DNA of 60,514 nucleotides from Candidatus Omnitrophota bacterium (GTDB lineage: Bacteria > Omnitrophota > Gorgyraeia > Gygaellales > Profunditerraquicolaceae). Made by a program: the position numbers and the translations under genes. The notes below the pieces were generated by a model. It had not been told where the DNA came from, did no database searches, and worked only from the letters and a program-made list of their open reading frames with translations. Of the stretch, positions 1 to 60,514 are shown piece by piece. How positions within the stretch are numbered: the first letter of the stretch is position 1; every line of letters begins with the position of its first letter. Location of the stretch: assembly GCA_041653115.1 (NCBI GenBank), contig JBAZGA010000008.1, positions 1 to 60,514 on the forward strand, given 5' to 3'.

Positions 1-1
1 C

Positions 2-250
2 GATGAATTAGCCGGGAAGATTTCCGATTTCGCGTTAAAGGTACACCGCTCGGTAGATTGCCTGGATTTTGGGCGGGTAGATTTCCGTGTAGATCACCAG
101 GGTAATCCCTATGTATTGGAGATAAATCCTCTGCCTTCCTTATCCACGGAAGACGTATTTATGTTAATCGCAAAAACCATGGGCATAACCTATGAGCAGA
201 TGATCGGAAAGATCTTGGACAGCGCCTTTAAGAGGTATAACCTGGATTAG
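2..250 (+). CDS. D-Ala-D-Ala ligase family ATP-grasp protein, C-terminal fragment (5' truncated by window edge)
   Basis: Frame 2 reads DELAGKISDFALKVHRSVDCLDFGRVDFRVDHQGNPYVLEINPLPSL...YNLD*, with the ATP-grasp RVDFR...YVLEINPLP signature; TAG at 248-250. Not in the ORF track. Confidence 0.85.
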   Translation, partial: DELAGKISDFALKVHRSVDCLDFGRVDFRVDHQGNPYVLEINPLPSLSTEDVFMLIAKTMGITYEQMIGKILDSAFKRYNLD

Positions 251-254
251 ACAA

Positions 255-1271
255 GTGAAAGTCGCCCTTACTTATAACCTTAAGAAGAAAGACAAGACCA
301 AGCCCGCGGATTATTTTTCAGAATGCGATTCCGAAGATACCGTCAACGCGATTATCGCGGCGCTAAAAAGGAAGGGGCATACGGTTGAGCCGCTCGATAT
401 TGAATACCCCCGCCTCTTTTCTTATTTTAGAAGAAACCGCGTGGATATGGTTTTTAATATCGCCGAGGGAAAATGCGGGAAATTCCGCGAGTCGGAAGTG
501 CCCGCTGTTCTGGAATATTTAGATATCCCCTATACCGGCTCCAACACCTTTTCTCTGGCCTTGGCCCTGAATAAAGCGCTCACCAAAAAAATATTAAAAG
601 CGGAAGATATCCCCACGCCGCGCTTTCAATTATTTATCAACGGCAATGAGAAGCTGGAAGCGGATTTAAAGTTCCCGCTTATCGTAAAACCTAACCGCGA
701 AGGTTCTGCCAAAGGAATCAGTGTTTCCTGCGTGGTGACAGGCGAAGAAGCGCTCTTCGCTAAGATTAAAGAAATCCGCAATACCTACAAGCAGGAAGCG
801 CTGGTTGAGGAATTTATCGAAGGTAAAGAGCTGACCGTGGGAATCCTGGAAAACGGCAAAGCCACGATACTGCCGGTATTGGAAATAGATTTTTCCTCCT
901 GCAAGGACAGCGGAGAATATTTTTATTCCTGGCGGATGAAGGAGTATCAGGGTAATACAGAATTCGGTTTTTTACCCACCTTTCATTGCCCGGCAAGATT
1001 AGACCGGGAGACCGAAGCGCGCGTAAAGGAAACCGCCTTAAGGACGCATCGCGCGCTGGGGTGTTTGGATATCTCGCGTACCGACATACGTCTCGATAAA
1101 AATAACATACCTTATGTATTGGAGATAAACCCATTGCCGGGGCTTGACCCCTGGGAATCAAACTTCTCCCTGATGGCTTATGCCGCGGGGATGAAATACG
1201 AAGACCTGATTGAGGCGGTTTTAATCAGCGCCTTAGAAAGAAGAGGAAAACAAATTGGCCAATACCAATAA
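255..1271 (+). CDS. D-Ala-D-Ala ligase family ATP-grasp protein (second copy)
   Basis: FNIAEG, IPYTGS, LALALNKALTK, PLIVKPNREGSAKGI, LVEEFIEGKELTVG, SRTDIRLD, YVLEINPLPG motifs; GTG start. Confidence 0.9.
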   Translation: MKVALTYNLKKKDKTKPADYFSECDSEDTVNAIIAALKRKGHTVEPLDIEYPRLFSYFRRNRVDMVFNIAEGKCGKFRESEVPAVLEYLDIPYTGSNTFSLALALNKALTKKILKAEDIPTPRFQLFINGNEKLEADLKFPLIVKPNREGSAKGISVSCVVTGEEALFAKIKEIRNTYKQEALVEEFIEGKELTVGILENGKATILPVLEIDFSSCKDSGEYFYSWRMKEYQGNTEFGFLPTFHCPARLDRETEARVKETALRTHRALGCLDISRTDIRLDKNNIPYVLEINPLPGLDPWESNFSLMAYAAGMKYEDLIEAVLISALERRGKQIGQYQ

Positions 1272-2454
1272 TCATATCGCCGTAAGCGAAGCGCAAAAAT
1301 CAGCTCCGGAGGCCTTAACCCAGGCCCGGCCGGTAAAAAGGCCCCGCGATTATCAGCAGATCAGCCTTTTTAAAGATGTCAACCCTCTGGAATGGGAAGA
1401 TTGGCACTGGCAGATAAAAAACAGAATCTGCGCCAAAGAAGAGCTGGCCAAGGTTATCAGATTGACTTCCGAAGAAGAAAAAGGGATAGACCGGGCAACC
1501 GGAAGATTATCTACCGCCATCACTCCTTACTGGGTGACTTTGATTGACCCGGAAGACCCTAACTGCCCCTTAAGGCGCCAGGCAGTGCCGGTAATCCATG
1601 AATCGATTATCTCGCCCCACGAAATGACCGACCCCCTGGCTGAAGACAGGGATTCTCCCGCCCCTTACCTCGTGCACAGATACCCCGACAGGGTTTTATT
1701 ATTGGCCACCGAACATTGCGCGATGTATTGCCGGCACTGCACAAGAAGGAGACTGGTGGGCGAGCATAGCCACAAGGATTCTAATTCGCCGTCGCGCTTT
1801 GACGCGGCAGTGGAATATATAAAGTCCAACCGCAAGATTCGCGATGTGCTGATTTCCGGAGGCGATCCCCTTATTCTGGAAGACGAGGACCTGGAAAATT
1901 TAATTCAGAAAATCCGCTCTATTTCCCACGTCGAATTCTTAAGGCTCGGCACGCGCGTGCCCGTAACCCTGCCGCAGCGGATTACCGAGAACCTGGTGGC
2001 GATACTAAAAAAATATTCGCCGATCTGGATCAGCATACATTTTAACCACCCCAAGGAGATTACCAAGCGCTCTAAGATTGCCTGCGATATGTTGGCGGAT
2101 GCGGGGCTGCCCCTGGGCAGCCAGACGGTTTTATTAAAAGGCATCAATGACCGGCCCTTTATCATGAAAAAGCTGATGCATGACCTGCTGCAGATAAGAG
2201 TCAGGCCTTATTATATTTACCAGTGCGACCCGGTAAAGGGAACGCAGCATTTCCGTACTCCCGTAGCCGTGGGCATTAATATTATGGAAAAACTGCGCGG
2301 CCACACCTCGGGTTACGCCGTGCCTACATATGTTATCGACGCCCCGGGCGGCGGCGGCAAAATTCCCGTCGGCCCTAACTATATACTTTCACAGGCAAAA
2401 GGCAAATACGTCCTGCGTAATTATAAGGGCAAGATTTACACTTACCTGGAATAA
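1255..2454 (+). CDS. kamA: KamA-family radical SAM protein (lysine 2,3-aminomutase type)
   Basis: LVHRYPDRVLL, CAMYCRHCTR (CxxxCxxC), DVLISGGDP, HFNHPKE, PYYIYQCD, PTYVIDAPGGGGKIP (PLP lysine). Confidence 0.9.
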   Translation: MANTNNHIAVSEAQKSAPEALTQARPVKRPRDYQQISLFKDVNPLEWEDWHWQIKNRICAKEELAKVIRLTSEEEKGIDRATGRLSTAITPYWVTLIDPEDPNCPLRRQAVPVIHESIISPHEMTDPLAEDRDSPAPYLVHRYPDRVLLLATEHCAMYCRHCTRRRLVGEHSHKDSNSPSRFDAAVEYIKSNRKIRDVLISGGDPLILEDEDLENLIQKIRSISHVEFLRLGTRVPVTLPQRITENLVAILKKYSPIWISIHFNHPKEITKRSKIACDMLADAGLPLGSQTVLLKGINDRPFIMKKLMHDLLQIRVRPYYIYQCDPVKGTQHFRTPVAVGINIMEKLRGHTSGYAVPTYVIDAPGGGGKIPVGPNYILSQAKGKYVLRNYKGKIYTYLE

Positions 2455-2473
2455 AACTTACCCTTTTTATCCC

Positions 2474-2502
2474 TTGACCCTCGGCTTTTCGTATTATATA
2501 AT
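2474..2502 (+). promoter_or_regulatory. sigma70-type promoter for the EF-G paralogue operon
   Basis: TTGACC (2474-2479), 17-nt spacer, TATAAT (2497-2502). Confidence 0.75.
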
Positions 2503-2546
2503 AATTTTTCCTACCTTAATTTACTCTAAAGAGGAGTGCCGCGGAT

Positions 2547-4502
2547 ATGGATACTAAAAATAAAAGGAATTTTATTCTTTTAGGCCATGCCCAGTCGGGT
2601 AAGACGACGCTGACGGAAAGCCTGCTTTATTTCTGCAAGGCCACCACCCGTAAAGGCAAAGTCGCGGACGGCACAACCGTGGGCGACTACGGTTTTGACG
2701 AAATAGAAAGAAAAAATTCCATAAACTTAAGCCTGCTTTTTTGCGATTATCAGGGTATGCGGATTCAGATTGTGGATACTCCGGGTTACGCGGATTTTTT
2801 CGGTGAGGTTATTTCCGGAATCCGCGCCACAGATAGCGCGGTGATTGTGGTGGATGCTTCTGCCGGAATTGAGGTAGGGACTGAGCGGGCCTGGCAGATT
2901 GCGGAAGAGAATAATTTACCCTGCCTGTTCTTTATCAATAAAACCGATAAGGAAGGCACGGACACCCAAAAGGTGCTTGAGGATATAAAAAGCCGGCTCT
3001 GCAAAAAAGCCGCCTTTATTGATACGCTGGATTCTCCGGATTTAGTTGAAGCGATTGCCGAAAGCGACGATAAGCTTTTGGAAAAGTACCTGGAGGGCGC
3101 CAGCTTATCGAAGGAAGAATTAAGCGATGGCTTAGCTCAGGCAGTAATCAAGCGCAAGGTTTTTCCGGTTTTAGCCGGTTCGGCCTTAGCGGATAAAGGC
3201 ATAGCGCAGTTTTTAGATGCGGTCGTAAAATGCCTGCCCAGCCCTTTAGAGCGAGCAAAGATAGAGGCAGCCGACCCTAAAAACCCCGGAAATAAAAAAG
3301 AAATTTCCTTTAGCCAGGACGGAATATTTTCCGCTTTTGTTTTTAAAAATATATCCGACCCTTACGTGGGCCAATTAACGCTGCTGCGCGTTTTTTCAGG
3401 CTCTTTGCCATCGAATACGGGCTTTTATAATGTGAATAAAAAGGCCAGGGAAAGGATTGGCCAGATTTTCATCCTCCAGGGGAAAGAGCAGCGGGCGCTG
3501 GATGCCGCTTCTTGCGGAGACATTGTGGCGATTGCCAAATTGAAAGAAACAACTATTTCCGATTCGCTCTGCGATGAAAAAGAACAGGTTTTGTTTGACC
3601 CGATAGTTTTTCCGGAAGCGGCGATCTCCGCATCAGTAAAGCCGAAGTCCCGCGAAGACGAGGAAAAAATTTCCGGCGCGCTCTCTAAGCTTGCCGCAGA
3701 GGACCCGACCTTTAAAGTAGCGCACGACCCGCAGACCAAGGAGCTAATCATCTCGGGGCTGGGCGACCTGCATCTTGATGTGATGGTCGGCCGGATGAAA
3801 AAAAGGTTTAACGTAGAGGTAGAATTAGGCACCCCTAAGGTTTCCTATAAAGAGACGATTACCAAATCTGCCAGGGTCCAGGGTAAATATAAGCGCCAAT
3901 CCGGCGGCCGCGGCCAATACGGTGATGTTTGGATTGAAATTCAGCCCTTGGAAAGAGGCAAGGGGTTTGAATTCGTGGACAAAATTTTCGGCGGCGCCAT
4001 TCCGCGCAACTTCATTCCCTCGGCAGAAAAAGGCATCCGTCAGGCATGCCTGGAAGGCGCGGTAGCGGGTTACCCCATTGAGGATATCCGCGTGACTCTG
4101 GTTGACGGCTCATATCACGAAGTAGACTCCTCTGATATGGCCTTCCAGATCGCCGGGGCAATGGCCTTAAGAAAAGCGGTCACGGAATCAGGCCCGGTGT
4201 TGCTGGAGCCGGTGATGGATGTGGAGATTTTTATTCCCGAAGAATTTTTAGGCGCGATTTCCGGAGATATGAATTCCCGGCGCGGCCGGATTATGGGCAT
4301 GGACGTCAAAGGCAGGAACCAGATTGTCAAGGCGCAGGCGCCGTTATCGGAAATGTTTAAATACGCCAATGACCTGCGCTCAATTACCGGCGGAAGGGGT
4401 TCCTACACGATGCGTTTCTCGCATTACGAGGAGGTCCCGCACAAAATCGCCTCCACGATTATGGCGCAGTATCAGGCTGGCAAGAAACAGCAGGAAGAAT
4501 AA
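2547..4502 (+). CDS. fusA: Elongation factor G paralogue (EF-G2-like), 651 aa
   Basis: GHAQSGKTT, DTPG, NKTD, SGLGDLHL, KYKRQSGGRGQYG, DGSYHEVDSS, LLEPVM, LRSITGGRG; G2 motif RKNSI instead of RGITI. Confidence 0.9.
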   Translation: MDTKNKRNFILLGHAQSGKTTLTESLLYFCKATTRKGKVADGTTVGDYGFDEIERKNSINLSLLFCDYQGMRIQIVDTPGYADFFGEVISGIRATDSAVIVVDASAGIEVGTERAWQIAEENNLPCLFFINKTDKEGTDTQKVLEDIKSRLCKKAAFIDTLDSPDLVEAIAESDDKLLEKYLEGASLSKEELSDGLAQAVIKRKVFPVLAGSALADKGIAQFLDAVVKCLPSPLERAKIEAADPKNPGNKKEISFSQDGIFSAFVFKNISDPYVGQLTLLRVFSGSLPSNTGFYNVNKKARERIGQIFILQGKEQRALDAASCGDIVAIAKLKETTISDSLCDEKEQVLFDPIVFPEAAISASVKPKSREDEEKISGALSKLAAEDPTFKVAHDPQTKELIISGLGDLHLDVMVGRMKKRFNVEVELGTPKVSYKETITKSARVQGKYKRQSGGRGQYGDVWIEIQPLERGKGFEFVDKIFGGAIPRNFIPSAEKGIRQACLEGAVAGYPIEDIRVTLVDGSYHEVDSSDMAFQIAGAMALRKAVTESGPVLLEPVMDVEIFIPEEFLGAISGDMNSRRGRIMGMDVKGRNQIVKAQAPLSEMFKYANDLRSITGGRGSYTMRFSHYEEVPHKIASTIMAQYQAGKKQQEE

Positions 4503-4517
4503 GAAAGGGCGCTATCT

Positions 4518-5219
4518 ATGAAGATCAGCATATTTTCTCTGCCCGATATAAAATTAGGCAAGCATAATGTCAAAGACAGCCGGTTGGACGAAGTAGATAA
4601 TATCAGCCGGGCCAAGAAAAAAACTTATGTGCAGGTGGAAGTGGCGGCGGAGGATGCTATTTTGGATGCCGATTGTATTTTGGCGCCTCAAGATGCACGG
4701 CAGGATTTAGTGCTTAAGGATTTAGAATTCATCGAGACGCGCCTGGGCCGCAGCGAAGATGCAAACGAAAAGGGTTTACTGGAGAAGTTAAAAGCGGCTT
4801 TAGAAAAAGAACAGTTTGTTGCCGAAGTGCCGCTTGCTGCCGAGGAAAAACAGCTGCTCTCCGGTTACGGCTTATGCACTAAGAAGCCGGTGGTACTGGC
4901 GGAAAAAGAAGAGCCGGCAGATTTAAACCAGCTCTTAGTTCGCTGCCTGCAGGCAGCGAACTACATCAGTTTTTTTACTACCGGAGAAAAAGAGACCCGT
5001 GCCTGGCTGATTAAAAAAGGCACTACTGCCTGGGAGGCAGCCGGCTCTATTCATTCGGATATCCAGCGGGGATTTATCCGCGCGGAGATTATCAGTTTTC
5101 AGGATTTTATCGGCAGCGGCGGAGAGAACCCGGCCAAGCAGGCGGGAAAATTACGCCTGGAACAAAAAGATTACGTCATGCAGGACGCAGATTTAACAAC
5201 TTTCCGTTTCAATAAATAA
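4518..5219 (+). CDS. YchF-derived protein (DUF933/TGS C-terminal domain) without a recognisable P-loop
   Basis: C-terminal YISFFTTGEKETRAWLIKKGTTAWEAAGSIHSDIQRGFIRAE...EQKDYVMQDAD matches YchF; no GxxxxGKS at the N-terminus. Confidence 0.8.
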   Translation: MKISIFSLPDIKLGKHNVKDSRLDEVDNISRAKKKTYVQVEVAAEDAILDADCILAPQDARQDLVLKDLEFIETRLGRSEDANEKGLLEKLKAALEKEQFVAEVPLAAEEKQLLSGYGLCTKKPVVLAEKEEPADLNQLLVRCLQAANYISFFTTGEKETRAWLIKKGTTAWEAAGSIHSDIQRGFIRAEIISFQDFIGSGGENPAKQAGKLRLEQKDYVMQDADLTTFRFNK

Positions 5220-5243
5220 TTTATCATTGGAGGGCTAAAGTAG

Positions 5244-6806
5244 ATGGTTAAGATTAAGCGCGCATTGATTAGTGTTTCCGACAAAGAGGGAATAGTTGAT
5301 TTCAGCAGGGAATTAAGTAAATTAGGCGTAGAGATCCTTTCTACCGGCGGCACAGCCAAGACATTAAGAGAGAACAACATTCCGGTCAAGGATGTTTCCG
5401 AATATACCGGCTTTCCCGAAATGCTCGACGGCAGGGTAAAAACGCTACACCCCAAAATTCATGCGGGATTGCTGGCTTTGCGGGAAAACCGGGAGCATAT
5501 GGAGACTTTGCAGAAACACGCTATCGGCCTGATTGATATGGTAGTAGTGAATTTATACCCTTTTGAAAAGACCACCCAGAAGCCGGGAGTAACTATCGAA
5601 GAAGCGATTGAAAATATCGATATCGGGGGGCCGTCAATGCTGCGTTCGGCGGCGAAAAATCATCAGTCGGTTGCCGTGATCTGTAATCCCGGCCGCTATA
5701 ACCAGGTGATTGCAGAGCTGAAAAAGAACAGCGGTTCTCTCTCCTCCGGGTTAATGCGAGATTTGGCAATTGAAGTCTTCGGCCGGACAAGCCAGTATGA
5801 TGGGGCAATCCACGGCTACTTAAGCAAATCTTCCTCAGGAGGCGCGCGGCAGGCTGCGGGTTTTCCGGAAAAGTTATCCGTAGAGCTGGCAAAAATACAA
5901 GACCTGCGCTACGGAGAAAATCCGCATCAGAAAGCCGCTTTCTACCGTGAGGCCGGGGAATTAAAGGGCCTGAGTAAAATGAAACAACTCTGGGGAAAAG
6001 AGCTTTCTTTTAACAATATCCTTGACCTGAATGCCGCGGTGAATATAGCGAGAGAATTTGAAAAGCCGGCAGTGGTATTTATTAAACATAATAACCCCTG
6101 CGGCGTGGCGGAAAATAGCGATATCTTTAGGGCCTATCGCGATGCCTGGTCTTGCGATAAATTATCGGCGTTCGGGGGGATTCTCGCCATCAACAGGAAT
6201 GTCGATTTAAATCTGGCAAAGTTAATCGCAAAAAGCGGTTTTCTCGAGTGTGTTATTTGCCCGGCTTTTAGCGAAGACGCCCTGAATTTGTTAAAAGATA
6301 AAAAGAATCTGCGGCTTTTGGAATTACCGGCATTGACGCAAAAATCAACGCAGTTGGATTTCAAGCGGGTAAACGGCGGCCTGCTCATTCAGGATGAAGA
6401 CAGCATTACCCTCGATGAAAATAACCTAAAGGTTGTGACTAAGAAAAAACCCACCAAGGCCGAAATGGCATCTTTACTTTTTGCCTGGAAAGTGGCAAAA
6501 CACGTAAAGTCCAACGCCATTATCTTAACCCGCGGCACAAAAACCGTGGGTATCGGCGCAGGGCAGATGTCCAGGGTCGATTCGGTATTTATCTCGACTA
6601 AAAAGGCAGGGAAGCTTGCTTTCGGCTCGGTATTGGCTTCGGATGCCTTTTTCCCCAAGGAAGACGCAATTGCGCTGGCTGCAAAATATAAAATTAAAGC
6701 GATCATCCAGCCCGGCGGTTCCATCGCCGACGACAAAATTATTCAGATGGCGGATAAGAAAAAAATCGCCATGGTTACAACCGGCATCAGGCATTTCCGG
6801 CATTAA
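5244..6806 (+). CDS. purH: Bifunctional AICAR transformylase/IMP cyclohydrolase
   Basis: RALISVSDK, STGGT, GRVKTLHPKIH, ENIDIGGPSM, LRYGENPHQ, KHNNPCG, GAGQMSRVDS, SDAFFP, TGIRHFRH. Confidence 0.97.
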   Translation: MVKIKRALISVSDKEGIVDFSRELSKLGVEILSTGGTAKTLRENNIPVKDVSEYTGFPEMLDGRVKTLHPKIHAGLLALRENREHMETLQKHAIGLIDMVVVNLYPFEKTTQKPGVTIEEAIENIDIGGPSMLRSAAKNHQSVAVICNPGRYNQVIAELKKNSGSLSSGLMRDLAIEVFGRTSQYDGAIHGYLSKSSSGGARQAAGFPEKLSVELAKIQDLRYGENPHQKAAFYREAGELKGLSKMKQLWGKELSFNNILDLNAAVNIAREFEKPAVVFIKHNNPCGVAENSDIFRAYRDAWSCDKLSAFGGILAINRNVDLNLAKLIAKSGFLECVICPAFSEDALNLLKDKKNLRLLELPALTQKSTQLDFKRVNGGLLIQDEDSITLDENNLKVVTKKKPTKAEMASLLFAWKVAKHVKSNAIILTRGTKTVGIGAGQMSRVDSVFISTKKAGKLAFGSVLASDAFFPKEDAIALAAKYKIKAIIQPGGSIADDKIIQMADKKKIAMVTTGIRHFRH

Positions 6807-6809
6807 TGC

Positions 6810-8117
6810 ATGACCTACCCGGAAACAATCCGATACCTGGAATCTTTTATTAATTACGAGAAAATCCCCGCTTATCCCTATAAGGAATCTTTAAAGTTAG
6901 AGCGCATCAGGGGGTTCCTGGATGCGCTCGGAAATCCCGAGGATTCCTTAAGGTGTATCCATGTTGCCGGCACAAAAGGGAAAGGCTCTACCTCGGCTTT
7001 CCTTACCTATATATTAAGGGAGGGGGGGTATAAAACCGGCCTTTATACTTCGCCCCATTTATCTGATTTTAGAGAGCGCATCAGAATTTTAAATCCGCAA
7101 TCTTTGGCCCCTGTCCCCCAACCCGAATTTGAAGGAATAATCCTCCCTGAAGACCTGGCAGGACTGGTTAAGAGATTAAAGCCGGAGATAGAAAAATATA
7201 ATCGGCGCTCGCCGTACGGAGCGCTTTCTTTTTTTGAAGTCTATACTGCTTTGGCGCTTACCTATTTTAAGGAAAGAAAAGTTGATTTTGCGGTTTTAGA
7301 AACCGGTTTGGGCGGCAGGCTTGACGCTACCAACGCAGTAAATCCCTTAGTTTGCGCGATTACGCCGATAAGTTATGAGCATACCCAGAAACTGGGCAAT
7401 ACTCTGCGAGAAATCGCAAAAGAAAAAGCCGGCATTATTAAATCCCGGATACCGGGCTCAATTGTAATTTCTGCGCCGCAGGAAAAAGAAGCCATTGAAG
7501 TAATTAGGGCCAGGTGCAAGGAAGCCGGCGCAAAATTATATGAAATAAACCCCGATAATTACCGGCGTTTTAAGATAAAACTCCTGGGAGAGCATCAGCA
7601 GATTAATGCCAATCTGGCCGCAGAGATAATTAAGGCACTGGGTGCTTATGGGATTAAAATCAAAAGAGAAGCGATTAAAAAAGGCCTTTATCATACAGTC
7701 TGGCCGGGAAGGTGCGAGACTGTCTCGCGAAATCCTCTGGCGGTGCTGGACGGCGCGCAGAATCTCGCCTCAAGCCGGGCCTTAAAGAAAACCATTAAAG
7801 AGAACTTCAAGTACAGAAAATTAATTCTGGTTTTGGGTATTTCCAGCGACAAGGATATAAAAGGGATATGCCATGAGTTATCCGGATTAGCGGATAGCGT
7901 GATTTTAACCAGGGCAGATAGCCCGCGGGCGGCTAAACCGGAAGTATTGGGCGGTTATTTTAAAGATAAAGAAAGATATTTGACAAATAGCGTAAAAGAA
8001 GCGATAAGTCTGGCAAAGCAAAAAGCCGGGACAAGAGATTTGATTTTGGTGACCGGGTCGTTATTTGTGGTAGGAGAAGCGCGAGAAATATTTTATGGTT
8101 TTGTTTCCGTGCGCTGA
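6810..8117 (+). CDS. folC: Folylpolyglutamate synthase/dihydrofolate synthase
   Basis: IHVAGTKGKGS, YTSPHL, LETGLGGRLDATN, HQQINA, WPGR, LDGAQN, VTGSLFVVGE. Confidence 0.95.
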   Translation: MTYPETIRYLESFINYEKIPAYPYKESLKLERIRGFLDALGNPEDSLRCIHVAGTKGKGSTSAFLTYILREGGYKTGLYTSPHLSDFRERIRILNPQSLAPVPQPEFEGIILPEDLAGLVKRLKPEIEKYNRRSPYGALSFFEVYTALALTYFKERKVDFAVLETGLGGRLDATNAVNPLVCAITPISYEHTQKLGNTLREIAKEKAGIIKSRIPGSIVISAPQEKEAIEVIRARCKEAGAKLYEINPDNYRRFKIKLLGEHQQINANLAAEIIKALGAYGIKIKREAIKKGLYHTVWPGRCETVSRNPLAVLDGAQNLASSRALKKTIKENFKYRKLILVLGISSDKDIKGICHELSGLADSVILTRADSPRAAKPEVLGGYFKDKERYLTNSVKEAISLAKQKAGTRDLILVTGSLFVVGEAREIFYGFVSVR

Positions 8118-8201
8118 AAATTTTTGCCGTCTGCTTCGGCTTACTCCTCGCAGACATTTGCCAAAAATTTTCTAATGCGCACTCCAGCAAAGACCATAAA
8201 A
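8091..8201. repeat. 111-nt imperfect inverted repeat (rod-like hairpin) overlapping the folC stop
   Basis: Nested pairs: TTTTATGGT 8091-8099/ACCATAAAA 8193-8201; GTGCGC 8109-8114/GCGCAC 8177-8182; GAAAATTTTTG 8116-8126/CAAAAATTTTC 8162-8172; GTCTGC 8129-8134/GCAGAC 8150-8155. Confidence 0.8.
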
Positions 8202-8235
8202 TTTATTCAAGCCACCCGCTTTTTATAGGTAAAAT

Positions 8236-9618
8236 ATGTATAACCTAAGCTTAACCGATACAATTGCCGCGATTTCAACTCCGATTGGCGAGGGAGGGAT
8301 TGGCATTGTGCGCATCAGCGGTAAAGATGCCTTGAAAATCGCCGATAAGGTTTTTGCGGCTAAAGACGGGGAAAAACCGTCCACCTTCAAGGCCTATACC
8401 ACGCATTACGGCTGGGTTAAAGATAAGTCTAAAGTTATCGATGAAGTAATCCTGACCGTAATGCGGCAGCCCAAATCTTATACCAAAGAGGATGTTGTCG
8501 AAATCAACTGCCACGGCGGGATTGTGGCATTACGCGCAGTATTGGATTTAGTCCTGGCAAACGGCTGCCGCTTAGCCGAGCCCGGGGAATTTACCAGGCG
8601 GGCATTTTTAAACGGCAGGATTGATTTAAGCCAGGCAGAGGCGGTTTTAGATATTATCCGGGCGAAAACCGATGCCGCCTTAAAAGTAGGAACGGAACAA
8701 TTAAGGGGTACGCTTTCTCGGGAGATAGGCAATTTAAGGAAGGAAATATTGCAGGCGCTGGCGGCGTTAGAGGCAAATATCGATTTCCCCGAAGAAGAAA
8801 CAGGAGCGGTTAACCCAAAGCAAGTCTTTAAACAGTTGAATAAGGCAGATAGCGCGTTAAAAAATATTTTACAAGCTGCGCGGCAAGGCCGGATAATGCG
8901 CGAGGGCGTGCAGGCGGTTATCTGCGGCAAGCCCAATGCAGGAAAATCCTCGCTTTTAAACGCTCTCTTGAAGCAAGAGCGGTCCATCGTTACGCCAATG
9001 GCCGGGACAACCCGCGATACCGTCGAGGAGATTATTGACATTAAGGGTATCCCCATCAGGATTGTCGATACCGCCGGTATTATTGAGCCGCGGGATTTAG
9101 TAGAGAGAAAGGCCGTCTCGCGCACAAAAAGATATATTGCCTTAGCGGATCTGGTCATTTTAATCTTTGACGCAAGCAGAAGCTTAAGCCGGGAAGACAA
9201 AATCCTCATCCGGAAGTTAAAGAATAAGCCTACTATCGCGGTAATCAATAAAATAGACCTCAGGCAGAAGATAGAGAAAAAAAGGCTCGGAGGGATATTC
9301 GGCTGTATCATTGAGCTGTCGGCAAAAAAATGTAAAAATATAAATTTGCTGGAAGACGCTATTGTTAATTCCGTCTATCAAGGTAAGGTTAGCGGCAACG
9401 AGCATATGCTCGTGAGCAACTTAAGGCATATCCAGGCGCTAAAGACGGCCCAAAAACTTATTGAAGAAGCCGCTAAATCATTAGATAATAAGCTGTCCCC
9501 GGAATTCGCCGCGCAGGACTTAAAAGACGCCTTAGGCCGGTTAGACGATATCCTGGGGAAAAGATTCTCCGAAGATTTGATAAATAAGATATTCAACGAT
9601 TTTTGTATCGGTAAGTAA
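8236..9618 (+). CDS. mnmE: tRNA modification GTPase MnmE
   Basis: [62 protein letters not shown]-terminal FCIGK. Confidence 0.97.
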
Positions 9619-9628
9619 CGGAGGCAGG

Positions 9629-10183
9629 ATGGATAAGAAAAAAATTGAAAAAGCGGTTAAAGAAATACTGGAAGCAATCGGAGACGACCCCAAAAGAAAA
9701 GACCTGCTGGGTACGCCTACTCGCGTTGCAGAAATGTACGAAGAGATATTTTCCGGAATTAAACAGAAGCCGGAGAAAGAGCTTGAAGTAATCTTGGAGC
9801 AAAAACACGATGAAATTGTGCTCCTGAAGAATATTCCTCTTTATTCAGTCTGCGAGCACCACCTGATGCCTTTTATGGGCCGCGCCCATATCGCCTATAT
9901 CCCAAAAGGAGGCAGGGTTACCGGATTGAGTAAATTGGCCAGGGTGGTGGAGGTCTTTTCCCGCAGGCTGCAAGTGCAAGAACGCCTTACCGCCCAGATT
10001 GCCGAGATTGTGATGCGTAAGCTTAGGCCCTTAGGCTGCATGGTAGTGATCGAAGCGGAACATCTTTGTTTATCCATGCGCGGGATAAGAAAGCCCGGCA
10101 CGCTGACGGTAACTTCGGTAGTAAGGGGCATATTCAAAGAAAATGAGAAGACCCGCGCCGAGGCCCTGGCTTTGATTAAGTGA
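9629..10183 (+). CDS. folE: GTP cyclohydrolase I
   Basis: [43 protein letters not shown]. Confidence 0.96.
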
Positions 10184-10208
10184 TAAATTGAGAAAGGAGC
10201 ATCAGGCC

Positions 10209-10691
10209 ATGAAAAAATGCGCCGCTTTGCTATTATCGGTTATATTTTTATCCGGATGCGCAGCCTATAAATTCCAGCGGGGAGAGTCTCCTTACGATAA
10301 GGGGTATGTGGTTTCCCGCGATGATTATACGATAGTAGAATATACTATCGGGCAGGATAACAGCGTCCCCGACCGTAAACTCGCCAGGGAACGTTTCCTC
10401 AGGCGGAGAAAAATTGTCGAGGATTATTATAAAAGAATGGGATATATTGAGAGCCGCTTTAAGATGGCCTTTATTGACCCCCCGATTATCTTGATAAAGC
10501 TGATGAGCGGGGTGTTTAGGCTTCCCTGCGCGGCGGTTTCGGATTATCGCTATGAGCATAACCCCGCGTACAGGGAAAAGATTAAGAAGCTGGAGGATGC
10601 CAGCGATGCCCGGGAAGAAGCCCGGATAAAGAAGTTCCAGGAGGGTTTAAACCGTTACATCCAGGAAGATTTAAGCCGGGAGAGACCTTAA
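10209..10691 (+). CDS. Hypothetical lipoprotein
   Basis: ATG at 10209 after AGGAG preferred over the track's TTG at 10188; signal peptide with lipobox LSGC. Confidence 0.7.
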   Translation: MKKCAALLLSVIFLSGCAAYKFQRGESPYDKGYVVSRDDYTIVEYTIGQDNSVPDRKLARERFLRRRKIVEDYYKRMGYIESRFKMAFIDPPIILIKLMSGVFRLPCAAVSDYRYEHNPAYREKIKKLEDASDAREEARIKKFQEGLNRYIQEDLSRERP

Positions 10692-11548
10692 GGCTTCTCG
10701 TTTCTGCGGAACGGCCTTGAACCGTATTTTATCTTGGCGATTTCCTGCCGATTAAAGACTACCAGAGATTCCTCGCCTGAAAAATGCCCCAGCACGCCTT
10801 TTTTTGGAGATAAATTTAATACCACTTTATCTTTGGCTTCCGTGACAATGTAGCCTTCAAAAATTGCGCCATTTTTTAATATCAGCACATCTTTGGTTTT
10901 TATTCCCAAAATCCTGTTTATGGCAGGCTGAATGATTTGTTTAATCACGCCTGTGCGGTATAAGATAAGCCCGGTAGCTAAGATAGCTGTGCAGGCAAAG
11001 ACGAAGAAGAGCGTCCAGTAAATCCTGAGATATTTAATACTGCTGGCCAGGGTAGCGGAGTTACGGCCGTGGCGCTTTGAGAAATACATCGCCTTATCCG
11101 CGCTTTTAATCAGGTCTTCTATTGTTTTGCCGTTAGAGGGAAAAACAGCGATCCCGCAGCTGAGGGTAATTTTGTAGAGTTTGTTTTGGAAGAGGAAAGG
11201 CCGGTGGTCGAGGTTATAGCTGCACTGCCTAAGCAGGCGCAGCGCCTCCTGGGGCTCTTTCCCGGGTATCACCGCGATAAATTCATCTCCGCCGTAACGA
11301 AAGATATAGCTTTCATTTTCCTGAAGAGAGAGGCGCAGGGTGCTGGCGAAGTATTTCAGGACTTCGTCGCCGAAGTCATGGCCGAATTTGTCATTGAATT
11401 TCTTAAAGTGGTCTAAATCGACCAGCGCCAGGGAAAACCCCTGGTTGTCCAGGGACGCCTTAACGATGAGGTTTTGTAAAAAGGGATAAAGCGCGTCCCT
11501 TAAAAAAAACCGCGTCAAGGGGTCTATCCTTGCCTGGTTTGACATCAT
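10688..11548 (-). CDS. Diguanylate cyclase (N-terminal GGDEF, one TM helix, small C-terminal domain)
   Basis: DPLT, DLDHFKKFNDKFGHDFGD, FRYGGDEF, ADKAMYFSK; hydrophobic stretch IYWTLFFVFACTAILATGLILY follows. Confidence 0.9.
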   Translation of the reverse strand: MMSNQARIDPLTRFFLRDALYPFLQNLIVKASLDNQGFSLALVDLDHFKKFNDKFGHDFGDEVLKYFASTLRLSLQENESYIFRYGGDEFIAVIPGKEPQEALRLLRQCSYNLDHRPFLFQNKLYKITLSCGIAVFPSNGKTIEDLIKSADKAMYFSKRHGRNSATLASSIKYLRIYWTLFFVFACTAILATGLILYRTGVIKQIIQPAINRILGIKTKDVLILKNGAIFEGYIVTEAKDKVVLNLSPKKGVLGHFSGEESLVVFNRQEIAKIKYGSRPFRRNEKP

Positions 11549-11633
11549 GGGCCTTCTCCTCTTTATCGGTCCCTGTTAAATGAATTATACCATAACGCCA
11601 TCTTAAAGACAATTTTTTTGTCCAAAAATTTAC

Positions 11634-11662
11634 TTGCTAAAATGATTATTTACGGTTATAAT
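11634..11662 (+). promoter_or_regulatory. sigma70-type promoter
   Basis: TTGCTA, 17 nt, TATAAT (11657-11662) in an AT-rich divergent gap. Confidence 0.6.
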
Positions 11663-11709
11663 TAAAATACAATAAGCATAAAAGAAAATTAACTTCTCAG
11701 GAGGGTAGC

Positions 11710-12126
11710 GTGGCTGAAGGAAGGTCGTTGAGCGTGTCGCTTATTTCGTTGATTTCTATAATTTTCTTTGCTTACAGTTTTTTATTTTTTGTTTTTTTCT
11801 TTCCCTCCGAAAGCCTCCCCTGGTTTGAGATGCTGAGGAATATCCTCTGCCTGATAGTCAGTTTTCTGGGCCTGGTCGCCTCCATATTTGTCTTTGATAT
11901 CAGGCGCTGGGCGCGGAAATTAATCTTATATTCATGCTTCTTCTTCCTGGGGCTGGGAATAGCTAACGACCTGACGAACTTAATTAAATTGAAATGGTAT
12001 GGCGTGCCGTATCTGGTCACCTTAAAGGGCGTTACCTTCAGCCTTAAGAAACTGAGTTTATACAGCTTCTGGCTTATCTTAATCCTCTTTCTTACCCGCC
12101 CTAAAGTCAAAGAGCAATTTAAATAG
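11710..12126 (+). CDS. Hypothetical membrane protein (about 4 TM helices)
   Basis: GGAGG RBS before GTG; four hydrophobic segments; no recognised family. Confidence 0.6.
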   Translation: MAEGRSLSVSLISLISIIFFAYSFLFFVFFFPSESLPWFEMLRNILCLIVSFLGLVASIFVFDIRRWARKLILYSCFFFLGLGIANDLTNLIKLKWYGVPYLVTLKGVTFSLKKLSLYSFWLILILFLTRPKVKEQFK

Positions 12127-12150
12127 TTTTAGCCTGCCTTTAGAGATTGA

Positions 12151-13689
12151 TTAAACGAAAAAGTCCCTATCTAAGCCCCTGTACTGAATCGCTTCCGAAA
12201 GGTGCCCTGTTTTGATATCCCCGCCTCCCGCCAGATCGGCGATAGTCCTGGAGATCTTCAATATTTTATCATAGGCCCGGGCGCTGAAATTCAACTCTGT
12301 CATTGCCATCTTGAGCAATTCACTCCCCTCTTTGTCTAATATGCAGAACTTACGCACCTGCCTGTGGCTCATCTGGGCGTTGTAAAAAATGGGTTCTGAG
12401 GCCGTTTTGAAACGCTCTCGCTGAATAGCGCGAGCTCGGTTTACCCTTTCCTTAATCAGGGCAGAAGCTTCAGCGGCTAAATTGCCGGATAAGTCCTGAT
12501 ATCTTGCAGCAGGGATTTCAATGTGGATATCTATCCTGTCTAACAAAGGGCCTGATATTTTAGAGCGATAGCTGTGAATCTGTGTTGTTGAACAACCGCA
12601 GGAAGATTTGGGGTCGTTAAAGCGCCCGCATTTGCAGGGATTCATCGCGCAGACGAGCATGAAAGAAGCGGGAAAGACAAAAGATTTCAACGCCCGCGAG
12701 ATGCGGATAGAGCCGTCTTCCAGGGGCTGCCTCAATGCTTCTAAGGAATCGCGGCGGAATTCCGGCAGCTCATCCAGGAATAAGACTCCCTGATGACTCA
12801 GGCTGATTTGTCCGGGCTGGGGGATAGAGCCTCCGCCGACTAACGCGGTATTTGAGGCAGTATGGTGCGGGCTGCGGAAGGGGCGCCTGGCAACGATACC
12901 CTGCTTCAGCGGCAGAGCCCCGGCTGCAGAATGGATGCGGGTTATTTCCAATGCTTCCTCCAGGGTTAAATCCGGCATAATCGTGGGTATTCTTTTAGCA
13001 AGCATGGTCTTTCCGCTTCCCGGAGGCCCAATCATCAGGATATTGTGTCCGCCGGCAACCGCCACCTCCAGCGCTCTTTTTGCCAGATACTGGCCCTTAA
13101 CTTCCGATAAATCAAGGGGATAAGTACAATTTTCCCGGAATAGTTCTGCTAAGTCCATTTTAAAAGGCTGAACCATCTGGGGATTATGGAGAAATTCTAC
13201 TGTTTCTCTGAGCGTTTTCAAAGGCCAGATAGAGATATCCCTTACCGCGCAGGCTTCTTTAGCATTAGCTTCCGGCAGAATTATATTTTCTAGTTTGGAT
13301 TTGGCTGCGCTTAAGCTGACCGGTAAAATCCCTTTGCAGGGCCTAAGCGAGCCATCGAGGGATAATTCACCGAGAACATAGTAGTCTTTCAGGCGCTGGC
13401 TATTTAGCTGTTCGGTTGCCGCGAGTATCCCCAGGGCAATCGCCAGGTCAAAACACGCACCCTCTTTCTTTGTATCCGAAGGCGCTAAGCTGACAGTAAT
13501 TCTTTCGCTTGGCCAGGCAAACCCCGAATTTTTAATTGCCGATTTAACCCGTTCCTTACTTTCCCTGATTGCGGCATCTGCCAGGCCTACCAGCGTTACT
13601 GCCGGTAAGCCAGGAGAAACATCCACTTCTATCTCAATCGGATATGCTTCTATGCCCAAGAGCCCGAAACTAAAAACCCTTGCCAACAT
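12151..13689 (-). CDS. comM: YifB/ComM Mg-chelatase-like AAA+ ATPase
   Basis: VGLADAAIRESKERV, GGHNILMIGPPGSGKTML, FRSPHH, GVLFLDELPEF, AMNPCKCG, SGPLLDRID, SARAYDKILK. Confidence 0.92.
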   Translation of the reverse strand: MLARVFSFGLLGIEAYPIEIEVDVSPGLPAVTLVGLADAAIRESKERVKSAIKNSGFAWPSERITVSLAPSDTKKEGACFDLAIALGILAATEQLNSQRLKDYYVLGELSLDGSLRPCKGILPVSLSAAKSKLENIILPEANAKEACAVRDISIWPLKTLRETVEFLHNPQMVQPFKMDLAELFRENCTYPLDLSEVKGQYLAKRALEVAVAGGHNILMIGPPGSGKTMLAKRIPTIMPDLTLEEALEITRIHSAAGALPLKQGIVARRPFRSPHHTASNTALVGGGSIPQPGQISLSHQGVLFLDELPEFRRDSLEALRQPLEDGSIRISRALKSFVFPASFMLVCAMNPCKCGRFNDPKSSCGCSTTQIHSYRSKISGPLLDRIDIHIEIPAARYQDLSGNLAAEASALIKERVNRARAIQRERFKTASEPIFYNAQMSHRQVRKFCILDKEGSELLKMAMTELNFSARAYDKILKISRTIADLAGGGDIKTGHLSEAIQYRGLDRDFFV

Positions 13690-13815
13690 TTAACCACCTC
13701 CTTGTCCACAGGGACAACACCCGCGCAATTCCAATAAGCGCGGGGTGCCTTACTCTAATAGACGTAAGAGAGCGCAAAATCTAACTGAAAAATTTACAAC
13801 GCCGATTAAAAAACC

Positions 13816-13844
13816 TTGCTTTTTAAGCCAGATATTACTATAAT
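13816..13844 (+). promoter_or_regulatory. sigma70-type promoter
   Basis: TTGCTT, 17 nt, TATAAT (13839-13844). Confidence 0.65.
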
Positions 13845-13870
13845 TAAAAGTCAATGGGCAGGAGGCAATT

Positions 13871-14539
13871 ATGAAGGATTACAAGGTTCTCATCGGTTTT
13901 TTATTTCTCCTGGGAATAAGCGCGTACAGCACTATCGGCTTTATCAATACCGCCAGGCAAAAATACGCGCTCTTGCGTACTAATACCGAAATAAAAGAAC
14001 AATTAGGGGATTTAGAAGCGGAAAAAGAGAGTCTTCTCAGCGAAAAACAGGCCCTTCTGGACGAAAAGCAGCGCCTGGCACAGGACATGGAGAAAGAAAA
14101 AGAGCTGCAGCAGAAGCTTGCCGAGCAGAATTCACTGCTCAAGGCATATTTAAAGGCGAGCAAAAAGAGGCTGGAGTCCTCGTTTGATGATTTAAGCGCT
14201 TCGCAAAAGAGCGCCGCAGAGTTAAGTTCCGACATTGCCCTCTTAAAAAGCGAAAATGCCGCCTTAAGAAGCGAAAGAGAAGATGTGGACGCACAATTAA
14301 AACAAGTATCGCAGGAAAAGGATAATCTTCAGGCCCGGCTGAGCTCGCTGGTCGAGCTGAAAAAAGCAATTAGAGAATTAAAACTGCAGATAAGAAAGGT
14401 CGGCAGGACAATAAAGCAGAAGGCTATAAAGCAGAAGGCCGCGGCCAAAGACGCGCAAGAGGGAAACCAGGGTTTTTTGATCAAGAAGGGTAAATCCACT
14501 TATTCCGGGAAAGTCAAGATAGAGGTAATCCCTCAATGA
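13871..14539 (+). CDS. Membrane-anchored coiled-coil hypothetical protein
   Basis: N-terminal hydrophobic helix followed by long E/K/L/Q-rich heptads; GGAGG RBS. Confidence 0.7.
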   Translation: MKDYKVLIGFLFLLGISAYSTIGFINTARQKYALLRTNTEIKEQLGDLEAEKESLLSEKQALLDEKQRLAQDMEKEKELQQKLAEQNSLLKAYLKASKKRLESSFDDLSASQKSAAELSSDIALLKSENAALRSEREDVDAQLKQVSQEKDNLQARLSSLVELKKAIRELKLQIRKVGRTIKQKAIKQKAAAKDAQEGNQGFLIKKGKSTYSGKVKIEVIPQ

Positions 14540-14982
14540 ACGAAATATTCGTCCAGATATTCAGGAATAAAATTTTCATGACTACGCTTTCTGCCTGGAT
14601 AATCGCCCAGGCGATTAAAGTAACCAGCGGCGTAATCCGCGAAAAGAGGTTTGATTTCCGCTGGTTTGTGGGTACGGGCGGGATGCCTTCCAGTCACGCC
14701 GCGGGAGCCAGTTGTCTGGCGGCCTCGATCGGCCTGGCGTACGGTTTTGACAGCATCTATTTTGCCCTGGCAGCCTCTTTTGCGATTGTCGTCATGTTCG
14801 ATGCCCAGGGCGTGCGCCGCGCTTCCGGCAGGCAGGCGCGCATATTAAATAAAATAACCGAAGATATTTATTGGCAGGGCAGGATTAAAGAGGGAAGGTT
14901 GCGCGAACTTATCGGCCACACCCCTATTGAAGTCATCATTGGCGGCGCATTAGGAGTAATCATTGCTTTATTGGCAGGGTAA
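14536..14982 (+). CDS. Divergent PAP2 family membrane protein (DUF212)
   Basis: GTGGMPSSHAA, VMFDAQGVRR, LRELIGHTPIEV. Confidence 0.9.
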   Translation: MNEIFVQIFRNKIFMTTLSAWIIAQAIKVTSGVIREKRFDFRWFVGTGGMPSSHAAGASCLAASIGLAYGFDSIYFALAASFAIVVMFDAQGVRRASGRQARILNKITEDIYWQGRIKEGRLRELIGHTPIEVIIGGALGVIIALLAG

Positions 14983-15047
14983 GAAGGATATCCCCCGGGA
15001 TAAATTTTCTTACCCACAATAGCGCAAAAATTTAAGGAGAGAATACC

Positions 15048-15860
15048 GTGAATAAAAAATGGTTAGTGATTATCATAGTGGTATTATTCGGGATAGTCTT
15101 ATTTATCGGACTAAACATGAAACAGGGCGCGAGGCTTTTAAAAAGCAAGATCGGCACAGGCCCCGGCCCGGCTTTACTGCATAAGGCAAGGGACCTCAAA
15201 GCCCAGGGCAATTTTCAAGAGGCGCTTGCCATCTACCAGAAATTAATTAATGATTTTCCCGGCTCCAGCGACATAATAAATTGGCAGAAGGAGCTTGAGG
15301 CCATAAATATAAAATTATTGTTTTCTCCGGCCATCACCCCCAAAAGCACGTCTTATGAAATAAAGCGCGGGGATACATTAGCAAAAATCGCCAAAGAATT
15401 TAATACCACCGTAGAACTGCTTAAGGCGAGCAATAATTTGGCCAGTGATAAAATTTTACCGGGCAGGAAAATCAAGGTTTGGACCGCACCTTTCAGCATA
15501 TTAGTGGATAAGTCGCAAAATGTACTGTTCTTAAAAAGCGATGAAGAATTAATCAAGACTTATACCGTCGCTACCGGAGCAAACAATTCTACGCCCGTTG
15601 GCGCCTTTAAGATTGTCGCAAAACTTATTCAGCCTACCTGGTATAAAGCCGGCACAGTCGTTCCCGCCGGAAGCCCCGAGAATATCCTGGGGTCGCGCTG
15701 GCTGGGCTTAAACCTGGCCGGTTACGGCATACACGGTACCACCGACCCCCAAAGCCTGGGTAAACAGGTTACCCAGGGCTGCGTCCGCATGGCCAATTCC
15801 GATGTTGAGGAATTGTATATTATCGTCCCCAAAGGCGCAGAAGTAACCATCGTCGACTAA
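15048..15860 (+). CDS. L,D-transpeptidase with TPR-like and LysM domains
   Basis: LysM YEIKRGDTLAKIAKEF; YkuD core NILGSRWLGL, YGIHGT, TQGCVRM. Confidence 0.9.
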   Translation: MNKKWLVIIIVVLFGIVLFIGLNMKQGARLLKSKIGTGPGPALLHKARDLKAQGNFQEALAIYQKLINDFPGSSDIINWQKELEAINIKLLFSPAITPKSTSYEIKRGDTLAKIAKEFNTTVELLKASNNLASDKILPGRKIKVWTAPFSILVDKSQNVLFLKSDEELIKTYTVATGANNSTPVGAFKIVAKLIQPTWYKAGTVVPAGSPENILGSRWLGLNLAGYGIHGTTDPQSLGKQVTQGCVRMANSDVEELYIIVPKGAEVTIVD

Positions 15861-15863
15861 CCC

Positions 15864-16811
15864 ATGGCCGGACTTGAATTCGAAAAACCGATTAATGAAT
15901 TGGAAAAAAAGATCCAGGAGTTAAAGAGCTTTACCTCGGATAAAAAGATTGATCTTTCTTCGGAGGTAAGGCGCCTGGAAGAGAAGCTCCAGCATTTAAA
16001 AAAAGACACTTACGGCAACCTTACTGCCTGGCAGCGCGTACAGATTGCCCGGCATCCTCAGAGGCCGTACACCCTGGATTACATAAATATGATCATGTCG
16101 GATTTTATTGAGTTGCACGGAGACAGACTTTTCGCAGACGACAAGGCCCTGATCGCGGGATTTGCCAAATTAAACGGGCAGAAGGCGGTCGTCATCGGCC
16201 ATCAGAAAGGAAGAGATACCAAAGAAAATCTAAAACGCAACTTTGGCTGCGCCCATCCGGAAGGTTACCGTAAAGCCTTGCGGGCGATGGAGCTGGCAGA
16301 GAAATTTGCTTTGCCGGTTTTGGCCTTTATTGATACGCCCGGCGCCTATCCGGGTATCGGCGCAGAAGAGCGCGGCCAGGCCCAGGCCATCGCCTTGAAT
16401 TTAAGGGAGATGGCGCACATTGGCGTGCCGATTATCGCGGTAATCATCGGCGAAGGCGGCTCCGGGGGCGCATTAGGCATAGGCGTCGCGGATAAGGTTT
16501 TTGTTTTAGAAAACGCCTATTATTCGGTTATCTCGCCGGAAGGATGCGCGGCGATATTATGGAAGAATGGGTCCAAGGCGCCTGATGCAGCCGAGGTATT
16601 AAAACTCACTGCCCAGGATTTATTAAAAATGGGACTGATTGATGAAGTCATACCCGAGCCATTGGGCGGAGCGCACCGCGACCCGCAAAAGACGGCAGAA
16701 TCGCTCAAGGAGACGCTGATCCGTAACCTCAAGGAGTTAAAGGCGCAGGGGAAAGAAGAGCTTCTTGAGGCAAGGTACCAAAAATTCAGGAAAATGGGCG
16801 AGTTTGCATGA
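15864..16811 (+). CDS. accA: Acetyl-CoA carboxylase carboxyltransferase alpha subunit
   Basis: [63 protein letters not shown]. Confidence 0.97.
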
Positions 16812-17323
16812 TTGAGCAGCAATTAATCTTATTGGGCCTCTTGAAAGAGAGCCCTAAGCACGGATATGAAATCAAAAAGAGGATAGAGGAGATTCCGGCG
16901 CTCTTTGCCGGGATAGATTTAAAATCAATATACTATCCCTTGCAGGGATTAGAGAAAAAGGGGTTAGTAATAAAACAGACAACTAAAGGCGGGAGGCGCC
17001 CCGAGCGTTTTGTTTATGCTTTGACACCCCGGGGCGAGGAGCGCTTTAAGCAATTGCTTGCGCAAAGCTTCCTTAATTTTAAAAGGCCGCAGTTCAGCCT
17101 GGATTTGAGCCTTTATTTTTTGCGTTATATCAAGCCCGAAATCGCCAGGCGCCGCCTGCAGGCGCGGATGCAGATTTTAAAGAGCCTCTTCCGGGACTTA
17201 CGGCAAGTGATTGACTCTTTAAAAAAGAAAAAGGCTTCGTCCTTGGTTTATATTTCCGAGCATAACCTGCGGATGATAGAAGCCGAACGTAAATTTCTTG
17301 CCAAATTCATTAAGATACTCTAA
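16808..17323 (+). CDS. PadR-family transcriptional regulator
   Basis: [32 protein letters not shown]; ATGA overlap with accA. Confidence 0.88.
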
Positions 17324-17361
17324 GTGGGGAGTTTAATTTTTGGAAAGGGGGATATCTAGCG

Positions 17362-17850
17362 ATGAAGAGCATAGTAGTTTATGAATCGCATTACGGCCAT
17401 ACCGCCTATGTGGCTGACCGCTTTCTGGAGGCCCTGAAGAAAAAGGGGGAAGCTGAAATTTTTGAGCTGCTTGAAGACACGCAAGCCAAGAGCATGCCGA
17501 ACAATATTGAGAACAAGGCCAAATCCCGCGGCGTGGGCCCGGAACAGATTCCTTGCGATATGCGTAATTACGATTGTTTATGCCTGTGTATTCCTATCTG
17601 GGATAAATGCCTGGCCTCGCCTTTAGCAGGCTATATCGAAAGGTGCGTGAATGCAGACGGTAAAAATATAATTTGCTGCCAGATTTACGGGGATAAAAAA
17701 GACAACAAGCTGTGTTTTGATTATGTCAAGAAAGCCTTAGAAGGAAAAGGCAGGCCCAAGATAGCCGGAGTATTTATTAATTGGCGCGATGTCCACAATG
17801 AGCGCCTCTTGAATAAATTGATTAATAAGACGATTAATAAAATTGCTTAA
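17362..17850 (+). CDS. Flavodoxin-like protein
   Basis: IVVYESHYGHTAYVA start, YDCLCLCIPIW...LASPL. Confidence 0.6.
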   Translation: MKSIVVYESHYGHTAYVADRFLEALKKKGEAEIFELLEDTQAKSMPNNIENKAKSRGVGPEQIPCDMRNYDCLCLCIPIWDKCLASPLAGYIERCVNADGKNIICCQIYGDKKDNKLCFDYVKKALEGKGRPKIAGVFINWRDVHNERLLNKLINKTINKIA

Positions 17851-18185
17851 TCTTGGCGGGTATCAATTATCCTTAAGACGCGCGAAAGGCCCATCAGGTT
17901 GGCTTTTTCTAACCTCAATCCCACCCGGTATTTATTAGGCTCGATCATATTTGACCAAATCACGTTTGCGCGCGCATAAAGCGGGTGCCCCTTGTCGGGG
18001 ATAGACAGCCACATTTCTACCGGGTTTTGCCTGCCTAATCTTTCCCCTGTAGTCAGGCCTATCCCGTTTGCGCTGATATCGCTGGTTTGTGCTGTGAATT
18101 CTCTGCTGGAGTCGAGGTTGAGACACCTCATGGGAAGCTGGACGGAGAACCTTTCAAAAACCCTTTTGTCTGCAAAATCCTGCAT
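17847..18185 (-). CDS. Stand-alone PilZ domain protein
   Basis: RVFERF (RxxxR) and DISANG (D/NxSxxG) c-di-GMP-binding motifs. Confidence 0.85.
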   Translation of the reverse strand: MQDFADKRVFERFSVQLPMRCLNLDSSREFTAQTSDISANGIGLTTGERLGRQNPVEMWLSIPDKGHPLYARANVIWSNMIEPNKYRVGLRLEKANLMGLSRVLRIIDTRQD

Positions 18186-18280
18186 TACACCTTTCTCCGT
18201 GGCTTTTCTGATGAAGGCTATTAAATGTATAGCACAATTTTAATTAAATTGCAAGTGTTTTCTATTTTTCTCTTTTCTGC

Positions 18281-18309
18281 TTGACCGGCTGCGGGTTATG
18301 TTGTAAGTT
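18281..18309 (+). promoter_or_regulatory. Probable sigma70 promoter upstream of the lsrF-like gene
   Basis: TTGACC (18281-18286), 17 nt, TAAGTT (18304-18309). Confidence 0.5.
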
Positions 18310-18312
18310 ATT

Positions 18313-18402
18313 TACCTGGTCCCTCGCGTCAACGCCTGGATTCGCTGCAGACGGCTTCTTTGTACGCCCGGGATCAATTCGCAGACGCCGATAGACTAGG
18401 TA
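18313..18402 (+). other. Structured 90-nt leader / rod-like hairpin of unknown class
   Basis: TACCTGGTC 18313-18321/GACTAGGTA 18394-18402; GCGTC/GACGC; CCTGG/CCGGG; TGCAGA/TTTGTA (with G-U pairs); lies between the predicted promoter and the GGAGG RBS. Confidence 0.6.
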
Positions 18403-18421
18403 TAGCATAAGGAGGTATAAG

Positions 18422-19210
18422 ATGGAGTGGGGAATGAAAAACCGTTTGCGCCGATTAATTCAGCCCGACGGGCGCTGTTTCTTTCTGCCGATAGACCACG
18501 GCTATTTTCAGGGGCCGACGCGCTGTTTGGAGAAACCCGGAGAAACGATTAAGCCGTTAATTGAATTTTGCGACGCGCTTTTTGTCACCAGAGGGGTATT
18601 ACGCGCGGCAATAGACCCCTTGCAGACTAAACCGGTTATCTTGCGCGCCTCCGGAGGCACCAGTATGGCCGGTAAAGACCTGGCTAATGAAGGGCTCACT
18701 GCTTCGATAGAAGAAATTATCCGGCTGAATGCCTCGGCAGCAGGTGTTTCGGTTTTTATCGGCAGCGAATATGAGCATCAGACGATTATGAATTTAGCAA
18801 AATTAGTTAATCTTTGCGAAAATTACGGCATTCCGGTAATGGCCGTGACTGCCGTAGGCAAAGAATTGGAGAAGCGCGATGCGCGCTACCTGGCGCTGGC
18901 CTGCCGCATCTGCGCGGAAACCGGCGCGCGGGTAGTAAAGACATATTGGTGCGAAGATTTTGAGAAGGTAGTCTCGGGTTGTCCGGTCCCGGTAGTGATT
19001 GCCGGCGGCCCGAAATGCGAAAGCGAAAAAGAGGTCTTTGAATTTGTTTATGACGGCCTGCAAAAGGGGGCAATCGGCATAAACTTAGGAAGAAATGTCT
19101 GGCAGCACGCGCATCCGGTAGCAATGGCCAAGGCGCTAAAGTCAATTGTGCATGAAAAGGCAAACGTAAAGAAAGCCTGCGAGATATTTAACGAATCAAA
19201 AAGAAAATAA
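18422..19210 (+). CDS. lsrF: LsrF-like class I aldolase-fold thiolase (DhnA family)
   Basis: IDHGYFQGPT, RICAETGARVVKTYW (Schiff-base Lys), VVIAGG, NLGRNVWQ closely resemble LsrF. Confidence 0.8.
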   Translation: MEWGMKNRLRRLIQPDGRCFFLPIDHGYFQGPTRCLEKPGETIKPLIEFCDALFVTRGVLRAAIDPLQTKPVILRASGGTSMAGKDLANEGLTASIEEIIRLNASAAGVSVFIGSEYEHQTIMNLAKLVNLCENYGIPVMAVTAVGKELEKRDARYLALACRICAETGARVVKTYWCEDFEKVVSGCPVPVVIAGGPKCESEKEVFEFVYDGLQKGAIGINLGRNVWQHAHPVAMAKALKSIVHEKANVKKACEIFNESKRK

Positions 19211-19212
19211 AT

Positions 19213-20211
19213 ATGCAGGTTGCGATGTATTACAACAATCGGGATGTGCGCATCGAAGAAATGCCCAGGCCCAAGATCGGGCCGGATGAGTTACTGATTA
19301 AGGTCAGAGCTTCGGGAATTTGCGGCAGCGACGTGCTGGAATGGTACCGCCTGAAAAAAGCCCCCCTGGTTTTAGGGCATGAGGCAACCGGAGAAATTGC
19401 CGAAGCCGGCCAGGCTGTGCGGGAATACCGAATCGGTGACCGCGTTTTTGTTTCCCATCATGTGCCCTGTAACACGTGCCGTTATTGTTTAAGCGGCAAT
19501 CATACGGTTTGCGAAACGCTGCACACCACCAATTATTATCCCGGCGGTTTTTCCGAATATATCCGCGTGCCCAAAATAAATGTCGAGCGCGGAGTATTTA
19601 TCCTGCCCGCAGAGCTCTCCTTTGAAGAAGGCACGTTTATTGAGCCTTTGGCCTGCGTGCTGCGCGGCCAGAGGATGGCGGGCTTGAAACCCGGGCAGAA
19701 GGTTTTGATTTTAGGCGCCGGCATTTCCGGTTTATTGCATCTTTTAGCCGGCCGCACTAAAGGCGTCAAAGAAATTATGATCACGGACATCAATGATTTT
19801 CGCCTGCAATTAGCCAAAGATTTAGGCGCGGTCAGCGTTTTTCATGCTCAAGACGAGAAAATCGCCAATCTGAAGGCAGACTTAGTGATTGTCTGCACCG
19901 GAGCAAGCGCAGCTTTCGAACAGGCCTTGAAATGCGTTGACCGCGCCGGTACAATCTTGTGTTTTGCCGCTACCGAGCCGGGCGTTAACCTTTCTATCCC
20001 GGTGAATGATTTCTGGCGCCAGAGTATAAAAATTATGCATTCTTACGGAGCCAGCCCCCAGGACCTTAAGGAGGCAATAGAGCTGCTGAAGAGAAAAAGC
20101 ATCCCCGTGGAAAGATTGATTACCCACCGTTTAAGCCTGCAAGAGGCAGGCCAGGGTTTCAAGCTGGTAGCCGGAGCCGCCGATTGTCTGAAGGTCATCC
20201 TTATCCCCTAA
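19213..20211 (+). CDS. Zinc-dependent alcohol/polyol dehydrogenase (MDR)
   Basis: GICGSD, LGHEATG, CNTCRYCLSGNHTVC structural Zn site, EPLAC, GAGISG. Confidence 0.92.
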   Translation: MQVAMYYNNRDVRIEEMPRPKIGPDELLIKVRASGICGSDVLEWYRLKKAPLVLGHEATGEIAEAGQAVREYRIGDRVFVSHHVPCNTCRYCLSGNHTVCETLHTTNYYPGGFSEYIRVPKINVERGVFILPAELSFEEGTFIEPLACVLRGQRMAGLKPGQKVLILGAGISGLLHLLAGRTKGVKEIMITDINDFRLQLAKDLGAVSVFHAQDEKIANLKADLVIVCTGASAAFEQALKCVDRAGTILCFAATEPGVNLSIPVNDFWRQSIKIMHSYGASPQDLKEAIELLKRKSIPVERLITHRLSLQEAGQGFKLVAGAADCLKVILIP

Positions 20212-20252
20212 CCGCAATAACTATAAATAGTTTTACCCCTGCTAAAAATTCC

Positions 20253-20281
20253 TTGACAGGCCGGAATTTTACTGGCATAAT
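20253..20281 (+). promoter_or_regulatory. Strong sigma70 promoter at the head of the PKS operon
   Basis: TTGACA (20253-20258), 17 nt, TGG-CATAAT extended -10 (20276-20281). Confidence 0.75.
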
Positions 20282-20294
20282 ATAAAAATTCAAA

Positions 20295-20310
20295 TAGTAA
20301 AATTTTACTA
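20295..20310. promoter_or_regulatory. Perfect 16-bp palindrome, candidate operator
   Basis: TAGTAAAA|TTTTACTA between the predicted TSS and the RBS of 20320. Confidence 0.55.
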
Positions 20311-20319
20311 AGTGAGGCT

Positions 20320-20592
20320 ATGGACTGGAATCCCGAAGTTAAAGCGCGCCTAGAGGCAATGGTGGCAAAAATCCCGGTTTTTCACCGCCATATTACGGAG
20401 GTGGCAGTAATTGAAAGAGCCGAGGAGAATGCCTTAGCCCGCCGGTCAGCGCAAGTGGAAGAACAAGATGTCATCGCCGCCTTTTTTTCCGATGTCCCTT
20501 CTCCCTTTTACAGTATGATGGTCAGGCTGCTTGAACAGTCGGGATTCGATTATAAAAAATACGGTTTTCCCAAGACGCAAAATAAAAAATGA
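20320..20592 (+). CDS. Small helical protein resembling DUF2621 / PCP_red-type domain
   Basis: MDWNPEVKARLE...IPVFHR...AEENA...VEEQDVI pattern resembles this family; by-eye match only. Confidence 0.55.
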   Translation: MDWNPEVKARLEAMVAKIPVFHRHITEVAVIERAEENALARRSAQVEEQDVIAAFFSDVPSPFYSMMVRLLEQSGFDYKKYGFPKTQNKK

Positions 20593-21593
20593 GGGTGACA
20601 GTAATCGGCGCCGGCGCAATCGGCAGCCTGGTTGCCGGCTATTTGAAAAATCAAGGCAGAGAAATCAGCTTAGTCGGCCACGCTGATGCCGTGAAAGCCA
20701 TCCAGGCCGCAGGGTTAAAGATTTCCGGAGTAAGGGGTGACTTTACCGTTCCCCTCGAGATTACGGAAAAATTAACCGGAGCAGCCGACCTGGTAATTCT
20801 GGCGACAAAAACCCAGGATATCGAAGCCGCAATAAAAGATAATCTGCAATTCTTAAGCAACTCCCTGATTCTCACGACGCAAAACGGCATCCAGGCGGAT
20901 TATTTAGCCGCCAAATATCTAGATAAGGAAAAAATCATCTCCAGTATTGTCATGTTCGGCGCTACTTGTTTGAAACCGGGTGAAGTAGTGCATAATTTTG
21001 AAGGCAGTTGGATTATCGGCCGGCTCTCGGGTAAAAATGACACCAGCGTAGAAGATATCGGCGCGGTTTTAAATAAAATTTTCCCCGTGGTGCCGAGCGA
21101 AGAATTGCTGGGAATGAAATATCTGAAAATTTTTGTCAACGCCAATAATTGTATCCCGGCAATCCTGGGGAAAAGCATGCAGGAGGCATTTGCCGACCCC
21201 CCGGTCAGCTCGATTAGTATCGCTATCTGGAAGGAAGGCTTGGAAATCGTGCAAAAAAGTAAAATTAACCTGGTCTCCCTGCCGGATTTTCCCTTAGAGC
21301 GCTTGACTAAATTAACCGCTTTACCGGCAGAGGCAGCGGCAAAAATTTATTCCGGGATTATGATGAATTTAAGCAAGGAGCCGCTTTACGGCTCAATACT
21401 GCAGAGCATTAGACGCGGCAGGCCGTCGGAAATCGATTATTTAAACGGCGAATTCGTCGCTCTCGCCAAGAAAAACGGCCTCAGGGCCAGCTTAAATGAA
21501 AAATTAGTCGAGCTGGTGCACCGGGTAGAAAAGAACGGCAGTTTTTTGAGTAAAGAAGAATTATTAACCGAGACCAAAGGCCTCTATAATTAA
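20589..21593 (+). CDS. Ketopantoate reductase (PanE/ApbA) family oxidoreductase
   Basis: VIGAGAIGS, ATKTQD, TTQNGI, YLKIFVN, GSILQSIRRGRPSEIDYLNG; true substrate unknown. Confidence 0.85.
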   Translation: MRVTVIGAGAIGSLVAGYLKNQGREISLVGHADAVKAIQAAGLKISGVRGDFTVPLEITEKLTGAADLVILATKTQDIEAAIKDNLQFLSNSLILTTQNGIQADYLAAKYLDKEKIISSIVMFGATCLKPGEVVHNFEGSWIIGRLSGKNDTSVEDIGAVLNKIFPVVPSEELLGMKYLKIFVNANNCIPAILGKSMQEAFADPPVSSISIAIWKEGLEIVQKSKINLVSLPDFPLERLTKLTALPAEAAAKIYSGIMMNLSKEPLYGSILQSIRRGRPSEIDYLNGEFVALAKKNGLRASLNEKLVELVHRVEKNGSFLSKEELLTETKGLYN

Positions 21594-22199
21594 ATGAAGC
21601 AGGTGAATACCCCCTTTCCCAGGTTAAAACTTACCGTCACCGGCGTTTTTGGCGAATGCTATCACGGCTATAAAATCGGCGATGAATTGATACTGGAAGA
21701 CTTTACCCATCCGCCGGAATTTTTTTGCTTAGGCCTGGCGCACGCGCTCTTTCCGGTTATCTATGCGCTTAGTTTCGGGGCTAAATTCCCCTTTCGCGAC
21801 AATCAGCGCTCGCTCTCAGTTACCTGCCCGGACGGCGGGAAGCTGGAGTTTAAGGCGGAGATTTTGGATAAGGCGGGTAAAGTAGAAACTTTGGCCAAAG
21901 ACCCCAATTTTAAAGGCCCCAATCCTAAAAAAATGGTGATTGAAGTAGTCAAAGCCAAAGGCAAATGTACTTTCGGCTATAAGGTCGGCGACAAATGGGA
22001 AACCACCGGTTTAAAATGTATCCCTGGTTTCTGCGGAGCAGCTTTTCACTGCGCTTTCCCCGCGCTCTTTGCCTTGAATTTCGGCGCCAAGTTTTTCTTT
22101 ATGGATAAACCGGACAGCATCGATACAGTTACTTGTCCCGACGGCGGAAATATTGTCTTTAAAGTCACCCGATTAGAAGGTGTGGAAAATAGAAAGTAG
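21594..22199 (+). CDS. Tandem TIGR04076-like Cys-rich double-domain protein
   Basis: Two internal repeats: GECYHGYKIGD..FFCLGLAHALFP..TCPDGG and GKCTFGYKVGD..GFCGAAFHCAFP..TCPDGG. Confidence 0.75.
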   Translation: MKQVNTPFPRLKLTVTGVFGECYHGYKIGDELILEDFTHPPEFFCLGLAHALFPVIYALSFGAKFPFRDNQRSLSVTCPDGGKLEFKAEILDKAGKVETLAKDPNFKGPNPKKMVIEVVKAKGKCTFGYKVGDKWETTGLKCIPGFCGAAFHCAFPALFALNFGAKFFFMDKPDSIDTVTCPDGGNIVFKVTRLEGVENRK

Positions 22200-22244
22200 C
22201 CCAATGTAAAGCGTCCCGAGCAAATTAGGCCAAAGCGACCAAAG

Positions 22245-23507
22245 ATGAATAAACGAAGAGTAGTGATTACGGGTTTAGGCGTGATTTCCCCTAACGGCAT
22301 TGGTAAAGACAATGTCTGGCAGGCGATGTCTGGGGGCAAATCGGCAGTAAAAAGGGTAGACAGTTTCGATGTTTCCATTTTTAACACAAAAATCGCCGCC
22401 GAGGTCAGGGACTTTGACCCTTTTCGGCTCGGCCTGACCCATGATGAAGTGATGCGCATGGACAGGTACGTGCAGTTTGGCGTGCTTGGCGCGGATATGG
22501 CGATTAAAGATAGCGGGCTGAATTTTTCTAAAGAAGACCCTGGACGTATCGGCATCTGCTTAGCCAATGCCATTTGCGGCACAAAATATATGGAAGAGGA
22601 GTTCGCCCTGGTCACTGACGACGGCAAAAAGCCGATTGACCCGGCCAAGGTGCGGCCGGACCTTTATGACGCGGCAATGTTTAATACGCCTTCCATTGAG
22701 ATTGCCGCGCGTTACGGCCTCCAGGGAATCTGCAATACTTTATCTACGGGCTGCACTGCCGGCACTGATTCTGTGGGTTTTGGCTTAGAGGCGATTCAAG
22801 ACGGAGAACAGGAGATTATGATTTGCGGGGCGGCAGAAGCGCCGATTACCCCGATTACTTTCGGCGCCTTTGACGTGGTAAATGTCCTGGCAGTCAATAA
22901 CGAAGAGCCGGAAAAGGCCTCGCGGCCCTTTGACAAGAAACGCAATGGCTTTGTTTTATCCGAAGGCGCGGGGATTTTAATCCTTGAAGAATTAAACCAT
23001 GCCCTGAAGCGCAATGCCTATATTTACGCCGAAGTCCTGGGCTTTGGCACCAGCTGCAATGCCTATCATATGACGGATTTGCCGGCAGACGGCACAGCCA
23101 TGGCTAATTGTATTAAGCTGGCCATAGCCGATGCCGGAATTAAAGCGCGGGAAATCGATTATATCAATGCCCACGGCTCCTCTACCAAGATGAATGATAT
23201 TTTCGAAACCGCTGCTTACAAAACGGTCTTTGGCGATTATGCCTATAAGCTCCCGGTGAGCTCCCTAAAGTCGATGATCGGGCATCCTCTGGCTGCGGCT
23301 AATGCCATAGAAATGACCGTCTGCGCGCAGATTTTCGCCAAGAATCTACTCCCTCCGACGATAAACCAGGAGGAGAAAGACCCTTTATGCGATTTGGATT
23401 ATATCCCGAATGTGGCGCGGGAGAAAAAAGTGAAGATGATTATCAAGACTGCCAGCGGCTTCTCGGGAATTCACTCCGCGCTAATTATCAAAAGGTTTGC
23501 AGGATAA
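22245..23507 (+). CDS. Type II PKS ketosynthase alpha (KS)
   Basis: RRVVITGLG, MDRYVQF, active site LSTGCTAGTDSVG (KS-alpha STGCT), SRPFDKKRNGFV, DYINAHGSST, SSLKSMIGH. Confidence 0.9.
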   Translation: MNKRRVVITGLGVISPNGIGKDNVWQAMSGGKSAVKRVDSFDVSIFNTKIAAEVRDFDPFRLGLTHDEVMRMDRYVQFGVLGADMAIKDSGLNFSKEDPGRIGICLANAICGTKYMEEEFALVTDDGKKPIDPAKVRPDLYDAAMFNTPSIEIAARYGLQGICNTLSTGCTAGTDSVGFGLEAIQDGEQEIMICGAAEAPITPITFGAFDVVNVLAVNNEEPEKASRPFDKKRNGFVLSEGAGILILEELNHALKRNAYIYAEVLGFGTSCNAYHMTDLPADGTAMANCIKLAIADAGIKAREIDYINAHGSSTKMNDIFETAAYKTVFGDYAYKLPVSSLKSMIGHPLAAANAIEMTVCAQIFAKNLLPPTINQEEKDPLCDLDYIPNVAREKKVKMIIKTASGFSGIHSALIIKRFAG

Positions 23508-24740
23508 ATGGAAAAAACAGCAATTACCGGCTTAGGAATAGTAGCACCCTCAGGCATCGGCCGCAGGCAATTCTGGGCGAATATCAGGGCCGGCCGCTCT
23601 TTTATCAAAGAGATTAATCGTTTTGACGCCTCCCTTTACCCGTCGCATATCGCCGGCCAGATTGACGAATTAAATAAATACAGCACTGTCTCCGAGCGGC
23701 TCTTGAAAAAAATGGATACTTTTTCGCATATGGCATTGATTGCCGCGGAGCTGGCGCTGCAGGATGCCGGGGTCGAGATTAGAAAAGAAGACCCTAACCT
23801 CGTCGGCATATTTTTAGGCAATGCTATCGGCGGCTGGCTCTATGCCGAGACAGAGCTGCGCGATATGTACATTGAAGGCCGCGAAGGCGTCTCTCCTTAT
23901 ATGGCCTCAGCCTGGTTTCCGGCTGCGCCCCAGGGCCAAGTCTCCATTTATTACGGGATCAAGGGTTTTTCCAAGACTGTGGTCGCTGACAGGGCAAGTT
24001 CCCTGGAAGCGATTGGTTATGCCCGCAAGACTTTAAGCAAGGGAAAATTAAATCTGATTTTAGCCGGCGGTATGGAAGCGCCGGTTACGCCTTACGCGCT
24101 TTTATGCTGCAATACTTACGGCGGGCTCTCTACAGATAATGCGCACCCGGAGAGCGCTTACCGGCCTTTTGACCGCAAGCGCAGCGGTTTTGTCATTGGA
24201 GAAGGCGCCGGGATTATGGTGATGGAGAGCGTAGAGCGGGCCAAGAAACGCAATGCCACTATCTGGGCGGAGGTATCCGGCTACGGCACCAGCTGCGACG
24301 GAGTTGACCGCATTCAACCGGATGTTTCCGGAAAAGAATTAGCCCGGGCCATGCGCATGGCTTTGCTGGATGCCAAAATTACGCCTGAACAAATCGACTA
24401 CATCAGTTTAGACGGCTTAGCCGTAGAAATCTGGGATAAAAGCGAAGTGAATGCGATAAAAGAAGTTTTCGGCGCCAGCGCTAAAAAAATCCCGGTCAGC
24501 TGCCCGAAAACGATGTTCGGCAACCTGCTCGGCGCCTCGGGCGCAGTGGATTTAATCATTACCATTCTGGCGATGGAGCATAATTTAATTCCGCCGACAC
24601 TTAATCTGGACGACCCGGACTTAAACGGGCTGAATTATATCAAACAGGAAGCTAAAGAAGGAAAAATTAATAAGGCGATGATTATCTCGCGCGGCAGAGG
24701 CGGGATAAATTCAGTTTTGGTAGTTGAGAAAGGAGCTTAA
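23508..24740 (+). CDS. Type II PKS chain-length factor (KS-beta)
   Basis: ITGLGIVAPSG, AWFPAAPQGQVSI, VADRASSLEAIGYAR (no Cys), YRPFD, SLDGLA in place of AHG; starts directly after the KS-alpha stop (TAAATG). Confidence 0.88.
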   Translation: MEKTAITGLGIVAPSGIGRRQFWANIRAGRSFIKEINRFDASLYPSHIAGQIDELNKYSTVSERLLKKMDTFSHMALIAAELALQDAGVEIRKEDPNLVGIFLGNAIGGWLYAETELRDMYIEGREGVSPYMASAWFPAAPQGQVSIYYGIKGFSKTVVADRASSLEAIGYARKTLSKGKLNLILAGGMEAPVTPYALLCCNTYGGLSTDNAHPESAYRPFDRKRSGFVIGEGAGIMVMESVERAKKRNATIWAEVSGYGTSCDGVDRIQPDVSGKELARAMRMALLDAKITPEQIDYISLDGLAVEIWDKSEVNAIKEVFGASAKKIPVSCPKTMFGNLLGASGAVDLIITILAMEHNLIPPTLNLDDPDLNGLNYIKQEAKEGKINKAMIISRGRGGINSVLVVEKGA

Positions 24741-24744
24741 AGCA

Positions 24745-26205
24745 ATGAAGATTCTTTTTGTGATGCCGAAAGTCGGCGCCTGGGCTACGCACGGGATACA
24801 CCGTTCGCCGAACCAGCTCTATGCGCACTGGGCAGCCTATGTGCGGGAGAGGGGTTATGCTGATGTGGCGGTGATTGACGGCAAAGCCGAGCAGATTCCC
24901 ATGGATGAACTGGTGGAGCGGGTGAAAAGTAAAAACCCCGATGTAGTAGTAATGGGCGAGCAGCTGCACGGCTACGGCGGATACGGAGTCTTAAGGCATT
25001 TTAAGGAAGCAGCGCAAAAGATTAAACGCGCACTCCCGAAAACAAAGATAATCCTGGGCGGTTTATGGTATTCGGCGATGCCCGTACCGACCCTGGAAGA
25101 GAACCCGGAAGTAGATTTCGTGGTCATGGGCGAAGAAGAGTCCTTCGGAGATTTAATTGAGGCGATAGATAAGAATAAGGATTTAAAAGACGTGGGCGGA
25201 GTGACTTCTCGCCTGGACGGAAAAATCGTCATGGGGCCGCATAAGCCGCTCCTGGAAGATTTGGATAAACTCCCCTTGCCGGCATATGATTTATTTCCCA
25301 TGGATAAATACGTCGGCCACACTTACTGGAAGCCGTTTGTGGATATGGTTACTTCCCGCGGCTGCCCGTCCGCGTGCACTTTCTGTTACGAGTGGGACCA
25401 GTTTGACCCGCGCTCCCCGTCGGACTTCTTGAAATGGCGCGCCAAATCACCGGAACGCGTGATTGAAGAAATGGAGCTCCTGCAGAACAAATACGGGACC
25501 AAGGTGGTAGTTATCCAGGACGACAATTTTAACGTTGACCCGGCACGCGTGAAAAAATTCTGTGAATTAAAAAAGCAGAAAAAGATAGATATCAAATGGG
25601 TTTCCCTGGGCCGGGCGATCGACTGGGTGAACTGCGAGTCCATCCTTCCTTTAATGAAGGAGACAGGGCTTTTTATGGGTGTATTCGGCATCGAGGTGAC
25701 CACGCAGTCGGAGCTGAAGAAAATCGCCAAAGGCATCACCATTGAGCAGATTCAAAAGACGATTGAAATCCTGCGTAAGCACGATATCGCCATTGTCGCC
25801 GACATTATGATGGGTTTTGATTACGATACCGAGGCGATTGTCAAGCAGCGCTTTGAATTCACCGATGCGGTTGACCCGGATATTCTCTGGGTCGGTTATG
25901 TCACGCCGGCGCCGAACTCTCCGATGTGGCGGATTGCCTTAAAGAAGAACTGGATTGACCCGAAAAAAGTGGATTTCAGCACCTGGGACTTTCTGCACCC
26001 GGTCATTCCTACCGACTACCTGACGATTGAGGATTTAGGCCGGCTGGGCTCCTGGTGTATGCGCGAATTCTTCTCCAAACCGGGCAGAATTAACCGGATT
26101 ATGGAGAGTAATTTTGACCCCCTGGCCAAGCTTTGCTTCAAGGATGTGATGGACGGCATTAATAAATGGGAAGCAGCCGCGACCAAGGGCGAAGTGCAGA
26201 TATAA
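24745..26205 (+). CDS. Cobalamin-dependent radical SAM enzyme
   Basis: N-terminal B12-binding-type Rossmann domain (PDVVVMG, IILGG, DFVVMGEEE), LPLPAYDL, TSRGCPSACTFC, DDNFN; ATG 24745 after AAGGAG preferred over TTG 24724. Confidence 0.88.
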   Translation: MKILFVMPKVGAWATHGIHRSPNQLYAHWAAYVRERGYADVAVIDGKAEQIPMDELVERVKSKNPDVVVMGEQLHGYGGYGVLRHFKEAAQKIKRALPKTKIILGGLWYSAMPVPTLEENPEVDFVVMGEEESFGDLIEAIDKNKDLKDVGGVTSRLDGKIVMGPHKPLLEDLDKLPLPAYDLFPMDKYVGHTYWKPFVDMVTSRGCPSACTFCYEWDQFDPRSPSDFLKWRAKSPERVIEEMELLQNKYGTKVVVIQDDNFNVDPARVKKFCELKKQKKIDIKWVSLGRAIDWVNCESILPLMKETGLFMGVFGIEVTTQSELKKIAKGITIEQIQKTIEILRKHDIAIVADIMMGFDYDTEAIVKQRFEFTDAVDPDILWVGYVTPAPNSPMWRIALKKNWIDPKKVDFSTWDFLHPVIPTDYLTIEDLGRLGSWCMREFFSKPGRINRIMESNFDPLAKLCFKDVMDGINKWEAAATKGEVQI

Positions 26206-26227
26206 AATTTTAAGCGGAGGTTATGCA

Positions 26228-26464
26228 ATGGACACCAAAGCAAAAATTAAAGAAGTTTTAGTGAATTTATTAAAGGTCAGGCCGGAAGAGCTGAAGGACG
26301 AAATCAATCTCACCGATTCTATCGGCGTGGATTCTACGGAAATGGTAGAGACCGTGATTGCCCTGGAAAAAGCCTTCTCTACCAAGCTTAGCCCGCAGGA
26401 AATCACCAAGTTCTCAAGCATTAATGATATCGAAAAAATAATTCAGTCAAAGCTGGGCAAATAA
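26228..26464 (+). CDS. Acyl carrier protein
   Basis: 78 aa, acidic, IGVDSTEMVE phosphopantetheine serine motif. Confidence 0.9.
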   Translation: MDTKAKIKEVLVNLLKVRPEELKDEINLTDSIGVDSTEMVETVIALEKAFSTKLSPQEITKFSSINDIEKIIQSKLGK

Positions 26465-26466
26465 TA

Positions 26467-27267
26467 ATGCAGATAATTGACTTAAGTTTGCCGATTGACG
26501 AAAAGGCGTTTGAAGTCCATAAGGTCGATATTGAACGCACTTCCCATGCCGCGGGTGTAGAAAAATTCAACCGCGTGATTATGGGCAAGACCCTGGCCGG
26601 AAAAATACGCTATTCTTTAGGCCGGCGCATCATCAAAAAAGAGGATTTACCTGACCAGGAATTCTTATCGCTGGAAGTAGTGCATGCTCCGGTGCATATC
26701 GGCACCCACCTGGATTATTCCTTCCATTACGGCTCAAAATCAGAAGGCCGCGCCTCCAAAACCGCAGAAGAGATTCCTTTAGAATGGTGCTATGCTGACG
26801 GGGTAAAGCTGGATTTAACGCAGAAAAAGCCGGAGGAAACGATTAAGGCGGAAGATTTAGAGCAGGCCTTAAAAAAGCTCAATTATTCCTTAAAAAGTTT
26901 GGATATCGTGCTCTTAAATACCGGAGCGGATAAGTTCTACGGCTCGCCGAAATATTTTTCCGAATACCCGGGAGTAGATATTTCGGCAATTGATTATCTC
27001 TTGGACAGGGGGGTAAAGGTTTTCGGCGTGGATACAATGGGGATTGACCGGCCTTATAAGTTTATGCTCAAGGAATTCTCGGCCACTAAAGACCCCAAGA
27101 CATTTTACCCGGCGCATTTTTACGGCCGGAAAAGGGAATTCATCCACATCGAGCGCTTAGCCCGTCTGAATCAGTTGCCGGGCTTTGGATTCAAAGTGAT
27201 TTGCTTTCCGGTAAGGATTAAAAATACCGGGGCTGCCTGGTCAAGAGTGGTGGCGATAACCGATTAA
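26467..27267 (+). CDS. Polyketide cyclase, kynurenine-formamidase-like family (OxyN/ZhuJ/DpsY type)
   Basis: IIDLSLP, HIGTHLDYSFHYG, PLEWCYADGV, YPG, GVDTMGID, HIERL, GAAWSRVVA. Confidence 0.85.
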   Translation: MQIIDLSLPIDEKAFEVHKVDIERTSHAAGVEKFNRVIMGKTLAGKIRYSLGRRIIKKEDLPDQEFLSLEVVHAPVHIGTHLDYSFHYGSKSEGRASKTAEEIPLEWCYADGVKLDLTQKKPEETIKAEDLEQALKKLNYSLKSLDIVLLNTGADKFYGSPKYFSEYPGVDISAIDYLLDRGVKVFGVDTMGIDRPYKFMLKEFSATKDPKTFYPAHFYGRKREFIHIERLARLNQLPGFGFKVICFPVRIKNTGAAWSRVVAITD

Positions 27268-27272
27268 GGGGG

Positions 27273-27319
27273 AAATTAGTTCCTCGCCCCGGCTTTTCGC
27301 CGGTGCTCGGAATAAATTT
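27273..27319. repeat. Intra-operon rod-like hairpin
   Basis: AAATT/AATTT, GTTCC/GGAAT, CCGGC/GCCGG around a TTTTC loop; CTCG on both arms gives a tandem UC/UC mismatch. Confidence 0.65.
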
Positions 27320-27345
27320 TCTATTACTAGGGAGGAGGAAAATTT

Positions 27346-27786
27346 ATGGGTCATACATGTAATTCGATAATCATCAATGCTCCTTACGATAAGGTCTTTG
27401 ATATTTCTAATGATATCCCGCGCTGGACAGAATTATTCGGCACGGAATATCAGAAGGCAGAAGTATTGGAAAAGAAAGACAATAAGATTACTTTCCGCCT
27501 GACCGATGAAGAAGGCAAGTCCTGGGTCTCCCGGCGGCTTTTGTTCAAGGATAAATACCTTGCTTATGCCCAGCGCCACGAGCCGCTCTTTCCCTTCAAA
27601 TACATGAAAATTATTTGGCTTTATACGCCAAAAGGCCAAGGCGTAGAGTTGGCATGGATTCAACACTTTGAAATGGATGAAAAAGCCAAGTTCAATGACC
27701 AGCAGGTTGAAGGTTTTATCAATCAGGGCTCGCAGCATAACCTGAAAATTTTCAAAGCGATTATTGAAAAAGAAGCAGGCAAGTGA
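27346..27786 (+). CDS. Monodomain aromatase/cyclase (TcmN/WhiE-ORFVI/ZhuI type, SRPBCC fold)
   Basis: HTCNSIIINAPYDKVFDISNDIPRWTELF-TEY, WVSRR, YAQRH, PFKYMKIIW, WIQHFEM align by eye with the TcmN ARO/CYC domain. Confidence 0.88.
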   Translation: MGHTCNSIIINAPYDKVFDISNDIPRWTELFGTEYQKAEVLEKKDNKITFRLTDEEGKSWVSRRLLFKDKYLAYAQRHEPLFPFKYMKIIWLYTPKGQGVELAWIQHFEMDEKAKFNDQQVEGFINQGSQHNLKIFKAIIEKEAGK

Positions 27787-28907
27787 AGAAATCCACTTTT
27801 ATCATTCTTTGCCTCGAGGGAGCAGTGCTTTCTTTTAATGTAGCTGCCTGCGCTGCTCTAATTCCTTCGATTGCCGCTGATTTTGCTCTTTCCCAGCTTT
27901 TTGTCGGCAGGATTACCTGGGTTTATATGCTCCCCTACGGCCTTGCCGCGCTCTTCTACGGCCCCCTGGTGCGGCTGATTGATGCTAAAAAGGTAGAGTT
28001 GCTTTGCCTGAGCTTATTTTCATTGGCTAATCTTTTGGCAGCTTTCTCTAAAAGCATCTCTGCTCTTTTTTTCGCCAGGTTTATGATGGGCCTCTTTGGC
28101 GCGTCGGTTATACCGCTGGGGATTATATTGATTGCCAGGCATGTGGAAGAGCAGAAGCGCGGTAAGTCTATCGGGATTTTTTTCGGGGCAACCTTTGCCG
28201 CATCGCTTTTAGGGCTGTTCTTAAGCGGCATCATCCATTGGCGCCTGATTTTTCTTATCCCCGGGCTCTTTGGCTTTTTCTTATGCGCGGTAATATACTT
28301 ATATCTACCCAGCTTTAAGCGGGACACCGGAGTATTTAAGCTGAATTATTTGCCGGCGCTTGGCAATAAGAGCTTCTTAGCGATATTTATCTATATCTTC
28401 TTTATCAGCCTGATTTATCACGGCGTACAGCAGTGGCTGGCAGTCTATTTTTCCACGAGCTTTGGATTTACCCAGCTTTTGATCAGCGGCCTGATTACGC
28501 TGACCAGTTTAAGCGGAATTTTCGGGGAATTTTTTGGCGGGGCATTGGCAGATTCCCTGGGCAGGGTAAAGACCATCAATTTAGGGATTTTACTGATGAT
28601 TTTAAGCATTCTCTCTCTGGGTTTTAAGTCTCCGCTTTTTGTGCTGATACCAATAATGATTGCCTGGGGCCTGGGCTGGACTTTTAACCACGCCGGGCTC
28701 TCCACGATGCTTACGGATTTACCGCAGGGTTTCTTGAATGAAGCAGCCAGCTTAAACAGCGGGGTGCGTTTTATCTCCGGAGGCCTGGGCGTAGCTATCG
28801 GCGGTATCTTTATCCAGAAGAGTTTTGTTTTTAGTTTTATTATTTTCGCCCTGGGTTTAAGCGCCCTGTTTTTATTGGAAAGAAAATTATTGATCGCAAA
28901 AAGTTAA
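27783..28907 (+). CDS. MFS transporter (probable product exporter)
   Basis: About 12 hydrophobic helices, FFARFMMG, GALADSLGR; GTGA overlap with the aromatase. Confidence 0.88.
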   Translation: MKKSTFIILCLEGAVLSFNVAACAALIPSIAADFALSQLFVGRITWVYMLPYGLAALFYGPLVRLIDAKKVELLCLSLFSLANLLAAFSKSISALFFARFMMGLFGASVIPLGIILIARHVEEQKRGKSIGIFFGATFAASLLGLFLSGIIHWRLIFLIPGLFGFFLCAVIYLYLPSFKRDTGVFKLNYLPALGNKSFLAIFIYIFFISLIYHGVQQWLAVYFSTSFGFTQLLISGLITLTSLSGIFGEFFGGALADSLGRVKTINLGILLMILSILSLGFKSPLFVLIPIMIAWGLGWTFNHAGLSTMLTDLPQGFLNEAASLNSGVRFISGGLGVAIGGIFIQKSFVFSFIIFALGLSALFLLERKLLIAKS

Positions 28908-28981
28908 TCCTCGCACAAGATGGGAGACGGAGGATCAATTTTCGGACGAGTGATAGCGGTAAAATTGAGGAGGGTAAGAAG

Positions 28982-29758
28982 ATGAGCCAGGATTTAAAAG
29001 GGAAAAGCGCGATTATTACGGGAGCCAGCCGCGGAATAGGTAAAGCCATTGCCTCTACCTGCGCCAGTTTAGGGATTAATTTGACGATTGCCGCGCGCCA
29101 GGAAGGGCCGTTAAAAGAAGCTGCCGATGAGATTGCCAAAAAATATAAAGTCCAGGTTCTGCCTCTGGTTTGCGATGTCTCAAAGCTGGAAGATTTAGAG
29201 AATCTGGTCAATAAAACCAGGGAAAAGTTCGGCAAAATCGATATTCTGATTAATAATGCCGGAGTCTCCAGCCAGTATCCGTTCCCCGAGCAGCCAATGG
29301 AAGACATCGAAAAATTAGCCCACACCAATTACCTGGGTTATGTGCGTTTAATCCGCTTAGTGATTAATGAGATGATTAAAAATAAGTCCGGCGCCATCAT
29401 TAACATGGTCTCCGGCTCAACGCTCTGCGACCCCCTGCCGCGCAATTTCCTCGTTTATAGCTCTTTAAAAGTAGGCTTACGCTCCTTTTTAAAAGGGCTC
29501 TTCTGGGAGATCCGCGACCACGGGATTAAAATTACTTCGCTTTTGCCTGGCGTAACGGATACCGACCTCACCGGAAAGTTAAAAGAAGTCACTACGGATA
29601 CTTCGCGCTTGATGACTACCGAAGCGATTGAAAACGCGGTGAAGTTTGCCTTGACTGTGCCGGCAAATGTTTGCCCGTTAGAAATCGCGATTATCAATCA
29701 GCAGACGCCCTGGACTGCGCCGGTTATTCCCTTTAAGCAAACGCATCCGCAGAAATAG
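28982..29758 (+). CDS. Short-chain dehydrogenase/reductase (possible ketoreductase)
   Basis: TGASRGIG, INNAG, YSSLK (YxxxK). Confidence 0.9.
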   Translation: MSQDLKGKSAIITGASRGIGKAIASTCASLGINLTIAARQEGPLKEAADEIAKKYKVQVLPLVCDVSKLEDLENLVNKTREKFGKIDILINNAGVSSQYPFPEQPMEDIEKLAHTNYLGYVRLIRLVINEMIKNKSGAIINMVSGSTLCDPLPRNFLVYSSLKVGLRSFLKGLFWEIRDHGIKITSLLPGVTDTDLTGKLKEVTTDTSRLMTTEAIENAVKFALTVPANVCPLEIAIINQQTPWTAPVIPFKQTHPQK

Positions 29759-29760
29759 TT

Positions 29761-30150
29761 ATGGATAAGCAGGAGATTAAAAACTTAAAGAAACGCTATC
29801 TTATCTGGTTCTATAAGACCAGCAAAGAGGCGCTGGATAAAATTGAGCGCAAATTTACCCAGGCGGAAATCGATAAATTTATCCTCAAAGAGCTGCGTAA
29901 ACAAAGCAAGCCGGAATTAGAGAAGTTCATTCTTGATTTTGAAACTTACATTACCGATAAAGAAAAGGCCGGCCAGGAATTAAAATATGAAAACGGTAAA
30001 TTAAAGCCGGATTACCAGTTTTTAGTCTTCAAATTAGCGGCAATTGAAAAAGCGATTTCTAAAGAGCTCGGTAAAAAGGCCTTAGATGAAATCAAGGCGC
30101 TCTATGAAATGGAGATGGCCGAGCGGATCTTAAAAAGCACGGAGCACTGA
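29761..30150 (+). CDS. Hypothetical helical protein
   Basis: Coupled between the SDR and the amidohydrolase (TGATG overlap); no recognised motif. Confidence 0.7.
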   Translation: MDKQEIKNLKKRYLIWFYKTSKEALDKIERKFTQAEIDKFILKELRKQSKPELEKFILDFETYITDKEKAGQELKYENGKLKPDYQFLVFKLAAIEKAISKELGKKALDEIKALYEMEMAERILKSTEH

Positions 30151-31061
30151 TGATTATAGACAGTCATAGCCACTGGTTACCAAAAGAAATCATTGAGAAT
30201 GCCCACTTCTTCCATAAGGGCTGGGGGGATCTGGAGGCGCAGATAAAAATGATGACTGAAGCCGGCATTGACAAAGCAGTCCTGTCATACCCGACTTCTG
30301 ACGCGCACCTGAAGCTGGGCAGTATCAGCTTAACCAGCCGCATTTACAATGACTATGTAGCAAAGCTTTGCCGGCACCATGCGGATAAGTTTATTGGCGC
30401 GGCAGTCTTGCCGGTAGATAGTAATGAGGAGCTGATTGGTGAGTTTAAGCGTGTTACAGGAGAGCTGGGGTTTAAGGCGCTCTCTCTGGCTACCAGCTAT
30501 AACGGCAAATACCTTGATGACGCGATATTTTTACCTATATATAAAGTAGCGCAGGAGAAGAATATCCCGATTTTTGTGCATTCACAGATTGTGCACCCGA
30601 TCGGCTCGGAGCGCGTGCAGGACCCGCTTTTAACGCCGGTAATCGAATATGTCTTTGATACGACGATTTGTATCGGCAAGCTCTTGATGTCGGGAGTCTT
30701 GAAGGATTATCCGGATCTGAAGTTTATCTTTGCCAGTTTTGGCGGCGCGATTCCTTATTTGCAGCACCGCTTTGATGCTACTTATCAGATGCTGCGGGGG
30801 ATGAATTTTGTCAAAGACCTGGGCAAAAACCCCACGGAATACCTGAAGCATATTTATGTGGATACCGGAGGCGATAAGACCAGGGCGAATTATCAGCTGG
30901 CTTTGGAATTCCTGGGGCCGGAGCATATTCTCTGGGGCTCGGATTGGCCGGCGAAAAAAGATGTCGCAGGCGGCATTGCCGCGGTAAAAGATTTGGATAT
31001 TAGCGAAGCAGATAAAAATAACATTTTAGGCGGGAACATCGCCCGAATTTTAGCTCTTTAA
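30150..31061 (+). CDS. Amidohydrolase_2 family protein (ACMSD / aromatic-acid decarboxylase-like)
   Basis: IIDSHSH, PIFVH, FGGAIPY, YVDT, ILWGSDWP, ILGGNIARIL. Confidence 0.85.
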   Translation: MIIDSHSHWLPKEIIENAHFFHKGWGDLEAQIKMMTEAGIDKAVLSYPTSDAHLKLGSISLTSRIYNDYVAKLCRHHADKFIGAAVLPVDSNEELIGEFKRVTGELGFKALSLATSYNGKYLDDAIFLPIYKVAQEKNIPIFVHSQIVHPIGSERVQDPLLTPVIEYVFDTTICIGKLLMSGVLKDYPDLKFIFASFGGAIPYLQHRFDATYQMLRGMNFVKDLGKNPTEYLKHIYVDTGGDKTRANYQLALEFLGPEHILWGSDWPAKKDVAGGIAAVKDLDISEADKNNILGGNIARILAL

Positions 31062-31083
31062 CAAGTTACAGGGACTATCTCTG

Positions 31084-31270
31084 AAAAGAACTGTTTTGCG
31101 TGTGCCGAGGCATGTTTCTCGCAGCACCGCTCCATTTTCCCCACCGAGGAAAATGTCGCTTCGAGTTTGCGCTCGCTCGCCCCTGCCCTGTATTAGCGTG
31201 GGCACCGTGGCCGCTCGCACAAACTAGATGCTGCTCAAAGCACGCCCCGTCCCCCGCAAAAAGAGTTTCT
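31084..31270. repeat. About 185-nt multi-stem palindromic element (MITE/REP-like)
   Basis: TTTTGCG 31094-31100/CGCAAAA 31255-31261; CAGCA/TGCTG; CATTTTCC 31133-31140/GGAAAATG 31148-31155; AGTTTG/CAAACT; TGCCC/GGGCA; many CTCG/TTCG motifs. Confidence 0.6.
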
Positions 31271-31290
31271 TTAAAGCAAGGAGTCGAAAA

Positions 31291-31794
31291 ATGGAGTTTA
31301 TAAAATGGTTAATAGGAACTTCTCTTTTTGGCGCAGTAATTGGATTTTTCTTAGGTAAATTTGGTACTATTTGGGATGATAAAAGAAAAGAGAAAGGCGA
31401 GAGTTCCCAATTGTTTAGGAATTTGCTTCAAGAAATTGGGAACAATAGATTTAAGTGCCAGGCTATTATTCAAGGTAGGGACGCTGTGTATTTTGAAGTT
31501 TACTCATGGGATGTCTTAAGATTAAGTAAATATTTTTCTCTTTTAACTTCCGATAGAAGCCTTGTCGATGATTTATACAATCTCTATTTTTCAATTTATC
31601 AAGCTAATATTAGAGTAGGAGGCGTTCTATCAGCAATAGATAGCCAGATTAGAACGGCAACTATAAATACGAATATGGCAAGTACTACTACTCAAGTATT
31701 AAGAGATTTTCTTAATGTGGTCTTGTTACCACGATTAAATATTTTAGAAGGCAATCTCTCGACTTTTTTAAGGGAACGTAAAATAATTAAGTAG
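31291..31794 (+). CDS. AT-rich hypothetical protein with N-terminal TM helix
   Basis: ATG at 31291 after AAGGAG preferred over 31228; visibly more AT-rich than its neighbours. Confidence 0.7.
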   Translation: MEFIKWLIGTSLFGAVIGFFLGKFGTIWDDKRKEKGESSQLFRNLLQEIGNNRFKCQAIIQGRDAVYFEVYSWDVLRLSKYFSLLTSDRSLVDDLYNLYFSIYQANIRVGGVLSAIDSQIRTATINTNMASTTTQVLRDFLNVVLLPRLNILEGNLSTFLRERKIIK

Positions 31795-31877
31795 TAAAAC
31801 TATAAAATAGGGGACGGTTCAGTTTTAGCGGGTGGCGGGGATTGGTTTCGAGCAGCATTTAGAAAATTCGAACGGGG

Positions 31878-32339
31878 ATGAAAAAGTCACAGCTAATTAT
31901 GGTTTGGTTTCTGCCGGTTATTGTCATCGGCGGGTTATTTTATCCGCTATTAGGGTATCTGGTGGTGGCAATGATGGCGGTATTTTTGACATTGGCGTTT
32001 TTCAGAGGCAGGTATTGGTGCTGGAACTTATGCCCGCGCGGCGCTTTCTTGGATATGGTGATGTCAAGGGTGAGCCTGAAAAAGCCCCTGCCAGGAACTT
32101 TTCTCAAAGAATGGTTCCGCTGGCTGGTATTCATTTTATTCATCAGCTTCCTTGCCTTTCGGATTATCAGGGCAGGCGGGAGCATAATTGCCATCGGCGC
32201 GGTTTTTGTGGGAATGTGCATATTAACAACCGTGATTTCCATGATTTTGGGAGTTATAGCCAAGCATCGGAGCTGGTGCGCGATTTGCCCGATGGGAATG
32301 CTGCAGGATAAAATTGGCAAGTTAAATAAAAAAGCTTAA
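31878..32339 (+). CDS. Small membrane 4Fe-4S-binding protein (NapH/MauN-like CxxxCP motifs)
   Basis: GRYWCWNLCPRGAF and RSWCAICPMG between TM helices. Confidence 0.8.
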   Translation: MKKSQLIMVWFLPVIVIGGLFYPLLGYLVVAMMAVFLTLAFFRGRYWCWNLCPRGAFLDMVMSRVSLKKPLPGTFLKEWFRWLVFILFISFLAFRIIRAGGSIIAIGAVFVGMCILTTVISMILGVIAKHRSWCAICPMGMLQDKIGKLNKKA

Positions 32340-32354
32340 AAGGAGCCGGAGCTT

Positions 32355-32825
32355 GTGAAGAAATTATTTTTATTGCTAATAGGGTTTTTTTGGATAATTT
32401 CTTTTAGCAATACTTGGGCAGCGGAAACAGAAACGAAGATTATTCTTTGTATCGGCGGATGGCAAAGTCCGTCAACTAAAGTTGTAATTAAGGGTAACCT
32501 TGTTAAATATGAAAAGGAATATGTCTGGTCAACTTTTGCAAAAGAAACAGAGACTTTTACAGTTTCGGATAAAGAAATACAAAATTTCATCGATAAGCTT
32601 GAAAAAATCGGGATTATAAAGAAAAAAAGAAAAAATGAACCCGAGCCGCAGGACGGCGATTATTGGAGTATCTATATAAAGTACAATGGTTTAGAAATAA
32701 ACAGCGATAGTGATAATGCATATCTTGGAGATTATTATGCATATCTGAAAGCGGTTAAAACATTAATCGGAAACCGGACTTTCCAGGTAATTAAAGAGGA
32801 TAAAAGGGACGATTCGAAATATTAG
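32355..32825 (+). CDS. AT-rich secreted hypothetical protein
   Basis: Signal peptide MKKLFLLLIGFFWIISFSNTWA; AT-rich. Confidence 0.7.
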   Translation: MKKLFLLLIGFFWIISFSNTWAAETETKIILCIGGWQSPSTKVVIKGNLVKYEKEYVWSTFAKETETFTVSDKEIQNFIDKLEKIGIIKKKRKNEPEPQDGDYWSIYIKYNGLEINSDSDNAYLGDYYAYLKAVKTLIGNRTFQVIKEDKRDDSKY

Positions 32826-32867
32826 AGCCGAGGCTGGCTCTGGCCCCGTAAAAAGAGGAGCAAGCTA

Positions 32868-33617
32868 ATGCAGATGCATAAAGAAGTACATTTGACCGGC
32901 AAAGACCTGACCCAGATGGTGCAATTGCGGCCGCAGGATGTGGGTAAATACGCGATTGTGCCTGGTCCAAAGGACAGGCTGGATGTCTTGATGAAGAAAC
33001 TCGAAAATCCAATGAAGAATTTTTCCTTTATGGAATATACGATGTATACCGGAATCTATCAGGGGATAAAAATCACCGCGATTAACGGCGGCAGATTTTC
33101 TACGGATACTTCGATTACCACGGAAGTAATGTGCAATGCCGGCATCCAGGATATTATCCGCATCGGTACTTGCGGCGCGCTGGATGAGAAGATTAAAGTC
33201 GGCGATTTAATCGTCGTGGATAAAGTCATCCGCGGAGACGGAGTCACGCCTTATTATGTGGATAAGAATTTTGAGACCAAGGCCGATAAGAAGCTCGCTG
33301 ATACCTTATATGAAGTGGCTAAAGGCATGGGAATAACTGTACACCGCGGCACTACCTGGACTACGGATGCGCTTTTACGCGAAACCCGGGAAATCGTGGA
33401 AGCCAAGCGTAAAGAAGGCGCGATTGCCGTGGATATGGTCTCCTCAACACTCCTGACCATTTGCCAGACCTACAATATCAGGGCCGGCTCAATCCTGGCA
33501 GTAAGCGATAATGTAATTACCGGGGAAATGGGCTTTATGAATCCGCTTTATTATATGGCAGAGGCACATTTAATCAGCATTGCCTTGGAAACCGTGAAAA
33601 AATTAGACGGGGTATGA
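32868..33617 (+). CDS. Nucleoside phosphorylase (PNP/UDP family)
   Basis: IVPGPKDR, IIRIGTCGAL, HRGTTWTTDALLRET, AVDMVSS, AVSDN. Confidence 0.9.
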   Translation: MQMHKEVHLTGKDLTQMVQLRPQDVGKYAIVPGPKDRLDVLMKKLENPMKNFSFMEYTMYTGIYQGIKITAINGGRFSTDTSITTEVMCNAGIQDIIRIGTCGALDEKIKVGDLIVVDKVIRGDGVTPYYVDKNFETKADKKLADTLYEVAKGMGITVHRGTTWTTDALLRETREIVEAKRKEGAIAVDMVSSTLLTICQTYNIRAGSILAVSDNVITGEMGFMNPLYYMAEAHLISIALETVKKLDGV

Positions 33618-34540
33618 TGAGATTTTCGCCGCTATTCTGGCCGGTAGAATTAAAAGGCCGGACAATTTATATTCTTGATGAGACTCTGCTGCCGCATAAG
33701 GTAAAGCATATCCAGGCCAGAAATTATCAGCAAGCAGTGACGGCAATCAAACAGATGAAGACGCGCGCAGTAGGTCAAGTGCTTTTAGTAATGTACACAT
33801 TCCTGCTGGAAGCTAAGAAAAATCATTCCCTGGCGCATTTAAAAAAAGTTGCTCATGCATTCTGCGCCAGCCGGCCAACGCTCTCTTTTCGCTCTCTGAC
33901 CGAAATGGTCTTAGCTTGGGCAAAACAGGGAGCGCCTTTAGAAAAATATATCTTTGGTTTTTTAGAGATACTAAAAGAAAAACGCATCCAGCAGGCTAAG
34001 CAAGCCGCAAAATTAATTAAAAATAATGACGTCATCCTGACGCATTGCAATATCAGCGGACAGATGCCTTTAATCGCCGATTTCTGCCGAAAGGATAAGA
34101 AAAAAATCAGTTTTTTTGTCACCGAGACCCGGCCATATTTACAGGGAGCGCGTTTAACTGCCTGGGAATTGAGACGCCAGGGATTTGCAGTGACCTTGAT
34201 TACGGATAATATGGTGGCAGCAGTGATGTCACAGGGAAAAGTGGATAAGGTGATTGTCGGCGCGGATAACCTGGCGCAAAACGGCGATATTGCCAATAAG
34301 GTCGGCACATACCAGATTGCGGTAGTCGCCAGGCATTTTCATATCCCTTTTTATGTGCTCTGCCCGCCGAAATCCGGAGCCAAGAGCGGCGCTGAAATTA
34401 AAATTGAGATGCGTCCGGAAAAGGAAATGCTTTACTTTGACGGACGGCTGATTGCCGCTAAAGGAGTAAGGGGTTATTATCCGGCATTTGACATTACCCC
34501 GCGTAATTTAATTACCCGGCACATTTATTTAGAGGTCTAA
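33614..34540 (+). CDS. mtnA: MtnA-like 5-substituted-ribose-1-phosphate isomerase
   Basis: ILDETLLP, SRPT, ILTHCN, ETRPYLQGARLTAWEL, VGADNLAQNGDIANKVGTY, YPAFDITP. Confidence 0.9.
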   Translation: MMRFSPLFWPVELKGRTIYILDETLLPHKVKHIQARNYQQAVTAIKQMKTRAVGQVLLVMYTFLLEAKKNHSLAHLKKVAHAFCASRPTLSFRSLTEMVLAWAKQGAPLEKYIFGFLEILKEKRIQQAKQAAKLIKNNDVILTHCNISGQMPLIADFCRKDKKKISFFVTETRPYLQGARLTAWELRRQGFAVTLITDNMVAAVMSQGKVDKVIVGADNLAQNGDIANKVGTYQIAVVARHFHIPFYVLCPPKSGAKSGAEIKIEMRPEKEMLYFDGRLIAAKGVRGYYPAFDITPRNLITRHIYLEV

Positions 34541-34541
34541 G

Positions 34542-35543
34542 ATGATATTCGCTAAAGAGAGAAAATTAAGAAAAGAAATGATTGAAATCGGTAAGAGATT
34601 GTATGCTTTACGACTGGTCGCCGCGTCAGGCGGAAACTTAAGCGCCAGGATAGATGAAAGGAATATCCTGGTAACGGCTACGGCTACGGAATTGGGAAAT
34701 TTAAAGTCCGACGATATTATCAGGGTTAATTTAGATAAAGAGACGGATTTAAAAAATCAGCAGCTGACCACGGAATTTCCTTTGCACCGGATGATCTATG
34801 AAAATTTGCCGGCCCGGATTGTAATCCACTGTCATCCGGCTTTAAGCAATGCCTATTTCGCGGTTTATCCCGACTTAAAAGTGCTTACCTTTGAAAGCAA
34901 GCTGCACTTAGGCAATATCCCGGTGATAGAGCAGGATACGCCGGCAGTAAGCAAGCCGGATTTAGTCGTTGCTGCCTTAAATACGAATAATTTAGTGGTG
35001 CTCAAGAATCACGGGGTAGTTAGTCTCGGCAATACCTTTCAGGAGGCGTTTAACTTAGTGGAAACTTTAGAAGAAGCAGTCAGGACTGTGGCCACGGCGC
35101 GGCTCTTTAAGAAAGAAATCGTGGATGATTTAGATAAAGAATTAAAAGCCAGCTTAAAGAGCCAGGAGGCTTATGAGATGTTCTCTACCGAGCATATCCA
35201 GGCGATTGTTGACCTGGCGAATCAGGATGAATTTATTGCTCAAAAAGGCCGGGAATTGGATTTGACCATGGAATATGCGATTAAGCTGGACGGCACAGGC
35301 AAGGCGCATAAATTCACCTTTGAAAAAGGGGAAATTACCAAATTAGAACCCGGCGAGAATGCCCAATTTGTGGCTTCAGCTCCGGCAGAGGTCTGGAAAA
35401 TGATATTTTTAGGAAAACTTGACCCCTTTGTAGCGACAATGCAGGGAAAGATGAAATTAAAAGGCGAATTAGGCAAGCTCTCGCGCTGGTACGTTCCTTT
35501 TAGCCGCCTTTTCGAACTCTTTAAGCAGGTTAAAATCAAATGA
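34542..35543 (+). CDS. Class II aldolase (FucA/Ald2 type) fused to a C-terminal SCP2 lipid-binding domain
   Basis: GGNLSAR, TTEFPLH, IHCHP, LKNHGV; C-terminal VWKMIFLGKLDPFVATMQGKMKLKG is a typical SCP2 signature. Confidence 0.85.
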   Translation: MIFAKERKLRKEMIEIGKRLYALRLVAASGGNLSARIDERNILVTATATELGNLKSDDIIRVNLDKETDLKNQQLTTEFPLHRMIYENLPARIVIHCHPALSNAYFAVYPDLKVLTFESKLHLGNIPVIEQDTPAVSKPDLVVAALNTNNLVVLKNHGVVSLGNTFQEAFNLVETLEEAVRTVATARLFKKEIVDDLDKELKASLKSQEAYEMFSTEHIQAIVDLANQDEFIAQKGRELDLTMEYAIKLDGTGKAHKFTFEKGEITKLEPGENAQFVASAPAEVWKMIFLGKLDPFVATMQGKMKLKGELGKLSRWYVPFSRLFELFKQVKIK

Positions 35544-36973
35544 AGCAGAAAATCATTAATCCTGGGACCGGAGAAACAGTCAGCGAAGTTGATATTTTTC
35601 AGGCCCAAGATATAGAAGCGGCAATTGTTGCGGCACGCAAAAGCTTTGACAATGGCGCCTGGAGGAATCTTCTCTTGCCAAAGCGAAAAAAAGTATTACT
35701 AAAAATTGCCGAGGGGATTTTAGAGCAGGCGCAGCAGCTGGCAAAGTTAGAGACCCTGAATACCGGCAAGCCGATTAAAGAAACCACTTTTATGGATATA
35801 CCTTCAGCCAGCCGCTCCTTTGGGTATATTGCCGAGAATTTCGAAGATTTTTTAAAAGAGGAAACAATTAACGCCGAGAACGCTAAAAGTCACCTGGTGC
35901 GCGAGCCAATCGGCGCGGTAGTTTTAATTATACCCTGGAATTATCCGCTTTTAATCGCCTCCTGGAAACTTGCTTCGGCTCTGGCCGCCGGAAACAGCGT
36001 CATCCTAAAGCCCTCCAGCCTCACGCCTTTGACTGCCTTGGAATTAGAGAAGATCGCGCAAAGAGCCGGGCTTCCTGACGGCGTGTTAAAGGTAGTGGTA
36101 GCTAAAGGTTCTGAAGCAGGTGAAGCGCTCTGCAGCGATAAGAGAGTGGATATGATTTCTTTTACCGGCAGCAATGCCGCAGGAAAAGATATCGTTACTT
36201 ATGCCGCTAAAAATGTTAAGAAGCTGATTATGGAATTAGGCGGCAAGTCCGCGAGCATTATTTTAAAAGACGCGGACTTGGAATTGGCCGTGAATGGCTC
36301 GCTCTGCTCCATCTTTTTGAACCAAGGCCAGATGTGCACGGCGATGTCGCGGATATTTATCGCGGATGAGGTTTATGATAAATTCACGGCAGATTTTGTA
36401 GAGAAGGCAAAACGGATTAAATTAGGGGACGGCTTGAATTATGAGACCCAAATGGGGCCGCTGATTTCCCGCGAACAGCGGAAGAAGGTCGTTGCTTTTA
36501 TAGAAAAAGCAACGATTGAAGGCGCAAAGATACTTTGCGGCGGGAAAATACCGGATGACCCCGAGCTAAAGGGGGGTTTCTTCTTTGAGCCGACAGTCTT
36601 AACGCAGGTAAAACCGGGAATGCAGATTTTCCAGGAAGAAGTTTTTGGGCCGGTGGTTTGTTTGAGCCGCTTTTCCAGGCTGGAAGAGGCAGTGAACCTG
36701 GCCAATGCCACGGATTTCGCCTTGGCAGCTTGTATCTGGTCTCAAGATAGCGCAAAAGCTAAAGAGTTAGCCAAAGAAATTAATGCCGGCACAGTCTGGA
36801 TTAATACTTACGGGATGTTTTATAATGAAGTCCCTTACGGCGGATTTAAAGAGAGCGGTTTTGGCAAAGAATTGGGCAAAGAAGGCTTTTTAGAATATAC
36901 GCGCCTGAAAAATATCTTTCTTGACCAGGCCAAAGATGCCAAGCCATTGGTTAATTACTGGTACGGTCTTTAA
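35540..36973 (+). CDS. NAD(P)-dependent aldehyde dehydrogenase
   Basis: PWNYP, LKPS, FTGS, ELGGKS, QGQMCTA, EEVFGPV, PYGGFKESGFG. Confidence 0.95.
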   Translation: MKQKIINPGTGETVSEVDIFQAQDIEAAIVAARKSFDNGAWRNLLLPKRKKVLLKIAEGILEQAQQLAKLETLNTGKPIKETTFMDIPSASRSFGYIAENFEDFLKEETINAENAKSHLVREPIGAVVLIIPWNYPLLIASWKLASALAAGNSVILKPSSLTPLTALELEKIAQRAGLPDGVLKVVVAKGSEAGEALCSDKRVDMISFTGSNAAGKDIVTYAAKNVKKLIMELGGKSASIILKDADLELAVNGSLCSIFLNQGQMCTAMSRIFIADEVYDKFTADFVEKAKRIKLGDGLNYETQMGPLISREQRKKVVAFIEKATIEGAKILCGGKIPDDPELKGGFFFEPTVLTQVKPGMQIFQEEVFGPVVCLSRFSRLEEAVNLANATDFALAACIWSQDSAKAKELAKEINAGTVWINTYGMFYNEVPYGGFKESGFGKELGKEGFLEYTRLKNIFLDQAKDAKPLVNYWYGL

Positions 36974-36976
36974 ATT

Positions 36977-38482
36977 ATGAATATCAAAGAAATTTTAGAA
37001 GCCAGGGTTAAAACACACGCCGATAAAGTTGCAGTTATCTTTAAGGGTGAAAATTTAACCTTTCGACAATTACGGGATAATGCTTTTTGCCTGGCCAATA
37101 GCTTGCTTGATTTAGGCCTGAAAAAAGGCGATAAGGCGGCGATTTACCTGCCGAGCTGGCCGGAGTATATTTACAGTTATTTAGCGCTCTGGTCAATCGG
37201 TGTTACGGCTGTGCCTTTGGATTTTATGCTCACCCAGGATGAGCTGATCTCCTGTGTTACTCATTCAGAGGCAAAAATTCTTATTGCTAAGCCCAAAGCC
37301 AGCATTTCCTTAGCGGCAATCAAAGAAAACTGCCCGAGTTTAAAAGAGATTATTGCCTGTAAAGATACAAAGCAGGAGTTTCTTGCTTTCGAAGAATTAT
37401 TAAAAAAAGGCGCGCATGCAATCCCGGCGGGTAAAATCAGTGACCAGGATTACGCGATTATTTTCTATACTTCAGGAACTACCGGCCGGCCCAAAGGAGT
37501 CTTGATAAACTACCGGCAGTTAGAAGCGCCGCCAAAGGCAATGACGCATTTTGTGGATTTTACGGATAAGGACATTGCTTTATGCTCGCTTCCTTTTTCG
37601 CATATCGGCGGTCTGATTTATTTGCAGAACTGTTTGTCTTTCGGCATCAGTATTATTTTGATGGAGCATTTTATGCCCGGGGAATTCCTGAAAAATATCC
37701 AGAAGTTTAAGGTGACCTGTTTCTGGGTAGTGCCTTCGATGTATTACGCGGTTTTACAATTAAAAGAATTCGAGAGTTTTGATTTAGGCAGCTTACGCTG
37801 GGTAGTGACATTCGGCGCTTCCAGCTCTCCGGATGCCTTACGCCGTTTTCAGCAGTATTGCCCCAAGGCGCACCTTTTGAATGGCTGGGGCCTGACTGAA
37901 ACCAATGCCCCGACCACAGTGATTCCGCTTGGCTCGACTAAAATTGAAAGCGTCGGCCGTGCAGCGCCCTGGATAGAAGTAAAAATCCTTGATGAAAATG
38001 GTAAAGAATTGCCTGTTGGCCGGGTAGGCGAGGTAGTGGTAAAAGGCTGGGTAGTGACTGACGGTTATTACAAAGACCCGCAGGCTACTGCCCAAGCTAT
38101 CCGCAATGGCTGGTTTCATACCGGCGATTTGGGAAAGTTTGACCCTGAAGGCGATCTTTATATCGTCGGCAGGATTAAGGAGATGATTAAGGTCGCCGGT
38201 GAAATCGTCTTTGAGCCGGAAGTAGAAGCCGCAATCCATAAACACCCGGATATTGCCGAGGTAGCTGTGATTGGCGTTGCCGATAAATTAAGGGGCGAAC
38301 TCCCCAAGGCGTTTATCGTTGCCAAAGAAGGCAAGACCTTAGACGAGGAGGCCTTGCGTTATTTCTGCCGCGAACACCTTGCCCACTTTAAAATCCCCCA
38401 CTATTTTGAATTCCGGGATGCTCTGCCCAAGAACCGCACGGGAAAAATCGATAAGGAAAAATTACGAAGCGGCCATGAATAG
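36977..38482 (+). CDS. AMP-forming acyl-CoA synthetase
   Basis: YTSGTTGRPKG, GWGLTE, WFHTGDLG, GRIKEMI, LPKNRTGKI. Confidence 0.93.
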   Translation: MNIKEILEARVKTHADKVAVIFKGENLTFRQLRDNAFCLANSLLDLGLKKGDKAAIYLPSWPEYIYSYLALWSIGVTAVPLDFMLTQDELISCVTHSEAKILIAKPKASISLAAIKENCPSLKEIIACKDTKQEFLAFEELLKKGAHAIPAGKISDQDYAIIFYTSGTTGRPKGVLINYRQLEAPPKAMTHFVDFTDKDIALCSLPFSHIGGLIYLQNCLSFGISIILMEHFMPGEFLKNIQKFKVTCFWVVPSMYYAVLQLKEFESFDLGSLRWVVTFGASSSPDALRRFQQYCPKAHLLNGWGLTETNAPTTVIPLGSTKIESVGRAAPWIEVKILDENGKELPVGRVGEVVVKGWVVTDGYYKDPQATAQAIRNGWFHTGDLGKFDPEGDLYIVGRIKEMIKVAGEIVFEPEVEAAIHKHPDIAEVAVIGVADKLRGELPKAFIVAKEGKTLDEEALRYFCREHLAHFKIPHYFEFRDALPKNRTGKIDKEKLRSGHE

Positions 38483-39521
38483 CCGGAGTATCATCGGGCT
38501 CACGATTCAGGAATTAGAGCAGGTTTTAAGGGGCTGGAAGCAGGAGGCTTTCCGCGCTAAACAGATTTTTTCCTGGGTATATAAAAAAGGAATTACGGAC
38601 TTCGCGCGGATGAGTGATTTGCCGCGGGATTTACGTAAGTCACTGGAAGAAAATTTTTATCTCTTTGATTTAAAGTTAGTCAAAGTCTTGCGTTCAAAGG
38701 ACAGGACCGCGAAATTTCTGCTTGAGGCCGAAGATAAGAGCCGGATTGAGGCAGTGGCCATACCAGCAGAAAAGAGACTTACCGGATGTATCTCAACACA
38801 AATCGGGTGTAAATTTTCCTGCGCTTTCTGCGCCAGCGGCATCAGCGGCTTTAAGCGCAATTTGACTGTCGCGGAGATGGTGAGCGAAGCCTTGTTTTTA
38901 AAAAATAATTCTGCGCAGCAAAAACTGACCCACTTAGTCTTTATGGGCACGGGCGAGCCCTTGGACAATTATGAGAACGTGCTTAAGGCAATCCGGCTGG
39001 TTAATTCTCCCGAGACTTTTCACATCGGAGCGCGCAGAATTACCATTTCTACCTGCGGCATTATCCCGGGGATGAAAAAATTGGCCGGAGAGGGCCTCCA
39101 GGTAGAACTGTCCATTTCCCTCCACGCTGCCGACGACAAAACGCGCGGGCGCTTAATGCCCGTTAACAAAAAGTATCCGCTCAAAGAATTGATTGCCGCC
39201 GCTAAAGGATATAGCGAAAAGACCGGCCGCCAGATTACCTTTGAGTATGTTTTAATCAAAGGCGTGAATTCGGATTTGCAAAACGCCTTAAATTTGGTTA
39301 AAATATTAAAGGGGATGAAATTAGCCAAGGTTAACCTGATCCCCGCTAACCCGGTAAAAGAACTTGCGCTTGAGCCGCCTGCAAAGAAGGATATTTTATT
39401 GTTCAGGGATTATCTTCTTAAGCAGGGAGTAAATGTAACCTTGAGGATGCCGCGGGGCGAGGATATTGCTGCTGCCTGCGGGCAATTAAGATTAAGAGAT
39501 GAAAAAATTTACCATTCATAG
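38475..39521 (+). CDS. rlmN: Dual-specificity RNA methyltransferase RlmN
   Basis: CISTQIGCKFSCAFC, VFMGTGEP, ARRITIST, SISLHA, FEYVLI, VNLIP, GEDIAAACGQL; ATG 38475 preferred over 38379. Confidence 0.93.
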   Translation: MNSRSIIGLTIQELEQVLRGWKQEAFRAKQIFSWVYKKGITDFARMSDLPRDLRKSLEENFYLFDLKLVKVLRSKDRTAKFLLEAEDKSRIEAVAIPAEKRLTGCISTQIGCKFSCAFCASGISGFKRNLTVAEMVSEALFLKNNSAQQKLTHLVFMGTGEPLDNYENVLKAIRLVNSPETFHIGARRITISTCGIIPGMKKLAGEGLQVELSISLHAADDKTRGRLMPVNKKYPLKELIAAAKGYSEKTGRQITFEYVLIKGVNSDLQNALNLVKILKGMKLAKVNLIPANPVKELALEPPAKKDILLFRDYLLKQGVNVTLRMPRGEDIAAACGQLRLRDEKIYHS

Positions 39522-40143
39522 TTTGTGGCTCATTATTATTGTCTTGGCTGCCTTTAGCGGCTGCGCTAAGCGCGAGATTAAAAACATAGATGCCGGCGGT
39601 AAAAATATCATTTGTTTCGGCGATAGCATTACTTTTGGCTACGGGGCAAACCATGGAGAAGATTATCCCACGGCTTTAGAAAAGATGATTAATCTGCCGG
39701 TAATCAACGCCGGCATAGATGGCGATACGTCCGGGGAAGCGTTGAAGCGGCTGGAGTCCGATGTCCTGGATAGAAACCCCTTACTGGTAATTGTTGAATT
39801 TGGCGGGAATGACTTTTTAAGGAAAATCCCCCGCGAAGAAACCGTTAACAACATCGGGGAGATGGTGGAAAAAATTCAGGCCGCAGGCGCGATGGCGGCG
39901 ATTGTGGATATCAGCGCCGGGATGTTTCTGGCGGAATACCGGAAGCTGTTTTATAAACTGGCGCAGGAAAAAGAAGCGATATTTATCGGCCGTATCTTAA
40001 GCGGCATCATTACCAACCCGCAGATGAAGAGTGACTTTATGCATCCTAATGCCGAGGGCTATAAGCTGATTGCCTGCCGGATTTATAACGCCATCATCCC
40101 CTATTTGAACCAGAATATCCTGCTTAGGCAAGCTCGAAGATAA
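39499..40143 (+). CDS. GDSL/SGNH arylesterase-thioesterase (TesA-like) lipoprotein
   Basis: Lipobox FSGC, FGDSITFG, NAGIDGDT, GGNDFL, DFMHPN. Confidence 0.88.
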   Translation: MKKFTIHSLWLIIIVLAAFSGCAKREIKNIDAGGKNIICFGDSITFGYGANHGEDYPTALEKMINLPVINAGIDGDTSGEALKRLESDVLDRNPLLVIVEFGGNDFLRKIPREETVNNIGEMVEKIQAAGAMAAIVDISAGMFLAEYRKLFYKLAQEKEAIFIGRILSGIITNPQMKSDFMHPNAEGYKLIACRIYNAIIPYLNQNILLRQARR

Positions 40144-40152
40144 ATTTCTGAT

Positions 40153-41370
40153 TTATTCTAAAACACCGTTTTTACAGACCGCGGCAAACTTCCTGGCGCT
40201 TTCCCTGACTATCCTTTTATAATTATTATAATCTACTTCTATCAGCCCGAAGCGCGGGGCAAAACCCTGGTGCCATTCAAAATTGTCCAAGAGCGACCAA
40301 TAAAGATAACCGGCGACATTGACTCCCTTTTCCATGGCCAGGCGGATATTTTTTAAATGGTTATAGATATATTCCCAGCGGAGGTTGTCGTCCGGCGTAC
40401 AGATGCCGTTTTCCGTAATAATTACCGGGAGCTTGTATTTTTTAAGTTTTAAAAGTATAGTATATAACCCTTCCGGATAGATATCCCAGCCGAGTGAATT
40501 TTTCTTCACCGGATGATGGTTGTTCTGGCAGGTATCCAGCGCAAGATGCTCGATACTCCAGTTATATACATCCACCAACTGCCGCGAATAATAATTGAGC
40601 CCGATAAAATCCAGGGTTTTCCGGCCGCCGACTCTCCTGATAAAGCCAGAATTATACCATTTATCCCTAAGCCAGGCGGCGAAGCGGTTTTTTAAAGCCG
40701 GGGTGCAGGGGACAAAGGCCTGCATATTCTGGGCGATGCTGACCGAGGGCGCGGGAATTTTTAATTCCCTATAAATTTTATGTATCAGGCGGTAGGCCCG
40801 GATGTGCGCCGCAATAAGATTATTTTCCACTCTTTTGGCCCGGCAATATGATTTCGCCTGGGGCGGCCAGATCCCGATAACATAAGACTGGTGGGTATAG
40901 ACATTTGGCTCGTTAATCGTAATCCAGTAGCGGACATATTTTCCCAGGGCGCGCACTACAAATTCAGAATAACGCAGGAATTTTGCGACGCTGCCCGGGT
41001 TTTCCCAGCCGCCGGATTTACTAAGCCAAAGCGGATTCGTAAAATGATGCAGCGTTACCATTGGTTCAAGATTACGCTGCTTTAGGGCGAGGATTACCTC
41101 AATATAGTGCTGTAATTCTTTTTCCGATAATTTTCCTTCTTCCGGCTCAATGCGGCTCCACTCCAGAGAGAGGCGGTGGGCATTGTGATTCAGGCCCTGC
41201 GCTAAGTCAAAGTCCCGGCTATAAAGTTCATAGTGGCGGCAGGCCTGTCCGGAGTTTTCGCGCCCGGTTTCTTTCTCCCATTGCCACCAGTCAGAATCGG
41301 TATTATTACCTTCAACCTGGTAGGAACTGGTTGCCGCTCCCCAAAGGAAACCGTGCGGAAATTTTAGCAT
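40153..41370 (-). CDS. Glycoside hydrolase family 1 (beta-glucosidase-like)
   Basis: GAATSSYQVEG, RLSLEWSRIEP, TINEP, ITENG, WSLLDNFEW. Confidence 0.93.
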   Translation of the reverse strand: MLKFPHGFLWGAATSSYQVEGNNTDSDWWQWEKETGRENSGQACRHYELYSRDFDLAQGLNHNAHRLSLEWSRIEPEEGKLSEKELQHYIEVILALKQRNLEPMVTLHHFTNPLWLSKSGGWENPGSVAKFLRYSEFVVRALGKYVRYWITINEPNVYTHQSYVIGIWPPQAKSYCRAKRVENNLIAAHIRAYRLIHKIYRELKIPAPSVSIAQNMQAFVPCTPALKNRFAAWLRDKWYNSGFIRRVGGRKTLDFIGLNYYSRQLVDVYNWSIEHLALDTCQNNHHPVKKNSLGWDIYPEGLYTILLKLKKYKLPVIITENGICTPDDNLRWEYIYNHLKNIRLAMEKGVNVAGYLYWSLLDNFEWHQGFAPRFGLIEVDYNNYKRIVRESARKFAAVCKNGVLE

Positions 41371-41392
41371 GGTAGAAACGCGTAGAATTAAG

Positions 41393-41475
41393 TGCCGAGG
41401 GAGGGAGTTGAACCCTCACGAGGTTACCCTCATCGGTTTTTGAGACCGACGTGTATGCCATTCCACCACCCCGGC
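41393..41475 (-). tRNA. tRNA-Leu(CAA), CCA not encoded
   Basis: Reverse strand GCCGGGG..., D-arm TGGAATGGCATACA, anticodon arm TCGGT-CTCAAAA-ACCGA, long variable arm, GGTTCAACTCC, acceptor CCTCGGC-A followed by CTT. Confidence 0.93.
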
Positions 41476-41599
41476 AAAAAGATAGTTGACGGGAGTTATT
41501 TTATATTCTAAAATAGCAAAGGTCAATAAGAATAATTTTTTCACCTTGCGGTCTTAGGACAAAAGTTCGCGTAGTAAAATTTTACATTAAAAATTTTTG

Positions 41600-41675
41600 G
41601 GGCCTGTAGCTCAGCTGGGAGAGCACTTGCATGGCATGCAAGGGGTCAGGAGTTCGATCCTCCTCAGGTCCACCA
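41600..41675 (+). tRNA. tRNA-Ala(GGC)
   Basis: GGGCCTG-TAGCTCAGCTGGGAGAGC, CTTGC-ATGGCAT-GCAAG, GTTCGATCC, CAGGTCC-ACCA; G3:U70 identity pair present. Confidence 0.96.
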
Positions 41676-41740
41676 TTTTTTCATTAATGAAAAAATGGCG
41701 GATGCCGAAACACATTGTTTCGGCGCCACAAAACTTGATC

Positions 41741-41770
41741 GGGCGGCGTTCAGGCCGCCCTCTTTTATTT
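41741..41770 (+). terminator. Rho-independent terminator after tRNA-Ala
   Basis: GGGCGGC-GTTCAG-GCCGCCC then TCTTTTATTT; a second perfect hairpin GCCGAAACA/TGTTTCGGC lies at 41704-41724. Confidence 0.7.
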
Positions 41771-41777
41771 ACATTAC

Positions 41778-41806
41778 TTGACGCTAACTTCCCCGTGGAG
41801 TATAAT
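41778..41806 (+). promoter_or_regulatory. sigma70 promoter for nfo-leuS (very short leader)
   Basis: TTGACG, 17 nt, TATAAT; ATG only 10 nt downstream and no obvious SD. Confidence 0.7.
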
Positions 41807-41816
41807 TTAGGGCATC

Positions 41817-42662
41817 ATGCTTTTAGGGATACAGGTTTCTACCGAGGGTAAAATCTACGATGCGCTGGCGCGCGCCGGGCAATTGGGGTGCAATACCATG
41901 CAGATATTTTCGCGCAACCCCCAAAGATGGCGCCGGGATTTTTTAAACCCCGAAGACATCAGAGAGTTTAACCGCCGGCAGGAAAGCTTAAAAATAAAGC
42001 CGATTTTTATTCACGTGCCTTATTTAATTAACCTGGCTTCCCCGAATCCCAGGTTATACGAGGCATCTATTGAGGCCTATATTGAGGATATATTAGAGGC
42101 GGCTACCCTAAACGCAGACTACATTGTTACCCATATGGGCAGCCATAAGGGGACCTCGGAAGCAGCGGGTATCCAAAGATTAATTGAAGCCTTAAACCGG
42201 ATTTTAGAAAAGACCCGCTCGGCCAAGGCGGGAATATTATTGGAAAATACTTCCGGCAGCGGCTCGTGGCTGGGCTATAAATTCAGCCACCACAAAGCGA
42301 TTCTCAGCGGCTTAAAAGAGAAGAGCCGCTTTGGGCTCTGCCTGGATACCGCGCATGCCTATTTGGCAGGATATGACTTGTCCACGACAGCAGGCCTGGA
42401 AGCGACTTTGCAAGAGATAGATAAATCAGTCGGCTTAAGCCTGGTTAAGCTTATCCATTTAAATGACGCTAAGGCCGCCTTAGGCACGCACCTTGACCGG
42501 CACGAGCATATCGGCAAGGGGCATATCGGGCTGGAGGGGATGCGCAGGATTATCAACCACCCTAAATTGCGGGATTTAGCCTTTATTTTGGAGACGCCGA
42601 AGAAAAACGAGCAGGATGATTTAATGAACTTAAATACTGTAAGAAAATTACGCGTGAATTAG
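41817..42662 (+). CDS. nfo: Endonuclease IV
   Basis: [48 protein letters not shown]. Confidence 0.95.
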
Positions 42663-42667
42663 AAGCG

Positions 42668-45067
42668 ATGGATTACAATTTTAAAAAAATCGAAGAAAAA
42701 TGGCAGAAGGAATGGGCGAGAAAGAAGCTTTTCGGCGCCTCAGCCGATAGTGCCAGAAAAAAATATTATCTTCTGGAGATGTTTCCCTACCCCTCCGGGA
42801 AAATCCACATGGGCCATGTGCGCAATTATACTATCGGCGATGTAGCGGCCAGATTTAAGATGATGCAGGGTTTTTCTGTGCTGCACCCGATGGGCTTTGA
42901 CGCCTTTGGCCAGCCCGCGGAAAACGCCGCGATAAAAAACCAGAGCCATCCCGCAGCCTGGACCCACAGGTGTATTGCTGAAATGCGCGCGGAAATGAAA
43001 AAAATGGGGTTTTCTTATGACTGGGGCAGGGAAATTTCAACCTGCCTGCCTGATTATTACCGCTGGAATCAGTGGATATTCCTGAAGATGTATGAAAAGG
43101 GCCTGGTTTATAAAAAAGAGGCGCTGGTGAACTGGTGCCCTGACTGTGAAACCACGCTTGCCAATGAAGAGGTGATTGACGGCAAATGCTGGCGCTGTAA
43201 AAGCGAAGTAATACAGAAGGATTTAGAGCAGTGGTTTATCAAAACTACTGCTTATAAAGAAAAGTTATTAGGGGATTTAAGCCGGCTGAAATCCTGGCCG
43301 GAACGCGTTTTAACCATGCAGAAGAACTGGCTGGGCAAAAGCGAAGGCGTGGAGATTTATTTTAAGGAAAAGGAGAGCGGAGAAATTATCCCGGTTTTTA
43401 CCACGCGCCAGGATACGATATTCGGTGCAACCTATCTCGTGCTTGCTCCGGAGCATCCCCTGGTGAAGAAAGTGATCCGGGGTAAGTCCCAGGAAAAAGA
43501 AGTTTTACGCTTTATTGAAAAGGTGGGCAAAGAAAGCAAAATCGTGCGCGCCTCTTCCGATGTAAAGAAGGAAGGCGTATTTACCGGAGGCTATGCAGTC
43601 AACCCGGTTAACCAGGAAGCAATCCCGATTTGGGTTGCGGATTACGTCTTGATGGAATACGGCAGCGGCGCGATTATGGCCGTGCCCACGCATGACCAGC
43701 GCGATTTTCTTTTTGCCAAAGAGCACCAATTGCCGATGCGGATAGTGATAGAAAATCCCCAATCCCGGATCTCAAGCCCCGGGGAGCTGACTGAAGCTTA
43801 TGAAGGCGATGGGGTTCAGGTAAATTCTGCGCAATTTGACGGCTTATCTAATCAGGAAGCAAAAATAAAGATCGCCGAATGGATGGAGAAGGGCGCTATC
43901 GGCAAAAGAACGGTGAATTGGCGCTTGCGCGATTGGCTGATTTCGCGCCAGCGTTACTGGGGAACGCCGATTCCGATGATTTATTGCCCGCAATGCGGAA
44001 TTGTCCCTGTGCCGGATAAGGACCTGCCCGTAGAGCTGCCGGAGAAGGTTAAATTTTCCGGCCGCGGCGGGAGCCCGCTTTTATCGGCAAAGAATTTTGT
44101 AGAAACCAAATGCCCTAAATGCAAATCAAAGGCGCGCCGGGAAACCGACACCATGGCGACATTTTTTGATTCATCCTGGTATTTCTTGAGGTTTTGCTCG
44201 CCTAAATTTGCTCAAGGTCCTTTTGATAAAGAAGAAGTGCGTTACTGGATGCCGGTTGACCAGTATATCGGGGGCATTGAGCACGCAGTGCTGCACCTGC
44301 TTTACTCCCGCTTTTTTAGCAAATTTTTAAAGGAAATCGGCCTCTTATCTTTTGAGGAGCCGTTTGAGAAGCTGCTGACGCAGGGCATGGTCTTAAAAGA
44401 GGGCAAGGTGATGTCCAAGTCTTTGGGGAATATCGTTGACCCGGATTCGATTGTCAAAAAATACGGCGCCGATAGCTTAAGGTTATTCATCCTTTTTGCC
44501 GCGCCTCCGGAAACCGAATTGGAATGGGATTCCCGGGGCATTGAGGGAGCGTTTAAATTCTTAAACCGGGTCTGGCGGATACAGGATTCCCTGAAGGAAA
44601 AATCCGCACCCGACCTGATCCGGGTTCTGCACCGGACAATTAAAAAGGTCACCGGGGATTTAGGGGATTTTAAATTCAATACCGCCATCGCCGGTTTAAT
44701 GGAGCTGGTAAACGCAATTTATCAGTCAGGCGCGGATAAAGAGGTATTTTCCAAGCTAGTGATTATGCTTAGCCCGTTTGCCCCGCATTTTTGCGAAGAG
44801 CTCTGGCAGATTTTAGGGAATAAAGAAAGTATTTTTAAAAGTGCCTGGCCGGAATTTGACCCGCAGATATTAGTTGAAGAAAGCGTAACCATTGTCATCC
44901 AGGTCAACGGAAAGATGCGCTCCAAGATAGAAGTCCCCGCCGATACTTCCGATGAGAAGCTCAAGGAACTCATCCTGCACGATGAGAAATTAAAACCCTG
45001 GATTCAGGATAAGCCCCTGAAAAATTTTATCCTCGTCCCCAAGAAGCTCGCCAACCTCGTAGTTTAA
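42668..45067 (+). CDS. leuS: Leucine--tRNA ligase
   Basis: [54 protein letters not shown]. Confidence 0.98.
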
Positions 45068-45116
45068 GCAAAAATCCCCGTTAGATTCTCCCTCTTTTTA
45101 CGTCTATTAAGGAAGA

Positions 45117-45458
45117 ATGAAGTATTTTATCTTTAGCCTTACTCCCCAGGAGCGCAGGGTTGTCTTATTTTTAACCGGCATCGCCTTGCTTGGCATCGGA
45201 GCGGATTTTTTACTCAAGAAGTATTTCCCGGGTAAAGCCGTTTCCAGCCTCAGCTGCGATATCGGCAAGGTTGACCTGAACAGCGCCGACAAGGAATTAT
45301 TGATGGAGGTCCCGGGAATCGGAGATAAATTAGCCGGTCGCATCATTGAATACAGGAAGAAACAGGAAGCTTTTTATAGCATAGAAGAACTGAAGAATAT
45401 TAAGGGTATCGGTAATTATAAATATGAAAGAATTAAGGATGCATTTATCGTGAGGTAA
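45117..45458 (+). CDS. comEA: ComEA-type helix-hairpin-helix DNA-binding protein
   Basis: N-terminal TM, VDLNSADKELLMEVPGIG, ELKNIKGIG. Confidence 0.88.
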   Translation: MKYFIFSLTPQERRVVLFLTGIALLGIGADFLLKKYFPGKAVSSLSCDIGKVDLNSADKELLMEVPGIGDKLAGRIIEYRKKQEAFYSIEELKNIKGIGNYKYERIKDAFIVR

Positions 45459-45461
45459 CTG

Positions 45462-47021
45462 ATGAAACAGCCCTTGATAGGCCTATCTCTTGCTTTTTGT
45501 TCAGGTATAATAAGCGCAGTTTACCTGAAAATACCATTTTCTGCTCTCTGTTTGTTAACTTTTCTGTCTTTGGTATCAGCCCTCGTATTTTTAAGACAGA
45601 TTAAGAAGTCTTCTCTTTTTATTCTCGCCACTGTCTTTTTCTTAGGCGCTGTTCTATTAAGAAATTCTCAAACCCTGCCTGATTGCCATATCGCCAGATT
45701 GGCGCCCTATAAAAGCGAAAATCTGCCGGTAATAGGCGTAATTGATAATGACCCTGCTTATCAAGGCAAAAACATATTTTTTGTTCTTAAGGTAGAAAGA
45801 ATTGAAACGGCCGGGTTTTGGCAGAAGGCTTGCGGCAGGGTCCTGGTCAGGGTTTTTAGAAAGGGCGATTTTTCCTACGGCAACAGGGTATTCTTAAAAG
45901 GAAATTTATCCCGGCCGGTTTCTTTCTCCAAAGCTAAATTTAATTACAGAGATTACCTGAGGCGCCGGGGCATTTATTTTATCCTCAGCGTAAAAAAGAA
46001 GAATCTGGTTAAGCGGCTCGAGCAGGACAGGGGCAATCCCATAAGCTCCTTGGCCTTTCGGGCCAGGCGTAAAATGAAAGATATAATCGCGAGAAACTTA
46101 TCGCCTTTTTCGGCAGGGATATTGAATGCCGTTATCTTAGGGGAAAGGCAAGGTTTGCCTATTTATATAAGAGACAGCCTTATGAAGTCGGGGACTGTCC
46201 ACATCATCGCAATTTCCGGCCTGCATTTGGGTATAGCAAGTTTTATCATCTTGTTAATTTTGAAAATAATAAAAGTCCCCCGGAAACCGCGGTATATTCT
46301 TACAATATTGCTGTTGATTTTCTACTGTATTATAACCGGCGCAAAGCTGCCAGTAGTGCGCGCAACGGCTATGGCATCCGCTTTACTCTCTGCTTATTTT
46401 CTTAAACGGGAGATTGATATTTACAATTCTCTCTCAATTGCTGCCCTAATCATACTTTGGATTAATCCTTGGCAGCTTTTTGAAGTTAGTTTTCAACTTT
46501 CCTTTTTAAGCGTGCTTTCTATAGTCTGGCTTTCGCCCAAGATTAAGTCTGTATTTCCCGTAAAGTTAGAGAAAATACCCTGGGCGCGTTTTCTAATTTT
46601 AGCCTTTTCCGTATCATCTGCGGCCTGGCTCGGGCTTCTGCCTCTAACTGCCTATTACTTCAGAATTTTCTCGCCCGTTACCGTACTGGCGAATATGATT
46701 ATTGTCCCTTATATGACGATTATTGTGGCTTCGGGTTTTAGTCTGGTGCTGATTGGCATATTAATTCCCTGCTTAAGCTATATATCCGCAGCAAGCAATG
46801 AGCTGTTTATTTTAATATTATTCAAGATTAATTCCTTGCTAGTCGCTATTCCCGGCGCGTATTTGAAGTTACCCGAGATATCTTTTGCCTGTGTTTTATT
46901 TTATTATCTTCTACTTATATTAATCTTCAATTTTTCTAAAATACCTGCCATGCTTCAGATTATTCAGGGAAAAACGAGATACCCGGAGGTTAAGAAAGAG
47001 GCCGGAGAAAGTGTTCTTTGA
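45462..47021 (+). CDS. comEC: ComEC/Rec2 competence membrane protein (no C-terminal MBL domain)
   Basis: DUF4131-like N-terminus, SGTVHIIAISGLH, PVVRA, FQLSF, NMIIVP. Confidence 0.9.
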   Translation: MKQPLIGLSLAFCSGIISAVYLKIPFSALCLLTFLSLVSALVFLRQIKKSSLFILATVFFLGAVLLRNSQTLPDCHIARLAPYKSENLPVIGVIDNDPAYQGKNIFFVLKVERIETAGFWQKACGRVLVRVFRKGDFSYGNRVFLKGNLSRPVSFSKAKFNYRDYLRRRGIYFILSVKKKNLVKRLEQDRGNPISSLAFRARRKMKDIIARNLSPFSAGILNAVILGERQGLPIYIRDSLMKSGTVHIIAISGLHLGIASFIILLILKIIKVPRKPRYILTILLLIFYCIITGAKLPVVRATAMASALLSAYFLKREIDIYNSLSIAALIILWINPWQLFEVSFQLSFLSVLSIVWLSPKIKSVFPVKLEKIPWARFLILAFSVSSAAWLGLLPLTAYYFRIFSPVTVLANMIIVPYMTIIVASGFSLVLIGILIPCLSYISAASNELFILILFKINSLLVAIPGAYLKLPEISFACVLFYYLLLILIFNFSKIPAMLQIIQGKTRYPEVKKEAGESVL

Positions 47022-47030
47022 AAAAATATC

Positions 47031-47059
47031 TTGACAGAGCATTGAGCATGGTATATATT
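47031..47059 (+). promoter_or_regulatory. sigma70 promoter for fur
   Basis: TTGACA, 17 nt, TATATT. Confidence 0.6.
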
Positions 47060-47062
47060 TAA

Positions 47063-47083
47063 TAATGGAAATCATTTTCATTA
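47063..47083. promoter_or_regulatory. Fur-type operator box 1
   Basis: TAATGGAAAT-C-ATTTTCATTA (10-1-10 palindrome, one mismatch) between the promoter and the fur RBS. Confidence 0.75.
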
Positions 47084-47096
47084 AGGAGTTGGCAAT

Positions 47097-47573
47097 ATGC
47101 CGAGGAGAGGCTGTCTTGGCCCGCACTGGTGGCAGGGAAAATTTAGAGGTTGTGGTTACCGGTTCACGATAGGCCGGGAAGTTATTCTTGATGTCTTGGC
47201 AAAGGCGGAAAAGCATTTAAGCGCCGAAGATATATATATGAAGGTTCATCCCCGCTATCCCAACATTGGCCTGACAACTATTTATAGAACCTTAGATGTT
47301 TTATCGGGTATTGGGCTTGTCTATAAATTTGATTTTGGGGATGGCCGGGCGCGTTACGAGTTGACAGAAGGGCCCAGAGGGATTAACCACCATCATCATT
47401 TAATTTGTACGAATTGCAAAAGGGTGATTGATTATACTGATTTTATCGATGAGGAAGTTGAGCTTTTGCAAGAGACAGAAAAAGGCTTATCTAAAAAATA
47501 TAATTTCAAGATTACAAACCACCTTATTCAATTTTACGGCTTATGTAACAAATGCAAAGGAGAAGCTAAATAA
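47097..47573 (+). CDS. fur: Fur-family metalloregulator
   Basis: HLSAEDIY, IGLTTIYRTL, ARYEL, HHHHLICTNC, FYGLCNKC. Confidence 0.93.
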   Translation: MPRRGCLGPHWWQGKFRGCGYRFTIGREVILDVLAKAEKHLSAEDIYMKVHPRYPNIGLTTIYRTLDVLSGIGLVYKFDFGDGRARYELTEGPRGINHHHHLICTNCKRVIDYTDFIDEEVELLQETEKGLSKKYNFKITNHLIQFYGLCNKCKGEAK

Positions 47574-47593
47574 GGCTATATTTTTTTCTTCAT

Positions 47594-47614
47594 TAGTGGA
47601 AATGGTTTCCATTA
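47594..47614. promoter_or_regulatory. Fur-type operator box 2
   Basis: TAGTGGAAAT-G-GTTTCCATTA upstream of the first NifX-like gene; near-identical to box 1. Confidence 0.75.
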
Positions 47615-47644
47615 AAATATCAATAAATTTAGAAAGGAGGCATT

Positions 47645-48046
47645 ATGCGCGTAGCCATATCTACGGATGGTGATTTTGTATCCGCCCATTTCGGCAGATG
47701 CCCGTCATTTACCGTTCTTGATATCGAAAATGGTAAGCTGACGAAACGTTCTGAACTTGCCAATCCCGGGCATCATCCGGGACTTATTCCGCAATTCCTG
47801 CATGAAAAAGGCGTGGAGTGCATCGTCGCCGGAGGAATGGGTATGCGGGCAACTTCTTTTTTTGAGCAGTTCGGCATCAGGGCAATTGTCGGGGTAAGCG
47901 GAAAAATCGACGAGATTATCGAACAGCTAAAAAAAGGAGATTTAAAAGGCGGAGAAAGCCTTTGCAAACCCGGCGCGGGTAAAGGCTACGGGATAGAGAA
48001 AACAGAATGCGATCACCCGCATAAAGAAGAAGATTGCGGACATTGA
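47645..48046 (+). CDS. NifB/NifX-family FeMo-cofactor-binding-like protein
   Basis: VSAHFGRCPSF, CIVAGGMG, C-terminal Cys/His-rich tail. Confidence 0.88.
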   Translation: MRVAISTDGDFVSAHFGRCPSFTVLDIENGKLTKRSELANPGHHPGLIPQFLHEKGVECIVAGGMGMRATSFFEQFGIRAIVGVSGKIDEIIEQLKKGDLKGGESLCKPGAGKGYGIEKTECDHPHKEEDCGH

Positions 48047-48060
48047 AGGGGGTTTAAAAC

Positions 48061-48438
48061 ATGAAAATATGCATTAGCTCCGAAAGCAATACTTTGGATT
48101 CCAAGGTTGACGCACGTTTCGGCAGGTGCCGGTATTTTATCATCTTAGATACGGAGACTCTGGAGTTTGAAGCTATCCAAAACCCGAATATCGAAACAAT
48201 GGGTGGCGCAGGTATCCAGTCCGCCCAATTAGCCGCTTCTAAACAAGTCAAGGCCGTGCTTGCAGGAAACATCGGGCCAAACGCTTTTCAGACGCTGCAG
48301 GCGGCAGGTATAGATATTTTTAGCGGAGTTTCGGGGACGGTAAAAGAGGCCGTAGAGAAATATAAAAAAGGCGAATTTAAAACAACGCAGAACCCAAGCG
48401 TAAACTCAAAGTATGGTATGCCCGGTAAAAATAAATAA
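48061..48438 (+). CDS. NifB/NifX-family protein (second copy)
   Basis: VDARFGRCRYF, GAGIQSAQ, GNIGPNAF. Confidence 0.88.
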   Translation: MKICISSESNTLDSKVDARFGRCRYFIILDTETLEFEAIQNPNIETMGGAGIQSAQLAASKQVKAVLAGNIGPNAFQTLQAAGIDIFSGVSGTVKEAVEKYKKGEFKTTQNPSVNSKYGMPGKNK

Positions 48439-48475
48439 TAAGCAACGGTTATCAATAGCATAGGAGGTGATAATT

Positions 48476-48727
48476 ATGCCGTTTTTTGAGCCACTGGAAA
48501 AATTGAATCCGAAACACGTTGATCTGGAGAGGGCAAGGAAATCTTTAAGGGAAGAGCTGGAAGCGATAGATTTCTACCAGGAAAGAATAGACGCTACAGA
48601 CGATGAAACCCTGAAGAAAATTTTAGCCCATAATATGAACGAAGAAAAAGAACACGCTGCAATGCTTATAGAGTGGGTTAGGAAAAACGACCCTACGCAG
48701 GATAAAGTATTCGATGAGCATGATTAA
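48476..48727 (+). CDS. Encapsulin-cargo-type ferritin-like protein (EncFtn/Flp)
   Basis: RARKSLREELEAIDFYQERID...ILAHNMNEEKEHAAMLIEWVRKND; ATG 48476 after AGGAGG. Confidence 0.85.
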   Translation: MPFFEPLEKLNPKHVDLERARKSLREELEAIDFYQERIDATDDETLKKILAHNMNEEKEHAAMLIEWVRKNDPTQDKVFDEHD

Positions 48728-48747
48728 GGCTGATTAAGGGGAGGGGG

Positions 48748-48978
48748 GTGTTTGAGATGCCAAGAGGCGACGGAACCGGACCTTTGGGCCAAGGCCCAGG
48801 GGGAGGAAGGGGTATGGGCAGAGGCCGCGGCAGAATGAGCGGCGGCCGTTTAGGAGCGGCAGGACCGGGAGGGAATTGTGTTTGTCCGGGCTGCGGGACT
48901 AAAGTCGCGCATCAGGCCGGGATTCCCTGTTCTTCTATGAGCTGCCCTAAATGCGGGATAAGAATGGTGCGTGAATAA
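48748..48978 (+). CDS. DUF5320-like Gly/Arg-rich protein with C-terminal Cys motifs
   Basis: MPRGDGTGPLG...GRG repeats, CVCPGCG...PC...CPKCG; alternative start ATG 48757. Confidence 0.75.
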   Translation: MFEMPRGDGTGPLGQGPGGGRGMGRGRGRMSGGRLGAAGPGGNCVCPGCGTKVAHQAGIPCSSMSCPKCGIRMVRE

Positions 48979-49594
48979 TAAATTGGATAAAGAAGTTCTG
49001 GAAAATCATCAGAGATATTTAGAGCGCAATAACTTTTATAAGAGGCTCGGCTGCGACATAGATCAGGAAAGAAAATTTATCCTTGATAAGGCTCAGCCTC
49101 TTTTCGGCGATATCCTGGAAGTCGGGACCGGCAGGGGTCATTTTGCGCTTACTCTGGCCCGGAAGGGATACCGGTTTGTCAGCGTTGATGTTTGCGAAGA
49201 GGCGCAAAAAATCGCCAAGCTAAACTTGAGATATTTTGGCCTGGAAGGTCTTGCGGATTTCAGGATTGAGAATGCCGAATCTTTAAGTTTCCAAGATAAA
49301 AGCTTTGATCTGATTTTCTCTATAAATACCTTCCATCATCTGATAAATCCCTTTATAGTAATGGATGAATTAATCAGGGTGCTTACTTTTGAAGGGAAGA
49401 TTATCTTGAGCGATTTTACAAAAGAAGGTTTAGATTTAATGGATAAGATTCATCGAAGCGAAGGAAGAATTCACGAAGTAAGCGAAGTCGCCTTAAGCGA
49501 TATAGAGAAATATCTACTCGGCAAGGGGTTTATCACTACGAAGGAGAGAAGCGAATTCCAGCAAATAGTGATTGCCTGCCATCAAATTATATAA
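48971..49594 (+). CDS. Class I SAM-dependent methyltransferase
   Basis: ILEVGTGRG, ENAESLSFQDKSFDLI, GKIILSD. Confidence 0.88.
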   Translation: MNNKLDKEVLENHQRYLERNNFYKRLGCDIDQERKFILDKAQPLFGDILEVGTGRGHFALTLARKGYRFVSVDVCEEAQKIAKLNLRYFGLEGLADFRIENAESLSFQDKSFDLIFSINTFHHLINPFIVMDELIRVLTFEGKIILSDFTKEGLDLMDKIHRSEGRIHEVSEVALSDIEKYLLGKGFITTKERSEFQQIVIACHQII

Positions 49595-49599
49595 AATCC

Positions 49600-50451
49600 A
49601 TGCTTATTTCGGTTGCCAGCGGGAAAGGCGGGACAGGTAAGACTACCATAGCGATTAATCTGGCCTTAACTTTGAGTAACGTACAGTTTCTTGATTGCGA
49701 CGTTGAGGAACCCAACGCGCACATTTTTTTAAGGCCCGAGATTAAAGAGCAAAAAAAAGCCTACACGCCTGTTCCTGAAATCGACGGGATAAAATGTAAT
49801 TGCTGCGGAAAATGCGCCAGGGTCTGTGTTTATAATGCCATAGCGGTTTTGCCCGCTGCGGGCGGGGGCAAGGGGAATGTTTTGATTTTCCCGCAGCTTT
49901 GCCATGGCTGCGGCGCTTGCACCGCCCTTTGTCCCGAAAAGGCAATCAAAGAAGTAAATCGGGAAATCGGCATAGTAGAATTTGGCAGTTGCGGGCAGAT
50001 GGAATTTATCCAGGGAAAGCTTAATATCGGCGAAGCAATGTCTCCGCCGCTTATCCGGCAGGTTAAAGAGCATATCAAGCCCGAGAAAACCGTAGTCATC
50101 GATGCCCCTCCAGGCACATCCTGTCCTCTTGTCGAATCCGTGAAAGGAAGCGATTTCTCTATTTTGGTTACAGAACCCACCCCTTTCGGGTTAAATGATT
50201 TGGTCTTAGCGGTAGAAGTGCTGAGGAAATTAAAAATTCCTTTTGGGGTAGTAATTAATCGCGCCGATTTGGGAGACGATAAAACCGAAGGATATTGCCG
50301 GCGGGAAAATATTCCCATATTGATGAAAATACCGTTTAAAAAAGAGATAGCCATGGCCTATTCTAAGGGGGAAGCGATGGTTGAGGCGTTCCCGGGGTAT
50401 AAAAAAGAGTTTGCCCTATTATATAAACGGATTGCAGAGCGGATAAAATGA
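49600..50451 (+). CDS. MinD-superfamily P-loop ATPase with inserted 2x[4Fe-4S] ferredoxin
   Basis: SGKGGTGKTT, DCDVEEPN, CNCCGKCARVC, CHGCGACTALCP, DAPPGTSCP, VTEPT. Confidence 0.9.
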   Translation: MLISVASGKGGTGKTTIAINLALTLSNVQFLDCDVEEPNAHIFLRPEIKEQKKAYTPVPEIDGIKCNCCGKCARVCVYNAIAVLPAAGGGKGNVLIFPQLCHGCGACTALCPEKAIKEVNREIGIVEFGSCGQMEFIQGKLNIGEAMSPPLIRQVKEHIKPEKTVVIDAPPGTSCPLVESVKGSDFSILVTEPTPFGLNDLVLAVEVLRKLKIPFGVVINRADLGDDKTEGYCRRENIPILMKIPFKKEIAMAYSKGEAMVEAFPGYKKEFALLYKRIAERIK

Positions 50452-51305
50452 AACAAATCGTAATTATCAGCGGAAAAGGCGGTACCGGCAAGACGGTAAT
50501 TACGGGGGCATTTGCCGCCTTAGCGAAAAATAAAGTTATGGCCGACTGCGATGTTGACGCGGCAGACTTGCATTTATTATTGCAGCCGAATATAAAACAA
50601 CGGCATAATTTTAAAAGCGGGCAGACCGCAATAATCGACAAAAAAAATTGTCAAGAATGCGGCAAATGTATTCTTGCCTGCCGTTTTAATGCCATAAGTC
50701 AGAATTTTATCGTTGATGCTCTTTCCTGCGAAGGGTGCGCTTTTTGCAGCTATATTTGTCCGTTTCAGGCTATAAGCATGGAAGAGAATGTCACGGGAGA
50801 ATGGTTTATCTCCGAAACCCGGTTTGGCCCTCTCGTGCACGCGAAGCTCGGGGCCGCTGAAGAGAATTCGGGTAAACTCGTTTCTTTGGTAAGGCAAGAG
50901 GCAAAAGAATTAGCAGAAAAGAATAATTGCGATTGGGTAATTATTGACGGGGCTCCGGGTATCGGATGTCCGGTAATAGCCTCGCTTTCCGGCGTAGATT
51001 GCGCTTTGGCGGTAACCGAACCCACTTTATCCGGTCTGCATGACGCTATAAGAGTCGTAGATCTGGCCAAGCATTTTGGCGTCAAGATAAAGCTTGTGAT
51101 AAACAAGCACGATTTAAATAGCGAAATGTCAGAAAAAATAGAAGACTACTGCAATAAAAATGGCATTTGTCTAATTGGTAAAATTGGATTTGATGAATCC
51201 GTTGTTAAAGCAATGGTGGAGGGCAAGACTATATTAGAATATAAAGATACAAAAATAAAAGACGAGGTTATTAAAATCTGGGAGCAAATCTCCCCCTGCC
51301 GATGA
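50448..51305 (+). CDS. MinD-superfamily P-loop ATPase with inserted ferredoxin (partner paralogue)
   Basis: SGKGGTGKT, DCDVDAADL, CQECGKCILAC, CEGCAFCSYICP, DGAPGIGCP, VTEPT. Confidence 0.9.
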   Translation: MKQIVIISGKGGTGKTVITGAFAALAKNKVMADCDVDAADLHLLLQPNIKQRHNFKSGQTAIIDKKNCQECGKCILACRFNAISQNFIVDALSCEGCAFCSYICPFQAISMEENVTGEWFISETRFGPLVHAKLGAAEENSGKLVSLVRQEAKELAEKNNCDWVIIDGAPGIGCPVIASLSGVDCALAVTEPTLSGLHDAIRVVDLAKHFGVKIKLVINKHDLNSEMSEKIEDYCNKNGICLIGKIGFDESVVKAMVEGKTILEYKDTKIKDEVIKIWEQISPCR

Positions 51306-51403
51306 TTGCGAATCCCTTGGTCAACCCCCCCCTTTTTTTAAAGGAACCTTTTTTAAATTTTAGCGCATTGGTTCATATTCTCTGATTTGTAACCACGAAT
51401 ATA

Positions 51404-51432
51404 TTGACAAAGGTAGCCGCTTATGTTAATTT
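51404..51432 (+). promoter_or_regulatory. sigma70 promoter
   Basis: TTGACA, 17 nt, TGT-TAATTT extended -10. Confidence 0.6.
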
Positions 51433-51438
51433 AGAGCT

Positions 51439-52395
51439 ATGCTGAAACGCCTGATTTTAATTTTTACCCTGGTTTTCCTGGCCGTATCTATACAGGACGC
51501 CTATGCATATTGGATCTGGACGCCCAAGACCGGCAAATGGATAAATCCCAAGACCGCGGTCAAGCCGACCCCTAAAGAGCAGTTTGACCTTGCCAAAGGC
51601 CTTTATGAGGCAAAGAATTACGAAGAGGCAAAGCGCGAATTCCGCAAGCTCCTCAAGGCCTACCCCAAGTCCTTTGAGGCTTCCGAAAGCCAGTATTATC
51701 TTGGGGTTATTGAAGAGGCGCAAGACAATCTCTACGCGGCATACCAGGCTTACCAAAAGGTAGTCGATAAATACCCTTTTTCCGAACGGATTCAGGAAAT
51801 TATCGAGCACGAATTTAAAATCGCCGAGGAATTTATGGAAGGCAAAAAACGCAAAAGTATGGGCGTAACCCTGCCCGTGGAGAACCCGGCGATAGAAATA
51901 TTTAACAAGGTCATTGAAAACTCGACTTACGGGCCGCTGGCGGCCAAGGCGCAGTATAAATTGGGTTTAGTCTTAAAGAGCCTCTTACGCTATTACGAGG
52001 CAGAAGAGGCGTTTAATAAGGTAATTTCCAATTATCCCGACAGCGAATGGCAGGTTCCGGCAAAATATCAGCTTGCTTTAGTGCGCGCGGCGGTATCCCG
52101 CGGCCCGGATTATGATCAGGGCGCAGCCAAAGAAGCTGAGCGGCAATTTGAAGAATTTGTTAAAGAGCATCCGGATAGCGCATTATCGGATAAGGCAGAA
52201 GAGAACATTTCCGAGCTCAGGGAAAAAGAGGCCGAGAGTTACTATAATATTGCCCGCTTCTACGAGAAACAGAAGGCATTTGATGCGGCCAAGGTTTACT
52301 ATAACGATATCATCTCCAATAGCCCCAATAGCCCCTGGTCGGTAAAGGCGCTGGAAAGACTGCAGATGATGGAGAAGAAGAATGAGAAAAAGTAG
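51439..52395 (+). CDS. bamD: BamD-like TPR outer-membrane assembly protein
   Basis: Signal peptide, repeated TPR units (YPKS, YPFS, YPDS), DYDQG...F..FVKEHPDS, IARFYEK; upstream of lptE-holA. Confidence 0.7.
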   Translation: MLKRLILIFTLVFLAVSIQDAYAYWIWTPKTGKWINPKTAVKPTPKEQFDLAKGLYEAKNYEEAKREFRKLLKAYPKSFEASESQYYLGVIEEAQDNLYAAYQAYQKVVDKYPFSERIQEIIEHEFKIAEEFMEGKKRKSMGVTLPVENPAIEIFNKVIENSTYGPLAAKAQYKLGLVLKSLLRYYEAEEAFNKVISNYPDSEWQVPAKYQLALVRAAVSRGPDYDQGAAKEAERQFEEFVKEHPDSALSDKAEENISELREKEAESYYNIARFYEKQKAFDAAKVYYNDIISNSPNSPWSVKALERLQMMEKKNEKK

Positions 52396-52933
52396 TCTAT
52401 GGCTGGGAATTATTTTACTGCTGACCCTTGCCGGGTGCGGTTATACGACGCGCTCAAATATTTCGCTGAAATATACGACCGTATATATTACACCGTTTAC
52501 CAATAAAATAGATATTACCCAGGAAACCAGCATCGGCAGCAGGTATAAAATCTACAGGCCCTTATTGGAGACCGACGTCACCAGGGCCGTGAACACCCGC
52601 TTCCTTTTAGACGGAAATCTTAAGCCGATAAGAAAAGAATCTGCGGACCTGATTTTAAAGGGCGAACTGGTAGAATTTAACCGCGATGCCGTGCGTTATT
52701 CCGATGATGACGAAGTAGAGGAATACCGGATAAACGTCAGGGTCAATTTATCCCTCTGGGATACGAAAGAAAATAAATTAGTCTGGGAAGAAAAAAATTT
52801 TACCGGTACCGCCAGTTATTTTACCTCATTTTACGCGGTCTCCGCCGAAAGAAAGACGGAAGGTGCGGCAGTAAATGAAGCCATCACCGATTTGGCCCGC
52901 CGGATTGTCGAGCGTACCGTTGAGGAATGGTAG
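52382..52933 (+). CDS. lptE: LPS assembly lipoprotein LptE family
   Basis: Lipobox LAGCGY, TVYITPFTN, ADLILKGEL, DLARRIVE; conserved position before holA-rpsT. Confidence 0.8.
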   Translation: MRKSSLWLGIILLLTLAGCGYTTRSNISLKYTTVYITPFTNKIDITQETSIGSRYKIYRPLLETDVTRAVNTRFLLDGNLKPIRKESADLILKGELVEFNRDAVRYSDDDEVEEYRINVRVNLSLWDTKENKLVWEEKNFTGTASYFTSFYAVSAERKTEGAAVNEAITDLARRIVERTVEEW

Positions 52934-53601
52934 CTAAAAGCAGTTTTCTACATTTATTCATCGGCCGGGACAGTTATCATAAGGATATAAAACTCGCCAG
53001 AATCAAGCAAGAAGTTCTTTCCCCCCAGCTGCAGGATTTTAATCTGGATATATTATACGCCAGGGACTTAAGCCTGAATAAGCTCCAGGAGCAGCTCTTA
53101 TGGCTGCCGCTGGGTGCTAAGAAAAGGATTGTGGTGATAAAAGAAGCGCAATCCTTAAAGGAAGAGCTTAAGGGGTTTATTCTGAAATATATAAAATCCC
53201 CGCAGCCGCAGCTGATTTTAATCCTGGATATAAGCCGCCAAGACCCCAAAGACAGGTTTATCAAGCAGTTTGCATCAGTGAGCCAGGTTTACCGCTTTGG
53301 CGAAGACGCCTACCATTTGGATACTTTTAGTTTAAGCCGGCAGATAGAATTAAGAAGAGCGGACTTCAGCCTGCGCCTGCTTGACCAGCTTCTGAAAAAC
53401 GGAGAAAAGCCGGAACGGATTATGGGCGGGTTAAGATATGTCTGGGAGAAGGATTCGGCTCATCCCTTAGAGAGCAGGAAAAGGCTCAGGCTGCTCTTAA
53501 ATTGCGATATTGAAATTAAAAGAGGAAGGCTCTTGCCTCAGTTCGCCCTGGAAAAGCTGGTCGTCAGCCTATGCGCCCTTAGTAAGGGAAAAAAGCCGTA
53601 A
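52927..53601 (+). CDS. holA: DNA polymerase III delta subunit (short)
   Basis: HLFIGRD, DFNLDILYA, LPLGAKKRIVVIKEA, C-terminal D..IKRG...FALEKLV; lptE-holA-rpsT synteny. Confidence 0.8.
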   Translation: MVAKSSFLHLFIGRDSYHKDIKLARIKQEVLSPQLQDFNLDILYARDLSLNKLQEQLLWLPLGAKKRIVVIKEAQSLKEELKGFILKYIKSPQPQLILILDISRQDPKDRFIKQFASVSQVYRFGEDAYHLDTFSLSRQIELRRADFSLRLLDQLLKNGEKPERIMGGLRYVWEKDSAHPLESRKRLRLLLNCDIEIKRGRLLPQFALEKLVVSLCALSKGKKP

Positions 53602-53844
53602 GCTCAGCCGGGATTTCTTGCGGTTGGCGGTGTTGGGATGGACGATCTTTTTTTTCGCGGCTTTGTCCAGCTCTTTATAGACGTATTTAAGCATTTGTCT
53701 TGCTTCGTCAATTTTTTTAGCCGACAATAGCGCCTGGAATTTTTTTAGGGTTTTTTTAAGCTTTTGTTTCACTCTTAAATTACGCAGGTGCTTTTTTTTA
53801 TCTACGCGTATTCTTTTTACGGAAGTTCTGCGTCTGGTAGCCAT
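53569..53844 (-). CDS. rpsT: 30S ribosomal protein S20
   Basis: TSVKRIR, LRNLRVK, LDKAAKKKIVHPNTANRKKSRL; ATG at 53844 with GGAG RBS. Confidence 0.93.
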   Translation of the reverse strand: MATRRRTSVKRIRVDKKKHLRNLRVKQKLKKTLKKFQALLSAKKIDEARQMLKYVYKELDKAAKKKIVHPNTANRKKSRLSLRLFSLTKGA

Positions 53845-53862
53845 ATTTAATCTCCATAATGT

Positions 53863-53934
53863 TAAATTCACGCCGTTACTTTCAACAAATGTTTACGGTG
53901 TGAATTTACTCCTCGCGCAGAGGCGCGAGGAGCT
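53863..53934. repeat. Tandem hairpin element between rpsT and murJ
   Basis: TAAATTCACGCCGT 53863-53876/ACGGTGTGAATTTA 53895-53908, then perfect CTCCTCGCGC/GCGCGAGGAG 53909-53932. Confidence 0.8.
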
Positions 53935-53967
53935 AATTTCATTACCTTATATCATAATTGTAAACTT

Positions 53968-55527
53968 ATGTCAACCCATAAATCTATCTTGAAGTCCGCC
54001 GGTATCGTGGGGTTTGCCACGCTCTGCTCGCGTATTCTCGGGTTCATCCGGGACGTGGTCATCGCCCGTTTATTCGGCGTTTATCTTTATGCGCAGGCAT
54101 TTGTGATTGCCTTTAAGATCCCCAATTTATTCCGCGATTTTGTCGGGGAAGGCGCAGCCAATGCCGCCTTTGTGCCGGTATTCAGCGAGTATAGCGTAAA
54201 ACACTCCAAGGAAGAACTCTGGGAGCTGGCGAATGTGGTTTTAAATCTGCTCTTGGTCATTCTAACGGCAATCACGGTTTTAGGAATTATCTTTTCGCCG
54301 CTGATTGTCCGGCTGATCGCCCCCGGATTTATTGCCGAGCCCGCTAAATTAGCCGCCACGATTAAATTAAACCGGGTTATTTTTCCCTATATTCTACTGG
54401 TGAGCCTCGCAGCCTATGCCATGGCGATACTGAATTCGCTGAAACACTTCAGCGTCCCGGCTTTTGCTCCCTGCTTATTGAATATCTCGATTATTGTTTT
54501 TGCCCTGCTTTTCGGAGAAGACGTAAAGGGACTGGCCTTAGGCGTACTGGTAGGAGGCGCCCTGCAGCTTCTTGTCCAGATCCCCTTGCTTTATAAAAAA
54601 GGCTTCCGGCCGCGCTTATTCCGGAATTTTAAACATCCGGCGGCAAAACTCATCGGGAAACTGATGTTGCCGCGGCTTTTGAGTTCCTGCATCTACCAGT
54701 TAAACAACTTCGCGGATTCCATCTTTGGTTCTTTGGCGGCGATTGTCGGCGAAGGAGGCGTGGCCGGGCTGTATTTTGCCTACCGCCTGATTCTTTTCCC
54801 TCTGGGCATATTCAGCACCGCGCTTTCCCAGGTTATCCTGCCGACATTTTCTACGCAGGCCCTGGAAGAGAACCGCAGTAATTTAGCCGGGACACTCTCT
54901 TTCGGTTTACGCGCGACCTTTTTTGTCATGCTGCCGGCATCGATCGGCCTGATGGTTTTAGCCGGGCCGATTATCGCTACTATATTCCAGGGCGGAAGGT
55001 TCGATGCCTATTCTACGCAGCTGACCGCCAAGGTTTTATTTTTCTACAGTATCGGTTTATTCGCCTACGGCGCAGGCCGCATTCTGCAATCCTGTTTTTT
55101 CGCGCTGAAAGACACGGTTACCCCGACAAAAATCGCCTTTATCGCCTTAATCACGAATATAATTTTAAATAGTTTGCTGATGTTCCCGATGAAATTATCC
55201 GGCATCGCCCTGGCCACTTCCATATCCGGCATCAACAGCTTTCTTATCCTCTTTTTTATCTTAAAAAAACGCCTGGCGCCTTTTTTTGAAACAGGGGCGG
55301 TTATTTCTTCCTTCCTGCGTATCCTGGCGGCGAGCCTCGGCATGGGGCTGGTTTGTTATTTTATTTCAGAGAAGAATATCTTTCTGCCTACCGCCGTTTT
55401 ATTAAAATTTCTCAACCTGGGAATCGCGCTTTCCGCCGGAATCATCTCTTATATTCTTTTTTGTTTTATTTTCAGGGTCAGCGAGATGCAAGAACTCTGG
55501 CGCTGGCTGGCAGAGAAGAGAAAATGA
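53968..55527 (+). CDS. murJ: Lipid II flippase MurJ
   Basis: SRILGFIRD, AFKIPNLFRDFVGEGA, AFVPVF, LFPLGIF, FFALKDTVTP, GIALATS. Confidence 0.95.
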   Translation: MSTHKSILKSAGIVGFATLCSRILGFIRDVVIARLFGVYLYAQAFVIAFKIPNLFRDFVGEGAANAAFVPVFSEYSVKHSKEELWELANVVLNLLLVILTAITVLGIIFSPLIVRLIAPGFIAEPAKLAATIKLNRVIFPYILLVSLAAYAMAILNSLKHFSVPAFAPCLLNISIIVFALLFGEDVKGLALGVLVGGALQLLVQIPLLYKKGFRPRLFRNFKHPAAKLIGKLMLPRLLSSCIYQLNNFADSIFGSLAAIVGEGGVAGLYFAYRLILFPLGIFSTALSQVILPTFSTQALEENRSNLAGTLSFGLRATFFVMLPASIGLMVLAGPIIATIFQGGRFDAYSTQLTAKVLFFYSIGLFAYGAGRILQSCFFALKDTVTPTKIAFIALITNIILNSLLMFPMKLSGIALATSISGINSFLILFFILKKRLAPFFETGAVISSFLRILAASLGMGLVCYFISEKNIFLPTAVLLKFLNLGIALSAGIISYILFCFIFRVSEMQELWRWLAEKRK

Positions 55528-55621
55528 CCCTGCCGGGTTTCTCGCTAAGTCGATTTCTTAACGCAAAAGGTCTTTCGCGCTTCGGCGGCTGCAGAACTCA
55601 GTCGCTAAAAATCGCATAAGC

Positions 55622-56863
55622 ATGAATAAATTGCAGAAGAAAATAAAAAATCTGCCTGATACGCCCGGCGTCTATTTATTTAAGGACGCGCAAGGCAGGA
55701 TTATTTATATCGGGAAGGCGAAGTCCTTGAAGAAGCGCGCGGGGAGTTATTTCGGCCGGCCGCAGAATGAAAAAAATCAGGCGCTGGTGGCAAAGATTTC
55801 CGATCTGGATTATATCGTAACTTATACCGGAGCACAGGCAGAAATTTTAGAGGCGGCATTAGTCAGCGAAAAACAACCCAGATACAATATTGATTTAAAA
55901 GACGATAAGTCGTTTCCGCTGATAAAAATTACCCGGGAAGACTTTCCGGTTGTCTCAATCGCCAGGAGAAAAAAGCCCGGCCTGAAAGACAACGCGCGCT
56001 ACTTCGGGCCGTATACCAAGGCCTGGGCTTTGCGTTATGCTTTTAAAATGCTGCGGAAAATTTTTACCTTCCGCTCATGCAAGAAAATGCCGGATAAAGC
56101 CTGTCTTTATTACCGGCTTAAGCTTTGCCCGGCGCCCTGTGAAAAAAAGATCAGTCAAAGGGCTTACGCGCGGATTATCAGAGATATCATACTTTTTCTC
56201 GGGCTAAAGTACGAAAAACTGATTAACGAGTTAAGTTCTAAAATGCTCGCCGCATCAAGAGAGGAGAATTTTGAAGAGGCGGCTAAATTACGCGACCAGA
56301 TAGACGCTTTATCCAGCATGCGCAAAGCCGGCGCCTATGCCGCGGGCTTTGACGAGCTCGAAGACTTAAAGAGCTTTCTTAAACTGAAGAAACTCCCCAA
56401 CCGCATTGAGGCATTCGACGTTTCAAATATTTCCGGAAAAGAGGCCACTGGTTCAATGGTGAGCTTTTTTAATGCCAAACCCGATAAAAACAATTACCGC
56501 AGGTTCAGGATAAAGACAGTAAAGGCGATAAATGATTACGAAATGTTAGCCGAGATTGTCAGGAGAAGATATAGCAGGCTGAAAGATGAGAAATTACCCT
56601 TACCGGACCTGGTATTAATTGACGGGGGCAGGGCGCATCTTTTGACCGGAGAAAAAGAAATCGAGAAACTGGGGCTTAATCTGGAGATCGCCAGTATTGC
56701 CAAAGACAGGGAAAATATTTACGTCAAAAAGAGAGTTTTGCCGTTTAGGCTCCGGGAGGATACCCCGGCCTTGAATCTAATCAGAAGAATCAGGGATGAG
56801 GCGCACCGTTTTGCCGTTGCCTACCATCACATATTGAGAAGGAGGAGGGTAATTGGCAAATAA
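55622..56863 (+). CDS. uvrC: Excinuclease ABC subunit C (short form without C-terminal HhH)
   Basis: LPDTPGVY, IYIGKAKSL, PRYNIDLKDDK, EEAAKLRD, RIEAFDVS, PDLVLIDGG, RDEAHRFA. Confidence 0.92.
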   Translation: MNKLQKKIKNLPDTPGVYLFKDAQGRIIYIGKAKSLKKRAGSYFGRPQNEKNQALVAKISDLDYIVTYTGAQAEILEAALVSEKQPRYNIDLKDDKSFPLIKITREDFPVVSIARRKKPGLKDNARYFGPYTKAWALRYAFKMLRKIFTFRSCKKMPDKACLYYRLKLCPAPCEKKISQRAYARIIRDIILFLGLKYEKLINELSSKMLAASREENFEEAAKLRDQIDALSSMRKAGAYAAGFDELEDLKSFLKLKKLPNRIEAFDVSNISGKEATGSMVSFFNAKPDKNNYRRFRIKTVKAINDYEMLAEIVRRRYSRLKDEKLPLPDLVLIDGGRAHLLTGEKEIEKLGLNLEIASIAKDRENIYVKKRVLPFRLREDTPALNLIRRIRDEAHRFAVAYHHILRRRRVIGK

Positions 56864-57137
56864 AAAATTGACTCCTTTCGCAAGAAAAGTTTACCGGGCA
56901 GTTTTAAGCATACCGCTGGGCGAAGTGCGCACCTATAAGTGGGTGGCGGAAAAGGCGGGCAGGCCCAAGGCTTACCGGGCAGTCGGCCAGATCTTGAAAA
57001 ACAATCCCTACTTGTTGATTATCCCCTGCCACCGCGTAGTAGCCGGCAGCGATAAACTGGGTGGCTATGCCTGGGGTAAAAAGCATAAAGAGGCAATCTT
57101 AAATTTGGAGAGACAGATAAAGAAGTTAATGCTATAA
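56853..57137 (+). CDS. ogt: O6-methylguanine-DNA methyltransferase, single domain
   Basis: IPLGEVRTYKWVA, YRAVG, IPCHRVV active-site motif. Confidence 0.85.
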   Translation: MANKKLTPFARKVYRAVLSIPLGEVRTYKWVAEKAGRPKAYRAVGQILKNNPYLLIIPCHRVVAGSDKLGGYAWGKKHKEAILNLERQIKKLML

Positions 57138-57149
57138 TATAAATGAGGC

Positions 57150-57237
57150 CACGACTTATGGAGCGGTAGCGAACATAAGTCGTGTGGTCGAATTTACTCA
57201 CACGCCGCTTATCATTTTAGTTATTGGCGTGGGAGCT
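57150..57237. repeat. Tandem hairpin element in the leader of pilT-prfB-secA
   Basis: CACGACTTATG 57150-57160/CATAAGTCGTG 57174-57184, then GAATTTACTC, then CACGCC/GGCGTG hairpin ending GAGCT; follows TGCTATAAT (57130-57138). Confidence 0.75.
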
Positions 57238-57254
57238 GCGGAGGTAAAAATACG

Positions 57255-58328
57255 ATGGGCATAAAAAAACTGCTGAAAGAGATGGTTGAGAAAAACGCGT
57301 CGGATTTATTTTACCGCGCCGGAGCTGTTCCGCGCTTCCGGATAGACGGCAAAGTCGTTTCGGCTTCCAACCAGGCATTAAACCGGGACGATGTGATTAA
57401 GGCGACCGAGGAATTAACCCTCGAGCAGCACCGGGAGCATTTTAAGAACAACCTGGATACGGATTTTGCTTTATACCTGGAAGAGTTGCAGAACAGGTTC
57501 CGGGTGAGCATCTTTATGCAGAGGAGTTCTCCCTCCATCGTTATCAGGAACGTGCGCAGCATTATTTCCAATTTTGAAGAGCTTAATCTGCCCGCCGACA
57601 TTTTGACAAAGTTGTCACAGGAAACCAGGGGCCTGGTTCTTTTGACCGGAAGCACCGGCAGCGGCAAATCTACCACGATTGCCAGCATGATTGAATATAT
57701 CAATCAGAATTGTTATAAGCACGTTCTGACCATCGAAGAACCGATTGAATTTACCTTCCGCGATAAAAACTCCATTATCAACCAGAGGGAGCTGGGGCTG
57801 GATGTTGTCTCGTACGCGGCGGCGCTGCGTTCCTTTACCTTAGTCAGCCCAGACGTCATCTTTATCGGGAATATCCGGGATTACGAAACGATGGACGCCG
57901 CCCTGACTGCCGCGGAAACCGGCGTTTTAGTCTTAAGTACCCTGCACACCATCAACGCCAGCCAGAGCGTGGAAAGGATTATCAATTTCTTCCCGCCGCA
58001 CCAGCACCAGGAGATCCGTAATCGGTTATCTACTTTGTTAAAAGGCGTACTTTCGCTGAGGCTGGTGCCTTTAAGAGACGGGCCCGGCCGCATCCCAGCT
58101 TATGAGACGATGCTGCTTACCCCCACGATCAGCCGGTTGATCAGGGAAGATAAGGACTGGCAGATACCCCAGTTCATTGAGGACGGCGCAATTTTCGGGA
58201 TGCTCTCCTTCAATCAATGCTTAATCAAGCTGATCAGGGAGGGCAAGATTAGCGAAGAGGAAGCGAGCAACTTCGCGGATATCCCGGAAGAGTTTACCCT
58301 GGCTTTGAAGGGCATTAAAAAGACATAA
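57255..58328 (+). CDS. pilT: PilT/PilU-family type IV pilus ATPase with variant motifs
   Basis: GLVLLTGSTGSGKSTT, TIEEPIEF, INQRELG, PDVIFIGNIRD, STLHT. Confidence 0.88.
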   Translation: MGIKKLLKEMVEKNASDLFYRAGAVPRFRIDGKVVSASNQALNRDDVIKATEELTLEQHREHFKNNLDTDFALYLEELQNRFRVSIFMQRSSPSIVIRNVRSIISNFEELNLPADILTKLSQETRGLVLLTGSTGSGKSTTIASMIEYINQNCYKHVLTIEEPIEFTFRDKNSIINQRELGLDVVSYAAALRSFTLVSPDVIFIGNIRDYETMDAALTAAETGVLVLSTLHTINASQSVERIINFFPPHQHQEIRNRLSTLLKGVLSLRLVPLRDGPGRIPAYETMLLTPTISRLIREDKDWQIPQFIEDGAIFGMLSFNQCLIKLIREGKISEEEASNFADIPEEFTLALKGIKKT

Positions 58329-58351
58329 CCTTATACGGTACGGAGGCGCTT

Positions 58352-59456
58352 ATGTTAGAAGAAATCAAAGCAAGACTCTTGGATTTAGAGGCCCGCCTGG
58401 AAACCTTAAGAGGTTATCTTTGAGATAGAAAATAAAAATAAACTCATTGATGATTTGACCGCGGGGATGGCCAGCCCGGGCTTCTGGGATGACCAGGACA
58501 AATCTTCCCGCATCGTCAAGCAGCTAAAGTCTCTCAAGTCCAGCGTTGAGCCCTGGGCTTTGGCTTTTGCCAGATATAAAGAATTAAAAGAATTGGCCGA
58601 TATCTTAAAAGAAGAAGATGGGGGCCTGATCGCGGATTTAGCGCGTGACCTGGATACGCTTTCAAGCGAGGTGGATAAACTTGAGTTCAGCACGCTGCTG
58701 GGCAGTCAGTTCGATAAAAATAGCGCTATTTTAAGCATCAATGCCGGAGCCGGAGGCACGGAAAGCTGCGACTGGGTATCTATGCTTTTTCGGATGTACA
58801 GCCGCTGGTCGGAAAAGAAAGGATACGGTATTAAAACCATAGACGTATTATCCGGCGAAGAAGCGGGAATAAAAAATATTACCGCTTTGATTGAAGGAGA
58901 GTACGCTTACGGCTACCTGAAGGCGGAGCGGGGAGTGCATCGCCTGGTACGCATATCGCCTTTTGACGCGAATAAGCGCAGGCATACTTCTTTTGCGTCT
59001 GTAGACGTGATACCGGAAGTCGCGGAAGACGCCGATATAAAAATAGAGGAAAAAGATTTGCGCGTTGATGTCTACCGCTCCAAGGGCGCGGGCGGCCAGA
59101 GCGTAAACACCACGGATTCGGCGGTAAGGCTGACGCACCTGCCCAGCGGATTGGTCGCCCAGTGCCAGAATGAGCGTTCGCAATATCAAAATAAGCAAAT
59201 GGCTTTAAAAATATTAAAAGCGCGCCTCTATGAACTGGAAAGAAAGAAGAAAGAAGAAGAAATGCTTAAACAATACGGCGCGCAGAAAAAGAAGATCGAA
59301 TGGGGCAGCCAAATCCGTTCCTATGTCATGCACCCCTACAGCCTGGTCAAAGACCACCGCACGGATTACGAAACGGGCGATGTGGGTAAGATAATGGACG
59401 GCGGAATTGATGAGTTTATTGAGGCCTATCTAAAAAAGCAAAAATCAAAAGATTGA
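58352..59456 (+). CDS. prfB: Peptide chain release factor 2 with programmed +1 frameshift at 58418-58423
   Basis: ATG 58352 gives 23 codons ending AGA GGT TAT CTT TGA; the +1 frame from 58422 (GAG ATA GAA...) joins the 58455 ORF carrying SPF, GGQ and WGSQIRSY. Confidence 0.95.
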
Positions 59457-59472
59457 GGTAAACTAAACGAAG

Positions 59473-60514
59473 ATGTTAGGGTTTATTAAAAAACAACTTT
59501 TAAATCAGAAACAGAGCTTAATCCGAAAAAAATATCCGAACGTAAATATTGTTTTACACCCGGATATGCCAAGCCCTTCGCTGAACAAACTGGCGGAAGT
59601 GGCAAGGCTGGTGGATATGGTTAATGGCTGGGAGCCGAAGATAAGTGCTTTTTCCGATGCGGAATTAAAAGCTCATACCGCCCGGTTCAAGGAAGAACTC
59701 CTTAAAAAATCACGGGAATACCAGCCGCAATTAACGGCATTGGAAGAAGCGCTTGAGCTGGCGGCTATCCCCGAAGAGAAGGAAAAGGTAAAAGAAAAAA
59801 TCAAAAATACGCGCAATAAGATATTTGACGAGATTCTTCCCGAGGCCTTTGCCGTAGTCAGGGAAACAGCCAGGCGCACCATCGGCCTGCGGCATTTTGA
59901 CAGCCAGATTGCCGGCGGCGTAATCTTGCATGAAGGTAAAATTGCCGAGATGGCTACCGGCGAAGGAAAAACTCTGGTGGCGACCCTGCCGGCGTATCTG
60001 AATGCGCTTTTGGGCAGGGGTGTGCATATTGTCACCGTGAATGATTACCTGGCGCGTCGCGACCGGGAATGGATGGGGCCGGTTTATGAGTTCCTGGGGC
60101 TATCCGTGGGAGTTATCCAGCACGAAATGTCCGACGAGCAAAGGCAGTTCGCCTACTCCTGTGATATAACCTACGGGACGAATAACGAATTCGGGTTTGA
60201 TTACCTGCGCGACAATATGAAGTACAGGCTGGAAGATTTAGTGCAGCGGCCGTTTTATTACGCGATTGTCGATGAGGTGGACTCTATTTTAATCGATGAG
60301 GCGCGCACGCCCCTAATTATCTCCGGCCCGGCAGAAGAAGCCACGGATAAATATTATACCGCTAAAAGAATCGCCGACCAGCTTAAGGGCAGGCGGGTCA
60401 CCGAAAAAGACGAGATTGAGGCCAAATATAAAGGATTGGACCTTTCCCGGGGGTATGATTACCTTGCCGACGAGAAAAGCAACGCGGTTTCTCTGAGCGA
60501 AGAAGGCGAGGCAA
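59473..60514 (+). CDS. secA: Preprotein translocase SecA, 3' truncated by window edge
   Basis: From ATG 59473: [77 protein letters not shown]. Not in the ORF track. Confidence 0.96.

Follow-up and report, generated by a model that had tools for sequence, protein, structure and literature searches.

In the genome of an uncultured groundwater bacterium (Candidatus Omnitrophota bacterium; GCA_041653115.1, contig JBAZGA010000008.1), an LsrF-like gene and the gene of a medium-chain zinc dehydrogenase (MDR) form a tightly coupled cassette. This cassette may carry out an undescribed, aldehyde-free conversion of radical-SAM sugar waste to DHAP and acetyl-CoA. 5'-Deoxyadenosine is made by every radical-SAM turnover and inhibits the enzymes that produce it. 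To our knowledge, apart from a handful of special cases, only the aldolase-type DHAP shunt has so far accounted for its disposal. The window, by which we mean the whole 60,514-nt stretch of DNA that was analyzed, carries both open reading frames on the plus strand, and the coupling of an lsrF-like gene to a polyol-dehydrogenase-like MDR that the first-pass annotation had described is thereby confirmed. The two genes and their flanking signals are as follows:

18409–18415, plus strand: ribosome-binding site AAGGAGG, lying 6 nt ahead of the LsrF-like start codon (ATG), read from the sequence
18422–19210, plus strand: LsrF-family class I aldolase/thiolase, 262 aa, assigned by NF006081, PDB LsrF 3GKF, residue mapping and tree
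19213–20211, plus strand: NAD-type medium-chain zinc dehydrogenase of the polyol/threonine-dehydrogenase kind, 332 aa, Pfam ADH_N and ADH_zinc_N
20253–20281, plus strand: sigma-70-like promoter, TTGACA-17 nt-CATAAT with TG, 11 of 12 matches, a consensus match only

The stop codon of the LsrF-like gene (TAA, 19208–19210) is separated by a gap of 2 nt from the dehydrogenase ATG at 19213. The promoter at 20253–20281, a strong match to the consensus, probably both starts the KS/PKS-like operon downstream and delimits the two-gene unit on its 3' side. Both in the window and in one further locus (L031), the pair stands at the head of the KS operon, in a supercluster with the salvage genes described below. 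Upstream of the pair, a search for a riboswitch or leader gave no Rfam match at the gathering or E-value threshold, and the 136-nt leader folds no better than its shuffles (z = -0.28). The metagenome runs that contain the locus are DNA runs only.

The LsrF-like protein scores 360.2 bits against NCBIfam NF006081, the equivalog model for the thiolase of 3-hydroxy-2,4-pentanedione-5-phosphate (P-HPD), with a cut-off of 297 and coverage of model positions 32–290 of 291. It also matches Pfam DeoC, shares 47–52% identity with genuine LsrF proteins and scores 260 bits against the LsrF structure 3GKF. Since it is 47–50% identical to the solved LsrF of Escherichia coli/Salmonella (PDB 3GKF, 4P2V), which belongs to the same DhnA-type TIM-barrel family, the mapping of the active site is fixed. 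The window protein retains the Schiff-base lysine (Lys173; K203 in E. coli), Asp25 (D57) and His26 (H58), as well as Tyr175, Gly195/196 and Gly223/Arg224 (Tyr205, Gly226/227 and Gly253/Arg254 in E. coli). Both proteins have threonine in place of the tyrosine of other class I aldolases. The roles of these LsrF residues (Schiff-base Lys203, Asp57 and the phosphate site) were assigned in the 2009 structure paper (PMC2728841). Across the clade to which the window protein belongs, the equivalents of Lys203, Asp57, Gly226, Gly227, Gly253 and Arg254 are invariant (84 of 84 members), and that of His58 is kept in 83 of 84. The invariant Schiff-base lysine, general-base aspartate and phosphate-binding residues suggest that the substrate is phosphorylated and has one DHAP-like end.

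One position sets this clade apart. Asn221 of the window protein stands where LsrF has Asp251, and asparagine is found there in all 84 clade members, while the aspartate is kept in seven of seven other LsrFs (Klebsiella, Bacillus, Lacticaseibacillus, Parabacteroides, Aureibacter, Shinella and Sagittula). [quoted passage not shown] The residue is LsrF-specific, ADH synthase and FBP aldolase having alanine at this site. Because asparagine occupies position 251 throughout, P-HPD thiolase activity is not simply transferable to this N251 clade, and its reaction may differ from that of LsrF. The clade is monophyletic in the tree and separate from the lsr-operon LsrFs, and the window protein lacks the N-terminal domain-swap arm of about 32 residues seen in E. 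coli LsrF. Also unlike the E. coli and Salmonella enzymes, the N251 proteins have a zinc dehydrogenase as their obligate partner, stand outside any lsrK/lsrG/lsrACDB/lsrR context and are hosted by anaerobic, mostly uncultured phyla. The earlier assignment to LsrF therefore stands as family membership and falls as plain orthology.

Having passed the LsrF equivalog, the protein might in principle truly process AI-2 (phospho-DPD), together with the products of lsrK and lsrG genes located at other sites in the genome, a reading to which we give next to no credence. With the Klebsiella lsr operon (LsrK, R, A, C, D, B and G) as tblastn queries, we searched the window and 87 loci with 10-kb flanks, drawn from at least ten phyla. 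The 60.5-kb window returned zero matches, in agreement with the reported absence of lsrK, lsrG and lsrACDB. Among the 87 loci LsrR, C, D, B and G likewise returned none, and the matches amounted to three Chloroflexota loci with LsrA-like ABC ATPases and, in locus L060, a single weak LsrK/FGGY-kinase fragment roughly 10 kb away from the LsrF-like gene. The pair is thus independent of any nearby lsr genes. The separate position of the clade, its difference at residue 251 and a conserved partner that is a dehydrogenase and not LsrG also speak against this reading, and an AI-2 function of the LsrF-like protein was rejected on clade and on the gene context in the window and these loci.

The same active site bears on a second alternative, namely that the protein is a plain class I aldolase which splits a ketose-1-phosphate (of the 5-deoxyribulose-1-P, fuculose-1-P or rhamnulose-1-P type) into DHAP and an aldehyde, the dehydrogenase then reducing or oxidizing that aldehyde. 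The dehydrogenase role is here modeled on the DHAP-shunt alcohol dehydrogenase or FucO. We consider this explanation quite unlikely. It would be in keeping with the DhnA fold, with the conserved Schiff-base lysine and general-base aspartate, and with the loss of Asp251 in 84 of 84 members, which brings the site nearer to that of ADH synthase and FBP aldolase. However, the proton-shuttle tyrosine of archaeal-type class I aldolases and ADH synthase is threonine here, as it is in LsrF: Thr143 aligns with the tyrosine of MJ0400 and of T. tenax FBPA. Moreover, the archaeal-type/glycolytic class I FBP aldolase (NF040816; 127 bits vs a cut-off of 430) and ADH synthase (AroA', TIGR01949; 193 vs 299) models both score far below threshold while LsrF passes, and both assignments were rejected, the latter also for want of the catalytic beta-5 tyrosine. 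An AroA'/DKFP-type entry into the shikimate pathway was considered since ADH synthase is the next-closest family to the LsrF-like protein; it was discarded on the sub-cut-off score, the missing catalytic tyrosine and a conserved partner that is the MDR and not DHQ synthase II.

The dehydrogenase falls below every NCBIfam equivalog cut-off, its best match being Tdh (174 vs 380). Both models of L-threonine 3-dehydrogenase itself score below threshold (174 vs a cut-off of 380 and 162 vs 458; NF003808 / TIGR00692). The scores of the MDR rank the secondary-alcohol/polyol types (Tdh 174, GatD 136 bits) above aldehyde-reductase-type MDRs (AdhP 100, Ahr 89 bits), and its best PDB match is sorbitol dehydrogenase (152 bits). 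The catalytic zinc site consists of Cys37, His56, Glu57 and Glu144 (EPL) and the structural one of Cys86, Cys89, Cys92 and Cys100. The Rossmann motif G168xG170xxG173 is accompanied by Asp192, which indicates NAD rather than NADP as the probable cofactor. At least 97% of 75 sequences keep the zinc ligands, the GxGxxG motif and Asp192, and Arg46, His82, His83 and Arg151 are invariant across the family. A Cys/His-Glu/Glu zinc site is that of secondary-alcohol and polyol dehydrogenases and not the Cys-His-Cys of most aldehyde reductases, which argues further against a plain aldolase with an aldehyde-converting partner. Sorbitol dehydrogenase, Tdh, butanediol dehydrogenase and galactitol-1-phosphate 5-dehydrogenase all oxidize the penultimate secondary alcohol of their substrates.

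Taken together with the LsrF-like active site, these features lead us to propose tentatively that the cassette cleaves a pentulose-1-phosphate without releasing an aldehyde, 5-deoxyribulose-1-P being converted through P-HPD to DHAP and acetyl-CoA. This is the reading that we prefer, although we would place it somewhat short of probable. Upstream, 5'-deoxyadenosine would be processed by a phosphorylase (or a nucleosidase plus a kinase) and then by an MtnA-type isomerase to 5-deoxy-D-ribulose-1-phosphate. The NAD-dependent MDR would oxidize the penultimate C4-OH of this sugar phosphate to give P-HPD. Lys173 of the LsrF-like enzyme could then form a Schiff base at the carbonyl beside CH2OP, and attack of CoA on the acetyl carbonyl would release DHAP and acetyl-CoA, so that the net reaction would be 5-dRu-1-P + NAD+ + CoA -> DHAP + acetyl-CoA + NADH. 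As an alternative to the exit whose genes lie 14 kb downstream, which would lead from an aldolase via acetaldehyde and acetate to a CoA ligase, such a route would conserve energy. We infer the substrate, the step order, the CoA dependence and the physiological source of the reaction, and model the second step on E. coli LsrF. The chemistry put forward in the first-pass annotation is sound, in that C4 oxidation of 5-deoxyribulose-1-P yields P-HPD, the LsrF substrate, and the reaction balances. The first-pass annotation did not say whether oxidation followed by thiolysis was already in the literature; a literature search found no paper describing that branch.

Oxidation of a CH3-CHOH group followed by thiolytic cleavage to acetyl-CoA has a precedent in Tdh/Kbl. 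The logic is the same, an MDR producing a methyl ketone that has a second activating group in the beta position, and CoA-dependent C-C cleavage then freeing acetyl-CoA. Kbl, however, is a PLP enzyme with a non-phosphorylated substrate, whereas the cleaving enzyme here has a Schiff-base aldolase fold with a phosphate-binding site.

The conservation of the pair supports a joint function. Of 87 loci, drawn from at least ten mostly anaerobic phyla, 76 have the MDR next to the LsrF-like gene, usually directly downstream on the same strand, and the distance matrices of the two proteins correlate (Mantel r = 0.41, with 0 of 999 permutations as high). In three Chloroflexota loci (L023, L037 and L046), an unrelated Fe-ADH-family dehydrogenase replaces the MDR directly 3' of the N251 LsrF-like gene, and other LsrF homologues are accompanied by GlpD-like or SDR dehydrogenases. 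Owing to this swap and these alternative partners, a dehydrogenase partner looks like a general requirement. Two of the neighborhoods give some encouragement to the plain aldolase discussed above: the weak best matches of the Chloroflexota Fe-ADH partner include lactaldehyde reductase, and a lactate racemase follows it, and a Nitrospirota trio of MDR, PfkB kinase and DeoC/LacD-family aldolase resembles the galactitol/tagatose pathway.

Outside Omnitrophota the usual setting of the pair is among housekeeping genes, such as leuB, purD/purH and dnaB, and none of mtnA, the phosphorylase or MtnK lies within 10 kb of it in those loci, a point against the proposed route. A leuB-like gene 5' of the pair in Syntrophia scores above the cut-off for 3-isopropylmalate dehydrogenase and was set aside as an unrelated housekeeping neighbor. 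Identity across phyla is 72–84%, which is unusually high for a salvage enzyme and also counts against the proposed route. Housekeeping neighbors and very high conservation would suit central biosynthesis, and a further alternative has the pair interconverting a 1-deoxy-pentulose-5-phosphate (DXP-like) and DHAP plus acetyl-CoA, with the redox step at the carbon beside CH2OP and a possible biosynthetic, Dxs-independent route. C4 oxidation of DXP likewise gives P-HPD, and the GlpD-like dehydrogenases found beside other LsrF homologues oxidize next to CH2OP. Yet Asp192 indicates NAD and not NADP, the characterized MDRs of polyol type oxidize the penultimate carbon of the end that bears no phosphate, condensation in the Claisen direction runs uphill thermodynamically and the Omnitrophota synteny is with catabolic nucleoside genes, all of which makes this alternative very unlikely in our view.

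That synteny brings us back to cleavage of 5-deoxyribulose-1-P, the preferred reading. Some 20 Omnitrophota loci have the pair within or beside a PNP-MtnA operon, in at least three gene orders, and the co-localization with mtnA on which the first-pass annotation had staked its proposal is thus a recurrent feature of this phylum. There the pair is inserted at two alternative positions in an operon of phosphorylase, MtnA, SCP2-fused class II aldolase, aldehyde dehydrogenase and ligase. The corresponding genes in the window are the following, the phosphorylase and MtnA predicted at 32.9–34.5 kb being among them:

32868–33617, plus strand: PNP_UDP-family nucleoside phosphorylase (NCBIfam), candidate supplier of (5-deoxy)ribose-1-P
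33614–34540, plus strand: MtnA-like (eIF-2B family) sugar-1-phosphate isomerase, candidate supplier of the pentulose-1-phosphate
34542–35543, plus strand: class II aldolase fused to an SCP2 domain (Pfam Aldolase_II and SCP2)
35540–36973, plus strand: aldehyde dehydrogenase (NCBIfam)
36977–38482, plus strand: AMP-forming acyl-CoA ligase (NCBIfam)

The isomerase scores 198 bits against TIGR00524 (cut-off 186) and 226–244 bits against the MtnA models, just below their cut-offs. The phosphorylase adjoins MtnA in relatives too. It is not of the MTAP type, its best models being uridine phosphorylase and DeoD, both below cut-off, and because it is not MTAP-like its nucleoside is uncertain. The class II aldolase has an intact zinc site, with the Glu, the HxH and the His retained in the alignment. 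Phosphorylase, MtnA-type isomerase and class II aldolase, the gene set of a DHAP shunt, thus occur in one operon (32868–35543), and the aldolase, aldehyde dehydrogenase and ligase are predicted to convert the C4'-C5' fragment to the acyl-CoA by way of the aldehyde and then the acid. On these assignments, the known DHAP-shunt exit looks already complete in the window; the first-pass annotation had passed over these three genes. The whole five-gene block is contiguous in 19 aldolase-centered metagenome loci, 18 of which are without the pair.

Since a canonical aldolase exit follows MtnA in the window, salvage does not depend on the pair for its completion. Aldolase, aldehyde dehydrogenase and ligase lead to the end products proposed for the pair; in this organism the pair would then be superfluous, a point against the preferred reading. 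Of the oxidative branch as a whole, the pair, the chemistry and the mtnA synteny therefore withstood scrutiny, and the need for it in salvage and the plain LsrF identity did not.

The uncertain nucleoside leaves room for the same two steps on another pentulose-1-phosphate, either D-ribulose-1-P, giving DHAP and glycolyl-CoA, or 5-methylthioribulose-1-P derived from MTA, giving DHAP and methylthioacetyl-CoA; to this we assign only a small chance. D-Ribulose-1-P would come from ordinary nucleosides. A phosphorylase closer to uridine and DeoD-type phosphorylases than to MTAP would fit it, and the terminal CH2OH-CHOH of ribulose-1-P is the classic motif for sorbitol-dehydrogenase-type enzymes, sorbitol dehydrogenase being the best structural match of the MDR. 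Glycolyl-CoA and methylthioacetyl-CoA, in contrast, have no obvious fate that we know of, the isomerase scores far higher with MtnA models than with ribose-1,5-bisphosphate isomerase, and neither ribulose-1-P nor MTRu-1-P is singled out by the data. The methylthio variant gains some plausibility from the DHAP-shunt enzymes, which are bifunctional for MTA and 5'-deoxyadenosine (PMC10986504).

In its proposed input, 5-deoxyribulose-1-P, and in one product, DHAP, the pair would match the DHAP shunt and 5-deoxyribose salvage (MtnP or MtnN plus MtnK, MtnA and Ald2; DrdK/DrdI/DrdA), and in Omnitrophota it stands beside a phosphorylase and an MtnA-like isomerase. The shunt, however, ends in a class II aldolase that releases an aldehyde, whereas the proposed branch would oxidize first and then cleave thiolytically to acetyl-CoA. 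The LsrF-MDR pair is not a defined component of the shunt, and the window has a shunt-type, SCP2-fused aldolase exit as well. The fluoroacetate and chloroethylmalonyl-CoA pathways lead from a 5'-halo-5'-deoxyadenosine through a PNP, an isomerase and an aldolase to an aldehyde dehydrogenase, and in the Salinispora SalL pathway the trimmed product of a SAM-derived 5'-deoxynucleoside feeds a polyketide synthase. The Omnitrophota supercluster that holds the pair resembles these pathways, but they are not known to use an LsrF-like enzyme or an MDR, and we saw no halogenase in the window.

If the preferred reading is true, two enzymes that bypass acetaldehyde and keep the thioester would close a gap in 5'-deoxyadenosine disposal in strict anaerobes. 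A function would also be found for a gene that hundreds of genomes carry away from any quorum-sensing genes under the database label 'autoinducer-2 aldolase/thiolase', and LsrF would come to be seen as an enzyme drawn from core metabolism. In its boldest form, which we regard as rather doubtful, the proposal would make the N251 cassette the last step that has been missing from 5'-deoxyadenosine salvage in strict anaerobes of at least ten phyla, an aldehyde-free one that gives DHAP and acetyl-CoA directly; LsrF, the AI-2 enzyme of enterobacteria, would then have branched off later from this older housekeeping family. Should the route prove wrong, the cassette would still be among the more conserved uncharacterized enzyme pairs of uncultured anaerobes (72–84% identity across phyla). 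Finally, short class II aldolases recur beside the pair in unrelated lineages (L028, L054 and L074) and also beside other LsrFs, which hints at a sequential rather than a parallel role for them, one that the proposed route does not explain.

The LsrF-like gene and the medium-chain zinc dehydrogenase (MDR) gene that the first-pass annotation had described as coupled were both found on the forward strand, separated by the two bases between the LsrF-like TAA stop and the dehydrogenase ATG. They lie directly upstream of the ketosynthase (KS)/polyketide synthase operon, as had been noted:

18422-19210, + strand: LsrF-like ORF, 262 aa, with AAGGAGG in front
19213-20211, + strand: dehydrogenase ORF, 332 aa
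20253-20281: near-consensus promoter, about 40 bases past the second stop, where the next operon starts

Since the gap is so short and the promoter of the next operon follows so closely, we regard the pair as a two-gene unit. The operon behind this promoter opens with a gene for a DUF2621-like protein; a PanE-like protein, two ketosynthases, a B12-radical SAM enzyme and cyclases are among its other products. The 5' leader of the pair (18290-18425) matched no Rfam family, and its predicted folding was not more stable than that of dinucleotide-shuffled controls (z = -0.28). The window belongs to an uncultured Omnitrophota bacterium; its closest protein relatives are all from Omnitrophota MAGs, and nearly all of its DNA is present in one groundwater metagenome run.

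The first protein belongs to the DeoC/DhnA-fold class I aldolase family and passes the NCBIfam equivalog for LsrF, the thiolase acting on 3-hydroxy-2,4-pentanedione-5-phosphate (P-HPD), scoring 360 bits where 297 are required. E. coli LsrF structures match it over its whole length (260 bits). It is 44-52% identical to LsrFs of real lsr operons and falls far below the NCBIfam cut-offs for ADH synthase (193 vs 299) and archaeal class I FBP aldolase (127 vs 430). When the positions singled out in the published LsrF structure (PMC2728841) were mapped, Lys203, Asp57, Tyr205, Gly226/227 and Gly253/Arg254 (LsrF numbering) proved invariant in 84 relatives and His58 was kept in 83 of them; the window protein has equivalents of all. 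The one mapped position that differs is 251, where the LsrF-specific Asp lies 2.9 A from the catalytic lysine (PMC2728841). This residue is Asn in 84/84 clade members and Asp in each of the seven LsrFs taken for comparison from different settings (Klebsiella, Lacticaseibacillus, Bacillus, Parabacteroides, Aureibacter, Shinella, Sagittula). The Asn251 sequences form one clade in a maximum-likelihood tree (SH-aLRT 87), apart from the Asp251 sequences.

The catalytic zinc ligands of the dehydrogenase (Cys37, His56, Glu57, Glu144) follow the pattern of the polyol/threonine/butanediol subgroup, its structural zinc site has four Cys, and an Asp (192) closing the second Rossmann strand indicates NAD as the probable cofactor. 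Its best solved relative is sorbitol dehydrogenase, and it reaches no NCBIfam equivalog cut-off (best scores Tdh 174, IolM 151, GatD 136; AdhP 100 and Ahr 89). In substrates such as sorbitol, threonine, butanediol and galactitol-1-P, enzymes of this zinc-site type as a rule oxidise the penultimate carbinol, at the end that carries no phosphate. By this analogy C4 of a 5-deoxypentulose-1-P would be a better fit than the carbon beside CH2OP. The chemistry proposed in the first-pass annotation is correct: oxidation of 5-deoxyribulose-1-P (CH2OP-CO-CHOH-CHOH-CH3) at C4 yields CH2OP-CO-CHOH-CO-CH3, which is P-HPD. The MDR would carry out this oxidation and the LsrF-type enzyme would cleave the diketone, giving DHAP and acetyl-CoA. 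Alternatively, the pair could comprise a plain aldolase and an aldehyde oxidoreductase, or apply the same chemistry to another pentulose-1-P; we consider each of these unlikely. A DXP-type interconversion appears very improbable, and part of the probability is given to none of the named readings.

A scan of one genome per species returned 382 relatives. The best 80 of these are 72-82% identical and belong to Omnitrophota, Nitrospirota, Thermodesulfobacteriota/Syntrophia, Chloroflexota, Aminicenantes, Latescibacterota, Fibrobacterota, Elusimicrobiota, Brocadiales, Deferribacterota and others. Among 87 loci (these 80 and seven further from exact-protein look-ups), the dehydrogenase adjoins the LsrF-like gene in 76, nearly always directly downstream. 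The distance matrices of the two proteins are correlated (Mantel r = 0.41, 0/999 permutations), a value to which shared species history contributes. [quoted passage not shown] The sole lsr-type matches came from three Chloroflexota loci, with LsrA-like ABC ATPases, and from locus L060, where a single weak LsrK-like (FGGY kinase) fragment lies about 10 kb away; AI-2 processing, which the LsrF assignment might bring to mind, seems a most remote explanation.

Outside Omnitrophota the neighbours of the pair are housekeeping genes, including purH, purD and a bona fide leuB in Syntrophia, and linkage to mtnA is confined to the one phylum. The Nitrospirota loci have dnaB, a Memo-like gene and a gene for a Cys-rich protein upstream, with a highly conserved PfkB-family kinase directly after the dehydrogenase (L022:9322-10233 and eight other loci, 80-85% identity among them). 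This kinase has no specific NCBIfam assignment and may be the phosphorylating step of the pair's pathway. Three Chloroflexota loci (L023, L037, L046; ~10001-13350) carry an Asn251 LsrF-like gene followed by an Fe-ADH-family dehydrogenase, with the MDR absent; in two of them a lactate racemase passing the Ni-dependent LarA cut-off comes next. In three Syntrophia-type loci, an 86-aa and 137-aa gene pair that by size and arrangement alone looks like a toxin-antitoxin pair splits the two genes (L064:10841-11511, L075:947-1617, L078:10868-11538). A four-Cys protein of about 70 aa (…EYKRREFCKD..CPVQ…C…C…HHWL…) immediately precedes the cassette in seven loci from Latescibacterota, Aminicenantes, Brocadiales and Omnitrophota (L074:4819-5031, L016, L017, L060, L065, L077, L079); it matches no Pfam or NCBIfam family and has no copy in the window.

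Unrelated dehydrogenases (MDR, Fe-ADH, GlpD-like, SDR) recur beside LsrF-family genes, which supports the general idea that a dehydrogenase might make the diketone that an LsrF-type enzyme cleaves. Asp251-type genes also occur in uncharacterised non-lsr sugar operons on plasmids of four genera (L092 Shinella, L095 Sagittula, L090 and L093 Parabacteroides and Aureibacter). One of these operons combines an ABC transporter and an FGGY kinase with a bifunctional class II aldolase/SDR; in another, a class II aldolase and an FGGY kinase accompany a GlpD-like dehydrogenase; and two have DhaK-DhaL. The LsrF family reaches beyond AI-2 processing. Class II aldolase-family genes stand beside LsrF-family genes in both clades (Asn251: L028, L054, L074; Asp251: Shinella, Sagittula), which suggests a role for them outside the oxidative-branch model.

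In about 20 Omnitrophota loci the pair does co-localise with mtnA, within an operon of PNP, MtnA-like isomerase, class II aldolase::SCP2, aldehyde dehydrogenase (ALDH) and acyl-CoA ligase, either between aldolase and ALDH or after ALDH. In the window and L031 its place is instead at the head of the supercluster's KS operon, and in five loci it adjoins the supercluster's ligase and lipid-export genes. In a reciprocal metagenome search with the aldolase::SCP2 protein, the PNP-MtnA-aldolase::SCP2-ALDH-ligase module was contiguous without the pair in 18/19 loci and is thus self-sufficient. The pair forms a cassette of its own, one that tends to be kept near this module in Omnitrophota. The first-pass annotation overlooked the genes that follow MtnA in the window: an aldolase::SCP2 that keeps the family's catalytic Glu and three zinc histidines, an ALDH and an AMP-forming CoA ligase (NCBIfam). 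This arrangement follows the known logic of the DHAP shunt, carried on to the acid and then its CoA ester, and would give the same products as the proposed oxidative branch, DHAP and an acyl-CoA, so salvage can be completed here without the pair. If the oxidative branch is real, this organism has two salvage exits.

The first reading of the pair is partly supported and its underlying observation confirmed. We hold the oxidative 5-deoxyribulose-1-P branch as a possible, tentative reading of the sequences, because the Asp251-to-Asn change is invariant and may alter the reaction, the pair duplicates the aldolase exit in this organism, has no mtnA linkage outside one phylum and shows unusually strong sequence conservation for a salvage enzyme, and class II aldolase genes recur beside LsrF-family genes. 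Full-text searches, with most subscription journals outside their scope, found no link of LsrF to 5-deoxyribose, 5-deoxyribulose, 5'-deoxyadenosine or the DHAP shunt and no description of an LsrF-dehydrogenase pair; such absence is no proof. Recent DHAP-shunt papers describe the aldolase exit alone (PMC10986504). In our reading the cassette would join an LsrF-type thiolase to 5'-deoxynucleoside salvage; it is uncharacterised and widely distributed.

The conserved Omnitrophota supercluster around the pair (20320-31061 and 38379-39521) contains the KS/KS pair, the B12-radical SAM enzyme, two cyclases, an MFS transporter, an SDR, an Amidohydro_2 protein and an RlmN-like radical SAM enzyme, and in relatives also the export genes MMPL, DUF1329 and DUF1302. 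A 2026 preprint on ladderane KS/CLF-like FabF pairs (10.64898/2026.05.19.726425) may be relevant to the KS pair. A divergent Omnitrophota subgroup, whose operons are without PNP and have a B12-radical SAM gene and a class IV aminotransferase upstream, carries a conserved ORF of about 158 aa with no family match between the MtnA-like and aldolase::SCP2 genes (L001:6708-7184, L009:4028-4501, L034:2719-3222). On metagenome contig L112 (2-2644), the DUF2621-like gene that opens the KS operon directly adjoins aldolase::SCP2-ALDH and no LsrF-MDR pair intervenes, so the pair's position at the head of that operon is not universal.

Follow-up and report, generated by a model that had tools for sequence, protein, structure and literature searches.

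A conserved Omnitrophota operon, with a putative PadR operator at its head, that probably builds an aromatic polyketide without molecular oxygen

Can an aromatic polyketide be built without molecular oxygen in the phylum Omnitrophota, and what would such a product be good for? The question is raised by 13 intact, close-set genes of an uncultured bacterium from groundwater, on the + strand at 20320-31061 of the window (the whole stretch of DNA that was analysed, 60,514 nucleotides of contig JBAZGA010000008.1), with a near-consensus promoter ahead of them. At four junctions the genes overlap (by 4 nt in three cases and by 1 nt in one), at two they abut exactly, and elsewhere 2-78 nt lie between them. 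A preliminary description had read these genes as an aromatic type II PKS operon of a probably anaerobic diderm, free of oxygenases and with an embedded B12-radical SAM enzyme. This reading stands, and all the genes that it named are intact, on the + strand and where it had placed them, but its views of the extent of the operon, the role of the radical SAM enzyme, the MFS gene and the CLF had to be revised. The genes are:

20320..20592, +, g1, DUF2621 helical protein of 90 aa (Pfam DUF2621 28.9 bits, above cutoff)
20589..21593, +, g2, ApbA/PanE-family NAD(P)H oxidoreductase (Pfam ApbA and ApbA_C; TIGR00745 175 bits, cutoff 141)
21594..22199, +, g3, tandem TIGR04076 protein (TIGR04076 E 3.5e-28, two stretches)
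22245..23507, +, g4, KS-alpha, catalytic ketosynthase (motifs STGCTAG, AHGSS, GHPL)
23508..24740, +, g5, CLF-like dead KS partner (Cys to Arg, His to Asp, His to Asn)
24745..26205, +, g6, cobalamin-type (class B) radical SAM protein, BchE-like (Pfam B12-binding and Radical_SAM; CPSACTFC)
26228..26464, +, g7, acyl carrier protein, ACP (Pfam PP-binding; DST)
26467..27267, +, g8, PF04199 "cyclase" family protein of OxyN/ZhuJ type (HxGTHxD; Pfam Cyclase E 7e-30)
27346..27786, +, g9, single-domain TcmN/WhiE-type aromatase/cyclase, SRPBCC (PDB profile matches WhiE and TcmN)
27783..28907, +, g10, MFS transporter, an optional member (Pfam MFS_1)
28982..29758, +, g11, classical SDR reductase (Pfam adh_short)
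29761..30150, +, g12, conserved protein of 129 aa (present in 58 loci, median identity 57%)
30150..31061, +, g13, Amidohydro_2 protein of the ACMSD/LigW/gamma-resorcylate decarboxylase group (Pfam E 4e-29)

We think that these genes are the core of an Omnitrophota operon that is inherited vertically, is controlled by PadR and builds an aromatic polyketide without molecular oxygen, and put the probability of this at roughly 0.68. Judging by homology, the KS-alpha, its dead CLF-type partner and the ACP would join malonyl units into a poly-beta-keto chain, a TcmN/WhiE-type aromatase that keeps its catalytic residues would be at hand, and the OxyN-type cyclase could close later rings. The LigW/ACMSD-type amidohydrolase could then carry out a non-oxidative decarboxylation of an ortho-hydroxy aromatic acid, and the SDR and the PanE-like enzyme could serve for reductions. 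The BchE-like radical SAM enzyme may supply C-H chemistry in place of the oxygenases of aerobic clusters, either as C-methylation or as a BchE-style oxidation with water, probably with the DUF2621 and tandem TIGR04076 proteins as its partners, and the 5'-deoxyadenosine released might be cleared by the phosphorylase, MtnA and aldolase of the operon along a route resembling the DHAP shunt. A domain search of the 13 operon genes and 5 conserved downstream genes agreed with the preliminary description in finding no oxygenase, P450, PPTase or malonyl transacylase domains.

The Cys-His-His triad of the KS is invariant across the aligned homologues. Its best PDB matches are the actinorhodin KS (389 bits) and AntD (355), with FabF at 342 or below, and its best matches among 72,556 plasmids are all type II PKS KS-alpha genes (43-49% identity), annotated fabF genes reaching at most 40%. 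In the maximum likelihood tree, a KS-CLF phylogeny of the kind proposed earlier as a check, the KS is placed within the KS-alpha clade (support 100/99), and FabF and NodE lie outside. The grouping with FabF that the preliminary description had named as a refutation is not seen for the KS. The other half of that tree is less clear, as the link of the CLF to canonical CLFs is supported by 55/69, and in PDB it scores higher with FabF (312 bits) than with the actinorhodin CLF (248). From its residues g5 is a catalytically dead KS partner, CLF-like, with the motifs ADRASS, LDG and GNLL invariant in 74 sequences. CLFs from two other type II PKS loci outside the actinomycetes, in Azospirillum and Bacillus, have DRASS as well. 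In g5 an Arg stands where canonical CLFs have Gln. NCBIfam would name both g4 and g5 beta-ketoacyl-ACP synthase II-like. The serine motif of the ACP, GVDSTE, is conserved.

TcmN-type aromatases close the first ring, C9-C14, on an unreduced chain. The g9 protein matches WhiE (3TL1, E 3.6e-24) and TcmN (E 1e-23) in PDB and ZhuI only at 0.045, and its Y35, S62, R64 and R77 align with Y35, S67, R69 and R82 of TcmN, residues with described roles (PMC9014085, PMC10945814). This agrees with its earlier assignment as a TcmN-type aromatase. The sole PDB match of g8 is a weak one to isatin hydrolase, and its solved relatives are hydrolases. The SDR has generic SDR and FabG enzymes as PDB neighbours and differs from the actinorhodin C9-ketoreductase type. 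The amidohydrolase matches ACMSD and 5-carboxyvanillate decarboxylase (LigW) with E of about 5e-23.

That a B12-type radical SAM enzyme lies inside the operon is evident from the two Pfam domains of g6. The TTG start listed for it at 24724 is probably wrong, because the homologues are 486 aa long. It scores 212 bits with the BchE model, far under the 481-bit cutoff, and 78 bits with the ladderane-type radical SAM model TIGR04072 (cutoff 360). Its presumed partner g1 (AF2 model pLDDT 87) has homology with U32-family proteins of locus L088, in their C-terminal domain (35% identity, E 3e-13), and its top PDB fold match is 2L09 with a probability of 0.98 but an E of 0.16. The two repeats of g3 each carry GxC, FC and TCPDGG; its AF2 model (pLDDT 86, pTM 0.82) gave no match in a PDB fold search (best E 0.27). 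Pfam and NCBIfam searches with g12 gave no family match.

The control region and the genes upstream that bear on it are:

15864..16811, +, AccA, acetyl-CoA carboxylase carboxyltransferase alpha (Pfam ACCA E 1e-153)
16808..17323, +, PadR-family regulator (Pfam PadR E 6e-14)
20253..20281, +, sigma-70-type promoter TTGACA-17-(TG)-n-CATAAT with extended -10 (11/12 positions match)
20295..20310, no strand, perfect 16-bp palindrome TAGTAAAATTTTACTA, putative operator, between the -10 box and the ribosome-binding site

The promoter is the best match within the 20 kb scanned, in line with the strong promoter claimed earlier, and in nearly all homologous loci a TTGAC box stands ahead of the palindrome. 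The palindrome, invariant in sequence, has a single exact copy in the window and exactly one copy in 61 of 88 loci, and it sits immediately ahead of the first operon gene in the loci where that gene was located, the rearranged L084 and L087 included. A padR gene adjoins it in all three operon types; here padR sits 3 kb further upstream, pushed away by inserted genes, and about 25 of 83 loci have the order YkuD-AccA-PadR-operon, the block mostly standing directly ahead of the operon. Going by this arrangement, the palindrome is probably a PadR operator and the PadR-family regulator a probable repressor of the operon. No run among the RNA runs searched carries operon sequence.

The survey of synteny in relatives that had been suggested earlier found the same gene row with differing flanks in 83 fetched loci, far more than chance would give. 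In at least 175 species genomes the radical SAM gene was detected, with an identity of 86-94% in the 80 of these that are among the matches listed, and within the operon this gene is conserved most strongly (54% of positions invariant, dN 0.054). Median identity across loci is 85% for g3 and 84% for the SDR; six operon genes have a dN below that of the housekeeping gene accA, and dS is saturated. The MFS gene is present as described, but it is an optional member, found in its slot in about half of the loci. Such near-unchanged upkeep across related species means that the product probably matters to the cells, and the spread of g6 argues for a physiologically important product and against a sporadic antibiotic. 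The conservation suggests a physiological role, e.g. that of a pigment or of an aromatic lipid that is redox-active or belongs to the envelope, rather than that of the antibiotic among the products offered earlier. The only published mention found is a catalogue that names the phylum among those with KS-CLF pairs. Omnitrophica bins from groundwater are reported to be full B12 producers (PMC5383146).

The operon had been taken to end at 31061, but the conserved unit is longer, from the PadR-type operator at its head to a tail module ending at 38482:

31228..32825, +, lineage-specific insert of three small ORFs (0-1 homologues among 83 loci)
32868..34540, +, nucleoside phosphorylase (PNP_UDP_1) and MtnA-like sugar-1-phosphate isomerase (Pfam, NCBIfam)
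34542..35543, +, class II aldolase fused to an SCP2 lipid-binding domain (Pfam Aldolase_II and SCP2)
35540..38482, +, aldehyde dehydrogenase, then FadD/4CL-like acyl-CoA ligase (Pfam)

In this genome only, the insert parts the PKS genes from the nucleoside module; in many loci the phosphorylase and MtnA genes directly follow the amidohydrolase gene. The insert holds a terminator-like hairpin at 31910-31934. In NCBIfam the phosphorylase has no equivalog match to the MTAP and MtnN models. The best PDB matches of the ligase are FadD5, a putative long-chain-fatty-acid CoA ligase, oxalyl-CoA synthetase, feruloyl-CoA synthetase and 4CL, with acetyl-CoA synthetase scoring lower, and its gene is the first after the operator in operon type B and most type C loci. 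The nearest outside relatives of the radical SAM enzyme (44-48% identity) are surrounded by the rearranged operon gene set, adjoining ligase, PNP, MtnA, aldolase and ALDH genes in two architectures, so that its closest gene-neighbourhood partner is the nucleoside module. The sister lineage L087 has the radical SAM gene with this module, a methyltransferase, the ligase and an MMPL exporter and no PKS on its 16-kb contig, and the primary partner of the enzyme may thus not be the PKS; it is inside the PKS operon as described, but a tailoring role is less evident. The aldolase-SCP2 fusion recurs in L087, and the L084 aldolase is longer by a similar amount. A lipophilic product or intermediate is suggested by the SCP2 domain, the FadD-like ligase and the MMPL exporters of sister operons.

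Some of these features would also suit other explanations. An ordinary secondary-metabolite cluster, making an exported aromatic antibiotic or pigment of the clostrubin/dendrubin kind against hosts or competitors once repression is relieved, is unlikely, even if a strong promoter blocked by a conserved operator, a PadR-family regulator nearby and the MFS and MMPL exporters fit it. Characterised type II PKS products of anaerobes are so far all antibiotics or pigments (PMC7693217), and Omnitrophota include predicted predators and parasites (PMC10066038). The broad occurrence, kept gene row and slow evolution described above are however atypical of an accessory antibiotic cluster, half of the loci do without the exporter, no resistance gene is present at the operon and no island signature was seen in the base composition. 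Also quite unlikely is a single biosynthetic route, in place of waste disposal, that joins the radical SAM enzyme with the nucleoside module. On a hydrophobic acceptor the enzyme would form an adenosyl adduct, 5'-C-linked or 5'-alkylated; the phosphorylase, MtnA and SCP2-tethered aldolase would trim the ribose to a two-carbon aldehyde arm, and ALDH and the ligase would turn this into an acyl-CoA that primes or decorates the polyketide. The neighbourhoods of the outside relatives, the SCP2 domain, the ligase with its affinities and its place after the operator, and a phosphorylase that is neither an MTAP nor an MtnN equivalog all speak for it. However, the adenosyl-adding radical SAM enzymes MqnE and HpnH are not known to have a cobalamin domain, the published DHAP shunt takes 5'-deoxyadenosine through phosphorylase, isomerase and aldolase in exactly this order, and the sequence gives no pointer to an acceptor. 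A KS with a dead partner can self-prime from malonyl-ACP, which makes a special starter unnecessary and counts against the route.

It is very improbable that the pathway is non-aromatic, i.e. that KS, dead KS and ACP give a modified fatty chain as in a FAS-like, ladderane-like or polyene lipid, and that the SRPBCC and PF04199 proteins bind lipids or act as hydrolases. The scores of the CLF with FabF, the NCBIfam labels and the lipid-type accessories (SCP2, FadD-like ligase, MMPL) would agree with this, SRPBCC proteins can bind acyl chains (PMC9014085), and the "ladderane" clusters reported for Omnitrophota MAGs in a metagenome survey (PMC9902471) may be the present operon. Against it stand the fully supported KS-alpha placement, an SRPBCC protein whose match is specific to TcmN and WhiE and which keeps the four catalytic residues, an operon without dehydratase or enoyl reductase, and the low TIGR04072 score. 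The oxygen-independent aromatic polyketide, which we prefer, has its own difficulties in the CLF without the canonical Gln, a PF04199 protein with only hydrolases as solved relatives, a generic SDR and a radical SAM enzyme far beneath the BchE cutoff. Repressor control and an MFS gene in about half of the loci are common in ordinary secondary-metabolite clusters too, and the PKS is missing from the L087 contig. Plain disposal of 5'-deoxyadenosine would lead to acetaldehyde and acetate, with which an SCP2 fusion and a ligase not of the acetyl-CoA synthetase type fit poorly.

The comparison clusters of Azospirillum, Bacillus and Streptomyces carry ABM or FAD monooxygenases, in contrast to the operon of Omnitrophota with no oxygenase domain. 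In its gene set, KS-CLF-ACP-TcmN(mono)-OxyN, the operon has the architecture described as "ancestral" for the type II PKS of clostrubin, wexrubicin and resistomycin (PMC7693217).

The preliminary description had placed a translationally coupled operon for an aromatic type II polyketide synthase (PKS) at 20320-31061, and the genes that it named were all found there again, intact and running in the same direction, in a row of 13. Neighbouring genes overlap at four junctions (three times by 4 nt, once by 1 nt), abut exactly at two, and are otherwise separated by gaps of 2-78 nt. The promoter, which had been called strong, is the top match in the 20 kb that were scanned. The base composition of the operon resembles that of the remainder of the window, and no riboswitch or other Rfam family was found within the operon or its leader. 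The 13-gene core therefore stands, but the conserved unit is larger, is regulated, and is far more conserved than had been claimed.

Features of the window, and families of the operon products g1 to g13 (numbered 5' to 3') as assigned from Pfam and NCBIfam
16808-17323, PadR-family gene, presumed repressor
17362-20211, insert of four genes: flavodoxin-like, PilZ (minus strand), DeoC-family aldolase, Zn-dependent alcohol dehydrogenase
20253-20281, promoter, TTGACA-17-(TG)CATAAT
20295-20310, probable operator, perfect 16-bp palindrome TAGTAAAATTTTACTA
20320-31061, operon, g1 to g13
g1, DUF2621
g2, ApbA/PanE reductase
g3, tandem TIGR04076
g4, ketosynthase (KS)
g5, second protein with ketosynthase fold (CLF)
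g6, B12-binding and radical SAM domains (rSAM)
g7, ACP
g8, PF04199 "cyclase"
g9, SRPBCC polyketide cyclase (aromatase)
g10, MFS
g11, SDR
g12, no family match
g13, Amidohydro_2
31228-32825, insert of three small lineage-specific ORFs (188, 159 and 156 aa) between amidohydrolase and phosphorylase
32868-38482, nucleoside module: phosphorylase, MtnA, aldolase::SCP2, ALDH, CoA ligase

The rSAM reading frame is listed with a TTG start at 24724; an alternative ATG at 24745, 4 nt past the CLF stop codon, is likely the true start, since all homologues are 486 aa long. As had been stated earlier, the operon comes without oxygenase or P450 and without PPTase or acyltransferase, and no such domain was recognised by Pfam or NCBIfam in the 13 operon proteins or in the five conserved proteins downstream.

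The catalytic Cys-His-His triad of the KS lies in motifs that are invariant (STGCTAG, AHGSS and GHPL). Among solved structures the KS matches the actinorhodin KS with 389 bits and Photorhabdus AntD with 355 bits, and FabF with at most 342 bits. The top matches in 72,556 plasmids were type II PKS KS genes, with 49% identity in Azospirillum, 48% in Bacillus bombysepticus and 43-47% for the Streptomyces plasmid genes among the matches listed, while all annotated fabF genes on plasmids are at 40% or below. In a maximum likelihood tree of KS and CLF, built with fetched and labelled references, the Omnitrophota KSs form one clade (support 100/99) that joins the type II PKS KSs of Azospirillum and Bacillus (98/94) and then the Streptomyces KS-alpha (100/99), with FabF and NodE outside the KS-alpha clade. 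One of the closest KS relatives found is from a Proteobacterium. A grouping with FabF, which had been named as the outcome that would speak against a type II PKS, is thus contradicted for the KS but not for the CLF, which has a higher bit score to FabF than to the actinorhodin CLF and is tied to the canonical CLFs in the tree with a low support of 55/69.

The start codon of the CLF gene directly abuts the stop codon of the KS gene, and the protein has lost the triad (Cys to Arg, His to Asp, His to Asn) in a manner that is invariant in 74 sequences. The canonical Gln at the position of the active-site Cys is absent and replaced by Arg (ADRASS), where Streptomyces CLFs carry D/EQAGG. The DRASS motif is identical in the type II PKS CLFs of Azospirillum and Bacillus, and the Arg therefore looks like a trait of non-actinomycete CLFs. 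The ACP matches PF00550 with an E of 1e-9 and has a conserved phosphopantetheine-serine motif, GVDSTE. The aerobic comparison clusters of Azospirillum, Bacillus and Streptomyces contain ABM or FAD monooxygenases, and those of the first two also encode a PPTase, unlike the operon of the window.

The aromatase g9 shares length and fold family with TcmN and WhiE-ORFVI (PDB 2RER/3TVQ and 3TL1/3TVR), to which it is about 35-40% identical; it matches WhiE ORFVI and TcmN ARO/CYC with an E of about 1e-24, compared with 0.045 for ZhuI. In an alignment to 3TVQ/2REZ its residues Y35, S62, R64 and R77 fall on Tyr35, Ser67, Arg69 and Arg82 of TcmN, and across 74 sequences each of these four is either invariant or conserved in at least 90%. 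In TcmN, Tyr35, Arg69 and Arg82 are catalytic and Ser67 is an anchor (PMC9014085, PMC10945814), and first-ring closure by TcmN-type enzymes is C9-C14 (PMC10945814). It differs from both relatives by deletions of 3 and 2 residues just before the Ser67/Arg69 region, the second of which takes out the equivalent of Trp63.

The solved relatives of g8 are hydrolases only. The SDR g11 is a generic member of its family; a role as C9-ketoreductase was considered and dropped, because the actinorhodin KR is absent among its 53 best solved relatives. For g13 the nearest solved relatives, with an E of about 5e-23, are ACMSD, 5-carboxyvanillate decarboxylase (LigW) and gamma-resorcylate decarboxylase, enzymes that decarboxylate aromatic or conjugated acids without O2, a chemistry suited to ortho-hydroxy aromatic acids. 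No NCBIfam model was significant for g13, and the protein may instead be a hydrolase or lactonase.

With a B12-binding domain (PF02310, E 3e-12), a radical SAM domain (PF04055, E 5e-21) and an invariant CPSACTFC motif, rSAM is predicted to be a cobalamin-type (class B) radical SAM enzyme. Its best named family is BchE (TIGR02026), with 211.7 bits over residues 10-437, which is far under the cutoff of 481.35, and it is not a BchE equivalog. The ladderane-type lipid radical SAM family (TIGR04072) was also considered and rejected, with 78.1 bits against a cutoff of 360. In a search of 1.8 billion representative proteins the outside relatives were 48%, 45%, 38%, 38% and 35% identical, followed by a BchE-like background mostly at about 27-37%, and the nearest of them are metagenomic proteins located in the same kind of operon. 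Loci fetched from other genomes and metagenomes have L-numbers below.

Gene order in loci with divergent rSAM relatives
L084 and L085 (48% group): operator, CoA ligase, phosphorylase, MtnA (two pieces), aldolase, ALDH, small MamF/MmsF-family protein, rSAM, DUF2621, PanE-like reductase, DUF4440 protein, KS, 85-aa ORF, CLF, ACP, cyclase, aromatase, SDR, small PC4-like protein, amidohydrolase
L087 (45% group): operator, methyltransferase, CoA ligase, rSAM, phosphorylase, MtnA, aldolase::SCP2, ALDH, MMPL/HAE3 exporter; no PKS on the 16-kb contig
L086 (divergent Omnitrophota MAG): rSAM, DUF2621, PanE-like reductase, TIGR04076 protein, KS, CLF, ACP, cyclase, two proteins without family match, aromatase, 64-aa ORF, amidohydrolase, second rSAM, DUF3800 protein, 4-hydroxybenzoyl-CoA-reductase-like molybdoenzyme, Moco genes

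L084 and L085 have the gene set of the window in a rearranged order, and such rearrangements of gene order show that PKS, rSAM and nucleoside module are presumably functionally tied, while the loci without PKS show that rSAM, the nucleoside module and the ligase could also work without it. The molybdoenzyme of L086 (12370-21446) has FAD, 2Fe-2S and Mo subunits, the alpha subunit matching TIGR03194 with 720 bits; it is separated by the DUF3800 gene only from a cluster copy with two B12-radical SAM genes, and a run of Moco-synthesis genes is attached. This hints at an anaerobic hydroxylation or dehydroxylation of an aromatic CoA thioester.

Of the three genes at the head of the operon, g1 and g2 directly follow rSAM in L084 and L086, and for this reason they probably work together with it. 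The g1 protein shows homology to the DUF2621 domain at the C-terminus of U32-family proteins, and we use this name rather than PCP_red because Pfam PCP_red was not matched at E <= 0.01. Its AF2 model is a confident helical bundle, for which 2L09 is the one PDB structure with a suggestive similarity (probability 0.98, yet with an E of 0.16). The model of g3 is also confident (pLDDT 86) and found no match in the PDB with Foldseek, the best E being 0.27. Three U32 "peptidase"-family proteins, each with a C-terminal DUF2621 homologous to g1, are encoded in L088 (5197-12374), adjoining genes for B12-binding, HemN-like and SPASM radical SAM proteins and methyltransferases, which has the look of a further locus for tailoring without oxygen. 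Two O2-independent hydroxylases, UbiU and UbiV, belong to the U32 family.

More than 120 relatives of the KS are 81-94% identical, and every named one is from a MAG of Candidatus Omnitrophica/Omnitrophota. The sequencing runs that contain the operon are DNA runs only, from groundwater, subsurface, landfill and sediment metagenomes, and the KS gene was found in no RNA run. With one genome scanned per species, rSAM was found in 175 species genomes, the best 80 of which are 86-94% identical and almost all labelled Omnitrophota. When synteny in relatives was surveyed, as had been proposed, the row was found to be kept in 83 loci in the order g1-g2-g3-KS-CLF-rSAM-ACP-cyclase-aromatase-(MFS)-SDR-(variable gene)-g12-amidohydrolase, often preceded by YkuD-AccA-PadR and often followed by phosphorylase-MtnA-aldolase::SCP2-ALDH-(CoA ligase), with outer flanks that vary. 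The MFS gene is found in about half of the loci only. Median identities are 90% for rSAM, 85% for the TIGR04076 protein, 84% for the SDR, 83% for the phosphorylase, 79% for the KS, 78% for both aromatase and cyclase and 77% for the CLF, compared with 78% for the housekeeping protein AccA in the same loci. Synonymous sites are saturated among the homologues; dN rises from 0.054 (rSAM) through 0.085 (SDR), 0.112 (phosphorylase), 0.119 (TIGR04076 protein) and 0.136 (KS) to 0.137 (aromatase), all six below the 0.159 of AccA. Judged from these comparisons, the operon appears to be old, vertically kept and strongly constrained, and not a recently spread island. Some TPA loci (L004, L010, L020 and others) are from MAGs deposited as "uncultured Planctomycetales bacterium", labels that are probably wrong, because their rSAM is 87-93% identical to that of the window, the same range as in loci labelled Omnitrophota. 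L079, a 2.5-kb contig labelled Deltaproteobacteria, is probably a binning error.

Alignment of the upstream regions revealed the operator just 3' of the -10 box. It is the sole exact copy in the window, occurs in exactly one copy in 61 of 88 loci, and is found just upstream of the first operon gene in the loci where that gene could be identified. A PadR-family gene adjoins it in many loci; in the window this gene is 3 kb away, pushed off by the four inserted genes, homologues of which (the PilZ gene was not queried) were seen in just 2-6 of 83 related loci. The aldolase and alcohol dehydrogenase of this insert are another sugar-phosphate-to-aldehyde pair adjoining the operon. Among 80 loci from a metagenome scan with the pattern of promoter and operator, about 45 are of the window type, 8 of the rearranged type and about 10 of a short type. 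The short type consists of (aldolase)-ligase-(methyltransferase)-(second ligase)-MMPL/HAE3 exporter together with two genes for putative secreted proteins that have signal-peptide-like N-termini, and neither a PKS nor rSAM is encoded over distances of up to 12.5 kb. In each of the three types there are loci with PadR beside the operator. Loci with the short type under the same promoter and operator are L117, L159, L102, L110, L121, L139 and L141, and L117 retains YkuD-AccA-PadR upstream. Five of the 80 matches (L100, L130, L131, L165 and L173) were counted as chance because the genes downstream are unrelated. A near-operator at 41572-41587 in the window, with 2 mismatches, was likewise not taken for a regulon site, since chance alone would give 0.57 matches at up to 3 mismatches; it is located just upstream of the plus-strand one of two divergent tRNA genes at 41393-41672.

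In many relatives the phosphorylase, MtnA, aldolase::SCP2 and ALDH genes come directly after the amidohydrolase, with the CoA ligase next wherever the fetched flank extends far enough. In the window a terminator-like hairpin with a T-run is found at 31910-31934, within the second of the inserted ORFs, and for this reason PKS genes and nucleoside module may be transcribed separately in this genome. The phosphorylase resembles uridine phosphorylase/DeoD (122 bits, under the cutoff) and reaches only 25 bits with the MTAP model. The isomerase passes the eIF-2B_rel subfamily model (198 against 186 bits) and narrowly misses the mtnA equivalog (226 against 279), the aldolase matches Aldolase_II with an E of 2e-34, and the CoA ligase is FadD5/4CL-like and not ACS-like. 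An RlmN-like radical SAM ORF, listed at 38379-39521, overlaps the 3' end of the ligase gene by about 100 nt, and its true start is therefore probably further downstream. An RlmN-like N-terminus also follows the MMPL exporter block in L159, which suggests that the window and L159 are syntenic at this end.

The central idea of the preliminary description, an aromatic type II PKS free of oxygenases, is supported by the place of the KS in the KS-alpha clade, by the TcmN-type residues of the aromatase and by the lack of oxygenase domains. Homology supports a scheme in which KS, CLF and ACP would assemble the chain and the aromatase would close the first ring, with an OxyN-type cyclase, two reductases and a putative non-oxidative decarboxylase available for later steps. 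We hypothesize that rSAM then methylates or oxidises the aromatic intermediate without O2, that phosphorylase, MtnA and aldolase clear its by-product 5'-deoxyadenosine in the manner of the DHAP shunt, and that the product is a lipophilic compound of physiological importance. The main alternative is that the adenosyl group is not a by-product at all but a building block, trimmed to a two-carbon arm. The SCP2 fusion on the aldolase, the nature of the ligase and the tight linkage of rSAM to the nucleoside module all leave room for it, but there is no known precedent for it among cobalamin-type enzymes, and we regard it as rather improbable.

Returning to an oxygen-free PKS pathway, a wider and more novel reading is conceivable, and as a whole we give it about one chance in five. 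A large lineage of Omnitrophota and at least two related uncultured lineages would share a PadR-operator regulon for making a lipophilic aromatic polyketide entirely without O2; an ancestral type II PKS would supply the ring system, a new family of BchE-like cobalamin rSAM with DUF2621 and TIGR04076 partners would replace the oxygenases, and the SCP2-aldolase, ALDH and FadD-like ligase would be a biosynthetic arm rather than waste disposal. The product might then be a core redox-active or envelope lipid of ultra-small anaerobes, for example a non-isoprenoid quinone.

The operon of the window is a type II PKS without any oxygenase, with a B12-radical SAM enzyme of very strong conservation at its centre; purifying selection preserves it in at least 175 species of a phylum that lacks isolates and whose genomes are tiny and streamlined. 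If the product is physiological (an electron carrier, envelope lipid or protectant) it would be a missing piece of Omnitrophota biology, and also a new O2-independent route to functionalise aromatic rings. The operon is compact enough for natural-product expression, with 13 genes, or about 18 with the conserved downstream module, and the invariant operator is a practical handle to find all members of the regulon in metagenomes.

The literature yielded no equivalent of the operon, whether characterised or only described. In a 2023 catalogue Candidatus Omnitrophica is one of 14 phyla credited with KS-CLF pairs, with no further detail (PMC10132072), polyketides and radical SAM enzymes both go unmentioned in the main paper on Omnitrophota genomics (PMC10066038), and an antiSMASH survey of groundwater OP3 bins lists no PKS and reports complete B12 synthesis (PMC5383146). 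A metagenome survey found "ladderane" gene clusters in Omnitrophota MAGs (PMC9902471), a label that may have been triggered by the KS and B12-radical SAM enzyme of this operon.

Among known systems, BchE, the anaerobic Mg-protoporphyrin IX monomethyl ester oxidative cyclase, shares with rSAM the cobalamin domain and radical SAM core, and O2-free chemistry on a planar aromatic substrate is a character that by analogy may also apply to rSAM; the context differs, as there are no chlorophyll genes around rSAM in the window. The enzyme order of the DHAP shunt or 5-deoxyribose salvage (MtnP or kinase, MtnA/DrdI, Ald2/DrdA), with phosphorylase, isomerase and class II aldolase, is found again in the nucleoside module, but here the phosphorylase is of uridine-phosphorylase/DeoD type and no MTAP equivalog, an SCP2 domain is fused to the aldolase, an ALDH and a FadD-like ligase are added, and the whole set forms part of a PKS operon with a single operator. 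Radical SAM tailoring of a type II aromatic polyketide has a precedent in CoeI, a class C, cobalamin-independent enzyme. CoeI is a HemN-like methylase of an anthraquinone, from a soil-metagenome type II PKS cluster expressed in Streptomyces (PMC9714029), and thus of another subfamily than the B12-binding rSAM.

Aromatic type II PKSs are typically actinomycete and oxygen-dependent, and few examples from anaerobes have been characterised. The closest in architecture are the clusters for clostrubin (clr), wexrubicin (wex) and resistomycin (rem), with the "ancestral" set KS-CLF-ACP-TcmN-OxyN, whereas the den, ant and pcy clusters have a doubled TcmN (Ishida et al. 2020, PMC7693217). Compared by published gene set, the window has in common with clr, wex and rem the minimal PKS, a single-domain TcmN-type aromatase and an OxyN/PF04199 cyclase, and both that group and the window operon belong to anaerobes or non-actinomycetes; in the tree the KS also branches with the non-actinomycete type II PKS KSs, beside the Streptomyces KS-alpha clade. 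The window operon differs from all six in the cobalamin radical SAM gene between CLF and ACP, in being headed by DUF2621, a PanE-like reductase and a tandem TIGR04076 protein, and in its end, a module for nucleoside cleavage with ALDH and ligase. Those clusters are found in a few strains, whereas the operon of the window has been kept over a large part of a phylum.

Follow-up and report, generated by a model that had tools for sequence, protein, structure and literature searches.

The window analysed here, a 60,514-nt stretch from a Candidatus Omnitrophota MAG, carries a module of five genes encoding a nucleoside phosphorylase, a sugar-1-phosphate isomerase, a class II aldolase fused to an SCP2 domain, an aldehyde dehydrogenase (ALDH) and a putative acyl-CoA ligase (Table 1). 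All five genes are translationally coupled, with junctions of -4, +1, -4 and +3 nt; the isomerase start overlaps the phosphorylase stop by 4 nt. The ORF coordinates agree exactly with those of a first-pass annotation and, together with the Pfam domains and the junctions, bear out its description of five coupled genes. An LsrF-type thiolase gene and a Zn-dehydrogenase gene farther upstream belong to the module as further members, and a type II PKS-like operon, treated here as context, lies in between.

Table 1. Positions in the window of the module, its further members and neighbouring features
Feature	Position	Strand	Length (aa)	Match or basis
LsrF-type thiolase (3-hydroxy-5-phosphonooxypentane-2,4-dione + CoA to DHAP + acetyl-CoA)	18422..19210	+		NF006081 equivalog
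Zn-dependent polyol/secondary-alcohol dehydrogenase, coupled to the LsrF gene	19213..20211	+		PF08240, PF00107
Type II PKS-like operon, 5' of the module in this clade (context, outside the five-gene finding): DUF2621, PanE, TIGR04076 repeat protein, KS, CLF, B12-radical SAM, ACP, cyclase, SRPBCC, MFS, SDR, 129-aa protein, Amidohydro_2	20320..31061	+		
B12-binding (class B) radical SAM enzyme	24724..26205	+		PF02310 + PF04055
Five-gene module	32868-38482	+		
Nucleoside phosphorylase, hexameric NP-I (PNP_UDP_1) family, purine-type, distinct subfamily	32868..33617	+	249	PF01048 2.4e-36
MtnA/DrdI-type sugar-1-phosphate isomerase (5-deoxy-/5-methylthio-ribose-1-P to ribulose-1-P)	33614..34540	+	308	PF01008 (IF-2B) 9.3e-58
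Class II (Zn) aldolase (aa 1-~195), ~15-aa linker, SCP2 (aa ~212-333)	34542..35543	+	333	Pfam, PDB profile, AlphaFold2
Non-acylating NAD(P)+ aldehyde dehydrogenase (aldehyde to acid)	35540..36973	+	477	PF00171 (Aldedh) 3.4e-165
FadD-like ANL acyl-CoA ligase (acid to CoA thioester), putative	36977..38482	+	501	PF00501 (AMP-binding) 5.3e-86, PF13193 (AMP-binding_C)
RlmN, radical SAM gene directly 3' of the module	38379/38475-39521			380 bits vs equivalog cut-off 290

The phosphorylase falls below every NCBIfam equivalog cut-off, scoring 122 bits against 280 for uridine phosphorylase, 92 against 232 for DeoD, 25 against 275 for MTAP and 54 against 187 for HpnG; the futalosine-hydrolase model gave 32 bits against a cut-off of 125. 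In the PDB it comes closest to uridine phosphorylases and DeoD PNPs, and the alignment shows no counterpart of the insertion that binds uracil in uridine phosphorylase. The phosphate-site motifs PGPxDR and RIGTCG are retained, and a VSDN motif aligns with the DeoD catalytic Asp. The ribose-binding Glu of the E-M-E motif is replaced by Val, Thr or Ala in all 11 aligned members of the family. The isomerase passes the TIGR00524 subfamily cut-off (198 bits against 185.85) and stays below those of the MtnA equivalog (226 against 279) and R15P isomerase (115 against 314) models. Its top PDB match is Thermotoga MtnA (1T9K, 1.4e-49); it retains the Cys of THCN and the Asp of GAD and has a deletion of ~7 residues after THCN. 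The MtnA/DrdI-branch isomerases known to us act on 5-deoxy or 5-thio sugars.

The SCP2 domain that the first-pass annotation had placed at the C-terminus of the aldolase is real. Pfam assigns Aldolase_II to aa 12-182 (2e-34) and SCP2 to aa 245-313 (1.3e-06; 29.1 bits, gathering score 21.3). When the C-terminal 128 residues of 22 fusion-family members were run as a profile against the PDB, all significant ranks were SCP2-fold proteins (1WFR at 7e-7, 2CX7, 3CNU, 2C0L/1QND/1C44), with matches to free SCP2 proteins and to the SCP2 domain of sec-alkylsulfatase (2YHE); the only unrelated chain appeared at E 0.26. An AlphaFold2 model built on a 59-sequence alignment (pLDDT 92.4, pTM 0.87) has a disordered linker at residues 197-202, followed by a helix-helix-four-strand-helix-helix-strand-helix domain at residues 216-327. 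Mean pairwise identity in the window's clade is 77% for the SCP2 domain and 68% for the aldolase domain. Known SCP2 partners (UbiJ/UbiT, SCPx thiolase, MFE-2, sec-alkylsulfatase) likewise combine SCP2 with enzymes of hydrophobic substrates, whereas here it is joined to an aldolase of sugar phosphates, for which hydrophilic substrates are expected.

The N-terminal domain has the FucA fold (TM 0.87 to 2FK5) and is nearest FucA, OtnC and DrdA by both sequence and fold. Its Zn/Glu residues E78, H96, H98 and H157 are invariant in 59/59 sequences, as is E118. The MtnB model gave 62 bits (cut-off 137), there was a weak match to the haloarchaeal ribulose-1-phosphate aldolase model (51 bits), and MtnB/APIP structures were not matched at E <= 0.01 in the PDB search. 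A search found more than 1270 homologues of this protein; the best 120 listed, which include the window's own protein, are 65-85% identical, and every source among these 120 that names an organism is Omnitrophota/Omnitrophica, with one labelled just "bacterium". A literature search found no instance of an aldolase-SCP2 fusion.

The models nearest the ALDH in NCBIfam are betaine-, aminobutyr- and phenylacetaldehyde dehydrogenases, each scoring under its cut-off, and the protein has both catalytic residues, the Glu of ELGGKS and the Cys of GQMCTA. In the ligase, motifs A3, A7 and A10 are intact. Its PRK06187 score of 449.9 bits lies below the cut-off of 476 and its PDB neighbours are mixed (FadD5, oxalyl-CoA and malonyl-CoA synthetases, 4CL, FadD13), so that the earlier label "long-chain/aryl-type" holds as a family resemblance and no further. 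Upstream, the LsrF gene exceeds the NF006081 cut-off (360 bits against 297), and the nearest models for the Zn-dehydrogenase are threonine-3-, galactitol-1-P-5- and scyllo-inosose dehydrogenases, each under cut-off. The Zn-dehydrogenase gene accompanies the LsrF gene throughout the compared loci (numbered with an L below). Both sit between the aldolase and ALDH genes in L002 and L003; the LsrF gene of L022 (78% identity) comes after ALDH. No lsrK, lsrG or lsrACDB gene was found near the LsrF gene in the window.

The B12-radical SAM enzyme scores 212 bits against BchE and 155 bits against HpnJ, both under cut-off, and is 75-91% identical across Omnitrophota; a paralogue type with 36% identity adjoins or interrupts the module in L019 and L023. 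No HpnH- or MqnE-type adenosylating enzyme is encoded nearby, the radical SAM enzymes there being of class B (BchE/HpnJ-like) and RlmN. The radical SAM gene directly downstream was considered as a pathway enzyme and rejected, as it is the housekeeping rlmN. In the PKS-like operon, CLF has Arg at the active-site Cys position.

In the window's clade, the module lies directly 3' of the KS/CLF/B12-radical SAM/ACP cluster in all 11 species loci with enough flank to be informative, and the radical SAM gene is present in all eight loci with an upstream flank long enough to include it. A B12-radical SAM gene also occurs in L015, where linkage of the module to KS, CLF and radical SAM persists despite rearrangement, in L019 (directly 5' of the phosphorylase gene), in L023 (between two isomerase genes), and in L022, L025 and L026. 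Across the wider fusion family, the fusion aldolase keeps the isomerase in every case and the B12-radical SAM gene usually, and it also turns up where the available flanks show no ketosynthase, phosphorylase, ALDH or ligase gene. No ketosynthase lies within view of the fusion-bearing modules L020, L021, L022 and L023, and L020 and L021 show neither KS nor radical SAM gene. Among the accessory genes, only ALDH accompanies the isomerase-aldolase core more steadily than the B12-radical SAM gene does, and the KS pair is less constant than either. Co-occurrence of the fusion with the PKS thus holds in the window's own clade and breaks down in general, given the KS-less modules and the reduced loci L027 and L028.

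In these two reduced relatives, phosphorylase and an unfused aldolase without SCP2 remain at the equivalent chromosomal site, with a type IV pilus secretin upstream and RlmN or LeuRS downstream, and no isomerase nearby. The group B loci L022, L025 and L026 have no phosphorylase adjoining the isomerase; the gene directly 5' of it encodes a class IV (BCAT/PabC-like) aminotransferase instead. In L022, L023, L026 and L029, genes after the module encode MMPL/sterol-sensing transporters together with LolA-like and DUF1302 proteins. Fluoride genes (crcB/DUF190) lie beside the phosphorylase in only 2 of 29 loci.

With moderate confidence, we interpret the module as a dedicated 5'-deoxyadenosine/methylthioadenosine (MTA) shunt to DHAP and acetyl-CoA that serves a B12 radical SAM enzyme with a high flux, from which the 5'-deoxyadenosine presumably comes; MTA is probably a substrate as well. 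Judged from family membership and intact catalytic residues, the phosphorylase would release adenine and 5-deoxyribose-1-phosphate, the isomerase would convert the latter to 5-deoxyribulose-1-phosphate, and the Zn aldolase would cleave this to DHAP and acetaldehyde (2-methylthioacetaldehyde from MTA). ALDH and ligase would then oxidise the aldehyde and activate it to the CoA thioester. Aldol cleavage of 5-deoxyribulose-1-P is thermodynamically unfavourable, with K about 1e-4 (PMC6079011), and removal of the aldehyde by ALDH and ligase would pull an equilibrium that otherwise lies strongly towards the ketose phosphate. On purely chemical grounds, a parallel exit may run through the Zn-dehydrogenase, which would oxidise the C4-OH of 5-deoxyribulose-1-P to 3-hydroxy-2,4-pentanedione-5-phosphate, and the LsrF-type thiolase, which with CoA would split this diketone to DHAP and acetyl-CoA. 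The known substrate of LsrF is methyl-ketone-ended, which matches oxidised 5-deoxyribulose-1-P, and the presence of both genes in the module therefore points to a methyl-ended (5-deoxy) sugar, that is, plain 5'-deoxyadenosine. The purine-type Asp motif, the missing uridine-phosphorylase insertion, the closeness of the aldolase domain to FucA, OtnC and DrdA, the recurrent B12-radical SAM gene and the modules that show neither KS nor radical SAM gene (L020, L021) lend further support.

Domains, gene coupling and catalytic residues support the DHAP-shunt logic first proposed for the phosphorylase, isomerase and aldolase. Of the two functions then suggested, conversion of radical SAM waste to acetyl-CoA is the better supported, and its putative further part, supply of the PKS, is not required. 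Several observations count against the shunt: the phosphorylase is not MtnP-like and has lost the ribose-binding Glu throughout its subfamily, the isomerase is missing near the L027 and L028 pairs and the phosphorylase beside the group B isomerases, and two exits to one acetyl-CoA seem redundant. A FadD-like ligase, not of Acs type, is superfluous for acetate and is kept where ALDH is missing (L021, L023), and salvage of a plain C2 aldehyde leaves SCP2 unexplained despite its conservation.

The other suggested function, adenosyl trimming, which the first-pass annotation favoured, seems unlikely. In this scheme, a radical SAM enzyme would attach the 5'-deoxyadenosyl radical to a hydrophobic intermediate at a double bond, the phosphorylase would remove adenine, the isomerase and SCP2-tethered aldolase would remove C1'-C3' as DHAP, and ALDH and ligase would turn R-CH2-CHO into R-CH2-CO-SCoA, a net SAM-derived two-carbon extension. 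A real, fused and strongly conserved SCP2, the FadD-like rather than Acs-like ligase, the radical SAM gene interleaved with the module in L023 and adjoining it in L019, and the transporter, LolA-like and DUF1302 genes after four modules all suit it. HpnH/HpnG (adenosylhopane) and MqnE/MqnB (aminofutalosine) are precedents, pairing radical adenosylation of lipophilic substrates with a purine-removing PNP_UDP_1-family enzyme; the futalosine route retains C5'/C4' in its product, and HpnN-like MMPL exporters occur in related module loci. However, neither route uses an isomerase or an aldolase, the phosphorylase is far under the HpnG and futalosine-hydrolase cut-offs, and the window offers class B enzymes and RlmN in place of an HpnH/MqnE type; we know of no adenosylation by class B cobalamin radical SAM enzymes. 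The LsrF equivalog, lying inside the module in L002 and L003, implies a methyl-ended substrate and also argues against it, as do modules without radical SAM or KS in view (L020, L021) and the SCP2-less pairs of L027 and L028. We consider it very doubtful that the cobalamin enzyme instead premodifies a nucleoside or sugar phosphate, for example by C5' C-methylation, so that the module yields propionyl- or branched short acyl-CoA starters. OxsB and the iterative methylases CysS and TokK act on comparable substrates, and the radical SAM positions in L019 and L023, a non-Acs ligase suited to a non-acetate acid and the Arg of CLF would fit; yet LsrF favours an unmodified methyl ketone, C3-C5 acids leave SCP2 unexplained, and the module is kept in KS-less versions.

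General catabolism of adenosine, inosine or guanosine, through ribose-1-P and ribulose-1-P to DHAP and glycolaldehyde and on to glycolate and glycolyl-CoA, would fit a scavenging or predatory lifestyle, and it agrees with a phosphorylase closer to uridine/DeoD-type than to MTA phosphorylases, with the weak ribulose-1-phosphate aldolase match and with the survival of phosphorylase and aldolase alone in reduced genomes. It is quite improbable, as the isomerase belongs to the MtnA/DrdI branch (failing the R15P model), LsrF chemistry requires a 5-deoxy end, the phosphorylase has lost the ribose-binding Glu, and the close radical SAM linkage is unexplained. Anaerobic methionine or sulfur salvage from MTA would need an MtnB-like dehydratase, or a methylthio-acid CoA ester releasing methanethiol, with the group B aminotransferase making methionine from the keto acid. 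The position of that gene directly 5' of the isomerase, the invariant E118, which we take to be at about the MtnB/APIP catalytic Glu, and DmdB-type ANL ligases, which activate methylthio acids, speak for it. The failed MtnB model and unmatched structures, the invariant FucA-type Zn-binding Glu, the absence of an enolase-phosphatase and the lack of the aminotransferase in the window's clade make it highly improbable.

The preferred 5'-deoxyadenosine shunt has described relatives: the DHAP shunt or 5-deoxyribose disposal pathway of Rhodospirillum rubrum, extraintestinal E. coli and Bacillus thuringiensis uses MtnP or MtnN+MtnK/DrdK, MtnA/DrdI and Ald2/DrdA (PMC6079011, PMC10986504), and phosphorylase-initiated versions are on record. 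On this reading the module would be an unpublished variant of the pathway. Both share three folds in one operon and a three-step logic, from nucleoside to sugar-1-phosphate, through an MtnA-type isomerase, to cleavage by a class II metal aldolase into DHAP and an aldehyde. Here, however, the phosphorylase is a hexameric-type PNP/UP relative rather than MtnP, the aldolase bears SCP2, dedicated genes would oxidise and CoA-activate the aldehyde, which the described pathway reduces or leaves to general metabolism, LsrF and Zn-dehydrogenase are present as an additional pair, and the whole is embedded in a B12-radical-SAM/PKS/lipid-export supercluster. The Streptomyces cattleya fluoroacetate pathway (FlA fluorinase, FlB phosphorylase, isomerase, aldolase, fluoroacetaldehyde dehydrogenase; PMC10491745) has the same order of phosphorylase, MtnA-type isomerase, fuculose-type aldolase and ALDH acting on a 5'-substituted 5'-deoxyadenosine, whereas the window's cluster has no fluorinase/DUF62 gene and adds a CoA ligase and SCP2. 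With the AI-2 (lsr) pathway the module shares the LsrF reaction, from diketone phosphate and CoA to DHAP and acetyl-CoA, but not lsrK, lsrG, lsrB or lsrACD; its diketone would derive from dehydrogenation of 5-deoxyribulose-1-P, a route not found in the literature searched.

For these Omnitrophota, persistence of the phosphorylase-aldolase pair in reduced relatives is what would be expected of housekeeping detoxification, not of a tailoring step. The SCP2 domain most likely binds the lipophilic substrate or product of the radical SAM pathway. By analogy with UbiJ and UbiT, SCP2 proteins that keep the enzymes of ubiquinone organised, we speculate that SCP2 may hold the disposal enzymes and the radical SAM step in one complex. 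The cobalamin enzyme would run at high flux towards a lipophilic product, either a polyketide or a lipid, for which MFS or MMPL systems would be the exporters. Radical SAM enzymes are inhibited by 5'-deoxyadenosine (PMC6079011), and the module would be kept beside the cobalamin radical SAM enzyme because of this high flux and of self-inhibition by its own 5'-deoxyadenosine.

Five ORFs on the + strand begin and end exactly where the first-pass annotation had placed a phosphorylase, an MtnA-type isomerase, a class II aldolase fused to SCP2, an ALDH and a CoA ligase, and they follow one another at intergenic junctions of −4, +1, −4 and +3 nt. Pfam assigns them to PNP_UDP_1, IF-2B, Aldolase_II plus SCP2, Aldedh, and AMP-binding plus AMP-binding_C, respectively. 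Because none of the five reached an NCBIfam equivalog cut-off and only the isomerase passed a subfamily model (TIGR00524, 198 > 185.85), we regard the module proteins as divergent members of their families, and the functions discussed here are predicted for all of them.

The isomerase fell below the cut-off of the MtnA equivalog models (226 against 279) and is without some seven residues that follow THCN in MtnA, but its THCN (Cys) and GAD (Asp) motifs align with those of the MtnA structures from Thermotoga and Archaeoglobus, and at the TIGR00524 level it supplies the MtnA/DrdI-type isomerase required by the DHAP shunt and by 5-deoxyribose disposal. The phosphorylase, a PNP_UDP_1 member encoded at 32868–33617 that passed no equivalog model (25 bits against 275 for the MtnP model TIGR01694), keeps the phosphate-site motifs PGPxDR and RIGTCG, is missing the uracil-binding insertion of uridine phosphorylases in the alignment, and carries VSDN at the catalytic-Asp position of DeoD, which together point to a purine nucleoside as its predicted substrate. 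At residues ∼198–204, D-M-(V/T/A) replaces the E-M-E of uridine and purine phosphorylases in all 11 aligned subfamily members; the second Glu, which presumably binds the ribose 2′/3′-hydroxyls (residue roles are taken from E. coli UP and PNP), is thus Val, Thr or Ala in each of them. The subfamily also has Met at the site of the neighbouring-subunit phosphate Arg. Catalytic motifs are complete in the ALDH and the ligase. The PDB neighbours of the latter range over synthetases of oxalyl-CoA, malonyl-CoA, feruloyl-CoA, 4-coumaroyl-CoA and fatty acyl-CoA; sequence does not reveal its substrate.

The aldolase domain of the fusion protein (PF00596, 2e-34) has eleven residues that are invariant in 59 fusion proteins (G31, N32, S34, E78, H82, H96, H98, E118, H157, G158 and E177), a set that takes in the phosphate loop, the three histidines of the Zn site and the glutamate characteristic of FucA. 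The N-domain of its AlphaFold2 model adopts the FucA fold (TM 0.87 to 2FK5) and also matches DrdA (6BTD), and the isomerase gene adjoins the aldolase gene in every fusion-bearing locus with flank, so that a class II metal aldolase (three-His + Glu site) stands beside an isomerase, as the DHAP shunt requires. Its predicted activity is the cleavage of 5-deoxy- or 5-methylthio-ribulose-1-phosphate to DHAP and an aldehyde. Canonical methionine salvage would call for an MtnB dehydratase in this place; as the FucA-type Glu is kept, no MtnB/APIP structure occurs among the PDB matches at E ≤ 0.01, and the score against the MtnB model TIGR03328 is below cut-off (62 against 137), aldolase activity is more likely than dehydratase activity. 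Within an F-E motif, E118 (59/59 fusion proteins) occupies what we take to be roughly the position of FucA Tyr113 and of the catalytic Glu of MtnB/APIP; by alignment, a Glu is missing there in the nearest solved relatives (YgbL/OtnC).

The SCP2 fusion proposed in the first-pass annotation is genuine, with Pfam (29.1 bits > gathering score 21.3), profile, AlphaFold2 and conservation in agreement. Because the top 50 Foldseek matches in the PDB all fell on the aldolase domain and none on the C-domain, SCP2 identity was tested by profile search: a C-terminal profile (128 residues, 22 diverse members) retrieved SCP2-fold chains at every significant rank, namely Thermus TT1886/SCP2 (7e-7), AF_1534, mammalian SCP2 and the SCP2 domain of a sec-alkylsulfatase, the sole unrelated chain having an E of 0.26. 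AlphaFold2 was not usable from the single sequence (pLDDT 33), and the model was therefore built from a 59-row alignment (pLDDT 92.4, pTM 0.87); it places a disordered linker at 197–202 ahead of a confident alpha/beta C-domain whose modelled topology appears SCP2-like. Since conservation within the window's clade is higher in the SCP2 domain than in the catalytic domain (mean pairwise identity 77% vs 68%), we read the SCP2 domain as functional rather than a relic, and by analogy it is predicted to bind a lipid or other hydrophobic ligand.

When 33 window proteins were compared by tblastn with 17 GTDB species loci, with contexts covering 8–10 kb either side of the aldolase gene (less at contig ends), the module came directly after the PKS-like operon in each of the 11 window-clade loci whose upstream flank was long enough. 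Protein identities there are 55–91%, and the loci of the clade are labelled as Omnitrophota (13) and Planctomycetales (L010 and L012, labels taken as given). In the more distant L015, whose aldolase is 41% identical, the genes run PadR-ligase-phosphorylase-isomerase-aldolase-ALDH and then PKS operon, a rearrangement that retains the linkage. The situation that would have told against a PKS-linked role in the first-pass annotation, a module usually found without the PKS, thus does not occur in the window's clade but does occur in part of the fusion family. The genes for LsrF and the Zn-dehydrogenase are found between aldolase and ALDH in L002 and L003, which assigns both to the module.

An exhaustive search of 1.84 billion representatives returned 42 proteins at E < 1e-30, of which ∼24 are 50%-identity clusters of full-length fusions (31–41% identical to the query) that sort into four groups. 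More than a thousand metagenomic proteins carry the aldolase-SCP2 fusion. The nearest unfused aldolases, among them those of L024 and L027–L029, share 52–66% identity with the catalytic domain of group B (L022, L025 and L026). Across these loci (see table), isomerase and aldolase are the invariant core of the fusion family, and the B12 radical SAM gene and ALDH are its steadiest further neighbours, with the ligase also frequent; each of KS/CLF, phosphorylase, ALDH and ligase can be dispensed with in one lineage or another.

Several features distinguish the wider family. Outside the window's clade, a second small IF-2B-like protein (156–160 aa) is encoded between isomerase and aldolase, its gene overlapping the aldolase start; the window's clade has lost it. 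This arrangement suggests that the isomerase of most family members is heteromeric. In group B, a class IV aminotransferase that resembles BCAT/aminodeoxychorismate lyase and scores below every cut-off, located between Amidohydro_2 and isomerase, holds the place of the window phosphorylase, with no phosphorylase in view. An MMPL/sterol-sensing (HpnN-like) transporter, a LolA-like protein (TP_0789/DUF1329) and DUF1302 follow the module in several lineages, which suggests that a lipophilic product is exported to the outer membrane; the window, in contrast, has an MFS gene only. In one lineage (L019), a tungsten-type aldehyde:ferredoxin oxidoreductase and a ferredoxin follow ALDH, a predicted second, anaerobic route of aldehyde oxidation.

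Features of the window and of related loci (locus coordinates for L-numbered loci)
Locus	Feature	Position	Remarks
Window	YkuD-AccA-PadR	15048-17323	ahead of cluster
Window	PadR regulator	16808	
Window	LsrF-like gene, Zn-dehydrogenase	18422-20211	before PKS-like operon
Window	type II PKS-like operon	20320-31061	upstream of module; DUF2621, PanE, TIGR04076 repeat protein, KS, CLF, B12-binding radical SAM, ACP, PF04199 cyclase, SRPBCC, MFS, SDR, 129-aa protein, Amidohydro_2
Window	three genes between Amidohydro_2 and phosphorylase	31228-32825	188-aa protein; 153-aa membrane protein (31878-32339) with two Fer4_5 motifs; 156-aa secreted protein; not conserved, missing there in most relatives
Window	five-gene module	32868-38482	+ strand
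Window	aldolase::SCP2 fusion	34542-35543	
Window	RlmN	38379-39521	after ligase; start probably ATG 38475
L005	crcB (fluoride channel), DUF190	7514-8234	directly upstream of phosphorylase
L007	crcB, DUF190	5155-5900	directly upstream of phosphorylase
L019	PadR-ligase-B12 radical SAM-phosphorylase-isomerase-small isomerase-aldolase::SCP2-ALDH-...-AFOR-SRPBCC-...-PanE-TIGR04076-KS		
L019	small IF-2B-like gene	9519-9989	
L019	aldehyde:ferredoxin oxidoreductase, ferredoxin	13914-16219	
L020	ligase-phosphorylase-isomerase pair-fusion-ALDH-RlmN-...-LeuRS		molybdenum cofactor genes upstream; no KS or B12 radical SAM within view
L020	small IF-2B-like gene	9534-10007	
L021	CCG iron-sulfur protein-phosphorylase-fused isomerase-fusion-ligase		no ALDH, KS or radical SAM in locus
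L021	small IF-2B-like gene fused to isomerase	8472-9992	506 aa
L022	B12 radical SAM-Amidohydro_2-class IV aminotransferase-isomerase pair-fusion-ALDH-LsrF-Zn-dehydrogenase-MMPL-LolA-like-DUF1302		complete 1.82-Mb genome; B12 radical SAM 75% and LsrF 78% identical to window; no KS, phosphorylase or ligase within 10 kb
L022	class IV aminotransferase	7812-8615	
L022	small IF-2B-like gene	9543-10019	
L022	MMPL-LolA-like-DUF1302	14912-19667	
L023	YkuD-AccA-PadR-ligase-phosphorylase-isomerase-B12 radical SAM-small isomerase-fusion-MMPL-LolA-like-DUF1302		radical SAM gene inside module; KS missing
L023	YkuD-AccA-PadR	2425-4727	ahead of cluster
L023	small IF-2B-like gene	9535-10014	
L023	MMPL-LolA-like-DUF1302	11086-15798	
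L024	aldolase alone		
L025, L026	PKS operon, then B12 radical SAM-Amidohydro_2-aminotransferase-isomerase pair-fusion-ALDH		no phosphorylase or ligase in locus
L025	class IV aminotransferase	7833-8642	
L025	small IF-2B-like gene	9531-10004	
L026	class IV aminotransferase	7819-8634	
L026	small IF-2B-like gene	9529-10011	
L026	MMPL-LolA-like-DUF1302	12601-17397	
L027, L028	bare phosphorylase-aldolase pairs		aldolase unfused; chromosomal site as for the module, with pilus secretin on its upstream side and RlmN or LeuRS on its downstream side
L029	aldolase with ligase, LsrF, Zn-dehydrogenase fragment, MMPL genes		
L029	MMPL-LolA-like-DUF1302	9942-14842	

In the window's PKS-like operon, the CLF has Arg at the Cys position. 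PadR heads the cluster in L015 and L019 and, within a YkuD-AccA-PadR set, precedes it in the window and in L023, and therefore probably regulates the unit as a whole. Behind the ligase, the radical SAM gene was rejected as a pathway enzyme, since it is RlmN at equivalog level (380 > 290); from its probable ATG it overlaps the ligase stop by 8 nt, and in ten loci (L002, L005, L007–L009, L011, L020, L026, L028 and L029) RlmN lies immediately behind the module or a few genes further on, so this housekeeping rRNA methylase may be co-transcribed with the module. A housekeeping block of RlmN, GDSL, a xylose-isomerase-like TIM barrel, LeuRS and ComEC recurs downstream in many loci. Promoter (22 vs 15.5 in shuffles) and terminator (13 vs 13.0) scans of 30.8–40.3 kb were no better than chance and uninformative, and the sequencing runs containing the window sequence are groundwater and subsurface DNA metagenomes only, with no RNA runs.

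The substrate is best approached through the LsrF-like protein, which reaches equivalog level (360.2 bits > 297 for NF006081; next-best model, ADH synthase, 197) with no other lsr genes nearby. LsrF acts on 3-hydroxy-2,4-pentanedione-5-phosphate, exactly the compound that C4 dehydrogenation of 5-deoxyribulose-1-phosphate would yield, and a polyol-type Zn-dehydrogenase gene is translationally coupled to the LsrF-like gene; the simplest substrate for the neighbourhood would therefore be a methyl-ended sugar, and hence 5′-deoxyadenosine. Disposal of a by-product, under common regulation with a radical SAM step of high flux, fits the purine-type phosphorylase, the MtnA-branch isomerase and the survival of phosphorylase-aldolase pairs in reduced genomes, and also fits the published inhibition of radical SAM enzymes by 5′-deoxyadenosine and the unfavourable aldol equilibrium of the shunt (PMC6079011), on which ALDH and ligase would exert a thermodynamic pull. 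This disposal reading, however, leaves the non-Acs ligase without explanation and does not account for the apparent redundancy of two exits, for the replaced ribose-binding Glu of the phosphorylase or, the greatest of these gaps, for the SCP2 domain. One speculation, by analogy with UbiJ and UbiT, is that SCP2 might tether the disposal enzymes to the radical SAM step by way of that step's lipophilic substrate or complex.

Alternatively, the module could be a biosynthetic device in which a radical SAM enzyme of the cluster puts the 5′-deoxyadenosyl group of SAM on an SCP2-held hydrophobic polyketide or lipid, phosphorylase, isomerase and aldolase strip adenine and DHAP, and ALDH and ligase deliver R-CH2-CO-SCoA, an oxygen-independent two-carbon extension from C5′-C4′ of SAM that is formally like the futalosine route but ends in a thioester. 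The chemistry of adenosylating a hydrophobic scaffold and then trimming it is attractive, with HpnH/HpnG and MqnE/MqnB as precedents, yet the radical SAM enzymes here are BchE/HpnJ-like class B or RlmN, the phosphorylase lies far below the HpnG (54 against 187) and futalosine hydrolase (32 against 125) models, so that by model scores the window's cluster has neither an HpnH/MqnE-type radical SAM enzyme nor an HpnG/MqnB-type partner, and the LsrF evidence (360 > 297) points the opposite way; we consider such a device improbable. The reverse direction, from DHAP and a lipophilic aldehyde to a 5′-extended nucleoside, was set aside because the ALDH is of the non-acylating, irreversible type with Glu and Cys intact. 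A fluoride link was likewise rejected: crcB and DUF190 adjoin the phosphorylase in L005 and L007 only and are missing from the window and the other 27 loci, a restriction to two loci that makes their placement probably incidental, and no fluorinase/chlorinase (DUF62) was found among the window ORFs of 8–51 kb scanned with Pfam.

Omnitrophota are a widespread phylum of tiny uncultured anaerobes. The window belongs to a metagenome-assembled genome of this phylum, in agreement with the source names of its nearest homologues and of related GTDB loci. The three-step shunt is established as the DHAP shunt and as 5-deoxyribose disposal (PMC6079011, PMC10986504), and the order phosphorylase-isomerase-aldolase-ALDH is known from the fluoroacetate pathway (PMC10491745); our literature searches found no paper in the library searched linking LsrF with 5-deoxyribulose and, among the results listed, no published account of an SCP2–class II aldolase fusion, and a paper on Omnitrophota polyketides gives antiSMASH ‘ladderane’ calls only. 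Were the biosynthetic device real, it would add a new route by which SAM carbon is built into chains. If the disposal reading is true, Omnitrophota process radical-SAM by-products by a private, operon-encoded shunt that ends in CoA thioesters, with a previously undescribed dehydrogenase and LsrF exit, which would enlarge the known repertoire of SAM by-product salvage and extend the function of LsrF beyond the breakdown of a quorum-sensing signal. The aldolase-SCP2 fusion physically links sugar-phosphate chemistry to a lipophilic pathway whose product is conserved like a housekeeping trait, and the ligand of the fusion is probably the shortest route to that product.
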